Source: an uncultured delta proteobacterium
GTDB lineage: Bacteria > Desulfobacterota > Binatia > UBA9968
Reading direction: 5' to 3'
Length of the DNA stretch: 64,000 bases
Assembly: GCA_963727625.1 (NCBI GenBank)
Contig: CAVSHR010000002.1
Location: forward strand, 128,001 to 192,000
The notes beneath the pieces are model-generated. The model was not told the origin of the DNA. It made no database searches and saw only the letters and a list, made by a program, of their open reading frames with translations. This document shows positions 1-64,000 of the stretch, piece by piece. How positions within the stretch are numbered: the first letter of the stretch is position 1; each line of letters starts with the position of its first letter. The translations under genes and the position numbers were made by a program.

Positions 1-882
1 GAAAACCACGCAGTCGCGCGCTCCCTCCAGAGCGATGGCGATCATGCCGGACGGGTTGCCGCTTTGCACCTTGCCTTTAAAGAGCAGGGTCCGGCCGACG
101 AAGTCGCGCACAAACTCGTTGACCGGCGCCTCATAGAGCAGCCGCGGGTCGCCTTGCTGTTGGACGACGCCGAAGTTCATCAGGGCAATCCGATTGGACA
201 GACTGAGCGCCTCGACTTGATCGTGGGTGACGAAGAGCATGGCGATGTTGAGCCGCTTTTGTAAAAGCTTGAGGCCGATGCGCATTTGCTCGCGGAGCTT
301 GGCGTCGAGGTTGCTGAACGGCTCATCGAGCAACAGCACGCGCGGCTCGGTCACCAGGGCGCGGGCAAAGGCGACCCGCTGTTGTTGCCCGCCGCTCAAC
401 AGCGGGCCGGGACGGTTTTCGAAGCCGGACAAACCGACTAAATCGAGAGCGCGTAGGACGCGCTCGTTGATTTCCTTTTTCGGGAAGCGGCGCGCCTTGA
501 GCGGGAAAGCGACGTTTTCCGCCACCGTCATATGCGGCCAGATGGCATAGGATTGAAACACCATGCCAACGTTGCGTTTGTCGGGCGATAGGCAAAGCCG
601 TTCGGCGCTCATCACCACTGCCTGCTCGCCGAAAAAAATATCGCCGGCGTCGGGAGTTTCCAGGCCGGCCACCATGCGCAGCGTGGTCGTCTTGCCGCAG
701 CCGCTCGGGCCGAGCAGAGTGAGAATCTCGCCGTCGTGAACATCGAGGGAAAGATCGGTGACCGCCGGCTTGGCGTTGCCAGGATAGGTTTTCCATAAAC
801 CCTTCAGGCTCACGGCGATCTTGCTCGTCGGTTCGGTCGCTGACTCAGCGGAGGCTGCTAATCGTGGGGCGGCGAAAGACAT
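1..882 (-). CDS. ABC transporter ATP-binding protein (PotA/FbpC-like), 3' end runs off window
   Basis: Manual translation from ATG at 882: Walker A GPSGCGKTT, signature LSGGQQQRVA, Walker B LLLDEP; not in ORF track because it has no stop in window. Confidence 0.9.
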   Translation of the reverse strand, partial: MSFAAPRLAASAESATEPTSKIAVSLKGLWKTYPGNAKPAVTDLSLDVHDGEILTLLGPSGCGKTTTLRMVAGLETPDAGDIFFGEQAVVMSAERLCLSPDKRNVGMVFQSYAIWPHMTVAENVAFPLKARRFPKKEINERVLRALDLVGLSGFENRPGPLLSGGQQQRVAFARALVTEPRVLLLDEPFSNLDAKLREQMRIGLKLLQKRLNIAMLFVTHDQVEALSLSNRIALMNFGVVQQQGDPRLLYEAPVNEFVRDFVGRTLLFKGKVQSGNPSGMIAIALEGARDCVVF

Positions 883-944
883 GCTGCTGTTTTTCTTACA
901 CGAAACTTGAATTTGACTCTATAGGGTTGGGCTGCCCGGACAAC

Positions 945-974
945 AAAAAAAGGCACGGCGTGCCGTGCCTCTAC
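945..974 (-). terminator. Hairpin + U-tract after the cupin operon; also REP-like (GTAG foot + palindrome)
   Basis: Minus strand reads GTAGAGGCACGGCACGCCGTGCCTTTTTTT. Confidence 0.65.
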
Positions 975-1020
975 AGTGCGTTGCGGCCGATGAACTTTCG
1001 TTAGGTGATTTTCGCGCTGT

Positions 1021-2055
1021 TCAAAACCCTCTGGCTTCTTCTTTCATATAAAAGCCGAGTTTTTTCATTGCCGGCCAGTCGTCGATGGAAAAAAGAATTG
1101 TGTCGTCGTCGTTGGTGTTCTCGTGATGGTGCCAAGTCCAGGCCGGCACGGCAAAGATGTCGCCCTTGCCGTATGCTAAACGCTCGCCCTCGATGACCAC
1201 CGCTCCTTGGCCTTCGAATGCGAAGTAAAAGGTCGTGCTGTTGTGCCGGTGCGCCAGGGTCTTCTGTTTTTTCGATAACAATTGCGTCTGCCAAGCGATG
1301 GTCGGCAGCGTCGGACCGCCGTCCACGGGACCGGCGAGCATGATCATGACTCCATCATAAGGATCGCTCTCGCGGTTTTCTCTGAGCGCCATCAGCGCGC
1401 CGTAAGTATCGCCCCACGCATAGCGCATCGGCGGCAGTGGAAACGGCGCTTCATTCGCGATCGGCCGGGCCAAGCCAAGCGTGCGCTGGCCGTACGCCGC
1501 CGGTTTTCTAATCTCTTCGTGCGGCTCGTCGTTGGGCATGCGCTCGTTGATGTTGACGTTCGGATTGTAGCCGTTGTCGTAACCGTCGATCCAGATCGCC
1601 GGCGTGGTGTCCTTGTTCCAGTGGTCGTGAAAGGTCCAAGCCGGGCTGATGATCACGTCGCCACGCTCCATCGGATAGGCTTCGTACTCGCAGACAAAGA
1701 CCGCGTCCTTGGGCGCCTGGCAAACCAGCCGTGTTTCACTGCGCAAATTGCGGTGCGCTTGGGTGCGCTCGCCGGGCATTAATATCTGCGCGTTCATCCA
1801 GATGGGAAATCGCTTTGCTTCGATGCCGACCACGGAGCGCATGCCGGTCATGCCGTTGGGCCCGACGGTGACGATCTCGCCCGAGCGCATCAGGCCGCGG
1901 TAGATGCCGTCCCAGCCCCAGTGTGCTGCGGTGTTGCCCTGGCGTGGCATCGCGTGCCCGTCGCGCCTCAGCCCCGCGCCGACGAGGTGGTGCTCGCCGA
2001 GAAACCGCTCCAGATCTTCATGGGTGGTGCCGACGTCGCTCATCGATTGCTCCAT
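1021..2055 (-). CDS. Gentisate 1,2-dioxygenase-like bicupin
   Basis: Two cupin motifs: AHRN...PAWTFHDH and AHRHNS...PAWTWHHH; GGPTLPTI segment. Confidence 0.8.
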   Translation of the reverse strand: MEQSMSDVGTTHEDLERFLGEHHLVGAGLRRDGHAMPRQGNTAAHWGWDGIYRGLMRSGEIVTVGPNGMTGMRSVVGIEAKRFPIWMNAQILMPGERTQAHRNLRSETRLVCQAPKDAVFVCEYEAYPMERGDVIISPAWTFHDHWNKDTTPAIWIDGYDNGYNPNVNINERMPNDEPHEEIRKPAAYGQRTLGLARPIANEAPFPLPPMRYAWGDTYGALMALRENRESDPYDGVMIMLAGPVDGGPTLPTIAWQTQLLSKKQKTLAHRHNSTTFYFAFEGQGAVVIEGERLAYGKGDIFAVPAWTWHHHENTNDDDTILFSIDDWPAMKKLGFYMKEEARGF

Positions 2056-2161
2056 AATACTGAACCTTCCGAGCCGATTGGAACCGTCGGAACTTTTGGA
2101 ACCATTGGAACGGTTCCAGGTGTTCCAAACGCTCCAATGGCTCCAGGTGTTTTCGGATCAT

Positions 2162-3316
2162 TCACTGGTCCAGATGAAAGTATCGCACACAGTTATCGAC
2201 CAGCATGGCGCGCAGTTCGTTTTCCGGCACGCCGGCGAAGTCCTCCGCCAGATACTTTTGCGAGTTGGGGTAATCGCTCGCCGCATGGGCGAAGTCGGTG
2301 CCCCACATGATCTTGTCGTAGCCGATCGCCGCGCGCCGTTTGATGCCCACGGGATCGCGGAGAAAGCCCCAGTAGTTACGTTCCTTCAAGTACTCGCTCG
2401 GCTTGCGCTCCAACCTGGGCAGCCCCCACGCTTCATGGATCATGCCCATGTAACGTTGGTAATGATCATCGACTTGCCACAGGCCGTATTCAAACCAGCC
2501 GATCATGGTTTCCGCCCAGTAGAACTCGAGTTTGGGAAAACGATCCCACACTCCCGCGAAGGCCATCTGCAGCGGCGCGGTCATCGCATCGTTGGTGAAG
2601 CGGGTGAAGAACTTGAACGCGTCTTTCTGATGCACGTCGTGGCCGGGATCCTTCGAATAAAGATAATCAGGCTCGCCTTTGCCGGAACCCATGTTGCCGT
2701 TGTTGTGGTTGGTGAGCGCGATGCCGAGATCAATCGCCGCCGCCCAGAACTTATCGTCTTCCATGGTCGGATAACTCTTGCCGCTTGGGTAGCGGTCGAG
2801 TTTCACACCCTTCATGCCGAGCTTGGCGCAGTGTTTCATTTCTGTAATCGCGTCGTCGACGTTGGTAGTCGGCAAGGTGCCCATGCAAACCAGCCGATCC
2901 GGCGCGGGGGCCATATACTCTTTGGCAAGAAACTCGTTATAGGCGCGGATGCAGTCGCGATAAAGATCGTCATCCTTGGTTTGGCGCAAAACGAAGGTGA
3001 TTTGCGAAAATAGCACTTCGCAATCGATGCCATCCTGGTCCTGTTCGGCCAAGCGCTGCTCGGGTGACCCTGTGCCGGCGCAGGTTTCGAAAGTCGGTAC
3101 CTGCTTGGCGAGGTCGGCGTGGGCGACCCGCACGCTGCGGGTAATGCCGATGGTATTCGGCTTGCCACCGTCGATGACCACGGCGTCGGAGCCGTTCGGC
3201 ATCTTGACCCGCTTGGGTGCGCGGTCGCGATATTTTGCTTGGACGCGGTCGCGCCAAATGTCGGGGTTGAAATCGATGTGACCATCGCCGGAGATGCATT
3301 TATACTGACGAACCAT
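2162..3316 (-). CDS. Amidohydrolase family protein (Amidohydro_2)
   Basis: ISGDGH N-terminal metal motif, RLAEQDQDGID, AYNEFL, IMWGTDFAH. Confidence 0.85.
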   Translation of the reverse strand: MVRQYKCISGDGHIDFNPDIWRDRVQAKYRDRAPKRVKMPNGSDAVVIDGGKPNTIGITRSVRVAHADLAKQVPTFETCAGTGSPEQRLAEQDQDGIDCEVLFSQITFVLRQTKDDDLYRDCIRAYNEFLAKEYMAPAPDRLVCMGTLPTTNVDDAITEMKHCAKLGMKGVKLDRYPSGKSYPTMEDDKFWAAAIDLGIALTNHNNGNMGSGKGEPDYLYSKDPGHDVHQKDAFKFFTRFTNDAMTAPLQMAFAGVWDRFPKLEFYWAETMIGWFEYGLWQVDDHYQRYMGMIHEAWGLPRLERKPSEYLKERNYWGFLRDPVGIKRRAAIGYDKIMWGTDFAHAASDYPNSQKYLAEDFAGVPENELRAMLVDNCVRYFHLDQ

Positions 3317-3370
3317 TTCCTCAGTCCTTTCGGGGTTCCATTGTTATTTTTAGATTGACTATCGCTGCTC

Positions 3371-4330
3371 TTACACCGCGGCTTTTTTCATCGGCGCAGG
3401 CGTGAGGGCGGCAAGCTCGTCGAGGAAGCGTTTCATATTTTCTTCGTAGAGCTTCATATGTTCCGCCGAGAGCGGCTTGGTCGGCCAGCGCGGATATTCT
3501 TTTACTGTCAGGCCGCGCAGGCGCAGCCCCTCGAGCGTGATCCGCCGGCCGTAGGCCCGGATCGGCGCGATCCGTTCGCCATGCTGGAGCAGCAAGACCT
3601 GGATTTTCTGCGCTCGGTCTAAGTCATTGGCCCAGATTGCTTCGATCAGCTGCACGCCCGCCTCCGGCACGGTCACGGGCGATCCGGCAGCGATACTCCC
3701 GGCGACGCCGATCAACATGCCCGGCAACATCTGCGTGATCGGGATGAAGATTACAAACTCACGGGAGAGCACGCGCAGGTAGTTGACGGCAAGGTCGATG
3801 TTTCCCATCGCCAGTTTGGCGGCGAAGATGTTGGGCATCTCGTCGCGCATTTTCTTCATCATCGCCGGCGGGATCGGATAGCCGGAGTATTCCGGATTGT
3901 TGTAGAGCAGGACAGGCATGTTCACTTCTTTGTCGACCATTTTGTAATGTTCGATCAGCTCCCATTCGTTGCGGTCGCTGTAGTAGTAGGGACCGACGAT
4001 GCCGACCGCATCGGCGCCGATCTGCTTGGCGTGATGGCCGAGTTCGATGCTGGTGTAGGGCTCCACCGCTCCGATCTGGACGATGCAAGGGACCCGTTTG
4101 TTGACCCGCTTGACCACGGTCTCGGCGATCACTTTGCGTTGCTCGATCGTGGTCGCCGGGCCCTGGCCTTGGGAGCCGAGGATGAAAAAGCCGTGCACGC
4201 CGGCGTCGAGATACCAGTCGGCGAGCTTTTCCATCATCGACAGATCGGGTTCGCCTTTGCCGTCGAACACCGCCGGGATCGGCATGATCAGTCCTTTTAC
4301 GGTCCTTTTGAGTTCAGCTACGGTTGCCAT
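3371..4330 (-). CDS. Dihydrodipicolinate synthase/N-acetylneuraminate lyase family aldolase
   Basis: GVHGFFILGSQGQ, GPYYY, LLYNNP, Schiff-base Lys in IFAAKLA. Confidence 0.85.
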   Translation of the reverse strand: MATVAELKRTVKGLIMPIPAVFDGKGEPDLSMMEKLADWYLDAGVHGFFILGSQGQGPATTIEQRKVIAETVVKRVNKRVPCIVQIGAVEPYTSIELGHHAKQIGADAVGIVGPYYYSDRNEWELIEHYKMVDKEVNMPVLLYNNPEYSGYPIPPAMMKKMRDEMPNIFAAKLAMGNIDLAVNYLRVLSREFVIFIPITQMLPGMLIGVAGSIAAGSPVTVPEAGVQLIEAIWANDLDRAQKIQVLLLQHGERIAPIRAYGRRITLEGLRLRGLTVKEYPRWPTKPLSAEHMKLYEENMKRFLDELAALTPAPMKKAAV

Positions 4331-4374
4331 GAATTTCTCCTTGTTTCTTGGTTGCGAATGACTCCGCTATTTTC

Positions 4375-5436
4375 TCAGGCCGATTCTTCGCGGAACAGTC
4401 CCAAGCTTTCGAGCACCGGCCGGTCGGTGACGGAAAAAATAATCGCCGGCTCTTTTTTCGACTTGTTTTCGAAATGATGCCAATTCCACGATGGCACGTA
4501 AAAGCAATCATGCCCGCCCCAAGCCAATTCCTTGGCGGCGCTGCGGGATTGACCGACCGAAGTAACGCCCTGGCCTTGAACGACATGGTAGATGGTGCTG
4601 CTGGTGTGGCGGTGCGGCGTGGTGCTCTCACCCGGCGGGATCATCTGCGCCCAGCAGCCGATGGTCGGCATGGTCGGCCCGCCGGTGAGCGGGTGGGCGT
4701 ACTCGAGCAAGACGCCGTCGTTCGGATGGCGCTCGCTTGCCGCCGCTACTTCGTTCAGTGCGTGTAGAGTATCGCGCCATTTATATTTGTACGGCAAGGC
4801 GGCTTTGCTGACGCTCGTCATACGCGGACGGACTGCGCCATACTGTTGTTTGCAATACCCGTCGCGCTTGATAATCGGCTGGGCCGGGCCTTCACCGTAA
4901 TTTTCGTGGAACACGGCGTCGAGATGGTTGGACAAATGGGAATCCAGCACGTCGAGCCAGACCAAATTGCTCTTGCCCGCGTTATAATGATCATGCCAGG
5001 TCCAATTGGGCGTCAGAACCAAATCGCCGGGCTCCATCAGCATCTCTTCGCCTTCGACGTTGGTGTAGCCTATGCCGTCTCCTTCGACGACGAAGCGCAG
5101 CGCCGCTGCGGTGTGGCGGTGACATTCGGCGCGTTCCCCTGGTTTGACCAGCTGGATCGACATCTGCAACGTGCGCGAGGTGGCTTTCTTGTCGGTGAGC
5201 GCCGGATTGACGAGCTGGACCGTGCGCCGTTTCGCGGCATCGTCGATACCGCCCAATTTGACGACCTCGCCGGACTCCATCAAACATGAATGAATTGCCG
5301 ACCAAGGCCAGACATAGGGCACGAGGTCGGGATTTTTCGCGCGCGTTTGCCAGTGTCCGCCAAGCGAATGCTGCGCCAGGCGGGCATGAAGCGCCTTCAG
5401 TTCCGGGGTTTCGGGTACGGCGTGAGGGTCACTCAT
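4375..5436 (-). CDS. Gentisate 1,2-dioxygenase-like bicupin
   Basis: RRTVQLVNP, HRHTAAALRF, TPNWTWHDH, WLDVLD; start moved to MSDPH ATG. Confidence 0.85.
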   Translation of the reverse strand: MSDPHAVPETPELKALHARLAQHSLGGHWQTRAKNPDLVPYVWPWSAIHSCLMESGEVVKLGGIDDAAKRRTVQLVNPALTDKKATSRTLQMSIQLVKPGERAECHRHTAAALRFVVEGDGIGYTNVEGEEMLMEPGDLVLTPNWTWHDHYNAGKSNLVWLDVLDSHLSNHLDAVFHENYGEGPAQPIIKRDGYCKQQYGAVRPRMTSVSKAALPYKYKWRDTLHALNEVAAASERHPNDGVLLEYAHPLTGGPTMPTIGCWAQMIPPGESTTPHRHTSSTIYHVVQGQGVTSVGQSRSAAKELAWGGHDCFYVPSWNWHHFENKSKKEPAIIFSVTDRPVLESLGLFREESA

Positions 5437-5596
5437 GGTTGGTCTCCGATCGGTCAATCGATAAATCCACGGGGCTCGACGGTAGGTGGCCGCACGATTC
5501 AACGGGTCAGTGCTTACTGTCAACTTCAATTCGCTAACAGTTCGGAAGGGATCTTGTCAAATAGATAAGCTGATTGTTAGTATTCACGAAACAAAT

Positions 5597-6544
5597 ATGA
5601 TCGATCTACACAAATTGCGCATCTTCTGCGCCATCGTCGACAGCCAGAGTTTCTCAGTCGCGGCAAGCGAGTTGCGCTTGTCCCAGCCGGTGATCAGCAA
5701 CCACATGCGCCACCTGGAGAGCGCCACCGGCATGGCGCTGATCGACCGGAGCAAACGCCCCGTCGGTCCCACCGAAGCCGGCAAGCTGCTCTACGACAGC
5801 GCGAAAAGGCTCTTGAGCGACATGAATGAAGTCGAAATGCTGGTTGCCGAACTCAAGAGCAATAGCGGCGGCCGCGGCGAGGTGGTGATCAGTGCCATGG
5901 GCATGCTCGGCAGCGCGGTGGTGCCGCCCCTGGTGGCGCGTTTCCGCGAGCTACACCCAAGAACGGAGTTCCACGTGATCGTCGGCAGCTCGCGCGACGT
6001 GACCAGCCAGACGCTTTCCGGTTTGTGCCATTTCGGTTTGCTGATCTCGGAGAAGCCGCCGCCGTTGCTGGCATCGCGATCGGCCGGGCCCATTGAGCTG
6101 GTCATCGTTGCGGCGAGCGATGGTCAGGGCGCGGTAAAGCCGCGATCGGCGGTCGAGCTCATCAAGCAGAAGGGGCTGGCAGTGCCTTCCAAGAAGATGC
6201 AGTTTCTCGCCGTGCTGGAAAAGATGCTCAAAAGACGCGGCGTCAGCAACCCGCCGGTGCGCTACGACGTGGGCAGTTGGGAGGCCGCCAAGGTCACGGT
6301 TTTGCGCGGCTCGGGGGTGACCATCCTGCCGCGCCAGTGGGTCGCTGAAGAGATCGCGCGCGGCCAACTGCAAGAAATAAAGCTGGAAGGCGAGCGGCTG
6401 TGCGCCCCGGTGTTTATCATCCAGAAGCCGCGCAAACCGTTTCCGCCGGCCGTGCGCCGTTTCCGCGATTTTCTCATCGATGAACTTTCCGCCGCGTCCC
6501 GCGAAACGAATCAACCTGCGGGGAGCCACGTGGCGAATTCGTAA
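5597..6544 (+). CDS. LysR family transcriptional regulator
   Basis: HTH LHKLRIF...SFSVAASELRLSQPVIS...LE; PTEAG; divergent from cupin operon. Confidence 0.9.
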   Translation: MIDLHKLRIFCAIVDSQSFSVAASELRLSQPVISNHMRHLESATGMALIDRSKRPVGPTEAGKLLYDSAKRLLSDMNEVEMLVAELKSNSGGRGEVVISAMGMLGSAVVPPLVARFRELHPRTEFHVIVGSSRDVTSQTLSGLCHFGLLISEKPPPLLASRSAGPIELVIVAASDGQGAVKPRSAVELIKQKGLAVPSKKMQFLAVLEKMLKRRGVSNPPVRYDVGSWEAAKVTVLRGSGVTILPRQWVAEEIARGQLQEIKLEGERLCAPVFIIQKPRKPFPPAVRRFRDFLIDELSAASRETNQPAGSHVANS

Positions 6545-6722
6545 GTTCCGGTTTCATTCGCAAATCCCGACTGGAGCTTTCCCAGAGCGGACAACCGCTA
6601 GGCAGTTGACGGCGAGCGCCGCGGGGCTCGATTCCTTTGCTGCCGGCTCTTTTAGTGATAAGAGCTGAATGCGCTTCACGTGTTTTCAGCACGAAAATCA
6701 AAATCGATCAGGAGAAACGATC

Positions 6723-7673
6723 ATGGCCAATCCAAAACTCAAATTTTACTTTCGCGAGCCGACCATCGACACCAACATGCCGATCACCGATGGCACGGTG
6801 AAGCTCGACGGCTTCGAGTGGGAATTCGTCCCCAACGAAGAGGGGTGCGACGCCTGGGATTGCGGCTTCGCCGCGAGGGTGCGCGCTTACGTTCAGGGAG
6901 CGGCGCATATTTCCATTCCGGCATTTCCCAACCGTAAGTTTCGCCTGGCTTACATTTTCGTTAACAGCAAGGCCGGCATCGAGAGCGCGAAGGGTCTGGA
7001 GGGACGGCGCGTCGGCATCATGCAATGGGATAATACCGCCGGCGTCTGGGCGCGCGGCGCGCTGCAGCATTATTACGGCGTCGATCTCAAGCGGATCAAT
7101 TGGCTTGCGCCGCGAGTCAAGAAAGAAGGCGTCGTTGAAGGAATTCGCATCGAGAAGATCGAAGGCGGCGGCGATGCCGATCATTTATTGGACAACTTGC
7201 TGATCGAGGGAAAGATCGACGCGGTCATCGGCCCCAATTTGTTGCCGTCGATTTCGGCGCGGGATCCGCGCACACGCCGTTTGTTTCGCGACTACCGGAC
7301 CGAGGAGCAGAACTATTTTAGACAGACCGGGATCTTTCCCACCAGCCATATCGTGACCCTGAAACAGCCGTTCGTCGATCGCCATCCCGAGGCTCCGGTG
7401 GCACTCCTGAAGGCTTTCCGCAAGTCACGCGATATTGCTTTTGGACGCCTCGAAGGCTCCGACCCGCAGGTTATTGCGTATTCATGGGTTGCCGCCGCCG
7501 TCGCCGAGCAGCGCGAGCTCATGGGCGAAAATTATTGGGCTTACAACGTTGAGAAAAATAAGACGGTACTGGAAGCAATGACCCAGTACGCCCACGAGCA
7601 GGGATTGTCGCCGACGAGGATCGAGTATACAACGTTTTTTCATCCGGAAGCGGCAGGCTATCCCGGAGCCTAA
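6723..7673 (+). CDS. 4,5-dihydroxyphthalate decarboxylase-like / SBP-fold protein
   Basis: IPAFPNRKFR, TAGVWARGALQHYYGVD, YFRQTGIFPTSH, YAHEQGL; RBS AGGAG upstream. Confidence 0.75.
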   Translation: MANPKLKFYFREPTIDTNMPITDGTVKLDGFEWEFVPNEEGCDAWDCGFAARVRAYVQGAAHISIPAFPNRKFRLAYIFVNSKAGIESAKGLEGRRVGIMQWDNTAGVWARGALQHYYGVDLKRINWLAPRVKKEGVVEGIRIEKIEGGGDADHLLDNLLIEGKIDAVIGPNLLPSISARDPRTRRLFRDYRTEEQNYFRQTGIFPTSHIVTLKQPFVDRHPEAPVALLKAFRKSRDIAFGRLEGSDPQVIAYSWVAAAVAEQRELMGENYWAYNVEKNKTVLEAMTQYAHEQGLSPTRIEYTTFFHPEAAGYPGA

Positions 7674-7894
7674 ATCGTGTCGGGGCACGCGCCGCATCCC
7701 AACGGAGCGGTCTTGTTTGGCGACTTTCTCTTCAGTCCGGAAGGTCAAAAATTCTCGAAAGTTTCGAATACGGCAGCGCGGTGAAGGAATATGGCTTCAA
7801 GCGATGGTCCATGAAAAAAGGCATGTCAATCGAACAGCTCGAGCGCGAAAGTGATCGCTGGGAAAAGGGGTTGCGCGATTTGGCCAGAAGGTAG
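7674..7894 (+). pseudogene. Orphan 3' fragment of an extracellular solute-binding protein (Fe3+/polyamine ABC type)
   Basis: Translates HAPHPNGAVLFGDFLFSPEGQK, then after a one-base shift in an A-run ILESFEYG...DLARR*; no start codon. Confidence 0.6.
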
Positions 7895-7998
7895 CGTGGG
7901 TTAGCGCCCTGGTACATGAGAAATTTGCATCCGTCGAGTAAGTGTCATGAGCGGACAGCAGCGACTCAGAAAATGTTTTGTGATTCGGAGTCGCAGCG

Positions 7999-9237
7999 CT
8001 AAGTCTCGGAGAAATGTAACAGAGACGCGATCGCATCGAGATGCGCAATCGAGTAGACGAGAACGGATACGACGCAGAGAGCCAGGTAGCCCAGTTGCAG
8101 CCGCTCTGCGCGATCGAGGGATCTTGGGCGGCGGAGGCGGCGTGGCAACCTCGGCATCAGCGCCAACGCCTGATGTCGGAGCATCGGCATGGCCGCCAGA
8201 TCCGCGAGAATGTTGTAGCCGTCCATTTCGAGGAAGTTGAAGGGGTAGAGATTAATCAAGGCGCCTTCCCACAGCATCACGCCGATGCCGAACAGCAATG
8301 CCTGTCCGATTCCCGGACCGGCCGCATGCGCGCCGATGATCGCGGCGCTGCCCAAAACGACTTCGACCATCGGACCCGATAAGTCGACGATTACACGGGC
8401 GCTCCGGCTGGACATGAAAATATCGGTGACGTCGGCGTACCACGCCGGCCGCACCCCCTGCAGCAGAAAAAAACCCAACTCTCGAACCCTGCGGCCGTAG
8501 GATTTGCACGCGAGCGCATGGACGAGAGTGTGCAGCATGGAAGCGGTGAACAGGGTGACCAGCATGGTGCCGGTGACGGTGAACGGCCGTGCTTTCAGAT
8601 AGTAGGCAAAAATTTGCGCGCTCAAGCCATGGCGGAGCGCCAGCGCGATGGCGACGGCCGCAAGGCCAATCGCTGCCCAGCAGGTGATCGGATGAAACAG
8701 CAAGAAGCCGCCGCGATCGTAAATGATCGAGCAGAATCGGTCAGCGTTGGGAACTTTGAATGAGGCGCCGCGCCATCTTTTTAGCGCGGATTTAAGACGG
8801 TGCGGCCGCCCCTGTTCGTGGGCACCGGTAGGGTTGGGTCGTAAGTCTCTGCCCGGTTGAGTTTCAAGCAGACCGCTGCCGTAGAGCTTGGCCAGCAACT
8901 GGCGGATCAACGAGTGATCAAAGGCGCCCACTGTCAGATGAAAAGCCCGGGCGATTTCCTCAAGTGAATGACGGCCGTCGAAGTATTCCCAGAGAAAGTG
9001 TTCCTTTGCGTTGAGCAGCAGGTAGCGGTCCACACCGAGATTTCTGAGCATGTAGTGACGCGTTCCATCCGCACCCAGCGGTTGCGGTGTGAGCTCCCAT
9101 TCTGTTGCCGGTAAACGCCGCGGTTTATACGCCCAATAGAGCCGCCGACTTTCAAGCTCGATAATCTGAAAGTCGGCAGCGCCGGTACGGCGAGTCAGCA
9201 ACTCGAGTTTGGCTGGTTCGGCCATCGAAAGGATCAA
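7999..9237 (-). CDS. PqqD/RRE-like N-domain + M50 (site-2) peptidase-like membrane protein with degenerate HExxH
   Basis: RYLLLNAKEHFLWEYFDGRHSLEEI (PqqD-like); LHTLVHALACK; YADVTD; SGPMVE; NLYPFNFLEMDGY; several TM segments. Confidence 0.7.
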   Translation of the reverse strand: MILSMAEPAKLELLTRRTGAADFQIIELESRRLYWAYKPRRLPATEWELTPQPLGADGTRHYMLRNLGVDRYLLLNAKEHFLWEYFDGRHSLEEIARAFHLTVGAFDHSLIRQLLAKLYGSGLLETQPGRDLRPNPTGAHEQGRPHRLKSALKRWRGASFKVPNADRFCSIIYDRGGFLLFHPITCWAAIGLAAVAIALALRHGLSAQIFAYYLKARPFTVTGTMLVTLFTASMLHTLVHALACKSYGRRVRELGFFLLQGVRPAWYADVTDIFMSSRSARVIVDLSGPMVEVVLGSAAIIGAHAAGPGIGQALLFGIGVMLWEGALINLYPFNFLEMDGYNILADLAAMPMLRHQALALMPRLPRRLRRPRSLDRAERLQLGYLALCVVSVLVYSIAHLDAIASLLHFSET

Positions 9238-9746
9238 GTAGACTTGCGGCCGAACGAAGGATACTCGACCATCGTTGAATATCCGGTCGCTTCCAGGCCC
9301 CAGCGTATAGCCTCGCGGGTTTGTTCATTGGTCATGCGCAGTCTCGCAATAAAAACATTCACTAGCCGGTAGCAAATTCTGGCGGCCATTTCGGGGTAAT
9401 CTGTGAGGATGTGCTGAAAGGCCTCGCGGTCGAGGCGCCAGAGAATCGCTTCGGATTCCGCGTGCGCGGTGGCGGACCGGGGTGCGGTATCGAATAGTCC
9501 CATCTCGCCGAAAAAGTCGCCTCGCTGAAAGCGAGTCAGGACGATATCAACGTCGCCTTTGACATGCTTACTGATGATGATTCGACCGCTTTCCACCAAG
9601 TACAGCGCGTCGGAGCCGTCCAGCTCGCGAAAAATCACTGCTCCCGCGGGAATTTTCTTCGAAACCAGGAGCGCCGCCAAGTTTATCAGGGCCGGCTGAT
9701 CCAGGTCCTGCAACAACGCGACGCTTTTTAGAAACTTTGCAACCAT
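9234..9746 (-). CDS. Cyclic nucleotide-binding domain protein (no obvious HTH)
   Basis: IFRELD..DALYLVESG, GDFFGEMGLF..APRSATA. Confidence 0.85.
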   Translation of the reverse strand: MVAKFLKSVALLQDLDQPALINLAALLVSKKIPAGAVIFRELDGSDALYLVESGRIIISKHVKGDVDIVLTRFQRGDFFGEMGLFDTAPRSATAHAESEAILWRLDREAFQHILTDYPEMAARICYRLVNVFIARLRMTNEQTREAIRWGLEATGYSTMVEYPSFGRKST

Positions 9747-9907
9747 GGGCGTGGTCCGATACGAAATCGGTAGCAATGCTATCCGCACCGGGCGTGAAAC
9801 GCAAAGAACCGGCAAACGCTACCGTTCCGCGGCGCGCATCATTCCCCGTCGGCAGTGCCGCGGCACTGCCGATCTCAATTGCTAAGGCGTAAAATTTGGC
9901 GGTGGCT

Positions 9908-10882
9908 TCAGGCGGCGGATGCGTATCTTCTGCGCGGCAACTGTTCGTCGCGATTGTAGGCCTTGGTGGGTACCGGTTTTAGGTCCCAGATGACGCCCAT
10001 CCAGGACAGGAATTTTAAGATGTAGTAGGTAATGTCGATTTCCCACCAGAAAAATCCCTGGCGGGTGCAGCCCATATGTTTGTGGTGGTTGTTGTGCCAG
10101 CCTTCGCCGAGAGTGATCAGCGCAAGCCAAAAGTTATTGCGGCTCTCGTCGCCGGTGTCGTAGCGCTTATTGCCGAAAATATGGGCGAGGGAGTTGATGC
10201 TGGCGGTGGCGTGGAAAAGCACCGTTGTGCTGAGGACAAACGCCCAGACAAACAGTTGCATGGCGGTAACGCCGAGAGATGGCACGGCATGCTCAAGCCA
10301 TAGGCCGCAAAGGTACACCCCCACTGCCAAAGCGGCGGGCACGGCTTTGTCGAAGCGATTCAGCCAGACTAGCTCGGGAAAGCGGGCAAAGTCGCGGATT
10401 CGCTCGTATTGAGTGGCGTAGTAACGCGTGCACATGAACCAACCGGCATGGGAGCGGAGAAAACCATAGTGCACCGGCGAGTGCGGGTCGGCCGGCGTGT
10501 CCGAATTGCGGTGATGATTGCGATGATTCGCCGCCCACCAGAGCGGTCCCCGCTGTGACGCCGAAGCGCCCATGAAGGCAAAAATAAACTGCGCCACGCG
10601 CGAGGTCTTGAACGTGCGATGCGAAAAGTAGCGGTGATAGATGCCGGTGATCGCGAACATCCGGACTAGATAAAGACCGATTGCAGCATAAACCGCCGTC
10701 CAGCTCCAACCCACGAAAAAGATTCCAAGGCAACCTAAGTGCAGGATGACGAAGGGCAGGCAGCGCAGCCAGTTAACGCGGTCGATATCGCGAATTCTGG
10801 TGACGGCACTGGCGGCGTGGTAGTCGGCGTCAAACCATTGCACCACAGTGGTCACTATAGTTTTCTTATGTAGAGGCTCCAT
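9908..10882 (-). CDS. Acyl-CoA (delta-9-type) fatty acid desaturase
   Basis: His boxes YHRYFSH, HRNHH, GEGWHNNHH; WWEIDI. Confidence 0.9.
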   Translation of the reverse strand: MEPLHKKTIVTTVVQWFDADYHAASAVTRIRDIDRVNWLRCLPFVILHLGCLGIFFVGWSWTAVYAAIGLYLVRMFAITGIYHRYFSHRTFKTSRVAQFIFAFMGASASQRGPLWWAANHRNHHRNSDTPADPHSPVHYGFLRSHAGWFMCTRYYATQYERIRDFARFPELVWLNRFDKAVPAALAVGVYLCGLWLEHAVPSLGVTAMQLFVWAFVLSTTVLFHATASINSLAHIFGNKRYDTGDESRNNFWLALITLGEGWHNNHHKHMGCTRQGFFWWEIDITYYILKFLSWMGVIWDLKPVPTKAYNRDEQLPRRRYASAA

Positions 10883-11311
10883 TAAACATTGGACACTAGC
10901 ACGACCTTTGATCATATACAATGAATTTCGGTTTGATTCGTATCTTTTTCGAGCGGCTTTTACTTGGTCGCCCCCTTAGTTCCGATCGTTGATTGAGCCG
11001 ATCTTTGCCGGCTAAAGTAAGAGGTTACGTTTACCGATACAGGCGGAATTCTGTCTAACCGAAGGGCTGGCCGTATGGGACTCGGTCAAATACGACTCAG
11101 ATCCCCAGAAAGTCAAAGAATTGGCGGCGCGGTCGCTTTAGGCCGCAAGCTTTTTAACTCGGGTGACATGGTCGGAAGTTCGATGAAAGCGGGAACGATC
11201 GTGTCTAATCGCTGAGCGACTGGGAGGGAGCGTTCCGCTATGGCAGAGTCCCCCTCTAGATTGCCAAACGGTTTGGCAGAGCCCCGGGCAGACCGGACCG
11301 CGCCGGTGCGG

Positions 11312-11689
11312 CTAAAGATCCATGCGCCGTTTATAGCTCCAACCGACCGTGGAAATATCGAAGAGATTGCCGTCCGGGTCCGAGCCGCGTCCCTCGGCGT
11401 AGGTCGCTTCCCGCTCTTTCGGCGCGCCTTCGGGATAGACTTCTTGGATGCGCTTGGCAATTTCTTTGTTGTCTTCGACCTGAAAGCCGAAGTGATAGAG
11501 CCCGGGCTGGTGGCCCGGTTCCTTCGGATCGGTGGCATTCAAGATCGCCAGATTGACTTCGCCGTCGGAAAGATGCACCGAGCCGTTCTTGGTGCGATAC
11601 ATTTCCTGCATCTCGAAGACCCGCTTATAAAAATCCGCGAGTTTATCGGGCTGGTGCGTAAGAATCGCAAGATGACGGAGCTTGGCCAT
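11312..11689 (-). CDS. VOC/glyoxalase family protein
   Basis: LRHLAI..FYKRVF, GLYHFGFQV, DPDGNLFDI. Confidence 0.85.
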   Translation of the reverse strand: MAKLRHLAILTHQPDKLADFYKRVFEMQEMYRTKNGSVHLSDGEVNLAILNATDPKEPGHQPGLYHFGFQVEDNKEIAKRIQEVYPEGAPKEREATYAEGRGSDPDGNLFDISTVGWSYKRRMDL

Positions 11690-11872
11690 GGTCAATTCTC
11701 CTCTGGTTTTGTTTGCTTTGTTAAAAACTCCGCCTCTTGAGGCGGGCAAAAAGCCGATGGGGTTTCCAAAGGGGAGAAGTGGCAGCCTTCCCTTCGGTCG
11801 AACTGGCTGCCAGCGCTATCACCGGTTCCGCGAGCTGTCAATCTTGCACCGCGTGCGATGACGCTTTTCGGT

Positions 11873-12811
11873 TCAGAGCTCGGCCACATAGCGTGCCATG
11901 CGCTCGCGGGCCTGCGCGTCGGGCATGGGGCCGTCGGCTGCTTTCATGTTGTCGATCAGGTGATCGATCTTGCCGGTGGCCGGAAGCGCGCAGGTTACAA
12001 CCGGGTGGGCGATGATAAATTTAAGAAAAAACTGCGCCCAGCTCGCGCAGCCGAGTTCCTTGGACCAAGGCGGCAGCGCCTTGCCGCGGATGCCGCGGAA
12101 TAATTGCCCGGCCGCGAAGGGGCGGTTGACCAGCACGGCGATCCGTTTCTCGGCAGCCAGCGGCAAAAGCCTCCTCTCCGCGTCGCGCTCGACCAGAGAG
12201 TAATTGAGCTGGACAAAGTCTAACTCTTCGCGGACGATGGCGCGCTCGAGGTCGTCGTACGCGCTTGCCGTGTAGTGGGTGACGCCGATGTAGCGTACCC
12301 GGCCTTGCTCCTTCCAGCGCCGCAGCGTGGCCAGATGAGTGCGGTAATCGACGAGATTATGGACTTGCATCAAATCCATCCGGCTGGTGCGCAAACGCTT
12401 GAACGATTCTTCCATTTGGCGCACGCCGGCTTCGCGTCCGCTGGTCCAAACTTTGGTGGCAAGAAAAAGTTGATCGCGCGCGCCGAGCTCGCCGGCAAGA
12501 TCGCCAACAACACTTTCGGCCTTGCCGTACATCGGCGACGAATCGATGACGCTGCCGCCCGCCTTTATGAATTGACGCAACACCTGTTTGACCGGCTCGC
12601 GGGCGGCCGGCGCCGGGCCGACGTCGAAAGTCTGCCAGGTGCCGAGTCCGACGGCGGGCAAAGCCTCGGCGGTTTTTGGGATGGGCTTGTGTAAAATTGT
12701 TTCGGCCATGGCAACTTTTCCCGTGAGCGCGAACGCCCCGGCACCGAGGGCGGTGCGCAACAGACCGCGCCGTGAGATGGACCGAAACTGAATTGACATT
12801 AGTGGGTCCAT
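11873..12811 (-). CDS. Aldo/keto reductase with Tat-like signal peptide
   Basis: SRRGLL twin-arginine; GLGTWQTF, IDSSPMYG, LATKVW, MQVHNL. Confidence 0.9.
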   Translation of the reverse strand: MDPLMSIQFRSISRRGLLRTALGAGAFALTGKVAMAETILHKPIPKTAEALPAVGLGTWQTFDVGPAPAAREPVKQVLRQFIKAGGSVIDSSPMYGKAESVVGDLAGELGARDQLFLATKVWTSGREAGVRQMEESFKRLRTSRMDLMQVHNLVDYRTHLATLRRWKEQGRVRYIGVTHYTASAYDDLERAIVREELDFVQLNYSLVERDAERRLLPLAAEKRIAVLVNRPFAAGQLFRGIRGKALPPWSKELGCASWAQFFLKFIIAHPVVTCALPATGKIDHLIDNMKAADGPMPDAQARERMARYVAEL

Positions 12812-12866
12812 TGCGCCCTGTCCGGATGCTCTATCCCCAGTCCTGAGGCCGTGTCGCTCAACACTA

Positions 12867-13742
12867 TTAAATTCCCATATTATCTTCCGGTTTGCGCTTC
12901 GGTCCTTTGGTGCGCGGGATGCCGCGCCAATCCCCCCCCGCCATCCAGAATTCCGTCAGGCTGCCGAAGATGCTCAGCGGTATCGCCAGCGCCATGATGA
13001 AATACCAGAGGTTATCGCTGTAGCTGCCCAGAACCGACATGAGCATGGCGACGATTTTAGCCGTGGCACCGCCGAAAATCGCGCTCATCAACAACCGCGG
13101 ATAGCGCTGGACGCCGTATTGGGTGGCGTAAATTCCCCAGAGCACACCGATGAAGAATGCCAGAAAGGGCGCCAAGCAGAGCGCGAAGATCGCACCGGCC
13201 TCGCCGCCGCTTAAGGAAGTCTGCTGCAATTTCTCTTCCTCGGTTTGGCTGCCGACGCGGACATCGCCGCGAAGCACGCGGATGAGATAGTCCACCGCGC
13301 CGTGAATGCCGAGGTCCGAGCGCATACCGTCCCAATAAAGGGCAACTTTAGCCAGAAGGTTTTGGCCCGCGACCGGCTGCGGCAGCAACGGGCGCAGTTT
13401 CTCGCCGGCGGCGAAAGTGACCTCGCGCTCTTTGCGCGCCACCACCAGCACGACGCTTCTTTGCCGCTCAAGGTCGCTTACTGGCAGGCTCTGAAGCGCC
13501 CGCCGCGCAACCGCATCGATGGATTCGTCTTCGAGACTCTTGAGCGTCAAGACCGAAACGCTGTTCGCCGTTTCGGTATGAAAACGGTGCAACCGATGAT
13601 CGAGAACGTCAAAGCTTGCTTGGGGAAACATGCCGGCCAGATCGTTGACGCCGAGCCTTAACGGCGGCAAGTCGACTTCGGCGCCTGCTAGGCCGAAGCC
13701 CAGGCTCCATAACGCAAGGGTGAGAGCAATTCTCAACTTCAC
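12867..13742 (-). CDS. TPM domain-containing membrane protein
   Basis: Signal peptide, VNDLAGMF, SLEDESID, VLVVARKER; three C-terminal TM helices. Confidence 0.7.
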   Translation of the reverse strand: MKLRIALTLALWSLGFGLAGAEVDLPPLRLGVNDLAGMFPQASFDVLDHRLHRFHTETANSVSVLTLKSLEDESIDAVARRALQSLPVSDLERQRSVVLVVARKEREVTFAAGEKLRPLLPQPVAGQNLLAKVALYWDGMRSDLGIHGAVDYLIRVLRGDVRVGSQTEEEKLQQTSLSGGEAGAIFALCLAPFLAFFIGVLWGIYATQYGVQRYPRLLMSAIFGGATAKIVAMLMSVLGSYSDNLWYFIMALAIPLSIFGSLTEFWMAGGDWRGIPRTKGPKRKPEDNMGI

Positions 13743-14509
13743 TAAATCGATCCTCTGGCGCGGCTTTCGAGCGCGGCGAGCTGGTCGCGGCCGAGCGGAA
13801 AACCGAATTGTTCGTTACGCATGCGCAAACGCTGCGCCGAGACTTCACGAATGATATTCGCGGCGCGCCGAAAAGTAGCTTCATTCCGGATCAGCACCGC
13901 CAGCGCGCGGCCGCCGCTGTCCTTGTGTTCGACCTCGTCGAGGAGAATTTCGTGGAATACCCTGGCGATCTTGCCGTGCAGGCCGCGTTTATCGAGTTGG
14001 TTGCATACGCGATAAAGCGCGCCGCCGCCCCCTTCGGTGAGCGTGATCGCGGCGCGCTCGAGGGCTTGGTCCTTGCGTCTTAGTTCCTTCGACGTCACCT
14101 TGCCGGAACCGTGCAAGAGTTGGGCGAAGCTCTTCGAGTATTTGGCGCGGACTCTGGCGAGCTTGCGGTCCTGCGGCAGCCAGGTGAGATCCCGGGGCGA
14201 GATTTTTTTCCCTTCGATTTCCTCAATAAGGTCCATCACCAAGCGCGCATGCTTGGTTTCGTCCGCCAGCTTATCGGTCAGCTCGGCGTAATCGCGCCGG
14301 TTCACGCTCCGGCCGACACCGGGATAAAGCGCGGTCAACGCATCGATGAGCGGTTTGATCGCAGAGTATTCTTTGAAGCCTTGGGCCTTGAGCCAGCGTA
14401 CATGGTCTTTATTGGTTCTAGACCTTTTAAAAAACGCCCGGACCACGGATGCTTCGGCGTTACGATAAGCTACCGCTAATCGAGTGAGTCTTCTAACGTA
14501 TGGATTCAT
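13742..14509 (-). CDS. Ferritin-like (diiron) domain protein
   Basis: Two ExxH motifs: DETKH and DEVEH; helical. Confidence 0.6.
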   Translation of the reverse strand: MNPYVRRLTRLAVAYRNAEASVVRAFFKRSRTNKDHVRWLKAQGFKEYSAIKPLIDALTALYPGVGRSVNRRDYAELTDKLADETKHARLVMDLIEEIEGKKISPRDLTWLPQDRKLARVRAKYSKSFAQLLHGSGKVTSKELRRKDQALERAAITLTEGGGGALYRVCNQLDKRGLHGKIARVFHEILLDEVEHKDSGGRALAVLIRNEATFRRAANIIREVSAQRLRMRNEQFGFPLGRDQLAALESRARGSI

Positions 14510-14655
14510 GAGAGGCGCGAGGGGACGAAATTATCGTACTCCCTTTCGATTTGGTTCCTGCGTTCTAGCCTTTTTCGGCCATCTGCTCGACCGTTGATTT
14601 TATCCGGCCACGATTTGAACGGCTTGAACGTTTTGAACGACTGGAACGAGTTCTT

Positions 14656-15168
14656 CTATTTCGGCACCGGGACGACCGTGCCGCATTTCTTGCAGGTGCG
14701 CAGTTTTTCGTCGCTGGAAAATTTCGCGTAAACCTGCCCCACCGGGTCGGCGCGATAATCGCCGACCTCGGCGGAGGTCTCGTAGACTTTCTCGCCGCAT
14801 TGATTGCAAAACCACTTGAAGTAATCGATCTCGCCCGCGCGGCGCTTGCGCTCGAAGACGATGAACCAGGAGTTTTCTTCGAGCCGCGGCGAATGCGGCA
14901 CGCCGGCGGGGCAGAGCAGAGTTTGGCCGGCTTTGATGTCGGCGGTATGTTCCTTGCCGGCTTCATCGCGGTAGACCAGATGCTGCACGCCGGTGAGTTG
15001 CAACGTCACTTCATCCGCCGGATCGACGTGAAAGTCCCAGCGCTCTTTGCGCCCGCTGCTCAAGAACGCGATGGACTCGGAGTCCTGCCAGAGCACCCGG
15101 CGGGTTTTGCCTTCGGCTTTAACTTCCTCGATCACGCCGGTGACATCGATGGGGACGAGCTCTTTCAT
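14656..15168 (-). CDS. nbaC: 3-hydroxyanthranilate 3,4-dioxygenase-like cupin
   Basis: RWDFHVDP..E, PAGVPHSP, ERKR, rubredoxin-like CNQC and CKKC. Confidence 0.75.
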   Translation of the reverse strand: MKELVPIDVTGVIEEVKAEGKTRRVLWQDSESIAFLSSGRKERWDFHVDPADEVTLQLTGVQHLVYRDEAGKEHTADIKAGQTLLCPAGVPHSPRLEENSWFIVFERKRRAGEIDYFKWFCNQCGEKVYETSAEVGDYRADPVGQVYAKFSSDEKLRTCKKCGTVVPVPK

Positions 15169-15204
15169 GCAAGAACTATAGCGCTTTCAAAAGTGAAGGA
15201 GCAA
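14998..15204. repeat. Direct repeat copy 1 (5' part of nbaC plus upstream)
   Basis: Aligns by eye with 15911-16117 at offset 913. Confidence 0.95.
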
Positions 15205-15285
15205 GCATTGGATGCAACCGCAAGATGGTTTGGGCGATCTGTATTATTTTGTTGCTTTTTCTAAATGGCTCTATAGAACTCCTTC

Positions 15286-15585
15286 ATGGCGAATTATCGC
15301 ATCGATGTGACCGACGAGGCAAAGTCGGATCTCACTCACTATACCGCGTTTGAGCGGAAACTTGTCGTGTCGCAGATTCGCGAGCAGCTTACGCATGAGC
15401 CATCGGTCGAAACCAGAAACCGGAAATCACTACGGGACAATCCTATCTCGACTTGGGAACTCCGGATTGGCAAATATCGGGTCTTCTATGAGGTTGATGA
15501 GGCGCCTCCTTCAGTTCGTGTTGTGTCTGTCGGTCATAAAGAGCACAATATGCTATTGATACGGGGCAAAGAGGTTCGGATATGA
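15286..15585 (+). CDS. Type II TA toxin, RelE/ParE family
   Basis: WELRIGKYRVFYEV; 99 aa; overlaps antitoxin (ATGA). Confidence 0.85.
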   Translation: MANYRIDVTDEAKSDLTHYTAFERKLVVSQIREQLTHEPSVETRNRKSLRDNPISTWELRIGKYRVFYEVDEAPPSVRVVSVGHKEHNMLLIRGKEVRI

Positions 15586-15854
15586 AAACGATCGATATGG
15601 GGAAAGAGAAGTTTGACTTGACCGACGTCATTAAAATCGCGCGCCAAGAACCGGTGTTAATTGTCGCGCCGGATGGTAGCGAGTTTTGTTTGGCTGAAGC
15701 CGATGACTTCGAAAAGGAAATAGCCGCCTTGCGCGGTAGTCAGGCTTTTCAGAAATTCCTCGACCAGCGCTCTGCGAGCGCGAAAACCTATGCCCTCGAC
15801 GATATTGAAGCAGAGATTGACAGAGAACTTTCAATTCAGCGCAAAGACTCCTAG
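15582..15854 (+). CDS. Putative antitoxin (Phd-like N-terminus)
   Basis: Small acidic protein translationally coupled to the toxin. Confidence 0.7.
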   Translation: MKTIDMGKEKFDLTDVIKIARQEPVLIVAPDGSEFCLAEADDFEKEIAALRGSQAFQKFLDQRSASAKTYALDDIEAEIDRELSIQRKDS

Positions 15855-15910
15855 CAAAATCTCCGCTCCCTCTCGCCCTGCTCGATAGTCGTGTTCACAG
15901 AGCCGTTTGT

Positions 15911-16117
15911 TTGCAACGTTCCTTCATCCGCCGGATCGACGTGAAAATCCCACCGTTCTTTGCGCCCGCTGCTCAAGAACGCGATCGATTCGGAGTCCTG
16001 CCAGAGCACTCGGCGGGTTTTGCCCTCGGCTTTAACTTCCTCGATCACGCCGGTGACATCGATGGGGACGAGCTCTTTTATGCAAGAACTATCGCGCTTT
16101 CGAAAGCGGTGGAGCAA
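15911..16117 (-). pseudogene. Truncated duplicate of nbaC 5' end (direct repeat copy 2)
   Basis: Encodes KELVPID...FHVDPADE identical to NbaC; start ATG is ATA; mostly synonymous differences. Confidence 0.9.
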
Positions 16118-16267
16118 TAGAGTCTTGATGTCAATCTAGTTGCTTTTTTCACATGGTAACAGCTTAAAACTTCGCCTTCGTAAATTCTTTCTATAGTTGC
16201 CTTTTCGACCAGATCTAAGTATGCGATAAGGGATTTTCCGGAGCCTAGTATTGTTCGTATTGCGACT

Positions 16268-17685
16268 ATGGCCGATCATGTTTTTATTTGTTACGCGCGT
16301 GAGGATGCGGATTTTGTACTCCCCCTTGCGAGAGCTTTGAAGGAACGTAAGATCTCGGTTTGGTTGGACCAATGGGATATACCTCCGGGTTCGGACTGGG
16401 ATCGGTCCATCGAAATGCGATTTACGACTGTGCCAAGTTCATCATTGTCCTATCCAATCTTGCCGTGGATTCGTCCGAGGTCCGCGGTGAGTTACGCACC
16501 GCTATCGACGAAAAAAAGCCGGTCATACCGGTAATTCGCGCGCCATGCCGAGTTCCGCGCCAACTCCGAACTATTCAGCACGCAGATTTTTCTTCAAAGA
16601 AGCCGGACGACGAAGCCGCTTTAAGACAATTGTTACGCACGCTGGAAGTCACCACAGCTTTGACGGCCGAGCAAGCCGAGAAAATTGGCACTGAGCGAGG
16701 CTCCGGAGGCTCAGAGCCAAATAAACCGGAGGCCACCTGGTCCCGGAAAGGAGATCCATCGGCGCTCAGTGGCTATCTTCGCGCGATTTCTTCCGGTCAC
16801 AATTTACACATGGCTTTTGCCGGGGGTATAGTTGCGGTTGTAGTGATCTGGTGGTTCTGGCCACCCGCGCAACACCCGCACCTCCCGCCAGCCCCGGCGG
16901 TGCCGGCAGAATCAGTTAAATCTCCTTCCACGGTCACAGGATCTAAGGAACCGAGCGCCGTGGTTGAGAAGCCGATTGCCGGTCCGGAAATGGTTGTCAT
17001 CCCCGCCGGCACGTTTCAGATAGGCGATCAGCAGGGGAAAGGCGCCAAGGACGAAGTGCCGGTCCATTCCGTGCAATTCAGCAAGCCATTTGCTGTGAGC
17101 CGCTTCGAAGTGACCTTCGATGACTACGACGTATTCGCTAAGGCGACAAAGCGAAGATTCCCAAGCGATCAAGGTTGGGGACGCGGTCGGAGGCCTGTGA
17201 TCAATGTGTCGTGGGAAGATGCCCAAGCGTACGCAAAATGGTTGTCAGAGCAAGCAGGTAAGCGATATCGTTTGCCGACGGAGGCCGAGTGGGAGTATGC
17301 GGGGCGAGCCGGGAGCAAGACGGAATACTGGTGGGGCGATACTATTGGCCGAGGGCAGGCGAACTGCGACGGTTGCGGCAGTCAGTGGGATAACAAACAG
17401 AGCGGCCCCGTTGGATCGTTTAAGGCAAATTGTTTTGGGCTGTTCGACACCGCGGGTAACGTATGGGAATGGGTCGAGGATTGCTGGCATGACAACTACA
17501 ACGGCGCACCGATTGATGGCCGAGCGTGGAAAGCTGAGAACGGCGGGAGGTGCGGCCGTCGTGTGATCCGCGGCGGCTCCTGGGACAACGATCCGGTGTC
17601 CCTGCGATCATCGTTCCGCGGCAGGGACCTCGCCGACTTCCGGTTCAACTTCATCGGTTTCCGTCGCGCCCAGGACTTAAATTGA
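16268..17685 (+). CDS. TIR - TM - FGE-sulfatase (CLec fold) protein, one frameshift near 16413
   Basis: VFICYARED...VWLDQWDIPPG.DW joins NAIYDCAKFIIVLS...SEVRGEL if one A is added to GAAAT; TM segment; EVTFDDY, PVINVSWEDA, RLPTEAEWEYA, GNVWEW, RGGSW, GFR. Confidence 0.85.
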
Positions 17686-17921
17686 TCTTTGTTCTTTGCC
17701 CTTTTACCCTTTGGGTTTTTGGGTGCCAGTCGTTCCAATCGTTCAAGCCGTTCAAAACGTTCGGCACTCGTGATGCGGGTTGCGAATACCCCGTTACCAG
17801 TCTTCGAATCTGATACCGTACGGCTCGCTCGGAGGTGGTTCGTTGACAACAGAGCACCAGGGGAGCAGGATTTATGCATCGGATGATCGGGTTCGACGCG
17901 AGCTAAACGTGAGGGGAATCG

Positions 17922-18428
17922 ATGGGTAAGTCAAAAAGCGTATTTGTATCTTTTTCCCGTCGCGATGAAGCCGCGGCTCGGAGCCTTATCGATGAATTGC
18001 GCCGCCATGAATTTTCCGTGTCGGACGGAGTGGGGGATTTCAAGGCAGATGCGGAATGGCAGCAGGCAGTGGAGAAGGCCATCCGGTCCGCCGATGCCGT
18101 GATTGTGATTCTCGGAGGCAAAGCAGAGCCGACCAAGTATCAGGAACTTGAATGGAGCGTGATCCTGGAATCGCATTGGGCCGATTCCAAAAAGTTGTTG
18201 ATCCCAGTGTTGCTCGGTGACGCCGACCTTCCAAGTTTCTTGGCAAGTTTTCAACCGCTGCACCTGCCTGATGCAACTGGCGGTTGGACCCCTGTAATAC
18301 AAGCTCTGCAAGGCCAAGTTGTGAAGCCAGAGCCAATTTTCGTCAAAGATACCGCGAAACTTAGGGAGCGTTTAAAGATCGTCGAGGAATTCGCCCAGCG
18401 CATCAAAAAAGATGACAACGTCTGGTAA
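17922..18428 (+). CDS. Stand-alone TIR (TIR_2) domain protein
   Basis: VFVSFSRRD, AIRSADAVIVIL, putative catalytic Glu in YQELEW, LIPVLL; RBS GAGGGG. Confidence 0.85.
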   Translation: MGKSKSVFVSFSRRDEAAARSLIDELRRHEFSVSDGVGDFKADAEWQQAVEKAIRSADAVIVILGGKAEPTKYQELEWSVILESHWADSKKLLIPVLLGDADLPSFLASFQPLHLPDATGGWTPVIQALQGQVVKPEPIFVKDTAKLRERLKIVEEFAQRIKKDDNVW

Positions 18429-18434
18429 CGAAAC

Positions 18435-19055
18435 GTGGCGCAGAGTAATCTCCCGGTCGATCCCAATCAATCGGTTTTCATAAATTGTCCATACGACGCT
18501 GAGTTCGCTCCCCTTTTCGATGCCATAGTGTTCGCTACGGTGTGCTGCGGCTTTGTGCCAAGAAGTGCGCTTGAATCGGGCAGCGTTGCAGAACCTCGCA
18601 TGGAGCGGATCACGAGGACGATTTTCTCGTCCAAGTATTCCATCCATGATCTATCCCGCTGCAAGGGTGAGGGCAGCGAACAGTTGGCGCGGTTTAACAT
18701 GCCGCTTGAACTCGGCATCGCCATTGCCCGGCGCTATACTCAAACCGATGAAGCGCACAAGCATGACTGGTTGCTATTAGTTCCGCAGGGACATCAATAC
18801 GGCCGGTTTGTTTCCGACCTCGCGGGCTTTGATCCAAAACCGCATGACGGAACTGTGAAGTCTATCGTTCCAAAAGTCATGTCCTGGCTGAAAACTCGGC
18901 CTGATGCGGTGCAAACGCCGGAACCGCCGGAGGTATTGGACGCGCTGCCGAACTTCGTTCGAGCAAAATCGGCCCTGGAGCAGGCGTGGAACAACGACAT
19001 CCCGTGGGGCGACATCTTATTAGCTGCGAAAGGACATGTGCCTGAAGCGAGTTGA
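18435..19055 (+). CDS. Hypothetical protein, nucleoside 2-deoxyribosyltransferase/TIR-like Rossmannoid fold
   Basis: SVFINCPYD, SIHDLSR, RFNMPLELGIA, SDLAGFD; 6 bp after TIR gene, GTG start. Confidence 0.65.
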   Translation: MAQSNLPVDPNQSVFINCPYDAEFAPLFDAIVFATVCCGFVPRSALESGSVAEPRMERITRTIFSSKYSIHDLSRCKGEGSEQLARFNMPLELGIAIARRYTQTDEAHKHDWLLLVPQGHQYGRFVSDLAGFDPKPHDGTVKSIVPKVMSWLKTRPDAVQTPEPPEVLDALPNFVRAKSALEQAWNNDIPWGDILLAAKGHVPEAS

Positions 19056-19112
19056 CTTGATTCCCCAACCGCGAGGATGATAAGTCTCGGGTAATTCAAA
19101 TCGGAGGTACGT

Positions 19113-19904
19113 ATGGCCGAGCGAGTTTGGGAAAAATTTCTCACGGAACAAGACAAAGCAACGTTGGTCGGCAAAGCCGACCGGCGCGTCGGATTCGGCG
19201 AGCGGCCGGCGCTGTTGTTGATCGATCTTTACCGCTGGGTGTTCGGCGATAAGCCGGAAGCCGTCACCGAAGCGATCAAGACCTGGCCCGGCAGTTGCGG
19301 CCTCGCCGGCTGGAATGCGCTTCCTTATATCCAAAAACTCCTCGCCAAGGCACGCGAGGTCGGCATTCCGATTATCCATGTTACCGGCATGGACGGAGTC
19401 GCGGTCGAGCCCTGGGCATTTCGGCGCGACACCAAAAAGCGCGCGACCATGTCGAAAGCGGAGCTCGATCGCTTTCGCCGCCGCTATGACATCGTCGATG
19501 AAGTGAAGCCCGTTCCGGGAGAGACCGTTTTCAAGAAAGTCTCGCCGAGCGCGTTCTGGGGCACGCCGCTGGTCGGCCATCTCAATTTTCTCGGCGTCGA
19601 TACGATCATCACTTGCGGCGAGAGCACCAGCGGTTGCGTGCGCGCCAGTGTCGTCGACGGCACGACCAATCGTTTGCGCATGGTGGTGGCCGAGGAGTGC
19701 GTGTTTGACCGGCACGAAGCCTGCCATGCGATCAATCTTTTCGACATGAATCAGAAATACGCCGATGTGCTGCCGCTCGATGAAATCATCAAATACCTCG
19801 ACGGTTGGCGCGCCGAGAAAGCCGGGCAGGTCGGTTACGCGAACAATAGTATCGAGTATTTAAAAGATCTCGGTATCGGCGAAGAGTACAAGGGGCTGCG
19901 CTGA
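19113..19904 (+). CDS. Isochorismatase/cysteine hydrolase family (NicF/N-carbamoylsarcosine amidase-like)
   Basis: PALLLID, KKVSPSAFWGT, GESTSGCVRASVVD. Confidence 0.9.
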   Translation: MAERVWEKFLTEQDKATLVGKADRRVGFGERPALLLIDLYRWVFGDKPEAVTEAIKTWPGSCGLAGWNALPYIQKLLAKAREVGIPIIHVTGMDGVAVEPWAFRRDTKKRATMSKAELDRFRRRYDIVDEVKPVPGETVFKKVSPSAFWGTPLVGHLNFLGVDTIITCGESTSGCVRASVVDGTTNRLRMVVAEECVFDRHEACHAINLFDMNQKYADVLPLDEIIKYLDGWRAEKAGQVGYANNSIEYLKDLGIGEEYKGLR

Positions 19905-19999
19905 CGCAGCTTGTTCAAAGTTCAACGTTCAAGCGTTCAAGGTCAGTTGGACCGGCGTCCGTCCTTGAACGTTGAACCTTTGAACCTTGAACGCAAGTT

Positions 20000-21181
20000 T
20001 TAGCCCGACCGATCTCCGGCCGGTTGTCGTCTCAAGCCAAACCAAGCCACTAGAAAGACCGCCGCAGACAACGCCGCCATGGCGTGAAAGCCCAATTCAT
20101 AACCGAACGACTGCACCAGCGTGCCGGCGATCAGCGGTCCTAGGCCGTTGCCGAGCGACGTGGAGGCGCGGGTCAAACCGAGCGCTAGCGCTTTGGCATT
20201 GCCGCCGGCGGATTGTAAGGCAAAAGTCGTGGCGCTCACGTTGGTATAACCGAAACCCATTGTCATGATCGCCAGCGGCAGGACCAGCGTTAAGGCGCCG
20301 GAGGCGTAGGGCTGCAAGAGAAACATCGGCACGCCGATGCCGACGCCGAGCAAGATCACGCGCGGCGCGGTGATGCGGTCGCAGAGCCAGCCGCCGGTGT
20401 ATCGTCCGAAGGTGTCGGTGATGCGCGAGATCGAAACCATCGTGCCGACCCAGTCCAGGCCGAAGCCGCGCTGCTGCACGGCGAGAAACGGAAACGCGAT
20501 CCGAGTCACGCCGACCAACATGACGAACGACTGAAATATCGCCAGCGCGGTGGTGAGAAACCAAGTTTGGCGCAGCAACTGCTTGCCTTCGCTCCACAAC
20601 TGGACGGTGCGCTCCTGGGTGACTTCGCGGGAGCGGTGCGCGCCGGCCAGAAACAACAGAATCAAGCCGGCAACCTGTGGCAATAGGTAGAGGACGAAGA
20701 GAGCTTCCGGTCCGAAGACCTTGCCGACGAAGCCGCCGGTCAGCGGGCCGACCGAAAAACCGATGCCGAGCGCGGCCGCGACCTGGCCTTGGGCGCGGCC
20801 CTGTTGGCCCGGCGCGGACTGTTCGAAGGCGATTTTACGGATCGACAGGGCGAACATCGCCTCGGAGATGCCCAAGAGCGTAAAGGCACCGAGGAACACG
20901 AAGTTAAGCTCGAGAAAAAAATTCGCCAGGAGGCTGATCGCGATCGCGCTTAAGGTGGCCGCGACGATCAGCACGCCGGAGCTGAAATAGGAAGCGAGCA
21001 CGCCCGACATCAGGTCGGAACAAACCCGTCCCATGCCGTTGACGAACAGCGGCACGCTGGCAAACGCGATCGAATAGCCATGGGCCTTCATGAAAAACGG
21101 CGCCAGCATGGCGGCGCCGGAAGAGCCGGCGATTTCGACCACGGCGGCGAGCGAGATGAGCGTCAACGGCGCGAGTTTCAT
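20000..21181 (-). CDS. MFS transporter
   Basis: About 12 TM segments; GWLCDRI; GPLIAG. Confidence 0.85.
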   Translation of the reverse strand: MKLAPLTLISLAAVVEIAGSSGAAMLAPFFMKAHGYSIAFASVPLFVNGMGRVCSDLMSGVLASYFSSGVLIVAATLSAIAISLLANFFLELNFVFLGAFTLLGISEAMFALSIRKIAFEQSAPGQQGRAQGQVAAALGIGFSVGPLTGGFVGKVFGPEALFVLYLLPQVAGLILLFLAGAHRSREVTQERTVQLWSEGKQLLRQTWFLTTALAIFQSFVMLVGVTRIAFPFLAVQQRGFGLDWVGTMVSISRITDTFGRYTGGWLCDRITAPRVILLGVGIGVPMFLLQPYASGALTLVLPLAIMTMGFGYTNVSATTFALQSAGGNAKALALGLTRASTSLGNGLGPLIAGTLVQSFGYELGFHAMAALSAAVFLVAWFGLRRQPAGDRSG

Positions 21182-21296
21182 GGCGCCGGATTATAACAGC
21201 TCGCTTGCGGCGCGCTAGCGCAGGGCGGTACATTTACGCTATGGACAGCACGGAGCGTGCTTGATAGAAGAGCAGCCGTAAGCAAGGAGTCGAGTT

Positions 21297-21614
21297 ATGG
21301 AAATCCCGCAGATTCAAATTCACGACGCCAAGGCTAAACTCGATCAAAAGGAATCCCTGTTCGTCGATATTCGCGATCCCGGCTCGTATCGCGCCGCGCA
21401 TATTCCCGGCGCATTGCACTTACACGACGGCAATGTGCAGGAGTTTTTACAGAACACAGAAAAGAATCAGCCTGTGGTGGTGTATTGCTATCACGGCAAT
21501 AGCAGCATGGGCGCCACCGCGTTTCTAATCGAGAACGGCTTCGAAAACGTCGCCAGCATGAGCGGCGGTTTCGAAGCGTGGCGGCAGATTTATGAGCATG
21601 AACCGGGGGAATAG
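21297..21614 (+). CDS. glpE: Thiosulfate sulfurtransferase (rhodanese)
   Basis: FVDIRD, HIPGA, VYCYHGNSS, SMSGGFEAW. Confidence 0.85.
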   Translation: MEIPQIQIHDAKAKLDQKESLFVDIRDPGSYRAAHIPGALHLHDGNVQEFLQNTEKNQPVVVYCYHGNSSMGATAFLIENGFENVASMSGGFEAWRQIYEHEPGE

Positions 21615-21707
21615 TTTGGAGTTTTGGGTCTAGGGTTTAGGGTATCGAAGTCACTGATCGACGCTGGAAGAGAGTCTCAAAATGGTACCGAGCGAAGGGA
21701 GAAGAGG

Positions 21708-22661
21708 ATGAGCGTTATCCTAGGAAGCGGCGATTACCGCTACGAAGTGATCGAAAACTGGGGCAACCTGCCCCCTGACTGGAACTTTCATGAGGTCGCC
21801 GCGGTGGCGGTGGATCCGAAGGATCAGGTTTACTGCTTCACCCGCGGCAAGCATCCGGTGATCGTCTTCGATAAGGACGGCAATTTTTTGCGCTCCTGGG
21901 GCGACGGCGTATTCAAGCGGGCGCATGGCGCGACCATCGGCGCCGACGAGACGATTTTTCTCACCGACGACGGCGACCACACGGTGCGCAAGTGCACGCT
22001 GGACGGCAAGGTTGTGATGACCCTCGGGATTCCGGGAAAACCGTCGACCTATCAGGGCGGCGAGCCGTTCAACCGCTGCACGCATGTGGCTTTCTCACCG
22101 CGCGGCGATATTTACGTTTCCGACGGCTACGGTAATTCACGCGTGCACAAATATTCGCCGGACGGAAAGTTGCTCCTGTCATGGGGCGAGTCGGGCTCCG
22201 ATCCCGGGCAGTTCAACATCGTGCATAACATCGTGGCCGACAAGGATGGTTGGGTCTACGTCGCCGACCGGGAAAACAACCGGGTGCAGGTTTTCGATGG
22301 CAACGGCAAATACGAAACCCAATGGAACAATATGCACCGCCCCTGCGCGCTTTACATGGACACGACGAAGAAAGAGCCGATCTGTTTTGTCGGCGAGCTC
22401 GGACCGGGGCTCGGCGTCAACAAAGAGGCCCCCAACTTGGGCAACCGCGTCGATATTTACGACAAGACCGGCAAGCGCTTGGCGCGGCTGGGCGATATTC
22501 ACGCCGGAGAAAAACCGGGGCAATTCATCGCACCGCATGGCTTGGCCATCGATTCCCACGGCGATATCTACGTCGGCGAAGTATCGTGGACAATCATGGG
22601 ACAGCATCTCAAGCCGCCGCGCGAGCTGCGCAGTTTGCAGAAATTGAAAAAGCTCGCATAG
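21708..22661 (+). CDS. NHL-repeat beta-propeller (peptidyl-alpha-hydroxyglycine amidating lyase family)
   Basis: IYVSDGYGNSRV, VYVADRENNRVQVFD, PHGLAID repeats. Confidence 0.85.
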   Translation: MSVILGSGDYRYEVIENWGNLPPDWNFHEVAAVAVDPKDQVYCFTRGKHPVIVFDKDGNFLRSWGDGVFKRAHGATIGADETIFLTDDGDHTVRKCTLDGKVVMTLGIPGKPSTYQGGEPFNRCTHVAFSPRGDIYVSDGYGNSRVHKYSPDGKLLLSWGESGSDPGQFNIVHNIVADKDGWVYVADRENNRVQVFDGNGKYETQWNNMHRPCALYMDTTKKEPICFVGELGPGLGVNKEAPNLGNRVDIYDKTGKRLARLGDIHAGEKPGQFIAPHGLAIDSHGDIYVGEVSWTIMGQHLKPPRELRSLQKLKKLA

Positions 22662-22773
22662 CTCCCTTCATTTCGTTCAATGTTCAAGGTTCACAGTCTC
22701 CGCTCCCAGCCTTGAACTTTTGAACCTGGAACCTTGAACCGGACGGAGGCACAGAGGACAAGGAGGTTCATGT

Positions 22774-23586
22774 ATGCAAAGCAATGTCACTCAGCAGCGC
22801 GTGCCGATCCACGGCGATCCCGGCCAGTGGATCCACGTCAGCGAAAGCCCGCGCCATGTGCGGGTGTATTTCGGTGGCGAGACGATTGCGGACAGCAAGC
22901 ATGCCAAACTGGTGCGCGAGTCGGACGTTTTGCCGGCCTACTATTTCCCCAAAGAGGACGTGCGCACTGATTTTTTCGTGCCGAGCGCGCGTAGAACCCA
23001 GTGCCTGCTCAAAGGCGAAGCGTCCTATTGGTCGATTCGCAGCGGCGGTAAGTCGGCCGAGAATGCGGCTTGGAGTTATTTAAACCCGTCGCCCGCAGCG
23101 AGTGCGATCAAGGATCACTTCGCTTTCGACTGGCCCAAAATGGACAAGTGGATGGAGGAAGACGAGGAGCTTTACAAGCATGCGCGCGATCCGTTTAAGC
23201 GCGTCGATGCGCTGCCGAGCAGGCGCCACGTGCGCGTAGTCATCGACGGACAGACAATCGCCGACAGCCACCGGCCCCATCTCGTCTTCGAGACCAACCA
23301 TCCAGTGCGCTATTACCTCCCGCCGGAAGACGTACGCATGGACATGCTGGTGCCGAGCGCGACCGCATCGCGTTGCCCTTATAAGGGTGCGGCGTCCTAT
23401 TGGTCGGTAAAGACCGGCAACGAAACTTTCGGCGATTTGGTTTGGGGTTACATGGACCCGATTCCGGAGATTCCCAAGATCAAAGGGCTATTCTGTTTCT
23501 GGCAAGAGCGCGGTTGCGACATCTACGTCGACGGCGAGTTAGTGCCGCCGCCGAGAACCAAGTGGGCGAGCGCGCTGAAAAGTTAA
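22774..23586 (+). CDS. DUF427 tandem-domain protein
   Basis: Two repeats with YYFP/YYLP and C(L/P)xKGxASYW; HARDPFKRVD linker. Confidence 0.85.
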   Translation: MQSNVTQQRVPIHGDPGQWIHVSESPRHVRVYFGGETIADSKHAKLVRESDVLPAYYFPKEDVRTDFFVPSARRTQCLLKGEASYWSIRSGGKSAENAAWSYLNPSPAASAIKDHFAFDWPKMDKWMEEDEELYKHARDPFKRVDALPSRRHVRVVIDGQTIADSHRPHLVFETNHPVRYYLPPEDVRMDMLVPSATASRCPYKGAASYWSVKTGNETFGDLVWGYMDPIPEIPKIKGLFCFWQERGCDIYVDGELVPPPRTKWASALKS

Positions 23587-23602
23587 TTTGCTGCAGGAAT
23601 CC

Positions 23603-24556
23603 ATGCGCGCGCTTTTCTGGAGCGGCAGCGAGTTAAGCTTCGAAACCGCCTATCGCTCGCCGGTTGCGAGCGAGCAATCCGTGCTGGTCAAAGTTCATCT
23701 CGCCGGCATCTGCTCCACCGATTTGCAAATTCTCAAAGGCTACATGGGTTTCCAAGGCGTGCCCGGCCATGAATTCGTCGGCCGCGTCAGCGAAGGACCG
23801 GAGGGTTTCGTCGGCAAGCGCGTGGTCGGCGAGATCAATTTCGGCTGCGGGCGCTGCGAGGCCTGCCGGCGCGATCTCAGCCGACATTGTCCGAACCGGA
23901 GCGTGATGGGGATCTTGAACGCCGACGGCGCATTCGCCGAAGTCGTTTCGGTGCCGGTTGCTAATCTTCACTTGGTTCCGGATGATGTCAGCGACGACGA
24001 AGCGGTATTCACCGAGCCATTAGCGGCGGCCTTCGAGATTCTCACCCAGATCCAAGTGAATCCCGGCGACGAGATTCTCGTCCTGGGCGACGGCAAGCTC
24101 GGCAATTTATGCGCCCAGACGTTGCGCTTGACCGGTGCCAAAATTACCGCGCTCGGCAAGCACGCCGACAAACTCGCACTGATCAAGAAAACCGGCGTTC
24201 GGACAGTTCAACTTAATGACTGGCAACCGCGGCTGTTTGACGTCGTCGTCGAAGCGACCGGCTCGGCTTCCGGTCTTGAGCTGGCGCTTGGCGCCGTGCG
24301 GCCGCGCGGCACGCTGGTACTCAAGAGCACCATCGCCGGCAAGCATCAAGTTTCGCTGGCGCCCATCGTGATCAACGAGATCAACGTGATCGGCTCGCGC
24401 TGCGGGCCATTTCCTGACGCGCTGGAGGCGCTGGCCGCGCGGCAGATTTCAGTCGAGCCGCTGATCGACCAAGTCTATCCACTCAACGAGGGCGTCGCGG
24501 CGCTGAATCACGCCGCGCGGCCGGGGGCACGGAAAATTTTGCTCCGGCCTGCGTAA
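23603..24556 (+). CDS. Zinc-dependent alcohol dehydrogenase (MDR) family
   Basis: GICSTD, GHEFVG, CGRCEAC...C, GDGKLG. Confidence 0.9.
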   Translation: MRALFWSGSELSFETAYRSPVASEQSVLVKVHLAGICSTDLQILKGYMGFQGVPGHEFVGRVSEGPEGFVGKRVVGEINFGCGRCEACRRDLSRHCPNRSVMGILNADGAFAEVVSVPVANLHLVPDDVSDDEAVFTEPLAAAFEILTQIQVNPGDEILVLGDGKLGNLCAQTLRLTGAKITALGKHADKLALIKKTGVRTVQLNDWQPRLFDVVVEATGSASGLELALGAVRPRGTLVLKSTIAGKHQVSLAPIVINEINVIGSRCGPFPDALEALAARQISVEPLIDQVYPLNEGVAALNHAARPGARKILLRPA

Positions 24557-24559
24557 TCT

Positions 24560-24583
24560 GGGCGCGATGAATCGCGTCCCTAC
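24560..24583 (-). repeat. REP-like palindrome with GTAG foot between convergent genes
   Basis: Minus strand GTAGGGACGCGATTCATCGCGCCC. Confidence 0.6.
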
Positions 24584-24584
24584 G

Positions 24585-25184
24585 TTAGAACGACGATCCG
24601 GGTTCTGAAAGAAAAGCCGACTCCTCGATTGTCGATTCCCGGCCGAGAATCTTATTGCGGTGCGGGAAGCGGCCGAAGCGCGCGATTACGTCGCGATGGC
24701 GCCGGGCGAAATCCAGATATTCACCAAAAATGCTTTGCTGCTCCAGCGGCACGGCGGCGAACAGTTCTTCAAAGCAGCGGACCGACCGTTCTTGCTGCGC
24801 CGGCGATTCCGCATGCTCGAGCGGTAGATAGAAAAACACTCTTTTGATCGGCCGCAGTCGCAGATCGAGCCGCTGTTCGAGGCCGTCGAGGCACCAAGCC
24901 AAAGCCTTGGCATCGCAGGCGAATGCCTGCGGTGTATCGCGGTAAATGTTGCGCGGGAATTGATCGGTGAGAATAATCAACGCCAAGCGCCCGCGCGGCG
25001 TATCTGCCCAATCATCCAATTGCCCTTGCGCCGCGGCGCGCAACAGGTCTTCGAAACGCCAACGAATCTCACGGTCGATCTCAACGTTTTTGGACCACCA
25101 GAGTTTGGCCTGCGCTTTGCCGACGGCTGCGTCGTCGGCATCGGTGCCGAACCAAAATCGAAGAATGCTCCCGACATCCGTCAT
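24585..25184 (-). CDS. DUF924 family protein
   Basis: ILRFWF, LALIILTDQFPRNIYR, FFYLPLEHAE, FGRFPHRN. Confidence 0.9.
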   Translation of the reverse strand: MTDVGSILRFWFGTDADDAAVGKAQAKLWWSKNVEIDREIRWRFEDLLRAAAQGQLDDWADTPRGRLALIILTDQFPRNIYRDTPQAFACDAKALAWCLDGLEQRLDLRLRPIKRVFFYLPLEHAESPAQQERSVRCFEELFAAVPLEQQSIFGEYLDFARRHRDVIARFGRFPHRNKILGRESTIEESAFLSEPGSSF

Positions 25185-25193
25185 TGATCCCGC

Positions 25194-26048
25194 TTAGCGC
25201 AATGGTAATTTTGCGCTTAAGAGCGACTCGACAAATTCTTTTGCCTTGGTCAAGTCGTAGCCGTAAAGCCGGCGCGCCAGCGTCACGGCGCCGATCATGT
25301 CGCCCGACTGCGCCAGCTCCAGTAGCTGGGTTTCCTGCTCTTTGCGGCTCAACCCGTCAAGATCCATAAAATTGACCGAACTCGTGACCGAAGGTTGAAC
25401 CAGAGTATGGCGGGTGAGAAATTCCATCAATTTTTCCGCGCTCGGCACTACGCCCCATTCGATTCTCAGGAGATCGGCGGAACCGAGCTGAACCGGCAGA
25501 TGTTGGTAACGGGTGGAAATGCGGCTAGCGGAATGATTCAACCTGCCGAAGGCCAGCTTGGCTTCAGCCGCCAGTACGACGGCGAGCTGGCGCGTCTGGG
25601 CGTCGAGCTCCAGCTCGACGATGCGACGCAGGCTGAGCGTCGAGCTGCGCCGGTTGCGGTCTCGGTCGGGAAGCTCGCGGTGCTGCTGCACCAGCTTTGC
25701 CGCGCGGATCTCCGAGTAGGGGATAAAAACAACCGTTGGATCTTGGTCGGGAAAATGATCGTTCAAATAGGAGCGAAATTTTATGAACAGTCCATCGTCG
25801 GTCATGCGCACCAGCCAATTGGTCGGGCGAAAGCGAGCGAGGAGAAGTTTTTGAAAGATCAGAAGAAGAACGGCCAGCACTGCCGCGACGTAGTAGGCGA
25901 TCCAGGCGTGATTCGTCCGGCCAAAAATGATCAAGCCGATGGCGACGGCGGCGAGGGCGAGGAACGCAAACAGGGCACGCCCGCGTGAGTAGCGGAAGAC
26001 GATGTCGCGATCGTTTTGCGGCACCGCGGCCGCAGTCATGAATTCCAT
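25194..26048 (-). CDS. Hypothetical membrane protein with C-terminal L7/L12-CTD-like motif
   Basis: Two TM helices; C-terminus GDMIGAVTLARRLYGYDLTKAKEFVE. Confidence 0.55.
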   Translation of the reverse strand: MEFMTAAAVPQNDRDIVFRYSRGRALFAFLALAAVAIGLIIFGRTNHAWIAYYVAAVLAVLLLIFQKLLLARFRPTNWLVRMTDDGLFIKFRSYLNDHFPDQDPTVVFIPYSEIRAAKLVQQHRELPDRDRNRRSSTLSLRRIVELELDAQTRQLAVVLAAEAKLAFGRLNHSASRISTRYQHLPVQLGSADLLRIEWGVVPSAEKLMEFLTRHTLVQPSVTSSVNFMDLDGLSRKEQETQLLELAQSGDMIGAVTLARRLYGYDLTKAKEFVESLLSAKLPLR

Positions 26049-26103
26049 AGCATTTTTTAGTCGACGTCTTAACGCCGCGACACCGGCGGAATGAGAGAGT
26101 TGT

Positions 26104-26856
26104 TTAAACGTCGCGGAGCAGCGGACCCAGCCGTTGAAAAAACTCGCCGATGGCGCCGTTATGCACGAAATCGGCAAGCTCGTCGAGCGGCGTCGGGTCG
26201 CGATTGACGATGGCGAGGAGCGCGCCGCTCCGTTTGGCGATGACCGGAAAAGATGCCGCCGGCTGAACTTGCAGCGAGGAGCCGATGACGATGAAAATTT
26301 CGCATTGTTCGCTCCAGACCTGCGCGCGCTGCATCGCCGCAACCGGCATCGACTGGCCGAAGGAAACGTTGGCCGATTTTAAAAATCCGCCGCAATCGGT
26401 ACAAGTCGGCGTCGGCAAACCCTCGTGCCATGCTTCATAAACATCGGCAGGTTGGTACTGCTTGCCGCAATTGAGGCACGTGACCAGACGATCGGAGCCG
26501 TGCAGCTCGACCAGCTTTTCTTCCGATGTGCCGGCGAGCTTGTGCAAGCCGTCGATGTTCTGGGTGATCAGGCCGAGCAACTGGCCGCGCTTTTCAAAGT
26601 CGCCGAGCGCGTAGTGGGCCAAGTTGGGCTTGACGGTCTTGAACAGTTCGTAGGTCGCTTTCTTGAGCTGCCAGTGCTGCACCCGGGCCGGTTCCCTGGC
26701 GAGAAAATCTTGGAACAGCACGGGCCGGTACTTGGTCCAGACTCCGCCCGGGCTGCGAAAATCCGGCACGCCGGATTCCGTGCTGATGCCGGCCCCGGTG
26801 AAGAAGACGATGGATATGGAACTTTTTAATCGACGGGCAAAGTCTTCCAGGTTCAT
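26104..26856 (-). CDS. cobB: NAD-dependent protein deacylase (Sir2 family)
   Basis: TGAGISTESGVPDFR, ITQNIDGLH, ELHGS, two CxxC, GSSLQVQPAA. Confidence 0.9.
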   Translation of the reverse strand: MNLEDFARRLKSSISIVFFTGAGISTESGVPDFRSPGGVWTKYRPVLFQDFLAREPARVQHWQLKKATYELFKTVKPNLAHYALGDFEKRGQLLGLITQNIDGLHKLAGTSEEKLVELHGSDRLVTCLNCGKQYQPADVYEAWHEGLPTPTCTDCGGFLKSANVSFGQSMPVAAMQRAQVWSEQCEIFIVIGSSLQVQPAASFPVIAKRSGALLAIVNRDPTPLDELADFVHNGAIGEFFQRLGPLLRDV

Positions 26857-26875
26857 TTGCGTAACTTGGGTTAAT

Positions 26876-28069
26876 TCATTTCGGGGATTCCGATTGTGAA
26901 GACTGTGGTGGATCGATATCTAAGACTTTAATATCGAACACGAGCGTTTTTCCCGCCATCGGATGGTTCAAGTCCACGAGTACAGTGTTTTCCTTAATCT
27001 GACGAACGGTCATAGGGACGACCGTCCCAGTCGGACTGCGCGCACTTAGCACTGCGCCGACTCTGAGTGCGCTCGCGGGAATTTTCTCTTTAGGAATCTC
27101 TTCGACGGCATTTGGTTTAATTGGGCCGTAAGCGTCTTCTGGTCTGACAATGACATGTTTTTCATCACCGATTTTCATCCCAGTCAGTGCTTTCTCTAGT
27201 CCCGGGATCATTTTTTTTTGGCCATGAATATATCTGAGCGCTTCTTTGCCAATGTTACTTTCAATTAATCTTCCATCTGTTTCGGTTAGCTTGTACTGAA
27301 TAGCGACTAACACACCATCCTTAATCACCCTGTCTTTTACACCTGGGCGGGTAAGGTCGGCGATAATTGTTCTCTGTTTTAACGACGAGGTTACGGTAGC
27401 GAGTGACCTTAGCGGAGTCGTGCCCATAAGCAACACTTGTAGGTAGTTTGATGGGATTGCAAAGTTTAAGTTCTGACCCCCTTGAAAGGTCGCGAACGCA
27501 ACACCAATAACATCACCCTTTTGATTTAACACCGGTCCACCGCTGCTTCCCGAAGAGATGGGGGCAGTAATTTGCAGTACTTTTCCAGTCCGTAATTCTC
27601 TTACCGCACTAATTACGCCTGTGGAGAACGTGGCTTCTAGGCCTTTTGGATTTCCAATTGCGTAAACTGTGTCACCAACCTGAACATCGTTACTGTTACC
27701 CAGAATGAGCGGCCTAGTAGCTGACATGGACGGGATCTTTAGTACCACTAGATCATTGTCGAGGTCCATTCCCGTGATACCAGCGATCTGAAATTTGCTA
27801 GGGTTGTTGGCGAATCTTGCATAACCTTGGGTCGCGCCTTCGACCACATGAGCGTTCGTTGCAACTTCTCCATCACGCACAAAGAACCCCGTTCCAAGAG
27901 ATACGTCTCTTCCGCGGTTGTTTTGCATCACCAAAAGAACCGTTGCCCCAACTCCTTTTTTTGCAATTGCCTGAGTGGTCTGAGCGACAGCATTGTCAGG
28001 TAGTATCGGGACCATGAGCACGTAAGAACTCAAAACGAAACATGCCCACCATGAGCTTACTGCAAACAT
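26876..28069 (-). CDS. Trypsin-like (S1C) serine protease fused to SlyD-type FKBP domain
   Basis: GTGFFV, TNAHVV, DLVVLK, GNPKGL, ISSGSSGGP; C-terminal MIPGLEKAL...DLNHPMAGKTLVF; A+T-richer than neighbours. Confidence 0.85.
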   Translation of the reverse strand: MFAVSSWWACFVLSSYVLMVPILPDNAVAQTTQAIAKKGVGATVLLVMQNNRGRDVSLGTGFFVRDGEVATNAHVVEGATQGYARFANNPSKFQIAGITGMDLDNDLVVLKIPSMSATRPLILGNSNDVQVGDTVYAIGNPKGLEATFSTGVISAVRELRTGKVLQITAPISSGSSGGPVLNQKGDVIGVAFATFQGGQNLNFAIPSNYLQVLLMGTTPLRSLATVTSSLKQRTIIADLTRPGVKDRVIKDGVLVAIQYKLTETDGRLIESNIGKEALRYIHGQKKMIPGLEKALTGMKIGDEKHVIVRPEDAYGPIKPNAVEEIPKEKIPASALRVGAVLSARSPTGTVVPMTVRQIKENTVLVDLNHPMAGKTLVFDIKVLDIDPPQSSQSESPK

Positions 28070-28095
28070 AAGTCTTTCCTCATGTTTGAGGTAAA

Positions 28096-28716
28096 TTATT
28101 TTTTTGCTGGCTCGGCTGGCTTCGCCGTAGCTGGAGGCGCGACAGGTTTGGCGGCTGCGCTAGGGCTGGCTGGTGGGGCCTGAGATGGTGCGGAAGCCGG
28201 TTGGATGTCGACCATTTTGACGTCGAAAACCAACGTCTTCCCGGCCATCGGGTGGTTCAAATCCATGACGACGGTTTTTTCCTTGATCTCACGGACCGTC
28301 ATGGGCACGACCATCCCCTCGGGACTGCGAGCCGCCAATACGGCGCCGACTTTGAGCGCGTTCGCAGGGATTTTTTCCTTGGGAACTTCCTGTACCGCTT
28401 TCGGGTCGATCTTGCCGTAAGCGTCCTCGGGCTTGACCGTGACATGTTTTTCGCCGCCGACTTTCATGCCGGTGAGTTCTCTTTCCAAACCCGGGATCAT
28501 CATCCTTTGGCCGTGGGTATATTTGAGCGGCTCTTTGCCCTTGCTGGTTTCGATCACCTTGCCGTCCGGGCTCTTGAGCGTGTACTCCAAGCTGACCATC
28601 ATGCCGTCTTTGACAACGCGGTCGTTTTTGGCTTTGTCCGCGGTCGCGGGGAATGCCGGTGTGCTGAAAATGCTTAGCGCTACGAGCGCGAACAGCCACA
28701 ACGATTGAGTACGCAT
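28096..28716 (-). CDS. FKBP-type peptidyl-prolyl isomerase (SlyD-like, exported)
   Basis: Signal peptide; IPGLE, PEDAYG, DLNHPMAGKTLVF; Pro/Ala-rich tail. Confidence 0.9.
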   Translation of the reverse strand: MRTQSLWLFALVALSIFSTPAFPATADKAKNDRVVKDGMMVSLEYTLKSPDGKVIETSKGKEPLKYTHGQRMMIPGLERELTGMKVGGEKHVTVKPEDAYGKIDPKAVQEVPKEKIPANALKVGAVLAARSPEGMVVPMTVREIKEKTVVMDLNHPMAGKTLVFDVKMVDIQPASAPSQAPPASPSAAAKPVAPPATAKPAEPAKK

Positions 28717-28934
28717 TGATACCTCACCCAGATTGATTGGCCGCGGCAGCGCGGTTGAGACAGATTAGCACCGGCGGTGCAGAACTCAACAAAGCCGGAA
28801 GGCCTGGAGCAGACGATATGCGGTGATCAAGGCCGGCCTTAGCGGCGCTTGTACTCGGCACGATAACCGTTAGAACGGTGGTGAATTATCGGTTGTCGTT
28901 CCCGTCGATCGCTAGAAATCCGCGACGGAGCCCG

Positions 28935-29927
28935 TTAATACTTTGCAATCACCCGTTCGCCCCAGGCAGCCATCACCTGATCGTAGACGGCGTTGGGCGG
29001 CGTGAGCAGCACGCGTTTGATGCCGTCGGCTTCGAGCCGCTTCACCTTGGCGATACATTCCGCCGGCGTGCCGGCGATGGTGAAGCGCTCGAGCAGATAG
29101 TCGGTGACGAAATTGGGATTGATGCGCTCTTCGATCGGTTTCGAAATGTCGAAGTTTTCCATGAAGCGTTTGACGCCCGCCGCTTCGCCTTCCGGAACGG
29201 TTTCCATGGTGAAGCGAAAGTTGTGGTGCGCGCGGTTGGCCATGCGCGAGCGCACGCGCCGGCGCGCCAGGTCGCCGTCGTCGTCGACCACGATCATGCC
29301 GGCGGGCATGATGTCGATGTCTCCCGACTTGCGCCCTTCCTGCTGCGCCGCTTCGGCGACCCGCTGGCGCGCCCAGTCGGTCACCGCTTTGTCGAAACCG
29401 GTGCCGAGAATGATGCCGTCGCAGGTGCGGCCGGCGACGCGGAGTGTCTTCGGCCCTTCGGCCGAAATGTAAATCGGCGCCGGGCGTTTGCCGGCCTTGA
29501 GCTTGACGTTGCCGCCGGCGCGTTCCTTGCTCTTAGGCACGTCGACGCCGCGGTCGTGGAGCAAATCGCGAATCAGCCGCAAACCTTTTTCAAAATCGAC
29601 AAGCTTGGTTGCCGTGCGGCCGAGACTGTAAACCGGGCCGTCGCCCGTCCCCATGCCGATGATCGCGCGGCCTTCGGAGATTTCGTTCAGCGTCGCAAAA
29701 CTGTTCGCGATAATCGTCGGATCCCGGTAAACGATGTTGGTCACGGCTGTGCTAAGGCGGATTCTCTTTGTGCTGACGGCGCAAAGCGCCATGGCTTGAA
29801 AGGGATCGACGTTGTTCATCTGGCTGTCGGCGAAAAAGATCGCTTCGAAACCGAGTTGCTCGGCGCGTTTGGCGCGCTCCACCGCCGCGCGAACCGTGCG
29901 CGCCGAACTATGCAGACAAAAATTCAT
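28935..29927 (-). CDS. LLM class flavin/F420-dependent oxidoreductase
   Basis: AEQLGFE..FFADS, TAVTN, GRAIIGMGTGD, PIYISAEGPK. Confidence 0.85.
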   Translation of the reverse strand: MNFCLHSSARTVRAAVERAKRAEQLGFEAIFFADSQMNNVDPFQAMALCAVSTKRIRLSTAVTNIVYRDPTIIANSFATLNEISEGRAIIGMGTGDGPVYSLGRTATKLVDFEKGLRLIRDLLHDRGVDVPKSKERAGGNVKLKAGKRPAPIYISAEGPKTLRVAGRTCDGIILGTGFDKAVTDWARQRVAEAAQQEGRKSGDIDIMPAGMIVVDDDGDLARRRVRSRMANRAHHNFRFTMETVPEGEAAGVKRFMENFDISKPIEERINPNFVTDYLLERFTIAGTPAECIAKVKRLEADGIKRVLLTPPNAVYDQVMAAWGERVIAKY

Positions 29928-29954
29928 AACCTCTTCATACTAGCATTGGGCTGT

Positions 29955-30058
29955 TAGTTCAAAACGTTCCAATCGTTCAACCGCTTTGCTCCGTTCAACC
30001 GATCGCCTCGCGATCTCCGTCCATACGATTTGAACTACTTGAACGTCTTGAACATCCT
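29955..30058 (+). repeat. ~100-bp GTTCAA/TTGAAC-rich dispersed element, copy A
   Basis: Near reverse complement of 33022-33128; internal inverted arrangement. Confidence 0.8.
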
Positions 30059-31322
30059 AATTCCCCGATCCAATTTGGCGCGCCTGCCAGCGCACGCAGC
30101 CGTGAATCGCGAAGCCGGAGATCACAAAGCACATGAGACATACTGTAAACGACCAGGCGTAGGAGCCGGTGGCGTCGAAAAGATAACCGCCGATCCACGA
30201 GCCAAAGGCGCTGCCGAGGCCGAAGCTAATTTCCAGAAAACCGAAGATGAGGCCGATTTTGTGACCGGAAAAAATATCGCCGATGACCGCGCCGTAGGTC
30301 GGATTGCCGGCGCTGTGGCCGATGCCGTAGAGCACGATGGTCAAGTAAACCAGCCAGAGCGGCGCGCCGAAGGTCATGGCGATCATGGAGATCACGCCGA
30401 GCGCGGTGACGAAAACGGCGACACCGTACGCCTTGCTTCGTCCCAACCGGTCGGAGACCGAGCCCCAAATAATCGTTGCGCCGATGCGGATAAAACCGAT
30501 CAGGCCAAAATAAAAAGATGCGGCGAGTTTCTCATAGCCGACCGCCACGAAGTGGGCGATGGCGTGGGTATTGATCATGAACAGCGCCGTGCCGAGCGCC
30601 AAGTGACCGACGGTGATGCACCAGAACGGAAAAGAGCGTGCCGCCTCGCCAAGGGTCCAGTCGCGCGCCGCCTTGTGTTTTGCGGCATGGCGTCCCGCTG
30701 TTTCCGCTGCCGGCTTATCGTCGCCGTCGGGAAATTGGCCGATGTCCTGAGGCGCGCGCCGTTGAAAAAGCGCGTTGGCCGGCACCAAGAGGAATAGCAA
30801 CAAGCTGCCGGTTGCGATATAAGTCCAGCGCCAGCCCATGGCGCTGATCAGCAACTGTGTGGCCGGGACCATCACCAGCGCGCCTAATCCTTGCCCCATG
30901 GAGGCGATACCGATAGCGGTGGCGCGCCGGCGCACAAACCAATACGAAATGAGCGCATTGTGGCCGACGAAGCCTAGCGCTCCCTGCCCCAGCGCGGTGA
31001 CGACGCCGTAGGAGAAATAGAGCCCCAACAGAGAGCTGGAAAAGGACGACAGGAATAGGCCGACGCCGACCAGAGCGGCGCCCACCGGCATGAGCAAGCG
31101 CGGGCCGAGACGATCGAACGCCAACCCTACCATCGGCGATGCCAGTGCGTAGACGATGAAGTTAATCGAAGCGATCGAGGCGCCGTCGCTGCGCGACCAG
31201 GAAAACTCCTCCAACAGGGCCAGGTAATAAACGCCGAAAGAGCCGGTGACGCCGCGCATCACCACCATGTTGATGAAACACAGGGCGAGGATAACGTAGC
31301 CATAGAAAAACTTGGGACGCAT
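30057..31322 (-). CDS. MFS transporter (OFA/MCT-like)
   Basis: FFYGY start, DRLGPR, WFVRRRATAIG, SDRLGR. Confidence 0.9.
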   Translation of the reverse strand: MRPKFFYGYVILALCFINMVVMRGVTGSFGVYYLALLEEFSWSRSDGASIASINFIVYALASPMVGLAFDRLGPRLLMPVGAALVGVGLFLSSFSSSLLGLYFSYGVVTALGQGALGFVGHNALISYWFVRRRATAIGIASMGQGLGALVMVPATQLLISAMGWRWTYIATGSLLLFLLVPANALFQRRAPQDIGQFPDGDDKPAAETAGRHAAKHKAARDWTLGEAARSFPFWCITVGHLALGTALFMINTHAIAHFVAVGYEKLAASFYFGLIGFIRIGATIIWGSVSDRLGRSKAYGVAVFVTALGVISMIAMTFGAPLWLVYLTIVLYGIGHSAGNPTYGAVIGDIFSGHKIGLIFGFLEISFGLGSAFGSWIGGYLFDATGSYAWSFTVCLMCFVISGFAIHGCVRWQARQIGSGN

Positions 31323-31330
31323 GAACGGAA

Positions 31331-31402
31331 TTGGAGTGTTGGAGTAATCGAGTATGGGGGTGTTGGATTTTAAACCATTACTCCATCATTCCAGTACTCC
31401 AA
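31331..31402. repeat. 8-nt-period palindromic repeat (GGAGTAAT / TTACTCCA)
   Basis: ttggagtgttggagtaatcgagtatg ... cattactccatcattccagtactccaa. Confidence 0.7.
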
Positions 31403-31417
31403 CGATGTCTTTGGTGT

Positions 31418-31978
31418 TTACCTTGCTTCCGCCGCTTTGATGTCTTTGATTTTGACGTCGAAGTTCAGAGTCTTTCCGGCCAGCGGGTGGTTGAAATCGA
31501 CGACGATGGTTTTTTCCTTGACCTCATGCACGCGGATCGGCACGGTGCGACCGTCCTGTGTCTTGGTCATCAACATGACGCCGGGCTTTTGCGCGTCGGC
31601 GGGAATCATCTCGCGGGGGACTTCTTGGAACGCCTTCTCATTCGGCCGGCCGTAACCGTCTTCCGGTTTCACCCGCACTTTTTTCTCGTCGCCGACTTTC
31701 AAGCCGTTCAACGCTTGTTCGAGACCTTTGACGATCTGTCCGGCCCCTTGGATGAAAGTGAGTGGTTCCTTGCCGACATTGGTGTCGAGAATCTTGCCGG
31801 TGTCGTCGGTAAGCGTGTACTCGATGGAGACGATGGAGCCTTCTTGGATATTCGAGCTGGGTTTCAACGTAATCGCCTGGGACGCCGGGCCTCCACCGAC
31901 GCGGGCGAGGCTGGAAAGGAAAAATAGCGCGGCTAAAACCGCGCCGCTCATGATCAACAAACCCAAAAGTTTTTTCAC
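31418..31978 (-). CDS. FKBP-type peptidyl-prolyl isomerase (SlyD-like, exported)
   Basis: EYTLTD, IVKGLE, PEDGYG, DFNHPLAGKTLNF; GTG start. Confidence 0.9.
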   Translation of the reverse strand: MKKLLGLLIMSGAVLAALFFLSSLARVGGGPASQAITLKPSSNIQEGSIVSIEYTLTDDTGKILDTNVGKEPLTFIQGAGQIVKGLEQALNGLKVGDEKKVRVKPEDGYGRPNEKAFQEVPREMIPADAQKPGVMLMTKTQDGRTVPIRVHEVKEKTIVVDFNHPLAGKTLNFDVKIKDIKAAEAR

Positions 31979-32156
31979 GGATTCCTCGGAAGAAATTTAG
32001 TTAACGCCGGGATTCCGCGTCAACATATATTGGCGACGCCGTGAATACAACTGACTTATTAACGGCTACCCAAAGAGATTTTCAAAGCGCCAGTATCATG
32101 CCGCAGTGCGCTGTGCTAAGAGATCGAAGCACAAAAGAACAAACGACATCCTGATC

Positions 32157-33017
32157 ATGAGCAGCGAGCTTTGGGCGATCATTTCGGCGGCGGCGTGGGC
32201 GGTGGATTCGATCCTCGTGCGCAAGGGCACGGCGTTTTCCAACCCTTCGACGGCGGCGTTCATCAGCTTCGTCGTCAACGTCACGATTCTGGTTCCCTAC
32301 GTTTTCTATCACTACCCCCTGGAAAAGATTTTTCAGCCGGCAAACTTGTTCTTCATCGTGACCGGTATCATCCAGCCGGCGATCGTGCGCGTGATGTTCT
32401 ACATCGGCATCGTTCGTCTCGGTGTCTCGCGTGCTGGACCGATCCGCGGCACCTCGCCTTTTTTTTCCGTGGCGATCGCTTTTTTTCTTTTTCATGACCG
32501 GCCGGGTTTGATCGTTTATCTGGGCGGAATCTTGACTGTGGCCGGCACCTGGCTGGTTTCTTACAAACGGGCGGGGGAGGCGAAATGGCGCCCGCTCGAT
32601 CTCTTATTTCCGTTGGGCGCGGCGATGCTCGCGTCGGTGTCGCAGAATATCCGCAAAATGGGGCTCAACAGCACCAATGAGCCGATCATTGCGGCGGCGA
32701 TCTCGACGGCAACGTCGCTGCTCTGCCTGCTTGGCTCGCTGGTATTTTCCAAAAAAAGCCGAGCGCTGCAGCTCAACCGGCAATGCCTGCCCTATTACGG
32801 CGGCGCGGCGGTGTGCGCGCTGGTCGGTCAATTGTCCACCTTCGTGGCGCTCAACGGCGGTCAAATCTCCGTCGTCGCGCCACTTAACAGTACTTCGCCA
32901 TTGTTCGTCATCGCTCTCACCGCGCTGTTTCTGCGCGGCGAGGAGAAGGTCAATACCGCTGTGGTGATCGGAGTGATCCTGCTCGTCGGGGGAATCGCGG
33001 CGATCACGGGGCGGTAG
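32157..33017 (+). CDS. DMT/EamA family transporter
   Basis: About 10 TM segments, two EamA-like halves, GVSRAGPI, SVVAPL. Confidence 0.85.
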   Translation: MSSELWAIISAAAWAVDSILVRKGTAFSNPSTAAFISFVVNVTILVPYVFYHYPLEKIFQPANLFFIVTGIIQPAIVRVMFYIGIVRLGVSRAGPIRGTSPFFSVAIAFFLFHDRPGLIVYLGGILTVAGTWLVSYKRAGEAKWRPLDLLFPLGAAMLASVSQNIRKMGLNSTNEPIIAAAISTATSLLCLLGSLVFSKKSRALQLNRQCLPYYGGAAVCALVGQLSTFVALNGGQISVVAPLNSTSPLFVIALTALFLRGEEKVNTAVVIGVILLVGGIAAITGR

Positions 33018-33021
33018 GGTT

Positions 33022-33128
33022 CCTAGGACGTTCAAAAGGTTCAAGCCGTTCAAATAGTTCAAATCGTTTGAACGGAGATCGCGAAGCGATTGGTTGAACG
33101 GAGCGCAGCGGTTGAACGTTTTGAACTC
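33022..33128 (-). repeat. ~100-bp GTTCAA/TTGAAC-rich dispersed element, copy B
   Basis: Inverted copy of 29955-30058; lies between convergent genes. Confidence 0.8.
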
Positions 33129-33143
33129 GGGATCAGATATCGA

Positions 33144-33572
33144 TCAGGCCGCCGGCTTGAACTTCGGCAGCGTGATGCCGTCGCCGCTGTCCTCGAAAAC
33201 GACTTCCACCGGCATGTCGATGCGGACTTTATCGATGGGGCAGCCGATCACATTGCTGCAAAAGCGCGGCCCGTCGTCGAGGTCGACCCAGGCCGTTACA
33301 TAGGGAATGTCCGGCGCGAAGCCGCGCAGCGCGGTGCCGACCACTTCTCGGATGATGGTGAAGCAAAAGATTTTGCCCTTGCCGCTCACCGGCACCCAGT
33401 CGAGTTTTTCGCTGGCGCAATCGCCGCACACCGGGCGCGGCGGGAACACCCAGGTGCTGCAGTTGCCGCACTTTTGCATCATCAGCTTGCCGGCCTTGGC
33501 GCCGTCCCAGAAGGGCTGATTGACGGGGGTGATTTCAGGGAGAGGTTTTTTGATTGATTTTTCTTCTGCCAT
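33144..33572 (-). CDS. Zn-ribbon/OB-fold DUF35 protein
   Basis: PFWDG, CGNC...PPRPVCGDC, PYVTAWVDL, MPVEVVF. Confidence 0.9.
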   Translation of the reverse strand: MAEEKSIKKPLPEITPVNQPFWDGAKAGKLMMQKCGNCSTWVFPPRPVCGDCASEKLDWVPVSGKGKIFCFTIIREVVGTALRGFAPDIPYVTAWVDLDDGPRFCSNVIGCPIDKVRIDMPVEVVFEDSGDGITLPKFKPAA

Positions 33573-33620
33573 ATTTTCTCGCCTTTCAGATGTTCAAGAG
33601 AATGAGTGTATAAGACTTTA

Positions 33621-33690
33621 TCTCGCCAAGACGCCAAGACGCTAAGTTCGAAGTCATTATACCTTGGCGCCTTTGCGTCTTTGCGTGAGA
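33621..33690. repeat. 8-nt-period palindromic repeat (CGCCAAGA / TCTTTGCG)
   Basis: tctcgccaagacgccaagacgctaag ... cttggcgcctttgcgtctttgcgtgaga. Confidence 0.75.
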
Positions 33691-33710
33691 TATGCCGAAA
33701 TTCCCTGCCG

Positions 33711-34904
33711 CTAAGCTTCGCTTCCCAAGATCGCCGCGGCGGTGCAGCCGAAGTTCTTGCCGTAGTTGACCGCGCCGACGCCGGTGGAAATGCCGAATTT
33801 GATGTTCGGCACCTGCCGTTCGCCGCATTCACCGCGAATCTGGCGCACGGTTTCGATGACATGCAGCATGCCGCCGGTGGTCGATGGTTGGCCGCAGTTG
33901 ATCATGCCGCCGCTGGTCTGGATCGGCAGGTCGCCTTTGAATGTGAAATCGGTCTTCTCGAAAAATGCCTTGTCATTTCTCCCGCAGAAGCCGAGATCCT
34001 CGATCTGGATCATCACGACGGGGATATAGTCGTCGTAAAGATTCAAGCAGCGGATATCCTTATGCGCGACGCTGGACATTTCAAAGGCGCGCTTGCCGGC
34101 TTGGGTTATTCCCGTGATCAGCGGGTTGGCGCGATAGCGCGGACCAAAGCTCGCGTTGTTACATTCGCCCCATCCGAGCAGATAGACCGGCGGCTTGCGC
34201 ATTGATTTGGCGCGCTCGGCCGACGTCATGATATAGGCTTTGCCGCCGTTGGCGGGCATGACGCAATCGAACAGGCGAATCGGATCGGAGATCATGCGCG
34301 ACTTTTTGTAGTCTTCGATGGTGATCGGCTTGCGAAGATACGCATTGGGATTGAGCGAGGCGTGATACCGGCCGGTGACGGCGATCTTGCCGAAGTGCTC
34401 GTCGGTCATGCCTGACTCGTGCATGTAGCGGCTCATCACGAAAGAAATCTTGCAATTGGGTCCCATGACGCCGAAAGGCATTTCATAGTCGCGGGTGTCG
34501 GCGTGGGCGCCGCGGTGACCGCCGCGTTCGCTGAATGGCGCGGCTGCGGCGATGACCAGCACGAGGTCGCAAAGTCCCGCAGTAATCGCGGCGGCCGCGT
34601 GGCCGAGCAGCGACACCGAGCTGGCGCCGCCATTGCCGCCGGCGAGTGAAACTCCCGGCGTGATGCCGAGAATCGCCGCCACTTCCTCGGGCCAGAAGGG
34701 TTGTGAATGATTGGTCGTATAAATCGCCGCGAGTCCCTGGCCGTCGAAGTCCTTCTTGCTCAAACCCGCGTCTGCCATCGCCAGCCGCGCCGCCCAGGCG
34801 AGATATTCCGCCGTCGATTTTCGCGCCTCGCCCGGCTTGCTGCCGAGCCGATCGGTCGGCGTCTCACCGATGCCGACGACCGCAGTTTTTCCTCGTATGC
34901 TCAT
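33711..34904 (-). CDS. Thiolase-family protein (SCP2/Ltp2-like)
   Basis: AVVGIGET, HASLNPNA, PIRLFDC, NLYDDY, TSGGMI; followed by DUF35. Confidence 0.85.
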   Translation of the reverse strand: MSIRGKTAVVGIGETPTDRLGSKPGEARKSTAEYLAWAARLAMADAGLSKKDFDGQGLAAIYTTNHSQPFWPEEVAAILGITPGVSLAGGNGGASSVSLLGHAAAAITAGLCDLVLVIAAAAPFSERGGHRGAHADTRDYEMPFGVMGPNCKISFVMSRYMHESGMTDEHFGKIAVTGRYHASLNPNAYLRKPITIEDYKKSRMISDPIRLFDCVMPANGGKAYIMTSAERAKSMRKPPVYLLGWGECNNASFGPRYRANPLITGITQAGKRAFEMSSVAHKDIRCLNLYDDYIPVVMIQIEDLGFCGRNDKAFFEKTDFTFKGDLPIQTSGGMINCGQPSTTGGMLHVIETVRQIRGECGERQVPNIKFGISTGVGAVNYGKNFGCTAAAILGSEA

Positions 34905-34935
34905 ATTTGAGATCCTCTCTCTACAACGATGCGTA

Positions 34936-35081
34936 AATTCGAATTTCGAATATCGAAATCCGAAAAATAAAACAAAATGCCAAATTCTAAAAACGAAGTC
35001 CGCCGATTTCGTTTGGAACTTGAGGATTGTGTTTCTGCTCAATTGATATTGTTTCGAGCTTCGGATTTCGAGTTTCGAATT
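34936..35081. repeat. 7-nt-period palindromic repeat (TTTCGAA-type)
   Basis: aattcgaatttcgaatatcgaaatccgaa ... ttcggatttcgagtttcgaatt. Confidence 0.75.
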
Positions 35082-35235
35082 GTCCTCCATCGAGAGATAT
35101 TTCAGCCCAGCCGGACTGTCAAGCGATCGATGCACGATACATTCCGATTGACAGCGCGTAGGCCGAGGTGGGATAACCGCGGCACACAACAGACCGGCTG
35201 ACGCTGTTTAGGCTGGCAACATAGACTGATTATCC

Positions 35236-35274
35236 AAGGGCCCTAACGGTCTCATTCCGTTGGGCCCTTTTTTT
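35236..35274 (+). terminator. Rho-independent terminator
   Basis: AAGGGCCCTAACGG-tctcatt-CCGTTGGGCCCTT followed by T-run. Confidence 0.8.
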
Positions 35275-35668
35275 GTCGATGTCGATGATCATCGCGCCGA
35301 GCAAAAAGGGATGAATCAATATGGAGACATCCTGTATCAATTCCACTCCCTGCCACTTGTGCGACCTCATTTGTCGGATCTCGTGAGTCACGGAATGCTC
35401 AGCATATTCACCGCTATTGTCAGGAGAAGAACAGACCTGGCTGATGGCACTGTTCGTGCTTCCTTGGTTATGGATGCCCTATTCTGAATTGACCTCAAAT
35501 CGTCTGTTGGTCGTTCGGCAAGAAGTTGATTGAAGAACAGGCGGCCGAGTGTACGCGGGTGGGTGATCTCAACCAGCAAAGCAGAATCCCCGAGACAATC
35601 CACGGCATACAAATTGGCAAGAGCGTACGAAGTCAATCGAAGAGGCGCGAGAGGGGAAGCAGTCCAGA

Positions 35669-36667
35669 ATGAATTCAATTGCTAGATTAGTATTTTTCGG
35701 GCTACCGACAATTGCCTTCCTGACTGTTCTTTCTACCGCCGAGGCGCAGCAGCCGAACAAAGTCCCGCGGATAGGGTATCTATCTTCGTTCGATCCAGCT
35801 AGTAACTTCGCTCGTCCCGAGGCCATTCGGCTGGCTCTGCGCGAGCTTGACTACATAGTAGGACAGAACATCGTCTTTGAGTACCGATACGCGGAGGGAA
35901 AGCTCGATCGTTACCCTGAGCTTGCGGCCGAGCTGGTGCGTCTCAAGGTCGATATCATCGTGGTAGCAGGAGGGGCCAGGACGGTCCGGGCGGCCAAGAA
36001 TGCGACCAAGACGATTCCCATCGTTATGGTGGGCCAAGGCGTCGATCCTGTCGAGGCCGGCCTAGTTGACAGCCTTGCCCGTCCGGGCGGCAACGTCACC
36101 GGCCTTACAAACCTTGGCCCAGAACTAGGCGGTAAGCGGCTGGAGCTGCTCAAAGAAGCCGTTCCTAAACTTGCCCGTGTCGCGGTTCTCTATGCTCCGG
36201 CCAGTCGTAGCAGTGCACGCACTATGAGGGCTCTGCCAATCGCGGCGCGTGCGCTGAAGTTGACTCTTCAACCTTGGGAGATACGAGCTGCGGACGGTTT
36301 CGAGAAGGTATTCGCTACGCTAAACAAGCAGCGCCCGGAGGGACTCTACGTACTCGGGGCCTCGCTAATAAATGCTAACATAAAACGGACCGTCGGCTTT
36401 GCGTTAAAGAGTCGGCTACCGTCGATGTACCACGCCAGAGAAGGTGTAGTTGCCGGCGGGCTCATGTACTACGGGGCGGACTTCGCGGACAACTACCAAC
36501 GCGTCGCATATTATGTGGACAAGATCCTCAGGGGAGCCAAGCCCGCCGATTTGCCGGTCGAGCAACCGACAAAATTCGAGCTGATCATCAATCTGAAAAC
36601 CGCCCAACAGATCGGTCTGACGATCCCGCCCAACCTGCTGGCGAGAGCGGACAAGGTGATCAAATGA
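35669..36667 (+). CDS. ABC transporter substrate-binding protein (PF04392/TrpX-like), paralogue 1
   Basis: AQQP..PRIG, AAELVRLKVDII, SLARPGGNVTG, KRLELLKE, YVDKILRGAKPADLPVEQPTKFEL. Confidence 0.9.
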   Translation: MNSIARLVFFGLPTIAFLTVLSTAEAQQPNKVPRIGYLSSFDPASNFARPEAIRLALRELDYIVGQNIVFEYRYAEGKLDRYPELAAELVRLKVDIIVVAGGARTVRAAKNATKTIPIVMVGQGVDPVEAGLVDSLARPGGNVTGLTNLGPELGGKRLELLKEAVPKLARVAVLYAPASRSSARTMRALPIAARALKLTLQPWEIRAADGFEKVFATLNKQRPEGLYVLGASLINANIKRTVGFALKSRLPSMYHAREGVVAGGLMYYGADFADNYQRVAYYVDKILRGAKPADLPVEQPTKFELIINLKTAQQIGLTIPPNLLARADKVIK

Positions 36668-36714
36668 AACAGTTTTGGATTTTCAATTGCCGATTTTGGA
36701 TTAGGGAAAAATAC

Positions 36715-37788
36715 ATGAAAAAACTATTGCGGATTCGATTGTGCTGTTCTCAATCCGACAATCCAAAACCTGTGGTGAGCAGGGTCGAACCATCGGCAAT
36801 CCAAAATCGAAAATGGGTGGGGATCTTCGCTATCGCCCTCACATTCGCCTTGGGTGGGGCGGTGGCCCCGGCGCAGCAGCCGGCGAAAATTCACCGGATA
36901 GGAATTCTGAGCCCGTCCTCCGGGTCCGTCTTCCCGGCCCGGGTCGAAGCATTTCGCCAACGGCTGCGCCATCTTGGCTATGTCGAAGGAAAGAACATCG
37001 CCTTCGAGTACCGATATGCGGAAGGGAAACGCGGACGGCTGCCTGGCCTTGTCGCCGAACTGGTCCGTCTTAAAGTTGATGTTATCGTCACCGTGGGGAC
37101 GCCGGGAGCCGAAGCTGCCAAGAAGGCGAGCGGGACAATTCCGATCGTATTCGCCGGTGCTTCCGATCCAGTAGGAACTGGGATTGTCTCCAGCCTGGCA
37201 CGACCAGGCGCGAATATCACCGGACTTAGCCTCATGGTACCGGATCTAGATGGCAAACGATTGGAACTGCTCAAGGAAGCCTTTCCCAAGGTTGCCCGGG
37301 TGGCCTTCCTCTGGCAACCGGGTGGCGCGGGGGGAAACCTGCGTCTCACAGATATGGAGGCCGCGGCCAAGGCGTTGGAACTCAAACTTCTATCGCTGGA
37401 GGTGCGAAGTCTTGACGATTTTGAGGGCGCATTCGCACGAGCGAAAGGGGAAGGCGCCCAGGCGCTCATTACGACCACAGGTGATCTTATCAATACTCAA
37501 CAACGTCAAGTCTTGGACTTCGCGGCAAAGAACCGGCTGCCGGCGATGTACCACTACAGTGAGTTTGTTGAGACCGGTGGCTTGATGAGCTACGGGCCAG
37601 ACAATAAGGACATATGGCGGCGCGCCGCTGACTTTGTCGATAAGATCCTCAAGGGCACCAAACCGGGTGACTTGCCAGTGCAGCAGGCGACAAAGTTCGA
37701 GCTGGTAATCAATCTCAAGACTGCGAAACAGATCGATCTGACGATCCCGCAGAGTCTGTTGGCGCGGGCGGATAGGGTGATCAAATGA
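36715..37788 (+). CDS. ABC substrate-binding protein (PF04392-like), paralogue 2
   Basis: Same motifs; N-terminus extended through AATCCAA-type repeats, start uncertain. Confidence 0.85.
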   Translation: MKKLLRIRLCCSQSDNPKPVVSRVEPSAIQNRKWVGIFAIALTFALGGAVAPAQQPAKIHRIGILSPSSGSVFPARVEAFRQRLRHLGYVEGKNIAFEYRYAEGKRGRLPGLVAELVRLKVDVIVTVGTPGAEAAKKASGTIPIVFAGASDPVGTGIVSSLARPGANITGLSLMVPDLDGKRLELLKEAFPKVARVAFLWQPGGAGGNLRLTDMEAAAKALELKLLSLEVRSLDDFEGAFARAKGEGAQALITTTGDLINTQQRQVLDFAAKNRLPAMYHYSEFVETGGLMSYGPDNKDIWRRAADFVDKILKGTKPGDLPVQQATKFELVINLKTAKQIDLTIPQSLLARADRVIK

Positions 37789-37829
37789 ATCTTCGATTAT
37801 CGACCGGTAAAGTTAATGAGGTACAAAGC

Positions 37830-38805
37830 ATGACCACAAAAATTCTTGTCTTCCTGTTTGCTTCTGCAATTCTGCTGTCCCATGAACCAAGCCAAGCCCA
37901 ACAGCCGAAGCAAATCCAGCGCGTCGGTTTGTTCCATGTGGGCTTGGACCACGTTCCGCCGTCGTTTCCTGCTCTCCGCGCAGCGCTCAAAGAACTAGGC
38001 TACGAGGAGGGGAAAAATATCCATCTGGATTGGCGCAACTTGCCGGATGACGAAGCGGCCCTTGCCACCGCTAGAGAATTTGCCCGCCAACCCGTCGATC
38101 TGATCGTCGCCTTTGAGGACCAAACGATTCGCGCCGCCAAGGCGGCCACTACTGAGGTTCCAGTCTTGTTTCTCCACGCGAATGCTCCTGTGAAGGATGG
38201 CTTTGTGAAAAGTTTTGCCCACCCTGGCGGTAATATGACCGGCTTCGCTGCCTGGCCCGTGTCTAATGGCAAGCAGGTCGAGCTGTTCAAAGAGTTGATT
38301 CCCGATCTCGGGAGTCTGCTCTTGCTGGTCCATCCCGATGATCCTGTCGGGCGACGCTGGCTGCAGGAAGTGCGGCAAGCCGGTAAAGCGCTGAAACTTC
38401 GTTTGATCGAGCGCAAAGCAACCAATCAAGAGGAAATCGAACGGGCCATCGGTTCGGTAAGGCGAGAAGAAGTGGGTGGAATCCTGGTGCTGTCTCTGAT
38501 CCTCCGCAACAGTTACAGTTCACTTATCACCCGTCTCGCCGCAGACAAGCATCTCCCCTTGGGGATGCACCGTAAAGAATGGGTCGAAGCAGGGCGCGCT
38601 TTTTTCTTATTCGGCGGACCTTGCGTCCGTGGGCCGAGCCGCCGCTCCTTATGTGGATAAAATTCTCAAAGGCACCAAGCCGGCGGACCTTCCGGTCGAA
38701 CAGGTGTCGAGGTTTGAGCTGGTGATCAATCTGCAGTCAGCCCGGAAACTTGGTTTGACGATTCCACAGTCGATTCTGTTTCGGGCAAGCAGGGTGATCA
38801 AATGA
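37830..38805 (+). pseudogene. ABC substrate-binding protein paralogue 3, frameshifted near 38592
   Basis: Removing one G from GCAGGGCGC restores ALFSYSADL...YVDKILKG...RASRVIK*. Confidence 0.8.
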
Positions 38806-39037
38806 AGAAAGGCAACGGCAATTAGAACAACGCAGTCAATCCTCGGCTCGCTCTTTGGGCGATCCTCTTTGCGCTTTGTTTTGCGGCAGAAACGCAGCCT
38901 AAGACAGCCCCACGACGGCTATCCCGGTAGAGCAGCCGACCAAATTCGACTTCATCGTCAATCTGAAAGCCGCCAAGCAGATCGGCCTGACGATCCCGCC
39001 GGGTGTGCTGGTGCGGGCGGACAGAGTAATCCGCTAG
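38802..39037 (+). pseudogene. Internally deleted SBP: signal-peptide region joined to the conserved 3' tail
   Basis: LALWAILFALCFAAETQP then PVEQPTKFDFIVNLKAAKQIGLTIPPGVLVRADRVIR* in another frame. Confidence 0.8.
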
Positions 39038-39060
39038 GCGTGAATGGTGAGGCGTGAGCC

Positions 39061-40090
39061 ATGAGAGGAGATTCAATGCGCGTAGTCCATAGTCTGTGGT
39101 CAGTGGTCAGCAAAATTGTCGTTTGCATTGCTCCTGGCACCGTGCTTTTTGCGCTTTGCTTTTCTGCCGCCGCGCAGCAGCCGGCGAAAATCCCACGGAT
39201 AGGATTTCTAGGTGCCACTACCGCTTCAGTCGAATCTACTCGCATCGAGGCTTTCCGGCAGGGCATGCGCGAGCTTGGATACGTGGAGGGGAAAAGCATT
39301 GTCATTGAGTGGCGGTGGGCCGAGGGAAAATTCGATCGGCTGCCCGAGCTTGCGGCCGAACTCGTGCGTCTCAAGGTGGAGGTCATCGTCACAGGGGGCT
39401 CGACATCAAGCGGCGCTGCGAAGAAAGTAACAACCACGGTTCCCATTGTGATGGCGCAAGATAACGATCCTGTGGGCAGTGGGTTTGTCGCTAGCCTTGG
39501 GCGTCCGGGCGGGAACATGACAGGATTGGCAACCCTTGCTCCGGAGATAAGCGGAAAACAACTGGAGCTTCTCAAAGGAGATCGTTCCCAAGCTCTCCCG
39601 CGTGGCCGTCCTCGGGACTTCGACCGCCCCGGGCAACGCAGAAGCGTTAAAAGAGACGGAACTTTCCGCAAGGGCGTTCAAGATACAGCTTCAATACCTA
39701 GACATACGAGTTCCCAAAGATATTGAGACTGCATTCCGAGAGGCAAAGAAGGGACGTGCTGACGCAGTCCTCGTGCTCGGAGCCCCGGCCCTCATTTCTC
39801 AGCGAAAACAGATTGCAGACCTCGCGGCAACGAGCCGGCTCCCGGCGATCTATCCGTGGCCGGAATTTGTCAAAGACCTCGGGCCTATGAGTTATGGCGT
39901 GAGAGTTACCGACTTGTACCGACGCGCCGCCACTTATGTCGACAAGATCCTCAGAGGCGCTAAGCCTGCCGACCTTCCCGTCGAGCAGCCCAAGAAGTTC
40001 GAATTAGTGATCAATCTGAAGACGGCGAAGCAGATCGGATTAACAATACCACCCAACGTATTGGCTAGAGCAGATAAAGTCATCCGATGA
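39061..40090 (+). pseudogene. ABC substrate-binding protein paralogue 4, frameshifted near 39575
   Basis: CTCAAAGGAGATC has one extra A relative to LLKEIVP; two ORF halves 39061-39726 and 39602-40090. Confidence 0.85.
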
Positions 40091-40133
40091 CCGAACAATC
40101 TAAAATCCAAAATCGGAAATCTAAAATCGAAAG

Positions 40134-40178
40134 GTTCCGCCGAATGTGCTGGCGAGAGCGGATCGGGTGATTCGATAG
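40134..40178 (+). repeat. Isolated SBP 3' tail fragment
   Basis: Encodes PPNVLARADRVIR* right after AATCCAA-type repeats. Confidence 0.8.
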
Positions 40179-40219
40179 GCGTGAGCCTTGAGGCGGAAGG
40201 CGTGAGGAGGAAGTCCGGA

Positions 40220-41209
40220 ATGAATTCGATTACTGGAAATATACTTTTCTGGTCGCTCACCATGATCTTTCTGCCAACTATTTCCGCCAAAGCGCAGCAG
40301 CCCGTGAACGTTCCACGGGTCGGATACCTAAGTAGTGACTCCCCTTCCACTATCGCTGTCCGTATCGAAGCATTCCGGCAGGGTCTGCGCGAGCTTGGAT
40401 AGGTGGAGGGGAAAAACATTGTTATTGAGTGGCGATTTGCCGAGGGTAAAGCTGATCGGCTACGTGGCCTTGCGGCTGAACTGGTCCGTCTCAAGGTAGA
40501 CGTCATCGTTACGAGTGGACCGGCAGCAACCCGTGCCGCCAAGCAAGCAACTGTTACAATTTCCATTGTCACGGCGCAGGATAACGATCCTGTTGGGAAC
40601 GGGCTCATCGCCAGCCTTGCGCGACCTGGTGGAAACATTACTGGATTGTCCACCCTTGCCCCGGAAATAAGCGGGAAAAGGCTGGAACTATTGAAGGAGA
40701 TCGTTCCAGGGATCTCCCGGGTGGCCGTTCTCGGCAGTTCGACCACCCCGGGCAACCCACATGCGTTAAGAGAGACGGAACTTGCCGCACGAGTGTTGGG
40801 GCTGCAGATTCAATACCTAGAAGTACGCGGTGCCAAGGATCTTGAGCCTGCATTTCGAGCTGCAGCCAAAGACCGTGCTGACGCCGTCCTCTTGCTGCAA
40901 AGCCCAGTCTTCGTTAATGAGCGAAGACAACTTGCAAACCTCGCGGTAAAGAGCCGGCTGCCGGCGATATACGACAGGCGAGAATTTGTAGACGATGGTG
41001 GCCTTATGTGCTACGGGACAAATTTCGTCGACTTGTCCCGCCGCGCCGCCACCTACGTCGATAAAATTCTAAGAGGCGCCAAGCCCGCCGATCTCCCAAT
41101 CGAACAACCGACCAAGTTCGAGTTTGTGATCAATCTCAGGGCGGCGAAGCAGATCGGTTTGACGATTCCGCCGAATGTGCTGGCGCGGGCGGATCGGGTG
41201 ATCAAATGA
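40220..41209 (+). pseudogene. ABC substrate-binding protein paralogue 5 with in-frame TAG at 40400
   Basis: LRELG*VEGKN where paralogues have LG-Y-VEG (TAC to TAG). Confidence 0.85.
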
Positions 41210-41286
41210 CAGTACTGAGTAACGAGTGCTGAGGACTGAGGTCAGGTGGAGAAAAACTCAGAACTCGTAGCTCAGCGCTCAGCACT
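41210..41286. repeat. 7-nt-period palindromic repeat (CTGAGTG / CTCAGCA)
   Basis: agtactgagtaacgagtgctgaggactgag ... ctcagaactcgtagctcagcgctcagcact. Confidence 0.75.
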
Positions 41287-41301
41287 TTGGGGGGAGGGGC
41301 G

Positions 41302-42282
41302 ATGAGAAAAAAGTTTCTATGGTTTTCACTAATCGCTGTGCTTGGCGGGGTGGCAATTGCCCAGGCGCAGCAGCCAACGAGAGTCTCCCGGATAGGATTA
41401 TTAGCTGCTGTTAGCCCGGCCGCTTTGTCGGGCCGCGCCGAGGCGTTGCGCCAGGGTCTACGCGCTTTTGGGTATGTGGAAGGGAAAAACATTGTCATTG
41501 AATCTCGATATGCAGAGGAAAAACTCGAACGTCTCCCGGCGCTCGCAACCGAGCTGAGACGTCTCAATGTAAACATCATCGTGACGGCTGGTGCGCCAGC
41601 GACTCGTGCTGCCAACGAAGCAGGTAATCGAATCCCCATCGTCATGGCGCAGGATAACGATCCTGTTGGAAACGGGTTTGTCGAAAGCCTCGCACGACCC
41701 GGCGGCAATATCACGGGATTGTCCACACTTTCCTCCGAGCTGAGCGGAAAACGACTGGAGCTTCTCAAGGAGGTTGTTTCTAAGGTTTCCCGTGTGGCCG
41801 TGCTTGGCAATTCGGCAGTTCCGGGCAACGCGCTGGTATTAAAAGAGATAGAAATTGCAGCAGAGTCGTTCGGGGTCCAGATTCAATCCCTAGAAATAAA
41901 AGCGCCGGCAGATATTGAAACCGCATTCCGAGACGCGCGTAAGGGGCGGGCTGGCGCAGTCCTAGTACTGAACAACCCCGTCGTGTCCGCTCAGAGGAGG
42001 CGAGCTGCTGACCTTGCGGTAAAGAACCGCCTCCCGGCGATATACGAAAGATTAGAATATGTAAAAGATGGGGGGCTTATGAGTTACGGAGTAAGCAGTA
42101 CCGACTTGTTCCGTCGTGCCGCCACTTACGTGGACAAGATTCTCAAAGGCGCAAAGCCCGCGGACTTACCGGTCGAGCAGCCAACGAAATTCGAGTTCGT
42201 CATCAACCTAAAAGCCGCCAAACAGATCGGCCTGACGATTCCGCCCAACGTTCTGGCGCGGGCGGATCGGGTGATTCGGTGA
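41302..42282 (+). CDS. ABC substrate-binding protein (PF04392-like), paralogue 6
   Basis: Intact ORF with signal peptide and all shared motifs. Confidence 0.9.
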   Translation: MRKKFLWFSLIAVLGGVAIAQAQQPTRVSRIGLLAAVSPAALSGRAEALRQGLRAFGYVEGKNIVIESRYAEEKLERLPALATELRRLNVNIIVTAGAPATRAANEAGNRIPIVMAQDNDPVGNGFVESLARPGGNITGLSTLSSELSGKRLELLKEVVSKVSRVAVLGNSAVPGNALVLKEIEIAAESFGVQIQSLEIKAPADIETAFRDARKGRAGAVLVLNNPVVSAQRRRAADLAVKNRLPAIYERLEYVKDGGLMSYGVSSTDLFRRAATYVDKILKGAKPADLPVEQPTKFEFVINLKAAKQIGLTIPPNVLARADRVIR

Positions 42283-42287
42283 CGGGA

Positions 42288-42632
42288 TTAACGCCCAAAA
42301 ACAATATCGATACCTGAGAGGATCAAATCGAGTTGGCGTTTGGACAGCTTGCCGACCTCTTCGGTGAGCAATGCACGGTCTAGGGTAATCAGCTGCGAGG
42401 TGTTTACGACTGAATCCTTTGGCAAACCTGTCGCTCTGGCAGACAGCAATACATTGCCCGGCGCTTCGGCCCAACGAAGATTGCTGGTTAGAGGTACGCA
42501 AACAACGGTTCTAATAAGGCTGCGATTAAGAGCGTCCCCTTGGACGACTAACACCGGCCGCCGAAAGCCGGGACCCGAACCGGTCGGTTCAGGTAGGTTC
42601 GCCCAATACACATGGCCTTGGGCGATTACCAT
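42288..42632 (-). CDS. Type II TA toxin, PemK/MazF family
   Basis: GHVYWANLPEPTGSGPGFRRPVLVVQ, VPLTSN, TGLPKDSV. Confidence 0.9.
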   Translation of the reverse strand: MVIAQGHVYWANLPEPTGSGPGFRRPVLVVQGDALNRSLIRTVVCVPLTSNLRWAEAPGNVLLSARATGLPKDSVVNTSQLITLDRALLTEEVGKLSKRQLDLILSGIDIVFGR

Positions 42633-42862
42633 TCGACATCTTCAAGTGTGCGTACCGCGGCGGCGGAAATGGCTGGGTCGGGGTAGTCAACCATCGCCTC
42701 GCAGACCCTATTCATCGCCTCAGTCACGGCATCTGGATCGTGACGAGCGACGTATTCGGTCACGGCTTCTGCATAAATCTGGCTTCGGGATTTTTTCAGT
42801 CGACGGGATAACCGCTCGGCATCTCGGAAAATCTTATCGGGGATGGAGATCGCAGTTTTCAT
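42626..42862 (-). CDS. Antitoxin (RHH, MazE/ChpI-like)
   Basis: MKTAISIPD...SRSQIYAEA; overlaps toxin start. Confidence 0.85.
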   Translation of the reverse strand: MKTAISIPDKIFRDAERLSRRLKKSRSQIYAEAVTEYVARHDPDAVTEAMNRVCEAMVDYPDPAISAAAVRTLEDVEW

Positions 42863-42920
42863 ACCCGCAGTATAACCAGCGGGACGACTGCGTGCAAATT
42901 CGCGTGCCTCCTCGTGAGTT

Positions 42921-43034
42921 CCGGTGCAGGGGGTCGATAAGGTCGATCTTGTCATCAATCTACAGGCGGCGAAGCAGATCGGCCTGACGATTCCCCCGAA
43001 TGTGTTGTCAAGGGCAGACAAGGTGATTAGGTGA
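42921..43034 (+). repeat. Isolated SBP 3' tail fragment after the MazF-type module
   Basis: Encodes PVQGVDKVDLVINLQAAKQIGLTIPPNVLSRADKVIR* with no start. Confidence 0.85.
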
Positions 43035-43095
43035 GGGGTAAGTGAGTTAGGCGTTAGGCAAAAATTCAGGCGAGGCTAAAACAGGAGGGAACATC

Positions 43096-44091
43096 ATGCA
43101 TTCAAAATCTATTTCTTGGTTACTGGCAATTATCTTGCTGATGACTGCCGCCCTCGCCGAAGCTCAGCTCACCAAGTTGACCATCGGCAACAATACGCTT
43201 AGCACCAACGGTCTGCCTGCATGGATGGCCAAAGAAGCCGGGATTTTTAACAGAAATGGCCTCGACGTGCAGATCGTCTATTTCAGGGGCGGAACGATTA
43301 CGACCATGGCTTTGATCGCCCGCGAGACGCCGATCAGTCAAGTTTCCGGACCGCCGATCGTGAGCGCCGCTCTCAAGGGAGCCGACGCGGTCATGGTTGC
43401 CGCCGGCAACGTGGTTTCGGAGTACTGGCTCATGAGCAAGCCCGAGCTCAAGACCGCCGCGCAACTGAAGGGCGGCTCGGTCGCCATCGCGACGTTCGGC
43501 GGCTTGTCCGATTCCATCTCTCGGATCGCGTTACAAAAGCTCGGATTGAACGCTACGAAGGATGTCACACTCGTGCAGATCGGCACGATTCCGGAGCGCC
43601 TGAGCGCACTGGAGTCGGGCAAGGTTCAGGCCGCCATGCTCAACGCGCCCGACAACTTCCGGGCGCAGAAAAGAGGGCTGCATAAACTGATGGACGTGCG
43701 GCTCACCTATCAGGGCATAGGCGTGGGCACGACCCGGACCGTCATCAGAGAAAATCCCGACCTTGTCCGGCGCTATGTGAAATCTCAGATCGAGGCAGTC
43801 CACCGGCTCAAAACGGACCGGGAGGCGGGTATCAAAGTGCTGGCAAAATATCTCAACATTCAGGATCGAGAGGTTCTGGAAAAAGCCTATGATGACGCGA
43901 TCACCGACGAGAAACTTCCGCCGAAACAGTATCCGACCCTGGAGGGGATCAAGAAGATTCTCGAACCATTGGCGGAGACGGATCCAAAGGCGAAAGCAGC
44001 AAAGCCTGAGGACTTTGTCGATACGCGCTTCATCAAGGAGCTCGATGACAGCGGTTTCATCGACGAGCTCTACAAGGGCAGGAAGCGTTGA
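43096..44091 (+). CDS. ABC substrate-binding protein, NitT/TauT (SsuA-like) family
   Basis: WMAKEAGIF..NGLDV, LKGGSVAI, FVDTRFIKEL; RBS GGAGG. Confidence 0.85.
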   Translation: MHSKSISWLLAIILLMTAALAEAQLTKLTIGNNTLSTNGLPAWMAKEAGIFNRNGLDVQIVYFRGGTITTMALIARETPISQVSGPPIVSAALKGADAVMVAAGNVVSEYWLMSKPELKTAAQLKGGSVAIATFGGLSDSISRIALQKLGLNATKDVTLVQIGTIPERLSALESGKVQAAMLNAPDNFRAQKRGLHKLMDVRLTYQGIGVGTTRTVIRENPDLVRRYVKSQIEAVHRLKTDREAGIKVLAKYLNIQDREVLEKAYDDAITDEKLPPKQYPTLEGIKKILEPLAETDPKAKAAKPEDFVDTRFIKELDDSGFIDELYKGRKR

Positions 44092-44138
44092 CGCGCTGCG
44101 GATTTTGAGACTCGCGATTTTGGATTGAGAGAAAATCC

Positions 44139-44426
44139 ATGAATAAAAACTTTTGGTTTCGAGCCCTGAATTCTTTGTTCGATAATCCAAAATCCAAAAT
44201 CCAGAAGCGGCCTCGCGGACTAAAATGGGTCAGGCTTTCGATGTTCGCTCGCGTCCTCGTGTTGGCTGGGGCTGTGGCACAGTCGCAACAGCCGAAGAAA
44301 ATTCCACGGACAGGGTATCCGTTGATTGATCCAACGAATGAATCTGCACTTGCCGAGGGCATTCGGCGGGCTTTCAACGAGCTTGGCTACGTTGGCGCGT
44401 CGCATCTGAATCTTGATCATCTCTAA
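44139..44426 (+). pseudogene. 5' fragment of a PF04392-like SBP gene
   Basis: Leader homologous to 36715 gene; AQSQQPKKIPRTG...ELGYVG then stop. Confidence 0.75.
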
Positions 44427-44589
44427 GTGCCAAGCTTGCGGAGGTAGATTTCATCGTTGACGCCATGATCCACCTGAAGTAGAAGTCAGCTCAACCGCCT
44501 GGGGGAGCCTGTTACCGCGGTGTAAGGCGAACCTGTCATACGTAAACCCTCTCCCCCCGATCCGCATATCCGTTTCAGTCTCTTGTTTT

Positions 44590-47500
44590 ATGGCAAGCAC
44601 GACCAAAAAGGGCTCAAAGAACACCAAGACAAAGCCGCGCCGTGCCGTGGTGAAAACGTCGGCGGTTACACAAACGCGGCTGATTGCCGAGCTTCGCCAG
44701 CAACTCGCCCAGTCTTTGCAGCGAGAGAACGCGACTGCCAGGGAATTGCAAGACCGTAAGCGCGAACTTAACGACGTTTTAGCGCAGCAAAGTGCGACGA
44801 GTGAAATCTTAGGCGTGATCGCCAGCTCACCGAGGGATATCCAACCCGTAATGGATGCGATTGCCGAAAGCGCCGTGCGGCTGTGCGAGGCCAACGATGC
44901 GCTGATTTTCCGGGTAGAAGGCGATTCCTTGATACGCTTCGCTAATTTTGGCTCGCGCTCCCAGCAGAGCTTGGCGGCGGTCCGCTGGGAGGGATCAACC
45001 AGAGCTCAATACCCGGTCGAGCAGTGATCGGTCGAGAGATAATTCACATTCATGACCTGGCAGCGGTCCCAGAGGCCGAATTACGAGCGGTGTTTGCCAG
45101 ACGCGTTGGTGTGCGAACGGCGCTTGCAACGCCGCTGTTGCGAGACGGTGTCCCGATTGGGGTGATACTGATTCGCCGTACTGAAGTTCGACCCTTCAGT
45201 GAAAAGCAAATAGCGCTTCTCAAAACCTTCGCTGACCAAGCCGTTATTGCCATCGAGAACGTGCGCTTGTTCAAGGAACTCGGCGAGCGCAACGCGGAGT
45301 TGCGCGAGGCGCTGGAGCATCAGACGGCGACGGCCGAGGTGCTCGGCATCATCAGCCGCTCGCCGACGGACGTGCAGCCGGTGCTCGATGCCATTGTCGA
45401 GAGCGCGGCAAAAGTTTGCGGCATTGATGACGTGGTGCTGCGGCTCCACGAAGCCAACGCCATGGTGGTGCGGGCGCATTTTGGTTCGGTACCGGTAGCG
45501 GCTGGTCGCGAAGCGATCAGCATTGATGAACTACAGAATCAGTGGGTGCGCGAGCATGGGACACTCCACATCCCGGATATCCGTGCGCAGAGGATAGATT
45601 TCCCAACGATGGGTTCCATCTCGCGTACCTTTTTAATCGTTCCTCTCCGTCAGCAGGACCAACTCATAGGATTACTGGGTGCGCGCCGCACCGAGGTGCG
45701 CCCCTTCACCCCGGCGCAGATCAAGCTGATGGAAACCTTTGCCGACCAGGCGGTCATCGCCATCGAAAACGTACGGCTATTTCAAGAACTCACCGAGGCG
45801 TTGGAGCAGCAGACGGCGACGAGCGAAATTCTAGGCGTGATCGCCAGTTCGCCGACGGATATCCAACCGGTCCTCGATGCAGTCGCAGCGAGCGCGGCCC
45901 GGTTATGCGATGCCAAAGACGCTGTAATCTTTCGCCTCGATGACAACCATCTTCACCGCGTAGCAATTTGTGGAGAGATTCCGATGAGAGAGACGCCGCT
46001 GGCGCTCACCAGGGGCTCTGTGACTGGTCGCGCCGTGGTCGACCGCCGGGCGGTTCATATCCACGACGCCGATGCCGAATCCGAAACCGATTACCCAGAT
46101 ATCGATAGGACGGGAAATCGAGGCGGAAGTCGTTCCAGGACGAGACTGGCCGTACCACTGCTGCGCGAGGGTGTTGCCCTTGGGGCGATCATCGTTCGAC
46201 GTATGGAGGTTCGTCCATTCACAGAAAAGCAGATCAAACTGCTTGAAACCTTCGCCGACCAAGCTGTAATCGCCATAGAGAACGTCCGGCTGTTCAAAGA
46301 ATTGCAGGAGCGCAACGCGGAATTGCGCGAGGCGCTGGAGCATCAGACGGCAACTTCCGAGGTGCTCGGCATCATCAGCCGCTCGCCGACGGACGTGCAG
46401 CCGGTGCTCGACGCCATCGTCGAGAGCGCCGCGCGGGTTTGTGGGATCGATGACGTGGTGCTGCGGCTCCAAGACGGCAACGCTATGGTTTCACGGGCTC
46501 ATTTCGGTCCTTTAACCGTCAACCGCGTCGAGATCAGCATCAATGAGCCACAGTTTGGTTGGATGCGGGAGCATGGCACGCTTCACATTCCTGACGCCAG
46601 CGACCAGTCCGATTCACGGATGGTGGTTACCGGCGGCTGGCGGACTTTCCTGGTCGTTCCCCTTCGTCAGCAAACGGAACTGATTGGAGGATTGTTCGCA
46701 CGTCGTACCGAAGTTCGTCCCTTCACCCCGGCGCAGATCAAGCTGCTTGAAACATTCGCCGACCAAGCGGTCATCGCCATCGAGAACGTTCGGCTGTTCA
46801 ACGAGCTAAAGGAATCGTTAGAGCAGCAGACGGCGACGAGTGAAATCCTGGGCGTCATCGCCAGCTCGCCGACGGATATTCAGCCGGTGCTGGATGCCGT
46901 GGCGGAAAGCGCTGCGAAATTATGTAATGCTCCGAGCGCTTTCATTCAGCGCGTCGACGGTAACGTTATGCGACGAGTGGCGGCTTATCCCTATCCAGCA
47001 CCTCTTATAGGAGAAGAAACAGTTATAGATCGTACCAGGATTTCGGGCCGGGCTATTATTGACAGACAAACAATCCACGTCCAAGACATGGCCGCAGATA
47101 CGCAAAGCGAATTTCCCGGCGGCAGAAACATCCAACCAGTGACCGGTACACGCTCTGCTCTGGCAACGCCGCTGCTGCGAGAGGGAGTAGCCATCGGAGT
47201 TATTTTCGTGCGCCGAACAGAGGTCCGTCCCTTCACTGAAAAGCAGATCAAACTGCTGGAAACCTTCGCCGCCCAAGCCGTCATCGCGATCGAGAACGTG
47301 CGGCTATTCCAAGAGCTGAAAGAATCATTAGAACAGCAGACAGCGACGAGTGAGATCTTGGGTGTTATCGCAAGCTCTCCGACCGACATTCAACCTGTGT
47401 TGAATGTAGTCACCCAGAACGCAGCGCGCCTATGTGACTCGAGCGACGCGCAGCTTCGGCTGATTGACGGAAACCTCCTTCGTCTATTGGCCTCATATGG

Positions 47501-49577
47501 TCCGCTTCCAGTACCTGAGATAATACCCATTAGCCGCCAAACAGTGTCCGGCCGAGCTGTCACGGATCGACAAATGATCCATGTTCATGACCTGGAGCCG
47601 GAGCGCGAGACTGAGTATCCGGAAGGAGCAAGGGATGGGTCTCGAACAATCCTTGGCATGCCGTTAATGCGCGAGGGTGTTCCCATTGGAGCTGTTCTCA
47701 TTCGCCGACTTGAGGTCCGTCCTTTTACTGACAAGCAAATCGCACTCCTCACGACTTTCGCAGACCAAGCTGTCATCGCTATAGAGAACGTGCGGCTGTT
47801 TCAGGAGCTCACCGAAGCGCTGGAACAACAAACGGCGACGAGTGAAATCTTGGGCGTGATTGCCAGTTCGCCGACGAATATCCAGCCGGTGCTGGACACT
47901 GTGGCAGCCAACGCCGCGCGACTATGTGAGGCCGTTGACGCACAGATTCGCCTGGTAGAGGGTGACGGAACGCGGTTGGTGGCTTCCTTCGGAACCCTTC
48001 CAGCACCAGAGTTTCGGTCTTTGAAACCCACAAGTGTTTCTGGTCGGGCAGTTCTTAACAGAGAGAGTGTCCATGTTCACGATCTCCGTGAAGCCATGAG
48101 AACGGAATTTCCCGAAAGCGTCGTGGGTGCTCGCGTGGGAGCGGTGACGATGCTAAGTACACCGATGCTCCGGGAGGGAATTCCGATCGGTGTCATCAAT
48201 GTAAGACGAACCGAGCTTCGTCCCTACTCGGACAAACAAATCAAACTGCTCGAAACCTTTGCCGATCAGGCCGTGATCGCCATCGAGAACGTGCGGCTGT
48301 TCAACGAATTAAATGAGCGCACCAACGAATTGACTCGCTCGGTCGGCGAGCTCAAAGCCCTCGGCGAAGTCAGTCAAGCGGTCAGCTCGACTCTCGATCT
48401 CGAAACTGTCCTCACCCGCATCGTCTCCCACGCCGTTCAACTGAGCGGCACCGATGGTGGCGCGATTTACGAGTACGATGAACCTTCGGAAGAGTTTCAC
48501 CTGCGCGCCACCGATCACATGGAAGAGGAACTCATCACTGCCCTGCGCAATAATCCACCTCGCCTGGGCGACGGCATAGTCGGCCGGGCGGCGGCCAGCC
48601 GTGAACCGGTCGTGGTTCCCAATATCCTAGAAGAGCGCGCCTACGCCCCACGCATGCGCCAGATGCTGGAGCGCTTCGGTTTTCGTGCCAGCCTGGCAGT
48701 CCCCCTATTACGCGAAGACCGCATCATCGGCGGCTTGGTGGTACGGCGAAAAGCGATGGGTGAGTTTCGTCCCGAAGTCATCGAGCTATTGAAAACCTTC
48801 GCCAACCAGTCGGTGTTAGCGATCCAAAACGCCCGGCTGTTTCGCGAGATCGAGGAAAAGAGCCAGCAGATCGAAGCCGCCAACCGGCACAAGTCGGAGT
48901 TCTTGGCCAACATGTCCCATGAGCTTAGAACCCCGCTCAATGCCATTATCGGCTTCTCGGAGGTCTTGCAGGAAAAACTCTTCGGCGAGCTCAATGAAAA
49001 GCAAGCCGAATATACCGACGACATCCTCAGCTCCGGCCGCCATCTACTCTCACTCATCAATGAGATTCTCGATCTCTCCAAGGTCGAAGCCGGGCGCATG
49101 GAACTGGAGCTGGCGACCTTCGATCTCCCGATCGCCATCGACAACGCCCGCACCTTTGTGCGCGAGCGCGCCGCCACGCACGGCATCACGCTCGACGTCA
49201 CAATAGACGACCGCCTCGGTGACATCATTGGCGACGAGCGTAAGATCAAGCAGATCCTTCTCAACCTGCTATCCAACGCGGTCAAGTTCACCCCGGAGGC
49301 AGGCCGGATCGAGATCGCAGCAAGGCAGAGCGACGGCTCGGTGGAAATATCCGTCAGTGACACCGGCATCGGCATCGCGGCAGAGGACCAACCAAAAGTC
49401 TTCGAAGAGTTTCGCCAGGTGGGCTCCGACTATGCGCACAAGGTCGAGGGAACGGGACTGGGGTTGACGCTGGCCAAAAAATTCGTCGAGCTGCATGGGG
49501 GAAGGATCTGGGTGGAGAGCGAGGTGGTGAAAGGCTCGACGTTTGTTTTTACACTACCGATTGCGGCTGTCGCATAG
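44590..49577 (+). CDS. Multi-GAF (8 GAF) sensor histidine kinase, frameshift near 44960-45000
   Basis: Seven repeats of QTATSEILGVIASSP...FADQAVIAIENVRLF plus an eighth GAF; H-box FLANMSHELRTPLN; NAVKFT, DTGIG, GTGLGL; first GAF split across two frames. Confidence 0.9.
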
Positions 49578-49755
49578 GGTCAGGGATACAAAGGCTCACG
49601 TTCCAAGCGGCTTAATAAGAAGGTGGGATAAGGCGAGCAAAGACTTGTTTTCAGTTAGGAATGGGTAGTTCGAAACATACACAGGCAATGATCGAAGCGC
49701 ATCCGAAGCAGGACAAAACGCTGAGAATCAGAGCAGCGATGTGCAGGAGGAACCC

Positions 49756-50721
49756 ATGCGAAAAACATTCGGAATCGTCGTCGGTGTTTTGCTGGTAGCG
49801 CTTAACTTTAACGCCCAAGCCGCGCAAAAGGAATTCCAGAAGCTCACCGTCGGCTACACGCCGATCGCCGGCGCGTCGCTGCCGCTGTTCATTGCGGTCG
49901 AAGAAAGAATTTTTCAAAAGTACGGCTACGAAGTCTTTCCGGTGTTCATGGGCGGCTCGCCGCTGATCAACTCGGCGATCCTCGCGGGCGAATTTCCCAT
50001 CGGTTACACCGGCGGCGGCGCGGTCATCGCCAGCCATTTGAGCGGCAGCGACTTGATCGCCATCGCTTCGCCTTTACCGGTGTTGACCATCGACGGCTGG
50101 TCCAAGCCGGAGATCAAATCAATCGGCGATCTGCGCGGCAAAAGAGTCGGCGTCACCCGCTTCGGCGCATCGAGTTATTTCTCGGCGCTGTCGATGTTGG
50201 AAGCGGGCGGAGTGAAGCCCAGTGAGGTGACGTTTATCCAAAATGGCGGCGTGGGCGAGTCTTTCGCGGCACTTACCGGCGGCCGCGTCGATGTCTGCAT
50301 GATCGGGTACCCGTTCGGTCTCAACGCCAAGAACGCCGGATTCAATTTACTCTTCCGGCCCGCGCAGACCGAATATGGGCTTTTTCCTACGGCCGTGATC
50401 GCGGCAAGGGAGTCCTGGCTCAAGGAACCGAAAAATCATAAGACCGCAGTAAATTTCTTGCGCGCGCTGCAGGAAGGGCAGTCGCTCGCCCGCGACAACG
50501 CCGCGGTAACCCGGCGCGCGCTCAGAAAGTTCACGCGCGTTAGCGATGAAGCGCTATTGCAGGGCAGCTTCGAATATTATCGCGAGGCCTTTGCGCCGAC
50601 GCTGAGAGTGGTCGACAAGGCCATGGTCAACGCGCTCAAGTTCGTCGACCATCCCAAGGCCAAGACGGCCGACGTGAAGCAATCCTACGACAACCGCTAC
50701 ATCGACGAGGCGATGAAATAA
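49756..50721 (+). CDS. ABC substrate-binding protein, NitT/TauT family
   Basis: Signal peptide; LFIAVEERIFQKYG; DLRGKRVGVTRFG. Confidence 0.85.
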   Translation: MRKTFGIVVGVLLVALNFNAQAAQKEFQKLTVGYTPIAGASLPLFIAVEERIFQKYGYEVFPVFMGGSPLINSAILAGEFPIGYTGGGAVIASHLSGSDLIAIASPLPVLTIDGWSKPEIKSIGDLRGKRVGVTRFGASSYFSALSMLEAGGVKPSEVTFIQNGGVGESFAALTGGRVDVCMIGYPFGLNAKNAGFNLLFRPAQTEYGLFPTAVIAARESWLKEPKNHKTAVNFLRALQEGQSLARDNAAVTRRALRKFTRVSDEALLQGSFEYYREAFAPTLRVVDKAMVNALKFVDHPKAKTADVKQSYDNRYIDEAMK

Positions 50722-50950
50722 TTTTCGTCTTTACTTCGGTGGCCCGGCGCGGCGCCATATCGCTTCCCCGGCTCGTCGGCGCGCCGATTCAATGGCGGTT
50801 CTAAATCGAATCCATCGGCGATTGAAAGTCGCGGCAGACTTCTTCAGCCATTCTCTTGACCGAAGTTCGGCGGATCTTTAGTATCTTTCAGCACCACAAT
50901 TTCACGACGGGTAGGTGCCGGAGAATTCTACTTTCAAACAGGAGATGTCT

Positions 50951-51934
50951 ATGGCGATGCGATGTTCAAGGGTGCTGGCTTTGTTGGCGCTACTCTGTTG
51001 GATGCCCGGTGGCGCGCAGGCGGCTGACAAACTGGTCGCTGACTACGGCGGCCATGCCGGATTTCAGAGCGCCATATGGGTGGCTAAAGATCTGAAGATC
51101 TTCGACAAGAATAGGCTCGACGTCGAAGTAGTCATGATCACCGGCAGCGCCCGCTCGGTGGCGGCGCTGATCGGCGGCAGCACCCAGTTCGCCACGGGTT
51201 CGGCGACCGGACCGCTCGCGGCGGCGATAAAAGGCTCGGACATCAGAATACTCGCCGCTTCCTACAACAAGTTTCCTTACGCGTTCGTGGTCAAGCCCGA
51301 CATCCGCACGCCGAGGGATCTGCGCGGCAAAAAAGTCAATATTCTCAATTACGGCGGTTCCAATGACCTGGCGCTGCAATTGGCGCTAAAAGAATGGGGC
51401 ATGAAACTTTCCGACCTACAAGTCATCGTCGGCGGCGATGCGCCGACCCGCTTGGGTTCGCTTATGGCGGGCCGCACCGACGCGACGATTCTTTCGCCAC
51501 CACACCTGACCATCGCGGTCAAAGCCGGCTACCGAGTGTTGGCCGATATGGGCGACATGAGCGCCAATTTCGCCCAGTCGACGTTGAACGTGAAGGGAAG
51601 TTTTCTCAAGGAAAATCGGGACGTCGTGAAGCGGTTTCTGCGCTCCTACAGCGAGGCGATTCACGTCATCAAGACGCAGCGCGATAAGTCCATGAAGATT
51701 TTTGCCAAGCGCATGCGCATCGATGATCCGGAAACAGTCAGAAGCACCTACGACTATTTTGCGCCGCGGTTTTCCTTTCCGCCGTGGGTGGACATGGCCG
51801 GCGTGCGCGACACTTTGAATTTTTATGCCGAGCAAAACCCGGATTTCAAGAACCACCGCGCCGAGGAATTCGTCGATCAGTCGCTCATGGATGAGTTGCA
51901 AAAGGAAGGGTTCTTCAAGAAGCTAGGATCTTAG
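50951..51934 (+). CDS. ABC substrate-binding protein, NitT/TauT family
   Basis: IWVAKDLKIFDKNRLDV; DLRGKKV; FVDQSLMDEL. Confidence 0.85.
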   Translation: MAMRCSRVLALLALLCWMPGGAQAADKLVADYGGHAGFQSAIWVAKDLKIFDKNRLDVEVVMITGSARSVAALIGGSTQFATGSATGPLAAAIKGSDIRILAASYNKFPYAFVVKPDIRTPRDLRGKKVNILNYGGSNDLALQLALKEWGMKLSDLQVIVGGDAPTRLGSLMAGRTDATILSPPHLTIAVKAGYRVLADMGDMSANFAQSTLNVKGSFLKENRDVVKRFLRSYSEAIHVIKTQRDKSMKIFAKRMRIDDPETVRSTYDYFAPRFSFPPWVDMAGVRDTLNFYAEQNPDFKNHRAEEFVDQSLMDELQKEGFFKKLGS

Positions 51935-52065
51935 CCCCTGTTCGTGGCTGGCGTTTGAAAAGCGGCGCGAAGTCCCAACACGCTCACGAACACGAGCGCG
52001 GTGGCCCTAGCGGAACTTCAACAAAAATCCCAAGCGTCGGACCATCTTCGCGCTCTTTTATCTGC

Positions 52066-54345
52066 TTATTTAGTCACAGCCGGTTTCAGTTTATCCACGT
52101 CGATACGGGTATCCCATAGCACGGCGTCGCCGCCTAGCGACGGACTGAACATATCGACCTGCAGCTGGGTGGCGCAACCCGGGCAAGCGTAAATATGATA
52201 CTCGCCGATATAGGGCTCGCCGGAGGGCAATGGCGGCATGAGCTCGCTCAGATGCATGACCCGATGGAGCGCGTGGTACTTGTAGTTCTTGTCGGCATCG
52301 CAGAAGAGATGGCCGCAACGGGCGCATCGGATGCTTTTGCGTTTGCCGTCGGTGGCGAGCTCGAGCGCGGCGTGAAACTTGAGCAGTTGACGCCAACCGT
52401 TTTCCGGTTGGGCGGAAACGCCTTCGGTGTCGGCGGATAGCGCTTTGCCGCGCTGCTTGCGATCGTCGCGGATTTCCTGGCGGCGTCTTTCCGTCGCCGT
52501 TTGATCAATGGCTTTGCTGTCGCCGGTCAAAACAACTCCATAAATTTTTTCGGCGATCTCGCGGCTGACCCAACCGCGGCCAAAATCTTTCCGCACCGCC
52601 TGCGGGTCGCGATCGATGGGATCACCGAAGCCGCCGCCGCCGGCAACGTAGTCGACCAACAGGCTGCCTTCAGGCAGCGGAATGCGCTCTGGCACGCCTG
52701 CCGGTAAAAAAGAGTTGCCCCACTCGCCCGCGCGCATCGCCGCGGCGGTCGGCTGCGCGCCGGCTTTGACTTTGTCGAGCATATCCAAGCCCGCTTCTAT
52801 CATTACGCGTGTAGCGCCGACACCGGTGGGAAAACCGCCGGCAAGACCGAAGCCGCCTTGAGCGACGCCGCCGTAGGGCTTGTAGTCGACGCTGCAGTCC
52901 TGGGATCCATAGATGAGATAAACCCGATGGCTGCCCAGTCCGCCGCGGTACTGGCCGAAACCGCTGCCGTCGGGATTATTCGAGCGGGTGAAATAAAGAA
53001 ACGGATACTGCATCTCGATACGCTCGACGTCGGTAATCCCGGCGGAGGGAATATTCATGTGACCGCCGGTGTCGACGCCGTCGCGTCGCGGCGTGGCGCC
53101 CATGCCGGCGCCGTGAATATCGTAGAGTCCCTGGGCCACGGCGATGCCCTCCCGGGTATGGCCGCCGTAGAAATAGCCGGGGCCGCCGACAAATTCCAGA
53201 TTTCCCGTGGTCGACGCGTTGACGTCGTCGTAGCGACCGGAGGCGTAGATCATTTTCGCCACGGCTTCGCAGACCGTCGAGACCAGCACGTTGCCGATGC
53301 GCGGTCCGGCGCCGCAGGCGGCGGGATACTTGCAATTAAGAAGGCTCCCCTCGGGAACGTTAATTTTTACCGGGCGCATCTTGCCGTCGCTCCAGGGCAC
53401 GTCCCAAAAAAGCGTATTCGTTAGCGCCAGCGCAAGATGCGCGACCGTGCTCGGCAAGGTCGAATTATGATCGGTGTCGGTCTGCGGGCTGGTTCCGGTG
53501 AAATCGAATGCCAGCTCGTCGCGCTTCTTCGTCATCGTGCAGTAGAGCTGCTGTGCCACCGACTTTCGGGTTTTTCGGTCCAGGGTGGTAACGTACTGGC
53601 GCGTCACCCAGGTCCCGTCCGGCATGGAGCGAAGTTTCGCGCGCGACTTGGCCTCGCTGTCTTCGATCATTTTCTCGCCCGCTTGCTGGACGAATTTGAG
53701 GCCGAATTTTTCCACCAAGCCGAGATAGCGCTTGGCGCAGATGTTGTTGCCGGCGATCATCGCCTTCACATCGAGGCCGACGTACTGCGGATCGCGGCAC
53801 ATGCCGGTCAAGGTTTGAAACACGTCTTCGCGAAACTCGTCCTTCTCGACGATTTTCAAGCCCGGAACGCAGATCCCTTCGTGGAAAATTTCTTGCGCCG
53901 CGCCGCGCAACAGGCCGCCGGTGTCCGCGGTGTGCGTGCTGGTGGCGGTCCAGGCGATCGATTCGCCGCGATAAAAGATCGGCTTGACGATCATCATGTC
54001 GTAGGTGTGCGAGCCGGCGACGTAAGGATCGTTGAAGAAAAACTGATCGCCGTCGAAAAAGCCTGGCGACGTTTCAAACCGCCGCATCAGGTTGCGGATC
54101 GCGTCCGAGGTTGCCGCGGCAAAACGGAGATGGCCGGAGCAGGCGAGCACCATGGTGCCCTGCTCGTCGTAAAAGGAGCTCATGCACTCGCCTCCCTGGG
54201 AGACGATCGGCGAGGCCGTGACGCGCTGCAGCGTCATGCGGCCTTCTTCGCCGATGGCCCATAGACGGTGCAGAAACATTTCGTAGCGGATCGGATCGAT
54301 GGCGGAATTTCGCTTCCTCATGGGCCTGTCCTCCACTCCCATCAT
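52066..54345 (-). CDS. Hydantoinase B/oxoprolinase (acetone carboxylase alpha-like) with C-terminal gamma-subunit-like Zn domain
   Basis: FFNDPYVAGSHTYD, HTADTGG, EIFHEG, GGGGFGDP; tail RCARCGH...YACPGCATQLQVD. Confidence 0.85.
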   Translation of the reverse strand: MMGVEDRPMRKRNSAIDPIRYEMFLHRLWAIGEEGRMTLQRVTASPIVSQGGECMSSFYDEQGTMVLACSGHLRFAAATSDAIRNLMRRFETSPGFFDGDQFFFNDPYVAGSHTYDMMIVKPIFYRGESIAWTATSTHTADTGGLLRGAAQEIFHEGICVPGLKIVEKDEFREDVFQTLTGMCRDPQYVGLDVKAMIAGNNICAKRYLGLVEKFGLKFVQQAGEKMIEDSEAKSRAKLRSMPDGTWVTRQYVTTLDRKTRKSVAQQLYCTMTKKRDELAFDFTGTSPQTDTDHNSTLPSTVAHLALALTNTLFWDVPWSDGKMRPVKINVPEGSLLNCKYPAACGAGPRIGNVLVSTVCEAVAKMIYASGRYDDVNASTTGNLEFVGGPGYFYGGHTREGIAVAQGLYDIHGAGMGATPRRDGVDTGGHMNIPSAGITDVERIEMQYPFLYFTRSNNPDGSGFGQYRGGLGSHRVYLIYGSQDCSVDYKPYGGVAQGGFGLAGGFPTGVGATRVMIEAGLDMLDKVKAGAQPTAAAMRAGEWGNSFLPAGVPERIPLPEGSLLVDYVAGGGGFGDPIDRDPQAVRKDFGRGWVSREIAEKIYGVVLTGDSKAIDQTATERRRQEIRDDRKQRGKALSADTEGVSAQPENGWRQLLKFHAALELATDGKRKSIRCARCGHLFCDADKNYKYHALHRVMHLSELMPPLPSGEPYIGEYHIYACPGCATQLQVDMFSPSLGGDAVLWDTRIDVDKLKPAVTK

Positions 54346-56456
54346 AACGGCACGGCCATGACCAAATTCAAATACGGGTCGACCGTCACTTTATGCTCCG
54401 GCGGCACCAGCGCGGTGGTGAACGGCAGCTCGATGATCGCCGGCCCGCGGACCACCGCGCCGACCGACAGTCGATTGTAATCATAGACCGCGGTGTCAAT
54501 GAATTTGCGCTCGGGCCGGGTGAAAAATACCCGCCGTTTGCCTTTGAGCGCGCCGCGCGCGCTGCCGCCGCTCTTGCGCCTGGCGGTCAATTTTGGTTTG
54601 GCGACTTTACCGACCGCATCGACGCGGATCTCGCTGATCTCGATGCCCGCTTTGGCGTAGCCGGCGCCGACGCCGTAAAGCTCCTGGTATTTTTTCTCGA
54701 AGGCCGATTGCATCTCGGCGAGCCGTTTAGCCTGGAGCCGATCCCAACCGACTGCCATTTCGACGCCGGCGCTCTGCCGGCGGTAACGCATGGTAAAGAA
54801 GCGACGAAATTCGATCTGCCTGGCTTTGAAGCCCTCGTCGGACAGGGCGCCGGTCATTTCCTCCTCGACGGTTTTGAGCCGTTGGTTGATCACTCCGGGA
54901 TCGGCGGGCAGCACGTACTGGCAGCTCATCACGCGGGTGCGAATGACGTCGGCCGCAGCCGCGCCAAAAGCGGAGAAGACCGGTGAAGTGGCGAAAATGT
55001 AAATCTGCCGGATGCCCAACTCGGCCGCGAAGCCCGAGGCATGCACCGGCCCGGCGCCGCCGAAGGCGTAGATGACGAATTCTTCCGGCAAATAACCGGT
55101 GCGCACCACCTGACGGCGGATCAAGTCCGACATCTTGGCGTTGACAATGTCGTGCACGCCGGCCGCGGCTTCGTGGGTTTTGAGCTTGAGCGGCCTGGCG
55201 ATGGTGTCGTCGATGGCGCGCAACGCTTTGTTCTTATTCAAACTCTTGCGTCCGCCGAGAAAGAAGTTCGGATCGATGATTCCGAGAGCCAAGTCGCAGT
55301 CGGTCACGGTCACTTGCTCGCCGCCGCCGTCGTAGCAAACCGGGCCGGGGCTGGCGCCGGCGCTGCGCGGCCCGACCAGCAATCGGCCGGTCTCGGCTTC
55401 CACTTGCGCGATGGTGCCGCCGCCGGCACCGATGGATTCGATGTCGATGATCGGCTGGAGCATGCGAAATCGCTCGACGATCGGTTCCTGGGCGTAGCGC
55501 CAATAACCATCGGTGATCAGGCCGACGTCGAAGCTGGTGCCGCCCATGTCGGTGGTGATGACGTTCTTATGTTTCAATAAGCCGGCCACGTGAGCCGATG
55601 CGATCATGCCGCCGGCCGGGCCGGATTGCAGATTGGCGATGGCGCTGACATGTTCGCGGTGCGCCACGCCGCCATTGCCTTGCATGATCAAGAGCGGGCC
55701 TTTGAGCCCGCCGCTTTGCAGTTTGCTCTCGAGCCCTTTCAAATAGCGCTCCACCGTCGGACCCAGGTAGCTGTTCAGAATCGCCGTGTTGGCCCGAGCG
55801 TATTCGCCGGCCACCTGCGACAGGGAGCTGGCGAAGGACCAGAAGATTTTTCGGTGCGGGTCGGCTTCGGCAGTAAGCGCGCGAATCTCTTCTTCATGGC
55901 GCGGGTTGGCCCAGGCGTGCATCAAGCTGACGGCGATGGCCTCGACTTTGTCCTCTTCCATCAACCGCCGAATCGCTTGCATGACATCGTCCCAATTGAG
56001 CGGCACGATCTCATTGCCCTGATAATCCATGCGCTCGCGGACGCCGATGACCCGTTCGCGGGGAACGAAAGGCTCCGGCTTGGTAATCCAGGTGACATGT
56101 TTGAGCTCGTCTCCGGAAAGGCCATCGACGCGGCCGATGGCGCGCATGATCTCTGTGGTATCTTCGAAGCCTTTCGTGGTGATCAGGCCGACCTTGCAGC
56201 CGTTGTGCGTGATCAAGGCGTTGGTTGCCACCGTGCTGCCGTGTTTGAACAGGGTGGTATCACCGAGCAATTCGCCGGTGTCGACGCCGACCGCGCGCGC
56301 GGCCTGCGCCACCGCATCCATCACGCCGCGGGAGAAATCGTCGGGTGTGGTCGAGGCCTTAGCCGTCCAGACTTTACCGTGATCGCTAAGGACGACAACG
56401 TCGGTAAAAGTGCCGCCGGTGTCGACGCCGATGATGTAGTGCGCTTTCGGTGCCAT
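54342..56456 (-). CDS. Hydantoinase A/oxoprolinase (acetone carboxylase beta-like) ATP-binding subunit
   Basis: GVDTGGTFTD, HGSTVATNA, SGPAGG, DMGGTSFD, AFGGAGP. Confidence 0.9.
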   Translation of the reverse strand: MAPKAHYIIGVDTGGTFTDVVVLSDHGKVWTAKASTTPDDFSRGVMDAVAQAARAVGVDTGELLGDTTLFKHGSTVATNALITHNGCKVGLITTKGFEDTTEIMRAIGRVDGLSGDELKHVTWITKPEPFVPRERVIGVRERMDYQGNEIVPLNWDDVMQAIRRLMEEDKVEAIAVSLMHAWANPRHEEEIRALTAEADPHRKIFWSFASSLSQVAGEYARANTAILNSYLGPTVERYLKGLESKLQSGGLKGPLLIMQGNGGVAHREHVSAIANLQSGPAGGMIASAHVAGLLKHKNVITTDMGGTSFDVGLITDGYWRYAQEPIVERFRMLQPIIDIESIGAGGGTIAQVEAETGRLLVGPRSAGASPGPVCYDGGGEQVTVTDCDLALGIIDPNFFLGGRKSLNKNKALRAIDDTIARPLKLKTHEAAAGVHDIVNAKMSDLIRRQVVRTGYLPEEFVIYAFGGAGPVHASGFAAELGIRQIYIFATSPVFSAFGAAAADVIRTRVMSCQYVLPADPGVINQRLKTVEEEMTGALSDEGFKARQIEFRRFFTMRYRRQSAGVEMAVGWDRLQAKRLAEMQSAFEKKYQELYGVGAGYAKAGIEISEIRVDAVGKVAKPKLTARRKSGGSARGALKGKRRVFFTRPERKFIDTAVYDYNRLSVGAVVRGPAIIELPFTTALVPPEHKVTVDPYLNLVMAVPL

Positions 56457-56660
56457 GAAATCCCCATTCTCTGGATGGTCTGCAGGCAGGAATATGAGAG
56501 CCGAGTTTGGATGTCAAGACGATGTTTCTCGGACGGCGCGATACGAGCGGCGTGAAGCGGCAGATGGGTCAGTCACAATTACTTTAGTGAATAAAAATAT
56601 AGCATCCCGCGGCTCGAATGCCTTAGGCTCAGGATGGCCGAATCAAGCGGCGAATTTGAA

Positions 56661-56695
56661 GGCCAAGGGCCACGATAAGATCGTGGCCCTTGGCC
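56661..56695. terminator. Perfect 16-bp-stem hairpin downstream of LLM gene
   Basis: GGCCAAGGGCCACGAT-aag-ATCGTGGCCCTTGGCC; weak U-tract. Confidence 0.55.
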
Positions 56696-56727
56696 GGTCT
56701 GAATGTTTAGTTTCGGGTAAGAAAAAT

Positions 56728-57861
56728 TTACCGCAATCTCGGCATAATCTCGTTTTTGAAGAGATCGAGCGAGTTTACGACTTTTTCGTGGGCCAGGTTG
56801 CCGATGTGGAACATGCCCATGAAATGATCGGCGCCGACTTGATTCATCTGAGATTGAATTTGCTTGGCGACGTTGTCGGGATTTCCGGCGATCAAGTAGC
56901 CGCTGTTGATCAAGCCGTCGTAATCCATCTTGGAGAAATCGCGGCGCTCGCGGTTGCCCTCGCGGAAATAGCTGAAGGAGCGCTCCGACGTAAGTGCTGC
57001 GGTCAGTTGGCGGTCGGCAGCGCTTTTATTGATCGCTTCGTTGAAGCCGCGGTTAAACACGGTGAAAAAATAGGCCATCGCCGCGGCCACGTTGTCGCGG
57101 GCCTTCTGGTCCGAGTCGTCGACGTAGATATGGCGGCAAAGAATGAACTGCTCCGGCTTCGCCTCCCAACCATCCTCCCGGGCTTTGGAGCGGTAGTAGT
57201 TGAAAGTGTCTTCGATCTGTCCGGTGGTCTGGTAGACCTGGGCGCATGGCAAATGCCGCTTGACGCACCATTCAATCGATTCGGCGCTGCGCGCGGCGAT
57301 CCAGATCGGCGGATGGGGTTGTTGCAGCGGGCGCGGCCAGATGGCGCAATCCTTGAGCTTGAAAAATTCTCCCTCGAAGCTCCACACCGGCTCGGTCCAG
57401 GCGGTCATGATCAGGTCGAAGGCTTCCTGGAATCGGCCGCGCGACTCCGAGGGGTTGACGCCGTACCAAATATATTCCGGCGGGATGCCGCGCACGAAGC
57501 CGGCGATGAGCCGGCCGTTGCTCAAACAATCGATCATCGCGTACTCTTCGGCGACCCGCACCGGGTGATTGCGCAGCGGTAAGATGTTGCCGAGCACGCC
57601 GATCTTGATCTTCTTGGTTTTCTGGCTCAGCGCGGAAGCGATTAAATTGGGCGAAGGCATGGTGCCGTAGGCGCTGTAGTGGTGTTCGTTGAAGACCACG
57701 CCGTCGAAGCCGAGCTCTTCGCAGTAGGCCATTTCTTCCAGGTGCTCCGCGTAGTTAGCCGCGCCCTTTTGCGGGTCGAAGAAGCTGCTCGGCACCGGCG
57801 TGCGCGGCGCGTCTTTCGGCACATGGGGATAGGCGAGAAGATCAAAATTATACAACTTCAC
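56728..57861 (-). CDS. LLM class flavin-dependent oxidoreductase (luciferase-like)
   Basis: EELGFDGVVFNEHH, PSPNL, HPVRVAEEYAMID, PRPLQQPHPPIW; GTG start. Confidence 0.9.
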   Translation of the reverse strand: MKLYNFDLLAYPHVPKDAPRTPVPSSFFDPQKGAANYAEHLEEMAYCEELGFDGVVFNEHHYSAYGTMPSPNLIASALSQKTKKIKIGVLGNILPLRNHPVRVAEEYAMIDCLSNGRLIAGFVRGIPPEYIWYGVNPSESRGRFQEAFDLIMTAWTEPVWSFEGEFFKLKDCAIWPRPLQQPHPPIWIAARSAESIEWCVKRHLPCAQVYQTTGQIEDTFNYYRSKAREDGWEAKPEQFILCRHIYVDDSDQKARDNVAAAMAYFFTVFNRGFNEAINKSAADRQLTAALTSERSFSYFREGNRERRDFSKMDYDGLINSGYLIAGNPDNVAKQIQSQMNQVGADHFMGMFHIGNLAHEKVVNSLDLFKNEIMPRLR

Positions 57862-58196
57862 GGAATGTTGGCTCCTTAGTGCGACCTTCGCGGGATGCTA
57901 ACATTCGCCTACAGTTGGGTCAAACCACCTTTGAAAATTGCCTCGTTCCAATCGTTCCAAAGGTTCAAGCCGTTCAAATCGTATTCGAACAATTTCCGAT
58001 ATTGAGCCCGGCACCCAGCCCGGCGATGATAACGACCGGCACGAACATCGCCGCCATCTGAAAACGCTGCGCCGCCGCCGGGCGGAACTGTCAGGCAACG
58101 CGCGGCGCTTCGCGCTTTACCGATGACAGATTCCAAAGGGTGGGAGGAAATCGGACATCTGTAATTTGGAATTTGCAATTCGGCGTGTTGTGCCGA

Positions 58197-58994
58197 CTAC
58201 TCCCAGCGTTTCATCTGGGTAAAATCGTAATTGACCGAGCTGTTGGCCTCGAAGCGCCAGGTGGCGCGGTCTTTTTTCCACTCGCCGGCGAAGACCGATT
58301 GGAGGAACGATGTAATCTGATTCCACGCGGCATCGCTCTGCGGCGCGCGATAACGTCCGGCCATGGTGTCATTCAAAAAACCGTGGGGCGCATCAGGATA
58401 GACGCGGATGCCGAAGCTTTTCTTGGCGGCAGCCAGGACGGTCAGCATGCGCACGATGTTATCAATGGGGATGAGATTATCGAGCTCGCCGAAGACCGCC
58501 GTGAGCGGACATTGCATTTTCTGCAGCAGTGTTTCGATAGACTCTGGGCGCATGGGATGGGACTTCCAATCGGCGTCGTAAACCGCGCCGTAGAACACCA
58601 CGGCGGCCGAAAGGTAATCGCGTTCGGCGGCCACCAGAATCGGTTGGCGCCCGGTTTGGCACACTCCTGACATGGCGACCTTGGTCATGTCGGCCTGTAG
58701 CACCGTGCGTAAATAAGCCATAACCGCGTCGGTGTCCGCCAAAACAAGCTCGTCCTCGAGCTCGCAGCGGTCATTGCCGTCGGCCAGCGCTTTGCGGTCG
58801 CCGGTGAAGCGGGAAAAGTAGTCGGGAACGATAGTCACGTAGCCGGCTTTGACGTACTTCTCGCCCAAATCCAGAGTGTGCTGCACGATACCGTAGCGCT
58901 CGTGCATTTGAACGATCACCGGGCGTTTGCCGATCCCTTCCGGGATGCCGAGGTGCGCGTTAATCCGATTGTCGATCTTGAGTGGCGTGAGCAT
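58197..58994 (-). CDS. Dienelactone hydrolase family protein
   Basis: HERYG, nucleophile GVCQTG, VFYG, YPDAPHGF. Confidence 0.85.
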   Translation of the reverse strand: MLTPLKIDNRINAHLGIPEGIGKRPVIVQMHERYGIVQHTLDLGEKYVKAGYVTIVPDYFSRFTGDRKALADGNDRCELEDELVLADTDAVMAYLRTVLQADMTKVAMSGVCQTGRQPILVAAERDYLSAAVVFYGAVYDADWKSHPMRPESIETLLQKMQCPLTAVFGELDNLIPIDNIVRMLTVLAAAKKSFGIRVYPDAPHGFLNDTMAGRYRAPQSDAAWNQITSFLQSVFAGEWKKDRATWRFEANSSVNYDFTQMKRWE

Positions 58995-59040
58995 GATCCG
59001 GATTTCCTTCTTAAGCCTAGAAACCAGTTAGAAACTGTTT

Positions 59041-59832
59041 TTATTTCTCCGGCTCGTATTGCAAGTTATCGCGAATCAGATTCGAGATGCCGCGGGCGAT
59101 GGGCCGGCGAATCTCTTCGCCGACGTGAGCCAAGCCGCCCAGGGCGCGTCCGAGGATGGCGAAGCTTTTGGACATTTGCCAGTGGATGCCCATGTCGAGC
59201 GAGATCGCCGCGATGGCGCCGGTGACGTTCACCGGAAGGTGCTTGCCGACTTTTTGATCGGCGATCTTGCCGATCTTTCTCAAGAGCTCGCAGTAGCGGC
59301 CGTAGACTTTGGTTTCCTGAGCGACTTCGAACAGCCGCTCGGCGCGGGGGTCGCCGCCGGTGTGAATGCCGTGGCCGATGCCGGGGATCAGCTGCTTGTT
59401 GGCCAGCCGTTTCTCCACGGTCTTGAGCGCGACGGCGTCGAGGTCGGTTTCTTTGGAATCCTTGGGCAGGGCGTCATCGAGCATTTTCGCGCAGTGTTCC
59501 GAGGAACCGAGATGGACACTGCCGGCGCCGAGAATCGCGGCGGCCACCGCGCCTTGAATCGCTTCCGGCGCGGAGTGAAACGTCATTCGCGCTGCGGCAG
59601 CGCCGGTGGTCATGCCGTGATCGACCAGGACGATCAGCATGGTGTCGATCATGCGGCCCTGTTCCGGCGTCGGCATGCGCCCTTCGAGCATCAGATAGAC
59701 CATCTGAGCAAAAGTGATTTTGCCGAGCAGATCTTTGTTCAAGTCGTAATTGCGCACGAAGATGCGATCGAGCTCGGCTCTGCCCATCGAGGAAACAAGT
59801 TTCGGTGTGTCAGCCATAATTTTCTCCTTCAA
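59041..59832 (-). CDS. Citryl-CoA lyase / citrate synthase-like protein
   Basis: LVDHG, GSVHLGS, IPGIGH..H..GDPRA, PVNVTGA. Confidence 0.85.
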   Translation of the reverse strand: MKEKIMADTPKLVSSMGRAELDRIFVRNYDLNKDLLGKITFAQMVYLMLEGRMPTPEQGRMIDTMLIVLVDHGMTTGAAAARMTFHSAPEAIQGAVAAAILGAGSVHLGSSEHCAKMLDDALPKDSKETDLDAVALKTVEKRLANKQLIPGIGHGIHTGGDPRAERLFEVAQETKVYGRYCELLRKIGKIADQKVGKHLPVNVTGAIAAISLDMGIHWQMSKSFAILGRALGGLAHVGEEIRRPIARGISNLIRDNLQYEPEK

Positions 59833-59939
59833 ATATATTTTGAATTAAATCGGAGCTCCGACCCTACAAGCGAGAAAGGCAATAGGCAACAGGCAATAGT
59901 CGTGAGCGAAGCTTCGGAAACCGGAACCTTAATTTCAAA

Positions 59940-61040
59940 TTAGCCCAACCGCAGTAGCCGCGCGGCGTTTTCGCCCATGATTTTCCTTTTCGTTGCAGCG
60001 TTCAAATCTTCGCGATTGAGAATCATATCGGTAACACCGGGAAAGGTCGCGTCCCAGTGCGGATAGTCGGAGGCGAAGACCACCCGGTCTGCGGCGATGG
60101 AATCGATCACTTGACCCAAGCGAGTCTCATCGGCTTCGAACGAGGTGAAACATTGGCGGCGAAAATAGTCGCTCGGTTTCATTTTCAGCCATGGCACTTG
60201 GAAGGGTAAAATTTCATAGTGTTCGTCCATGCGCCAGAGCCAGTAGGGCAACCATCCGGCGCCGGATTCGAGAAAGACCACTTGAAGCTCGGGATGACGT
60301 TCCAGAGTTCCCTTGCAGATCATGCCGAGGCTCGCGAGCATCTGCTCCAGCGGATGGGAAATCGTGTGGGTGAAAAACCACTGGCCGGCGAAACGGTCGG
60401 CGCCGGCGGTGGGCAGAAATGCGCCCGAGCCTTCGTGAATCAAAAGCGGCACGCCTAGATCGACGACGGTTTTGTAGAGCGGATCGTAATAGGGATCGTC
60501 GATGTTGCGCCCCTTGACCGGATTGGGCCGGACGAAGACGCCCTTGAAGCCGAGTTCGTTGACCGCGCGCTTGGCTTCGTCGGCGGCGAGCTTGACGTCC
60601 TGCACTGGTATGGCGGCGACGCCCATCAATCGTTTGCGATCCTCGGCGCAGTAATCGTAGAGCCAGTTGTTGTAGGCGCGGCAGAGCGCCGCGGCGTAGG
60701 CTTCTTCTTCAACCGATGCCAGATAGAGTCCCGCCGAGGGGAACAGCAGGCCGCGTTCGATGCGGTCTCGGTCCATGGCCTCGATGCGCTGTTTCGGGTT
60801 GGTGGCGAGATGGCGTTGCTCGTTCACCGGCGAGCCGTCGTCTTTGACGCGAAACGGCGACTCATCCGGCCTCCGGTGGTGGCGCTCGCCTTCGAGGCGA
60901 AACAAAAGCTGGCCGTTGGCGACTTTTTCGATCTTCGGCGCGCGGGCGCGAAACGGCGCTTCCAAATATTTCTCGAACAGATCGTCGGCCTCGCGCACAT
61001 GGCCGTCGATATCGATAATACGGGTTCCGTTGTCAGGCAT
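59940..61040 (-). CDS. Amidohydrolase family protein (Amidohydro_2)
   Basis: IIDIDGHV, RAYNNWL, LIHEG, FLESGAGW, FASDYPHWD. Confidence 0.9.
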   Translation of the reverse strand: MPDNGTRIIDIDGHVREADDLFEKYLEAPFRARAPKIEKVANGQLLFRLEGERHHRRPDESPFRVKDDGSPVNEQRHLATNPKQRIEAMDRDRIERGLLFPSAGLYLASVEEEAYAAALCRAYNNWLYDYCAEDRKRLMGVAAIPVQDVKLAADEAKRAVNELGFKGVFVRPNPVKGRNIDDPYYDPLYKTVVDLGVPLLIHEGSGAFLPTAGADRFAGQWFFTHTISHPLEQMLASLGMICKGTLERHPELQVVFLESGAGWLPYWLWRMDEHYEILPFQVPWLKMKPSDYFRRQCFTSFEADETRLGQVIDSIAADRVVFASDYPHWDATFPGVTDMILNREDLNAATKRKIMGENAARLLRLG

Positions 61041-61340
61041 GACTATCTCCGTTCGCCCAGCACTTCTGTGTTGCTCTGTATCCAGCCTGGGCAAATAATT
61101 CAAGCGATTGCGTCGCGTGCAATCGAAAGATGACTTCGGTTGCAACCGGGAAGTTTTTCACGCTACAGTCGGCGCGATGAAATTTTATGATTCGCTACGA
61201 AATCGCTTGCTCCGTGTTCGATAGGTCGCCATTTAGCTGCGAAACCGCCAAACGGATTGAAACCCCCGAGGGGTTGAAGACCGGGCCATTGCGGCGTATC
61301 GGATAGATAGAAGCAATATCCAGAAAGAGGGAGGCCCGTC

Positions 61341-62588
61341 ATGATTCAATATGCACCGAAATTGACTTACGGTCCTGAGGTTGCCGATTGGCAGGAGCGG
61401 CTCAACCCGGAGCGCATGCGCCGATTGCGATTCGAGCGCGCTCAGATGATCATGCGCAAGCATGGCATTGCGGCGATCCTCGAGGCCAATCATCAAAACA
61501 TCCGCTATCTCACGGCGCTCAAGGGCTTTGCCTATCCCATGGTCCGCTACGTGCTTTTCTTCGCCGAGCATGATCCGGTGATGTACGAGCACAACGGCTA
61601 CTATCACCAGATGCCCGACCAGTGCCCATGGATCAAAGAGTGGCGTCCGGCGCGCTCTTGGCTCACCGGCGCGCCGGGGCCGGAAGCCTGCGCCCTGGAA
61701 GCCAAGGCGTTTGCCGGCGAGATCAAAGCGGAGCTCGAAAAGCGCGGCTTACTCGGCGAGAAGCTCGGTCTCGGCAGCTTCGACGGTTATGCGCGCGAGG
61801 CGCTGGTCAACGCCGGCGTGAAAAACATCGTCGATACCCGCCAGCTCATGCTCGAAGCGCGCATGGTCAAGAACCAGGACGAGATCGCCTGCTTGAAGAC
61901 CTGCGCCGCCATGGTCGACGGCGTGTGGTTTCGCATGTGGGAAAATTTAAAACCGGGAATGAGAGACACCGACTTGATGACCTTGGGCTCCACGGCCGGC
62001 TATGAGATCGGTCTGGAATCGGCGGTGCCGGGCGGCTGGCGCACCGGTCCGATGACCTTCGACCGCGGGCCGCATGCCACCAGCCGGATCATTCAGTTCG
62101 GCGATTTGATGTACGGTTCGTATTGCGGCGCGACCTATATGGGTTACGGCAGTTGCACCTATCGGACTTTTATCGTCGGCCGCCAACCAACGCCGAAGGA
62201 AAAAGATTGGTACAAAGTGATGCGCGAGCGGATCGACGCGATCATCGGCGAGATCAAGCCGGGAAAGACCACCGCCGACGCGGCCAAGCATTTTCCGCCG
62301 GCGAGCAAATGGGGTTACAAGAGCGAAGTCGAAGTGCTCGCAAGCGAGATCGGCCACGGCATCGGCCTGGGTACGAGCACAGGCTATGACGTGCCGATCA
62401 TCAACCGGCTCTGGTCGCTGGATCATCCGCAGGTGTTCGAAGAGGGGATGACCCTGGCCGTCGAATGCCGCGAAGGCGAACATCGGGTGGGCGGTGTGCG
62501 CCTGGAGAACATGATGGTGGTGACCAAGAACGGCGCCGAGATCATGGACTATTTCCCGCGCGAAGAGATCCTGATCGCGCCGCGGTGA
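61341..62588 (+). CDS. M24 (Xaa-Pro peptidase-like) family protein
   Basis: NIRYLT, ARMVKNQDEI, GHGIGL, GMTLAVE, GVRLENM; RBS GGAGG. Confidence 0.85.
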   Translation: MIQYAPKLTYGPEVADWQERLNPERMRRLRFERAQMIMRKHGIAAILEANHQNIRYLTALKGFAYPMVRYVLFFAEHDPVMYEHNGYYHQMPDQCPWIKEWRPARSWLTGAPGPEACALEAKAFAGEIKAELEKRGLLGEKLGLGSFDGYAREALVNAGVKNIVDTRQLMLEARMVKNQDEIACLKTCAAMVDGVWFRMWENLKPGMRDTDLMTLGSTAGYEIGLESAVPGGWRTGPMTFDRGPHATSRIIQFGDLMYGSYCGATYMGYGSCTYRTFIVGRQPTPKEKDWYKVMRERIDAIIGEIKPGKTTADAAKHFPPASKWGYKSEVEVLASEIGHGIGLGTSTGYDVPIINRLWSLDHPQVFEEGMTLAVECREGEHRVGGVRLENMMVVTKNGAEIMDYFPREEILIAPR

Positions 62589-62678
62589 CCCGCCGCAACT
62601 GCGGCGCGATTCTTAGCGATTAGAATTGAGCCGCGCTGTGATCCGAATTGCTAACCGGGCGGCGCGCCGCGGTGTCGC
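62486..62678. repeat. Direct repeat copy 1 (3' end of M24 gene plus downstream)
   Basis: Aligns with 63326-63518 at offset 840. Confidence 0.95.
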
Positions 62679-62713
62679 AATCACGGAAAAGCTACCAACG
62701 CCCGTCTCAAACG

Positions 62714-62827
62714 TCAGACCGTTATCGCTTGCTGGTCGTTTCCTACACCGAGAGGCCGCCGAGAACGCGAATTATTAGCGCTCGGCTGGCAGCTCGAAAA
62801 GAACGAAAACAATATGAAGAAAAGTAA
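62714..62827 (+). pseudogene. BrnT-family toxin, C-terminal remnant
   Basis: SDRYRLLVVSYTERPPRTRIISARLAARKERKQYEEK*; N-terminus absent. Confidence 0.75.
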
Positions 62828-63065
62828 AAAGAAACCCCGGCCATCGGACTTTGACGAAGACACGATGCGACCTGAATACGATTTCTCAAAGGCGGTCCGT
62901 GGTGTGACGGCGGCACGGTACGCGGAAGGTACCAACGTCGTACTTCTCGACCCAGATGTTGCAGAAATCTTTCCTGATACTCGTGCAGTTAACGAAGCAT
63001 TGCGTACGATGGCACGCGTGACGCGCACAACTTTGCGACAGCGCGTTCGCAAACGCACTGCATAA
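62814..63065 (+). CDS. BrnA-like antitoxin
   Basis: MRPEYDFSKAVRG, VLLDPDVAEIFPD..AVNEALR; overlaps toxin remnant. Confidence 0.8.
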   Translation: MKKSKKKPRPSDFDEDTMRPEYDFSKAVRGVTAARYAEGTNVVLLDPDVAEIFPDTRAVNEALRTMARVTRTTLRQRVRKRTA

Positions 63066-63119
63066 CCATTGAGTTGAGAAAGCTGCAGCGGAGCGCGCCT
63101 CTCACCCAAAACGTTCGGC
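63060..63119 (+). mobile_element. Putative integron attC site
   Basis: GCATAAC (overlapping the gene's TAA) ... GAGTTGAGA ... TCTCACCC ... GTTCGGC, about 60 bp. Confidence 0.55.
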
Positions 63120-63325
63120 GGACTAGTAGCACGCCAGATCCGAGGAGTAAGAAATTGAAAGTTTGGCTGACGTAGCGGCTATGACGGTTGTTCATGTTCA
63201 GGCGAGCGACGCGGTTCAGTCAGTTAATGGCGGGCCTATCTCGAATCCGTTCGTCGGCACCTGGCTGATCACTGAAACGTCCGTGCATGCGGGGCGCCGC
63301 CGAACAACTGGCGCGGGTCCGCGTC

Positions 63326-63518
63326 GGTGGGCGGTGTGCGCCTGGAAAACATGATGGTGGTGACCAAAAACGGCGCCGAGATCATGGATTATTTTCCGCG
63401 CGAAGAAATTTTGATCGCGCCGCGGTGACCCGCCGCAACTGCGGCGCGATTCTTAACGATTAGAATTGAGCCGCGCTGTGATCCGAATTGCTAACCGGGT
63501 GGCGCGCCGCGGTGCCGC
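63326..63518. repeat. Direct repeat copy 2 (orphan 3' end of M24 gene)
   Basis: Encodes VGGVRLENMMVVTKNGAEIMDYFPREEILIAPR*, protein-identical with synonymous changes. Confidence 0.95.
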
Positions 63519-63897
63519 CCGGCCGCCGCGTGCATTCCCTTCGACGAATTCCACCTGCACGATTCCGGCGCAAACCGCATCGATATTTTCCGTCAAAGTT
63601 TTGATGCCGGGTAAAGATACCATCGATAATCGGTTGTACCGCAAGGCGACCACGATGATTGACGATCAAGTGATCTGCGTTGCGAACGCAATCGACCAAC
63701 TGATGACCTTTCAGCTCACTCCTGCGGGAATATTGTGGCCGAAATAGGCCGCCGTTCGTTAGTCCAGATAACCCGCCGCCCTGGCGGCTTTTGCCGGGAA
63801 ACGAAACATTGACACATTGGGGTAGCTGGCTGATATTGCAACCGATTTGGATTTTATTGGCGGAACCATTGCCGGGTTAGGCGGTAATCTGACCGTG

Positions 63898-64000
63898 ATG
63901 AACGCACTTTTTAGCCTGGGACTCTCCTTGCTCGCTTCCGTCGCGTTCGCGCAGGACCTCCGGACTCTCGATCACCAGGGTATAAGCCGCAGTTTTCTCA
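63898..64000 (+). CDS. Exported protein, 5' part only
   Basis: MNALFSLGLSLLASVAFAQDLRTLDHQGISRSFL, signal peptide ending AFA; runs off window. Confidence 0.55.
   Translation, partial: MNALFSLGLSLLASVAFAQDLRTLDHQGISRSFL

What the first reader, a model, noticed from the sequence alone, without database searches (positions are those of the whole stretch)
16268..17685. TIR-TM-CLec receptor whose 3' end looks like a DGR variable repeat (remote target)
Seen: after RGGSW the codons run GAC AAC GAT CCG GTG TCC CTG CGA TCA TCG TTC CGC GGC AGG GAC CTC GCC GAC TTC CGG TTC AAC TTC ATC GGT TTC CGT. The slots that are usually variable are all NNC/NNT, as expected from adenine mutagenesis of AAC/AAT codons. 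Known: FGE-sulfatase CLec domains are classic DGR targets, and targets can be remote from the RT. Inference: a hypervariable extracytoplasmic ligand-binding domain wired through a TM helix to a cytoplasmic TIR, i.e. a diversifiable TLR-like receptor. Caveats: GC3 bias also favours NNC, and no RT or template repeat is in this window.
Basis: partly seen in the sequence, partly recalled or inferred. Interest (0 to 1): 0.72.

Follow-up and report, generated by a model that had tools for sequence, protein, structure and literature searches.

The report
Orphaned DGR target: frameshifted TIR–lectin receptor gene
This membrane receptor-like gene carries at its tail the unmistakable scar of a retroelement that once rewrote it at random, but the retroelement is gone from this genome and the gene itself is broken, so it is a frozen relic, not a live diversifying receptor.

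Summary
The codon run is exactly as described, and it is not a GC3 artefact. At the 10 codon slots that are AAC/AAT in 12 template repeats (TRs) of related loci, this gene has NNC in 10 of 10. Its upstream codons have NNC at 0.31 (P about 8e-6).

The homologous 3' end is a proven DGR variable repeat (VR) in 12 of 79 related genome loci, with the RT and TR beside it. Some of those targets also carry TIR domains.

- **No cognate TR here:** the 6.6-Mb assembly holds none.
- **The one DGR is unrelated:** the single DGR, on contig C12, has an unrelated TR with one VR of its own.
- **The gene is split:** one base is missing at 16414, inside the TIR domain.

The gene lies in a 3.9-kb strain-specific island. 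At the matching spot, one genus relative keeps only a TR remnant and has no RT. Another keeps only a VR remnant.

Best reading: an orphaned VR from a decayed DGR locus. TIR plus FGE-sulfatase DGR targets are already in print, so this is a new, degenerate member of a known kind.

The parts
16268..16414 (+). N-terminal 49 codons of the TIR domain, read from the ATG at 16268. In this frame the ORF runs on to a stop at 16534.
   Evidence: Pfam TIR_2 positions 1-44, E 2.6e-15. Homologs' residues 1-49 align here at 67-75% identity.
16412..16416 (+). Frameshift site. One base is missing relative to homologs, in the run g-a-a-a-t. The two homolog alignments share base 16414.
   Evidence: tblastn of P0010, P0008, P0020 and P0006; ORF list. 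A 151-nt unitig of run X3 spans 16346-16496 with 0 differences.
16414..16635 (+). Rest of the TIR domain, in the frame of the 441-codon ORF 16360-17685.
   Evidence: Pfam TIR_2 positions 46-122, E 1.4e-10.
16804..16860 (+). Single hydrophobic segment, the predicted membrane helix, followed by a proline-rich linker.
   Evidence: Best 19-residue Kyte-Doolittle window, mean 1.88. Homologs P0005, P0010, P0045 and P0059 have one at the same place. L025/P0020, P0024 and the L053 target have none.
16984..17670 (+). FGE-sulfatase (C-type-lectin-fold) domain, predicted to lie outside the cytoplasm.
   Evidence: Pfam PF03781, E 1.7e-59. PDB hits: PvdO 5hha at 1.3e-48, FGEs at about 1e-23, TvpA 2y3c at 9.7e-12.
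17555..17673 (+). Orphan variable repeat (VR). The core GGSW..GFR is 17572-17664. The stretch 17575-17673 aligns to the TR remnant of relative G021.
   Evidence: 10 of 10 NNC at TR-defined slots. The homologous stretch is a TR-paired VR in 12 of 79 loci. Against the G021 TR: 18 of 28 template adenines differ and 12 of 71 other positions differ.
17686..17716 (+). T-rich element just after the stop codon, of the kind found after true VRs. An exact CTTTTACCCTTT lies at 17701-17712.
   Evidence: The motif (up to 2 substitutions) is present after 5 of 9 paired VRs, 0 of 12 TRs and 6 of 70 unpaired ends. No strong GC hairpin follows it here.
17922..18428 (+). Neighbouring 168-aa TIR_2 protein.
   Evidence: Pfam E 2.1e-17. 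Conserved with the next gene in relative G021 at 57% aa identity.
18435..19055 (+). 206-aa protein of no Pfam, NCBIfam or PADLOC family, paired with the TIR gene.
   Evidence: 85% aa identity in G021. The Atlas gives clusters of hypothetical proteins at 0.97 and only a weak lead (0.85) to a TIR-like family.
15205..19112 (.). Strain-specific island between the 3-hydroxyanthranilate dioxygenase gene and an isochorismatase-family gene.
   Evidence: In 13 genus genomes the two flanking genes lie 55-379 nt apart. Six others have different inserts of 1.2-5.1 kb.
15286..15854 (+). RelE/ParE toxin (15286-15585) and a small partner gene (15582-15854) at the left end of the island.
   Evidence: Pfam ParE_toxin 8.6e-08. 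NCBIfam RelE_StbE 6.7e-07.

Best explanation
The gene encodes a single-pass membrane protein. It has a cytoplasmic N-terminal TIR domain and an extracytoplasmic FGE-sulfatase-type C-type-lectin (CLec) domain.

Its last ~100 nt are a variable repeat that a diversity-generating retroelement (DGR) wrote. In a DGR, cDNA copied from a template repeat, with its adenines randomised, replaces this stretch, leaving NNC codons wherever the template had AAC. Inferred function in the intact family: the variable CLec face binds a ligand outside the cell, and the TIR domain inside acts as the effector, probably by consuming NAD+.

In this genome the writer is gone. There is no cognate TR, and the only DGR has an unrelated TR, so the VR is frozen. 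A one-base deletion also splits the TIR domain, so the gene is most likely a recent pseudogene.

The gene sits in a small island at a variable hotspot. Relatives of the same genus keep complementary wreckage at the matching spot, upstream of the same isochorismatase-family gene: a TR remnant without an RT in one, and a 3' VR remnant in another. This points to a DGR cassette that once stood here and decayed.

Shown: domains, frameshift, imprint, homology to true VRs, absence of a TR, island, relics in relatives. Inferred: topology, TIR activity, order of decay.
For: 1. Imprint. NNC in 10 of 10 TR-defined slots, against 0.31 background. Nine TR-paired VRs average 9.56 of 10. An own-genome paralog scores 4 of 10.

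2. Homology to real VRs. In 12 of 79 genome loci of relatives, the same 3' ~120 nt pairs with a TR beside a DGR-type RT. Between 87 and 100% of the mismatches fall at TR adenines. Five more TR-like elements and 7 paired VRs occur in 79 metagenome loci.

3. The VR-specific T-rich 3' flank is present.

4. No cognate TR in the genome, none in 185 related loci totalling 1.87 Mb (best hit 20 non-A mismatches in 126 nt), and no remnant of an RT or avd in the window.

5. Of 8 RVT_1 hits, only C12:643802-645322 looks DGR-type.
- It carries IGNLNSQ, which fits the [LIV]GxxxSQ motif quoted in PMC3575424.
- It has a bAvd neighbour.
- Its 127-nt TR and VR differ at 21 positions, 18 of them at TR adenines.
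- Its TR finds only that one VR in the genome.

6. Frameshift, also seen in a 151-nt unitig of a public run.

7. Island.

8. G021, same genus, 95% complete, 0 RVT_1 hits.
- It has a TR remnant about 270 nt upstream of its copy of the TIR + 206-aa pair.
- The remnant has a TR-type flank: a 23-mer shared with the TR flanks of L080 and L081, found in 8 related loci and nowhere in this genome.
- Its only matches in 31 genus genomes are itself and this VR.
- Against this VR, 18 of 28 template adenines differ but only 12 of 71 other positions do. With the roles reversed the counts are 3 of 13 and 27 of 86. Neighbouring genes are 73-84% identical in DNA.

9. G019 keeps only the last 67 codons of a homolog at the matching spot beside its isochorismatase gene. 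Against the G021 TR, 15 of 24 adenines and 8 of 57 other positions differ.
Against: - The assembly is 98.45% complete, in 15 contigs, with 6.3% contamination. A TR on an unassembled piece or on a mobile element cannot be excluded.
- A perfect 10 of 10 imprint is what a live target would also show. Five of 9 paired VRs have 10 of 10, but so do 14 of 69 unpaired ends.
- The G021 TR is not closer to this VR than TRs from unrelated taxa. Non-A identity is 0.83-0.84, against 0.89 for L077, and TRs are 0.71-0.97 identical to one another. The link therefore rests on position, not on sequence alone.
- In G021 the left flank of the hotspot is on another contig, and the first three slots of its TR are not AAC, so that remnant is itself decayed or chimeric.
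- The frameshift could be an assembly error. The supporting unitig has depth 2 and may come from the source sample.
- TIR activity and membrane topology were not tested.
Confidence: 0.75

Rival explanations
1. It is a live remote DGR target. A cognate TR and RT exist in the organism but are missing from the assembly (an unassembled stretch, plasmid or prophage), and they still rewrite this VR in trans.
For: - The imprint is perfect and the VR-type flank is intact.
- The genome is incomplete.
- Remote targets more than 100 kb from the RT are documented (PMC5758913, passages). Trans activity at incomplete loci is reported in Thiohalocapsa (PMC10907252, passages).
- In one of 5 control genomes, an unpaired end (L052) has a plausible TR 3.3 Mb away, with 17 A-site and 6 non-A mismatches in 125 nt.
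Against: - No TR and no second DGR-type RT in 6.62 Mb.
- No TR-flank 23-mer in the genome.
- The gene is frameshifted.
- Two genus relatives show the same locus in decay.
- In the control genomes, 4 of 5 unpaired ends had no cognate TR either.
Confidence: 0.08
2. The VR was written in another lineage. The gene, or the whole island, then arrived by horizontal transfer without its RT and TR, so no DGR cassette ever stood at this locus in this genome.
For: - The island is absent from 13 genus genomes and the hotspot carries different cargo in six others.
- No relative among 40 searched has an ortholog; the best DNA identity is 68% over part of the gene.
- The closest protein homologs (53-75% identity) come from diverse phyla.
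- TRs of this family are so conserved across taxa that the G021 TR is not specifically the closest.
Against: A TR remnant (G021) and a VR remnant (G019) lie in the matching position, upstream of the same isochorismatase gene. In G021 the remnant also sits beside the same TIR + 206-aa pair. That is simpler to explain by one cassette decaying in place.
Confidence: 0.14
3. There is no DGR history. The NNC codons reflect GC3 bias and a preference of these loops for Asp, Asn and Phe.
For: - Ten of the 16 variable residues that I counted by eye in the quoted run are D, N or F. Those amino acids can only be encoded by NNY codons, so part of the codon signal is amino-acid composition.
- Among the six degenerate residues, only 4 of 6 are NNC.
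Against: - The slots were defined from TRs elsewhere and are 10 of 10 NNC here, against 0.31 upstream.
- The genome's own non-VR-type paralog scores 4 of 10 and has Lys in these loops.
- The same nucleotides are TR-paired VRs in 12 loci.
- Mismatches against TRs are concentrated at template adenines: 18-23 of 27-32 adenines, against 7-16 of 61-66 other positions.
- The VR-type flank is conserved.
Confidence: 0.02

Closest known systems
DGR target proteins with an FGE-sulfatase/CLec1 VR plus Toll-like-receptor (TIR) and NTPase domains (Wu et al. 2018, categories b7-b11, PMC5758913), and TIR-bearing 'antigen sensor' targets (Dore et al. 2024, PMC10907252). Passages read.
   Same: A C-terminal FGE-type CLec domain whose last ~120 nt is the VR, with an N-terminal TIR effector. 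Related loci found here show the same: the L080 target is TIR_2-nSTAND1-FGE with bAvd, RT and TR downstream, and the L053 target is TIR_2-FGE.
   Different: There is no STAND NTPase here. A membrane helix lies between TIR and CLec. There is no cognate TR, avd or RT in the genome, and the TIR domain is frameshifted.
TvpA of Treponema denticola (PDB 2y3c), the model FGE-type DGR variable protein, with several remote targets.
   Same: [quoted passage not shown] By the paper's account it has no formylglycine-generating activity (PMC5758913, passage).
   Different: Only distant in sequence (E 9.7e-12). TvpA is a lipoprotein without TIR (recalled, not from a call) and has a live TR.
PvdO (PDB 5hha) and true formylglycine-generating enzymes (6muj, 2q17, 1y1e).
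   Same: Best solved relatives by sequence: PvdO at E 1.3e-48 and FGEs at about 1e-23.
   Different: The NCBIfam PvdO score is 193.9, against a cut-off of 500. The two cysteines in the FGE stretch 'lCh..syC' align to a gap and to a proline here. That these are the catalytic pair is recalled, not from a call. Those proteins are enzymes, not DGR targets.
CLec paralogs and remote variable proteins of cyanobacterial DGRs (Vallota-Eastman et al. 2020, PMC7517822, passages).
   Same: Many CLec-bearing multidomain signalling proteins per genome, only some of which match a TR (121 of 219 in that study).
   Different: That study did not, in the passages I read, treat TR-less paralogs as fossils of past mutagenesis. 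Here the codon imprint and the relics in relatives argue for that.

Membership tests
DGR variable repeat / target gene | The VR lies at the 3' end of a CLec (FGE-sulfatase) domain gene and is homologous to known VRs. | tested here: met
   Pfam E 1.7e-59. The same 31-codon GGSW..GFR segment is a TR-paired VR in 12 of 79 loci.
DGR variable repeat / target gene | A cognate template repeat in the same genome that differs from the VR essentially only at TR adenines. | tested here: not met
   BLASTN finds self only. The adenine-tolerant scan of 6.62 Mb gives a best non-self hit of 31 non-A mismatches in 126 nt, equal to the control. No TR-like peptide. No TR-flank 23-mer.
DGR variable repeat / target gene | A DGR reverse transcriptase (with avd) serving that TR. 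| tested here: not met
   One DGR-type RT exists (C12, with bAvd), but its TR is unrelated and matches only its own VR. No RT or avd remnant in the window.
DGR variable repeat / target gene | An adenine-specific substitution pattern relative to a template. | tested here: inconclusive
   This could only be tested against TRs of other genomes. Against the G021 TR, 18 of 28 adenines and 12 of 71 other positions differ. Against 12 TRs, 18-23 of 27-32 adenines and 7-16 of 61-66 other positions differ. The asymmetry is strong, but these are not same-genome pairs.
DGR variable repeat / target gene | Cis elements for homing at the VR 3' end (IMH, downstream hairpin or cruciform). | tested here: inconclusive
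   The T-rich flank shared with true VRs is present. Many family members have a GC-rich perfect hairpin after it, which is not present here; the best local DNA fold is -6.1 kcal/mol.
DGR variable repeat / target gene | Population-level variation confined to VR slots. | not testable with these tools
   No run holds more than 0.17 of the sampled words, all runs are kept as contigs, and none covers 17604-17685. No ortholog above 70% identity in metagenome contigs.
TIR-domain effector proteins | A complete TIR fold in one reading frame. | tested here: not met
   TIR_2 positions 1-44 and 46-122 lie in two frames, split at 16414.
TIR-domain effector proteins | The catalytic glutamate of NAD+-cleaving TIR domains. 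| not tested
   A Glu in the stretch VRGEL is kept in homologs P0020 and P0024 (output). That it is the catalytic residue is my recollection. No solved TIR matched at E up to 0.1.
Formylglycine-generating enzyme / PvdO | The active-site cysteine pair (FGE), or an equivalog-level score (PvdO). | tested here: not met
   The cysteines of 6muj align to a gap and to a proline. PvdO scores 193.9 bits, against a cut-off of 500.

The most novel reading that the evidence does not exclude
DGRs of this receptor family may act 'hit and run': a cassette diversifies a TIR/STAND-linked CLec sensor, is then lost, and leaves a frozen receptor.

On this reading, most family members in genomes are fossils. Their age could be read from the decay of the NNC imprint. 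They may also keep a usable homing site that an incoming compatible cassette could re-awaken.

What supports it:
- 70 ends without a TR within 10 kb average 8.04 of 10 NNC, against about 3 expected. The 62 non-TR ends in metagenome loci, 7 of them TR-paired, average 8.39.
- In 5 chromosome-scale or near-complete genomes, only 1 of 5 such ends had a plausible distant TR.
- Within one genus, the same locus keeps the VR in one genome, the TR in another and a stub in a third.
Probability: 0.35. Interest if true: 0.6.

Novelty: new member of a known kind. Interest (0 to 1): 0.4.

Why it matters
For this locus, the finding corrects an attractive reading. The gene is not a working hypervariable receptor.

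More generally, the slot-specific NNC imprint works as a template-free detector of past DGR activity. Standard DGR finders need a TR-VR pair and cannot see such genes. In this family the TR-less ends outnumber the paired ones about 8 to 1 in the loci sampled (70 against 9).

If that holds more widely, the reach of DGRs in shaping TIR/STAND-linked sensor repertoires is underestimated. DGR loss after diversification would then be a common step in the life of these putative immune receptors.

Tried and rejected
- **Read-level variation.** The best public run holds 0.17 of the sampled words. The four runs I laid are contigs, mostly other organisms' conserved FGE segments at 17240-17343. There is no cover of 17604-17685, so they say nothing about VR heterogeneity.
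- **Orthologs for a VR comparison.** None in 40 relatives (best 68% DNA identity over part of the gene). None in metagenome contigs (best 70% aa in the FGE domain).
- **Short VR-only hits in relatives.** L110 and L111 turned out to be other VR-like ends, not TRs.
- **A-rich stretch at C14:70441-70790.** It scored best in the adenine-tolerant scan but is a Gln/Lys-rich coding repeat, not a TR.
- **L103 repeat.** It is an inverted 75-nt pair without adenine bias and was not counted as a DGR.
- **Solved TIR relatives.** No hit for the C-terminal TIR piece at E up to 0.1.
- **PADLOC.** Only generic TIR hits, no named defence system.
- **Earlier notes of this scan.** Only a group II intron note for this genome.
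- **Degenerate TR pattern.** I did not scan public collections with a degenerate IUPAC pattern derived from the VR, so a TR in viral contigs was not looked for directly.
- **Structure and complex prediction.** Not run. The fold was already assigned by sequence.
- **Unpublished genome G005.** It appears in the table. No claim or count here rests on it.

Full report
**What is there.**
The span 16268-17685 holds TIR_2, one hydrophobic helix and an FGE-sulfatase domain, in that order. It is not one ORF.
- The ATG frame from 16268 stops at 16534. The rest of the protein is in the frame of ORF 16360-17685.
- Four full-length homologs align with residues 1-49 on 16268-16414, and with residue 50 onward from 16414 in the other frame. 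So exactly one base is missing and no residue is lost.
- A 151-nt unitig of public run X3 covers 16346-16496 without a difference. It has depth 2 and may be from the source sample.

**Is the codon pattern more than chance?**
I fetched 79 loci of relatives from genome contigs. In 12 of them, the 3' ~120 nt of the FGE homolog pairs with a second copy 1.2-3.8 kb away, beside a DGR-type RT. Between 87 and 100% of the mismatches fall at adenines of that copy. These are true TR-VR pairs, and four TRs serve two VRs.

The TRs translate roughly to GGSWNN(N/K)P.NLRS.NRNRN..DNRNNN.GFR. That defines ten slots that are AAC/AAT in the templates. NNC counts at those slots:

| Set | n | NNC out of 10 |
|---|---|---|
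| TR-paired VRs | 9 | mean 9.56 |
| Homolog ends with no paired TR within 10 kb | 70 | mean 8.04 |
| Non-TR ends in metagenome loci (7 of them TR-paired) | 62 | mean 8.39 |
| The finding | 1 | 10 |
| Only other 31-codon GGSW..GFR end in this genome (FGE paralog) | 1 | 4 |

- The finding's own upstream 200 codons have NNC at 0.31, which gives P of about 8e-6.
- Against the 12 TRs, the finding differs at 18-23 of 27-32 template adenines, but at only 7-16 of 61-66 other positions.
- Just after the stop codon it has the T-rich element found after 5 of 9 paired VRs, 0 of 12 TRs and 6 of 70 unpaired ends.
- Many family members have a GC hairpin next. It is not evident here.

**Is it a live target here?**
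No evidence supports that.
- BLASTN of 17500-17690 against the 15 contigs finds only itself.
- An ungapped scan that forgives every template adenine finds nothing above the background given by a control segment.
- No N-rich TR-like peptide exists in six frames.
- No 23-mer of the TR-type flank is present.
- Of the 8 RVT_1 hits, by my reading of the sequences, two full copies, a partial copy of the same gene, a C5 gene and two C9 fragments look like group II intron RTs, and one looks Abi-like.
- One RT, at C12:643802-645322, is DGR-type. It carries IGNLNSQ, has a bAvd neighbour, and has a 127-nt TR and VR differing at 21 positions, 18 at template adenines. That TR finds only its own VR in the genome and does not align to the finding.
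- None of 185 related loci (1.87 Mb) holds a cognate TR. The best has 20 non-A mismatches in 126 nt.

**How common are such orphans?**
I took five other genomes whose 10-of-10 ends lacked a TR within 10 kb.
- TR-like elements exist in three of the five genomes.
- Only one end (L052) pairs plausibly, with 6 non-A mismatches in 125 nt, 3.3 Mb away.
- Two genomes have no TR-like element at all.

**Context.**
- The stretch 15205-19112 is an island. In 13 genus genomes the 3-hydroxyanthranilate dioxygenase and isochorismatase-family genes lie 55-379 nt apart. Six others carry different inserts of 1.2-5.1 kb. The unpublished genome G005 was left out.
- The island holds a RelE/ParE pair, a 216-nt duplicate of the dioxygenase 5' end, the finding, a 168-aa TIR protein and a 206-aa protein of no known family.

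**Relics in relatives.**

G021 (same genus, 95% complete, no RVT_1 hit):
- It has a TR remnant about 270 nt upstream of its copies of the TIR and 206-aa genes (57% and 85% aa identity). Those copies again sit upstream of the isochorismatase gene.
- The remnant has the TR-type flank and hairpin.
- It has no VR in its own genome.
- In 31 genus genomes, its only other match is the finding's VR.
- The two differ at 18 of 28 template adenines and 12 of 71 other positions. With the roles reversed the counts are 3 of 13 and 27 of 86. Neighbouring genes are 73-84% identical in DNA.
- Caveats: the remnant's first three slots are not AAC, the left flank of the hotspot is on another G021 contig, and the L077 TR from another taxon is at least as similar at non-A positions.

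G019:
- It keeps only the last 67 codons of a homolog beside its isochorismatase gene.
- Against the G021 TR, this stub differs at 15 of 24 adenines and 8 of 57 other positions.

**What is known.**
- FGE-sulfatase CLec1 targets are the largest DGR target class. Nine DGRs with Toll-like-receptor and NTPase domains are listed by Wu et al. 2018 (PMC5758913, passages).
- Dore et al. 2024 describe TIR-bearing CLec 'antigen sensors', incomplete loci and trans activity (PMC10907252, passages).
- Vallota-Eastman et al. 2020 count 121 of 219 CLec orthologs as TR-matched (PMC7517822, passages).
- Loss of DGRs is raised as a possibility by Schillinger and Zingler 2012 (PMC3575424, passages).
- My searches for 'orphan' together with DGR terms found no paper that treats TR-less VRs as fossils. 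Supplements were not read.

**Verdict.**
The DGR origin of the 3' end is well supported. The 'live remote target' reading is not supported. The gene is an orphaned, frameshifted member of a published family.

Noticed in passing
own genome, contig C12:643802-646482 (outside the window; locus L012): A complete DGR on the minus strand. Order: a small target with a PEP-CTERM tail and a weak Lcl_C match, then bAvd, then a 127-nt TR, then the RT. The RT carries a C-terminal MutS domain I-like extension (Pfam MutS_I 7.2e-05). TR and VR differ at 21 positions, 18 at template adenines.
   Followed up: partly
window 14989-15204 and 15902-16117: A 216-nt direct repeat (91% identity) of the 5' end of the 3-hydroxyanthranilate dioxygenase gene brackets the RelE/ParE toxin-antitoxin pair, as if the pair had been inserted with a duplication.
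   Followed up: partly
window 17732-17767, also 2076, 14612, 29957, 30027, 33030, 57945: Arrays of three or more 9-nt units beginning GTTC (GTTCN5) occur 113 times in the genome, against about 0.8 expected naively, and 7 times in the window. They lie mostly between genes. A similar array follows the closest homolog in L025, and one appears to follow the stub in G019.
   Followed up: partly
window 17922-19055; G021:C52 (L218:1805-2932): The 168-aa TIR protein and the 206-aa protein of no family are kept as a pair in relative G021 (57% and 85% aa identity), without the TIR-CLec gene. They may be a two-gene unit of their own.
   Followed up: partly
G021:C52:13433-13544 (L218:1434-1545): An orphan template repeat with its TR-type flank and hairpin, but no RT detected in that genome and no VR matching it there.
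   Followed up: yes
related loci L025-L103 and L132-L210: Downstream of VR-type ends there is a conserved layout: stop codon, tandem T-rich words (two variants, CTTTACCTC-like and CTTTTACCCTTT-like), then usually a perfect GC-rich hairpin. It is absent after TRs. Many ends with no TR within 10 kb keep it.
   Followed up: partly
L053:11530-11647: The VR of a TIR_2-FGE target lying directly after RT and TR has a 4-nt gap relative to its TR. This shifts the frame at the end of the gene. It is either another decaying target or a MAG error.
   Followed up: no
window 15205-19112 and the same site in G004, G008, G014, G019, G023, G049: The gap between the dioxygenase and isochorismatase genes is an insertion hotspot with different cargo in different genus members. 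In G019 the cargo includes an O-methyltransferase and an ODP-family lactamase-like gene.
   Followed up: partly

Follow-up and report, generated by a model that had tools for sequence, protein, structure and literature searches.

The window, the whole 64 000-nucleotide stretch that was analysed, contains at positions 35669–44426 a tandem array of orphan PF04392 periplasmic binding proteins that is a lineage-specific expansion. The tail shared by the copies is the C-terminal strand–helix–helix module of the protein. The preferred reading, to which a probability of roughly 0.6 is given, is that the tail region of this expansion is a gene-conversion hotspot served by ordinary homologous recombination, with no dedicated recombinase or site.

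Units were called from the ORF listing, Pfam, a repeat finder and a six-frame HMM scan, and lie on the + strand. Six full-length PF04392 binding-protein paralogues (three open and three broken), two head-plus-tail deletion relics, one tail relic, one 5′ stub and nine tails were found in the region, which is composed as follows.

35669–36667, + strand: U1, open PF04392 binding-protein paralogue of 332 aa (Pfam PF04392, E = 8e-45; HMM positions 11–327)
36664–37788, + strand: U2, open paralogue with an N-terminal extension (Pfam, E = 1.7e-55)
36668–36817, + strand: heptamer-repeat leader of U2 (motif hits; inverted repeats I1, I4 and I5)
37785–38805, + strand: U3, divergent paralogue in two frames (HMM: 37830–38597, positions 1–259; 38587–38802, positions 256–327)
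38806–39037, + strand: relic A, decayed signal-peptide/RIG head plus the last 39 tail codons (HMM positions 289–327, E = 2.5e-19)
39038–39060, + strand: GGCGTGA-type heptamer leader before U4 (repeat family D14)
39061–40090, + strand: U4, frameshifted paralogue (alignment; HMM positions 4–157 and 156–327)
40092–40178, + strand: relic B, AATCNAA heptamers plus a 44-nt tail and stop codon (sequence)
40181–41209, + strand: U5, paralogue with an in-frame TAG at 40400–40402 (Pfam, E = 2.9e-45 for 40403–41209)
41287–42282, + strand: U6, open paralogue of 331 aa (Pfam, E = 1.1e-50; PDB entry 3lkv, E = 5.7e-32)
42288–42632, − strand: MazF/PemK-type toxin gene (PemK_toxin, E = 1e-24)
42626–42862, − strand: presumed antitoxin, 78 aa from the ATG at 42862 (ORF)
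42918–43034, + strand: relic C, tail-only, 38 codons plus stop (HMM positions 290–327, E = 3.3e-14; sequence)
43096–44091, + strand: NMT1-type binding protein, another family inside the array (NMT1_2, E = 1.5e-15)
44139–44426, + strand: 5′ head stub of a PF04392 gene with an N-terminal-extension leader (HMM positions 7–63, E = 7.9e-6)

An earlier note on this DNA had listed the same six copies in the same states, nine tails (ending at 36667, 37788, 38805, 39037, 40090, 40178, 41209, 42282 and 43034) and no permease or ATPase, and all of this proved real. No PF04392-type (BPD_transp_2) permease was found among the window ORFs of at least 150 aa, and the sole ABC ATPase among them (1–882) lies about 35 kb away. 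The note had counted one internal deletion. This holds for relic A, in which the head is joined to the tail PVEQPTKF...RVIR* and which is only 116 nt from the end of U3; relic B is also a head-plus-tail deletion, so that there are two, and heads and tails in the window are equal in number (nine and nine). The heptamers of relic B are what is left of an N-terminal extension. Owing to in-frame stops upstream, relic B does not form an ORF, and the composite was met another eight times, in seven of the related loci.

The nearest relatives of U1 are in other genomes (81–87% nucleotide identity, against 65% to the copies inside the window). U2, which likely starts at 36715, is 87% identical in nucleotides to L004_12199, a gene in the orthologous locus, and U3 has no close relative across the 79 related loci. 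The frameshift of U3 lies near 38590–38605, adjoining a T6 run, and the break in U4 is a +1 shift near 39572 caused by one extra A; the tail of U4 uses A/T-richer synonymous codons and is 68% identical to that of relic B. In two of the three disrupted window copies the break is a single-base indel within or next to a homopolymer run. Breaks of this kind may be assembly errors, because among the relatives they are six times commoner in one assembly class (38/119 against 8/163). The toxin–antitoxin pair sits between the U6 tail and relic C, as the earlier note had it for MazF-type cargo between tails. The stop codon of the toxin gene is 5 nt past that of U6, and the gene is 71.5% identical in nucleotides to a toxin–antitoxin pair in L071 that is also behind a binding-protein gene. 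The presumed antitoxin matched no Pfam family at E ≤ 0.01; a promoter-like match (TTTGCA-18-TATACT, 42898–42869) lies beside it, and relic C is placed behind the pair. The NMT1-type gene is 77.5% identical in nucleotides to L016 5698–6662, likewise within an array.

The open copies matched Pfam PF04392 with E = 1e-45 to 1e-55. The structure model of U6 (pLDDT 89.3) was closest to 3LKV (TM 0.82/0.89), followed by 3LFT (an L-Trp complex); against 3LKV, 3LFT and 6HNI the TM scores were 0.80–0.89. Solved members of PF04392 bind aromatic amino acids. The tail is recognisable in a solved structure that is 29% identical, and the consensus of 106 homologues ends in the same tail.

The tail is conserved as protein only. 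Among the six window copies the final 50 codons have the lowest pN of the gene (0.10–0.14) and the highest pS (0.73–0.80); the synonymous sites, proposed earlier as a check on the tail, are saturated. In eight aligned tails the invariant columns number 14, 25 and 2 of 39 at codon positions 1, 2 and 3, and 0/23 columns past the stop codon are invariant, similarity ending at the stop. Folding, a second proposed check, gave no structure that outperformed shuffled sequence on either strand (z = −1.32 to +0.86 in 16 folds), and the tail had no Rfam match. It is no special integron-type site. As to the variable segments, codons 1–60 and 161–260 vary (pN 0.41–0.50); the SLARPGGN block, which had been counted among them, is conserved (pN 0.22–0.25 in codons 121–160).

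The 79 related loci, all of them metagenome-assembled contigs and many short, served as the comparison set. In 74 close cross-genome pairs pS rose from 0.27 in the body to 0.56 in the last 40 codons, and tail pS exceeded body pS in 72 (Wilcoxon p = 9e-14). When 39 pairs were picked on codons 25–150 only, pS was 0.44–0.61 in the last 60 codons and 0.22–0.36 upstream; the excess was present in 14/14 pairs from contigs of at least 85 kb and in 25/25 from smaller ones. A significant change point to lower codon identity on the 3′ side was detected in 27 of 67 pairs (non-independent, being drawn from 44 genes) and one in the opposite direction in none. Of these change points 13 cluster 40–59 codons before the stop. 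Seven of 11 examined pairs were same-locus paralogues 80–100% identical over the last ∼150 nt (87–100% in most windows), about 40–70% identical upstream of the tail and at the random level just past the stop. Third-position identity of at least 0.75 in the tail was reached by 9/414 within-locus paralogue pairs and 5/3910 between-genome pairs (odds ratio 17, p = 8e-7), whereas in the body it was equal for the two kinds of pair. These results support the tail region as the place where copies recombine, by homology and without a dedicated site; to this extent the earlier proposal of recombination between units at the tail is supported. All relatives are metagenome contigs and several are binned to implausibly different phyla; some mosaic junctions could be assembly chimeras.

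The six window tails are not homogenized (pS 0.73–0.80), and none of the window relics has a near-identical donor inside the window. For ten mini-tails the best same-locus match (31–37 of 42 nt) was no better than the best match anywhere, which gives preservation of relics by conversion no direct support; one case speaks for it (L037_7148 and L037_4337, 90% over 150 nt). The tail upstream of a downstream body reached a third-position identity of 60%, against 64% for the gene's own tail; upstream tails being no better conserved than the own tail, simple crossovers at the tail start are insufficient alone.

The arrays are not collinear between genomes. The left flank of L004 is orthologous to the window (74–86% nucleotide identity); L004 has one extra gene, shares U1 and U2 with the window and then differs. 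Collinearity stops inside the U2 tail, about 150 nt before the U2 stop, where U2 and its L004 orthologue drop from about 92% identity to about 76% for the last 150 nt, and to the random level past the stop. The downstream neighbour is orthologous in 1/54 close pairs. Orphan tails (29; reversed-sequence null 0) outnumber orphan heads (14; null 10), but part of this asymmetry is detection, as the motif for heads is shorter than that for tails and gives more noise. Relic start points are spread over HMM positions 62–313 with no single core. The earlier interpretation as a whole is partly supported: conservation of the tail is at the amino-acid level only, which speaks against it, while the arrays are not collinear and the breakpoints not random.

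In the preferred reading the array changes through gene birth, divergence, deletion and insertion, and protein-level selection holds the C-terminal module constant family-wide. Because selection leaves the last ∼50 codons most alike between paralogues, homologous recombination, probably of the RecA type, would concentrate there. Gene conversion would overwrite tails and place mosaic junctions and rearrangement breakpoints about 50 codons before the stop, and units may be gained and lost through unequal crossovers in the tails. The tails of deleted genes may also stay recognisable, while the rest decays, because functional copies overwrite them repeatedly. The binding proteins may serve a common transporter or sensor kinases located elsewhere.

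It is unlikely that the tail relics are instead kept because the next gene uses them as part of its functional upstream region (as promoter, ribosome-loading site or RNA element), with gene deletions tolerated only if the last ∼40–120 nt are spared. Nearly every relic is followed by a same-strand gene within 12–190 nt, and the combination of a mini-tail, GGCGTGA heptamers and a U5-type gene is found in the window, L043 and L012 with upstream partners that differ. The tail ...AAGGTGATCAAATGA holds a Shine–Dalgarno-like GGTGATC, which presumably matches the 3′ end of 16S rRNA, and an ATG overlapping the stop. An overlapping start codon is present at 139/200 gene junctions, but only at 80/200 does the frame of that codon coincide with that of the gene downstream (61:59:80 for the three relative frames, not significant), and the frame is open at 50. 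A GGAGG site and an ATG belong to U5 itself, and sigma-70-like promoters are not enriched in the array (three found, 4.4 expected). The mini-tails vary mostly at third codon positions (12/13, against 5/13 and 4/13) and the stop codon is kept in 10/10, a coding-like pattern that is unexpected for a promoter.

Plain birth and death with random deletions, the tail having no role in recombination and being merely the part of a dead gene that is easiest to recognise, is distinctly unlikely. It accords with the equal numbers of heads and tails and the internal deletions of relics A and B, with weak head hits just upstream of several tail-only hits (L038, L045 and L008) and with one split gene that is a simple IS insertion (L010). 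It leaves unexplained why synonymous divergence doubles in the last 40–60 codons only, why change points cluster and why neighbouring paralogues have near-identical tail tracts with sharp bounds.

That the conserved tail made metagenome assemblers join paralogues or strains, yielding false mosaics and non-collinear arrays, is very improbable. All 79 loci are metagenome-assembled, frameshifts are concentrated in one assembly class, and near-identical genes are binned to different phyla (for example, L003, labelled Syntrophobacteraceae, and L007, labelled Acidobacteria, have 92% body identity). The tail effect is nevertheless equally present in pairs from contigs of 85 kb to 1.3 Mb (14/14), including the window's own of 821 574 nt. 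With an average identity of about 74%, paralogue tails are too dissimilar to form exact k-mer repeats of the kind by which assemblers are misled, and near-identical tail tracts inside a single contig are beyond what De Bruijn assembly can create.

The integron-like or homing system of the earlier note, in which the tail DNA is an attC-like site at which a site-specific enzyme inserts, excises and reorders cassettes, is largely refuted and extremely improbable: the units share one orientation, tail-only relics exceed head-only ones, unrelated cargo lies between full-gene tails and tail relics (toxin–antitoxin pairs in the window, L012, L003 and L071; a TENA gene in L021) and two unrelated MazF-type modules begin 5–6 nt past binding-protein stop codons, but against this stand the scattered relic starts, the saturated synonymous sites, the unremarkable folds and the lack of any recombinase, tyrosine recombinases included, among the 51 window ORFs and of any tyrosine recombinase or integrase among the 117 ORFs from related arrays and their surroundings, where one DDE transposase, splitting a gene mid-body, was all that was found. 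Integron cassette arrays likewise have short one-directional units with a recurring 3′ element, toxin–antitoxin genes among the units and contents that differ between genomes. Here, however, there is no IntI-type integrase, attC hairpin or nucleotide-level site, the recurring element is the gene's own coding end, and every unit comes with a start codon, a signal peptide and a ribosome-binding site of its own.

Concerted evolution or segmental gene conversion in bacterial multigene families is known from the pilE/pilS, vls and msp2 cassettes. There too a conserved flank is the homologous anchor for exchange and central parts differ. In the present arrays no single expression site is fed by silent, promoterless donors, the signal is confined to the 3′ block, and the conserved rather than the variable piece is exchanged.

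Orphan solute-binding expansions have been described for Bug/TctC proteins of tripartite tricarboxylate transporters in Bordetella, Cupriavidus and Rhodoplanes, with arrays of up to nine genes, members less than 50% identical as proteins, and shared transporters or a sensing role proposed (PMC5994714). Both expansions have many paralogous binding-protein genes without adjoining membrane components, and tandem arrays of quite divergent members whose nearest relatives are outside the array. The family is PF04392 here and TctC (PF03401) there, the present lineage consists of contigs labelled Binatia, Syntrophobacteraceae or 'delta proteobacterium', and the arrays here are longer, one (L065) reaching 17 units in 21 kb. 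Tail-centred recombination, tail relics and heptamer leaders are not described in the consulted passages of PMC5994714.

At the DNA level the arrays are punctuated by heptamer repeats rather than by tails. GGATTTT, AGGCAAC, GGCGTGA, GGTCAGA, GGAGCAA and GGACTGA are used across arrays; the runs start right after the preceding stop codon and show a strong association with binding-protein genes. A parallel copy of the GGCGTGA-type leader lies ahead of U5 (40179–40210), and this leader is also found behind the mini-tail in L043 and L012. The U2 leader has GATTTTG-type repeats before the start codon and complementary AATCCAA-type repeats after it (RNA fold −39.7 kcal/mol, z = −1.9), and the leader of the head stub is 75% identical to it (repeat family D15). 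The STRR repeats of cyanobacteria are comparable short heptamer direct repeats. Intergenic TAACTGA heptamer repeats are reported from Beggiatoaceae, cyanobacteria and Bacteroidetes (PMC4679880). Like the present ones, these are 7-nt units repeated directly in short stretches that lie a little ahead of start codons. The present arrays differ in using many different heptamers, which begin right after the previous stop and are tied to binding-protein genes, and in having one heptamer type present on both sides of the start codon as inverted copies.

The array lies at positions 35669–44426 of the window and is built of genes for PF04392 binding proteins on the plus strand. The six full-length paralogues reported by the earlier note, three open and three broken, were confirmed by ORF calling, Pfam search, alignment and HMM scan, and all nine of its tail ends were present, the tail being the conserved last ~40–60 codons of these genes and the head their 5′ part.

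Features of the array (positions in the window).
35669–36667, plus strand: U1, open full-length PF04392 gene
36664–37788, plus strand: U2, open full-length PF04392 gene
37785–38805, plus strand: U3, full-length PF04392 gene, one-base frame change needed
38806–39037: relic A, head relic fused to tail
39061–40090, plus strand: U4, full-length PF04392 gene, one-base frame change needed
40092–40178: relic B, head relic fused to tail
40181–41209, plus strand: U5, full-length PF04392 gene with an in-frame TAG at 40400–40402
41287–42282, plus strand: U6, open full-length PF04392 gene
42288–42632, minus strand: MazF/PemK-type toxin gene (PemK_toxin, E = 1e-24) with a small upstream partner
42918–43034: tail relic C
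43096–44091: NMT1-type binding protein
44139–44426: 5′ stub

All full units come with a start codon, a ribosome-binding site and a candidate signal sequence of their own. U1, U2 and U6 matched PF04392 (ABC_sub_bind) in Pfam with 153.7–188.8 bits (gathering cut-off 25.9), and the pieces of U3, U4 and U5 matched it too. The previous count of one internal deletion is too low: in relic B as well as in relic A, a head relic is followed by a tail, and the window holds nine heads and nine tails. The MazF-type toxin–antitoxin pair between tails was recovered, with the toxin gene ahead of tail relic C; the small ORF upstream of it overlaps the toxin gene by 7 nt, which is the layout of a type II (MazEF-like) toxin–antitoxin system, and this presumed antitoxin had no Pfam match at E ≤ 0.01. 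Variation between copies was located in codons 1–60 and 161–260, but the SLARPGGN block, around which the copies had been said to vary, is conserved (non-synonymous difference, pN, 0.22–0.25). U3 is far more divergent than the other copies (153 bits versus 420–580 in the HMM scan); it is without a close relative in all fetched loci, which were chosen by an alignment that left out U3.

Relatives were taken from one profile scan of genome contigs, which gave 79 loci (935 kb, L001–L079) from genomes other than that of the window. All are metagenome-assembled contigs, labelled as Binatia, Syntrophobacteraceae, 'delta proteobacterium' and, implausibly, several other phyla. Near-identical array genes occur in bins of Acidobacteria, Verrucomicrobiia, Actinomycetota, Chloroflexota and even the archaeal Nitrosocosmicus; because contigs with such genes are assigned to very different taxa, frequent mis-binning of repeat-rich array contigs is suggested. 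A six-frame HMM scan of the 79 loci yielded 354 units, of which only 3 lie on the strand opposite to the match. They comprise 236 full, open units and 46 that are full but broken, 22 tail-only, 12 head-only (7 of them nearly full length), 2 internal and 36 cut by a locus end. The arrays run head to tail, the largest having 17 units in 21 kb (L065), and L055 carries 13 open units. The genes around them were surveyed with the 117 of 391 ORFs of at least 180 aa that lie in or within 2.5 kb of arrays. The sole mobile-element gene seen among these is a DDE transposase (DDE_Tnp_1, E = 8e-34) at L010 14968–17130, which cleanly splits a binding-protein gene (HMM positions 7–148 and 147–327).

Broken full-length copies were unevenly distributed, at 38 of 119 in assemblies with 'MFD' isolate names and 8 of 163 in the others (Fisher p = 1.6e-9). 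The rate in the window's contig (821,574 nt), three of six, resembles that of the 'MFD' class, and the frameshifts of U3 and U4 are therefore treated as possibly artefactual; two of the three breaks in U3–U5 are one-base indels that fall within homopolymer runs or next to them. To judge from these sequences, many apparent pseudogenes of the arrays are probably indel errors, and in some assemblies a frameshifted copy needs support from reads before it is called a pseudogene.

Array order and content vary between genomes, as the earlier note had proposed. In the data set of 79 loci the downstream neighbour was orthologous in only one of 54 close pairs. The left flank of the orthologous locus, L004, matches window 28102–35275 at 74–86% nucleotide identity, including the thiolase-like gene adjoining the array; this is followed by an extra binding-protein gene, the orthologues of U1 (83%) and U2 (87%) and then by different genes. 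The U1–U2 junction is collinear with L004, and the position of U3 is the exact end of collinearity. Identity between U2 and its orthologue drops from ~92% to ~76% about 150 nt before the stop codon, and nothing aligns past the stop. The window copies share 65–75% nucleotide identity with each other versus 76–87% with genes in other contigs.

The tail had been put forward as an integron-like or homing site, and this did not hold up. Over the last 50 codons of the six window copies, pN falls to its minimum in the gene (0.10–0.14) and the synonymous difference, pS, rises to its maximum (0.73–0.80). Of the 39 columns per codon position in eight aligned tails, 14, 25 and 2 were invariant at the first, second and third positions, with a mean pairwise identity of 0.48 at third positions versus 0.86 at second positions, and past the stop codon none of 23 columns was invariant (identity 0.25); the similarity thus ends at the stop and is not that of a site conserved as DNA. 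The 16 single-stranded DNA folds of these tails (both strands) gave z scores of −1.32 to +0.86 with no common structure and no attC-like inverted repeat, and Rfam returned no match at E ≤ 1 in window 35000–45200. Neither an integrase nor another recombinase was found among the 51 window ORFs scanned (no Phage_integrase match), and no integrase was found among the 117 ORFs in or near related arrays. In these respects (IntI-type recombinase, attC fold, DNA conservation independent of coding) the locus differs from an integron cassette array. The same tail closes the consensus of 106 homologues, and in a Vibrio structure of 29% identity it still reads LVINKTAAEQLGITIPEAVLARA. Judged by sequence, the tail is conserved for protein reasons and not as a DNA site.

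The proposal that the tail is a place of recombination stood in the form of homologous exchange without a dedicated DNA site. In 74 close cross-genome gene pairs (body 82–99% identical in nucleotides), pS, taken as an uncorrected Nei–Gojobori proportion, was 0.27 in the body versus 0.56 in the last 40 codons; it was higher in the tail than in the body in 72 of the 74 pairs (Wilcoxon p = 9e-14), with a step ~60 codons from the end. For 39 pairs picked on codons 25–150 only, pS was 0.24–0.36 in the unselected C-terminal body and 0.44–0.61 in the last 60 codons. After overlapping and duplicate loci had been dropped the effect was found in 65 of 67 pairs, which are not independent and draw on 44 genes. 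It was present in 14 of 14 pairs from contigs of at least 85 kb, in 25 of 25 from smaller contigs and in all seven pairs involving U1 or U2 of the window (body 0.22–0.29, tail 0.49–0.72).

A change-point test, scored at identical residues by whether the codon is identical too, was significant in 27 of the 67 pairs; identity was lower on the 3′ side in every one of them. The change points cluster, 13 of the 27 falling 40–59 codons and 23 falling 20–99 codons before the stop. In the clearest case (genes L003_8374 and L007_1702) identity is 97–100% until ~270 nt before the stop, then ~76%, after which the sequences are unrelated. Seven of 11 pairs examined are same-locus paralogues with the last ~150 nt 80–100% identical (87–100% in most windows of the comparison), ~40–70% identity upstream of the tail and a random level just past the stop. 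Among paralogue-level pairs, a tail third-position identity of at least 0.75 was reached by 9 of 414 within-locus versus 5 of 3910 between-genome pairs (odds ratio 17, p = 8e-7), while body third-position identity was the same (0.361 and 0.365). That the tail travels with the downstream gene was not supported by the close-pair comparison.

Selection on the protein would keep the tail constant, so that no other part of the gene is as similar between paralogues, and for that reason homologous recombination would concentrate there. Tail-centred recombination of this kind would account for the doubled pS, the clustered change points, the near-identical tracts and the breakpoint in the tail of U2. 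Unequal crossovers in tails may add or remove units, and repeated conversion from working tails may keep the relics coding-like, although a direct test on short tail relics (mini-tails) was negative. This offers a testable account of array turnover, in which a protein-constrained C-terminal block would double as a homology patch for gene conversion and rearrangement. Since the histories of tail and body differ, the two should be treated separately in PF04392 trees, orthology calls and dN/dS estimates. The pilS/vls-type antigenic-variation systems, with one expressed locus and silent partial donors, are a poor likeness, as every full unit brings its own start codon and ribosome-binding site and array relics are few and short.

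A short tail motif recovered 208 of 230 open units, gave no match in reversed sequence and marked 29 orphan tails in the related loci, of which four were cut by the locus start. A head motif recovered 166 of the 230 and gave 14 orphan matches, with 10 expected by chance from the null, so that recognisable tail relics outnumber head relics there. This asymmetry is partly a detection effect, because several tail relics (in L038, L045 and L008) carry weak head matches just upstream. For the tail relics, a leader function for the next gene is a live, partial alternative. Sigma-70 promoters or terminators in the tails did not rise above shuffles, and sigma-54 motifs, judged by eye only, were inconsistent; stop–start translational coupling (ATGA/GTGA) as the cause of tail persistence would need an enriched downstream frame, and the frames were 61:59:80, with no significant enrichment. 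Heads and tails are equal in number in the window (nine of each), which would make the tail unremarkable, but this equality fails in the loci. The idea that the gaps preceding tail relics contain decayed full-length genes was rejected, weak extra matches occurring in only 6 of 24 gaps.

Relic B belongs to a composite of, in order, a U4-type gene ending ...ATCCGATGA, an AATCNAA heptamer run, which is a relic of an N-terminal extension, and a 44-nt tail with its stop. The composite recurs in L043, L058, L065, L076, L020, L022 (twice) and L035. It is not an ORF, because in-frame stops lie just upstream of the mini-tail (in the window, L043, L022, L058 and L065). Among ten mini-tails, 5, 4 and 12 of the 13 columns for the first, second and third codon positions were variable, and a stop codon was kept in all ten; local gene conversion as their source was rejected, same-locus matches being no better than global ones. 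One relic, L037_7148, shows 90% identity over 150 nt to its working neighbour. In the window, L012, L003 and L071 a toxin–antitoxin pair separates a complete gene from a tail relic, and L076 has a homologous element between two binding-protein genes. The two unrelated MazF-type modules of the window and L012 each start 5–6 nt after the preceding stop codon.

Unit boundaries are marked in the DNA by 7-nt periodic repeats running from the stop codon to the next ribosome-binding site. Measured over the 45 nt that follow each of 318 stop codons, the lag-7 autocorrelation was 0.433 (lag 14, 0.40) versus ~0.26 at other lags, and 7 was the best lag in 198 of the 318 units; the lag-7 value for 388 other ORFs was 0.281, the clear cases being mostly other binding-protein genes. 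Heptamers of the types GGATTTT, AGGCAAC, GGCGTGA, GGTCAGA, GGAGCAA and GGACTGA were found. Those of the AATCCAAAATC type occur in 41 of the 79 loci and, in the window, inside the array only (nine matches versus 1.7 expected); GATTTTGG-type repeats before a start codon pair with AATCCAAAATC-type repeats in an N-terminal coding extension (...DNPKSKIQNRKW...).

Heptamer repeats in the window.
36668–36817: heptamer run
36674–36702 with 36786–36814: inverted heptamer pair (U2)
39038–39060: heptamer run
40092–40134: heptamer run
40179–40210: heptamer run
41210–41300: heptamer run
43035–43070: heptamer run
44104–44201: heptamer run
44104–44126 with 44172–44201: inverted heptamer pair (stub)

The inverted pairing encloses the ribosome-binding site and AUG (RNA fold z = −1.9 for U2 and −1.8 for the stub), and such a leader is present in many related loci. 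The nearest described likeness found was the TAACTGA repeat of Beggiatoaceae (PMC4679880). The array shares with TAACTGA/STRR-kind leaders the 7-nt direct repeats just upstream of start codons, but its heptamers differ from TAACTGA in sequence. In these lineages the heptamer leaders present a candidate control element, so far uncharacterised, of genes for periplasmic proteins.

U6 matched PDB entry 3lkv by sequence (E = 5.7e-32), and its AlphaFold2 model (pLDDT 89.3, pTM 0.82) has a two-lobed periplasmic-binding-protein fold, with Foldseek TM scores of 0.82/0.89 to 3LKV, 0.81/0.88 to 3LFT (L-Trp complex) and 0.80/0.88 to 6HNI. In the model the tail (pLDDT 93–97) forms a loop, a strand (residues 297–302), two short helices and a terminal strand. 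A hydrophobic helix at residues 3–20 (low pLDDT) is a candidate export signal and is followed by A-x-A-QQP in all copies. Table 1 of PMC10443332 gives L-Trp, L-Tyr or L-Phe as ligands of three solved PF04392 members. The family is very large (at least 8000 candidates, all scored ones significant), with many homologues at ~70% identity.

The earlier statement that a permease is lacking was upheld for the 51 window ORFs scanned; BPD_transp_2 permeases were absent from these and from the 117 ORFs around related arrays. The setting of a classical ABC importer operon is thus lacking, which bears on gene context and leaves membership of PF04392 untouched. The companion statement on ATPases is correct for the array, but the window has one ABC ATPase, at 1–882. 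Among the 117 ORFs were GAF or dCache histidine kinases (four loci), sigma-54 response regulators (three loci) and response-regulator cyclases (two loci). Signalling genes lie inside or beside the arrays of L006, L008, L040, L043, L036, L055 and L048, with dCache-GAF kinases among the relatives, and the window ORF at 45024–49577 (with 44590–45027) is a histidine kinase carrying eight GAF domains. Because kinases and regulators recur next to arrays, the eight-GAF kinase included, a sensing role appears as plausible as transport, and the recurring signalling genes hint that the orphan binding proteins may feed sensors. Binding proteins of another family, the NMT1/THI5 type, are encoded in the window at 43096–44091, 49741–50721 and 50915–51934; this type accounts for 16 of the 117 ORFs, in 10 related loci, repeatedly within or beside PF04392 arrays, and some of these genes are followed by the same kind of heptamer repeats.

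Large orphan binding-protein families are recognised, and poorly understood, in some soil and host-associated bacteria. On sequence the locus is filed as an orphan binding-protein expansion of the Bug/TctC-family kind, here with PF04392 and in another lineage; like such expansions, PF04392 arrays show tandem paralogues, no membrane partners and nearest relatives outside the array. PMC5994714 describes 434 Bug/TctC genes in Rhodoplanes, in arrays of up to nine whose members have their closest relatives outside the array. The PF04392 case, whose arrays reach 17 genes, brings in a second family of proteins and a new lineage. A narrow literature search found no paper on PF04392 arrays or tail-centred conversion. 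A bolder reading, which we consider improbable, would make the tail and the heptamer leaders exchangeable modules: tail-anchored homologous recombination would be selected to reshuffle, expand and prune a periplasmic ligand-receptor repertoire, with tail relics as landing pads for foreign genes (toxin–antitoxin pairs and other binding-protein families), as a RecA-driven counterpart of the integron that possibly serves the sensor kinases in or beside arrays.

Elsewhere in the window, two ORFs with TIR domains lie side by side (16360–17685 and 17922–18428), one as a fusion with an FGE-sulfatase domain, and an ORF of the SIR2 family lies at 26104–26856; TIR and SIR2 domain types are often found in defence systems.
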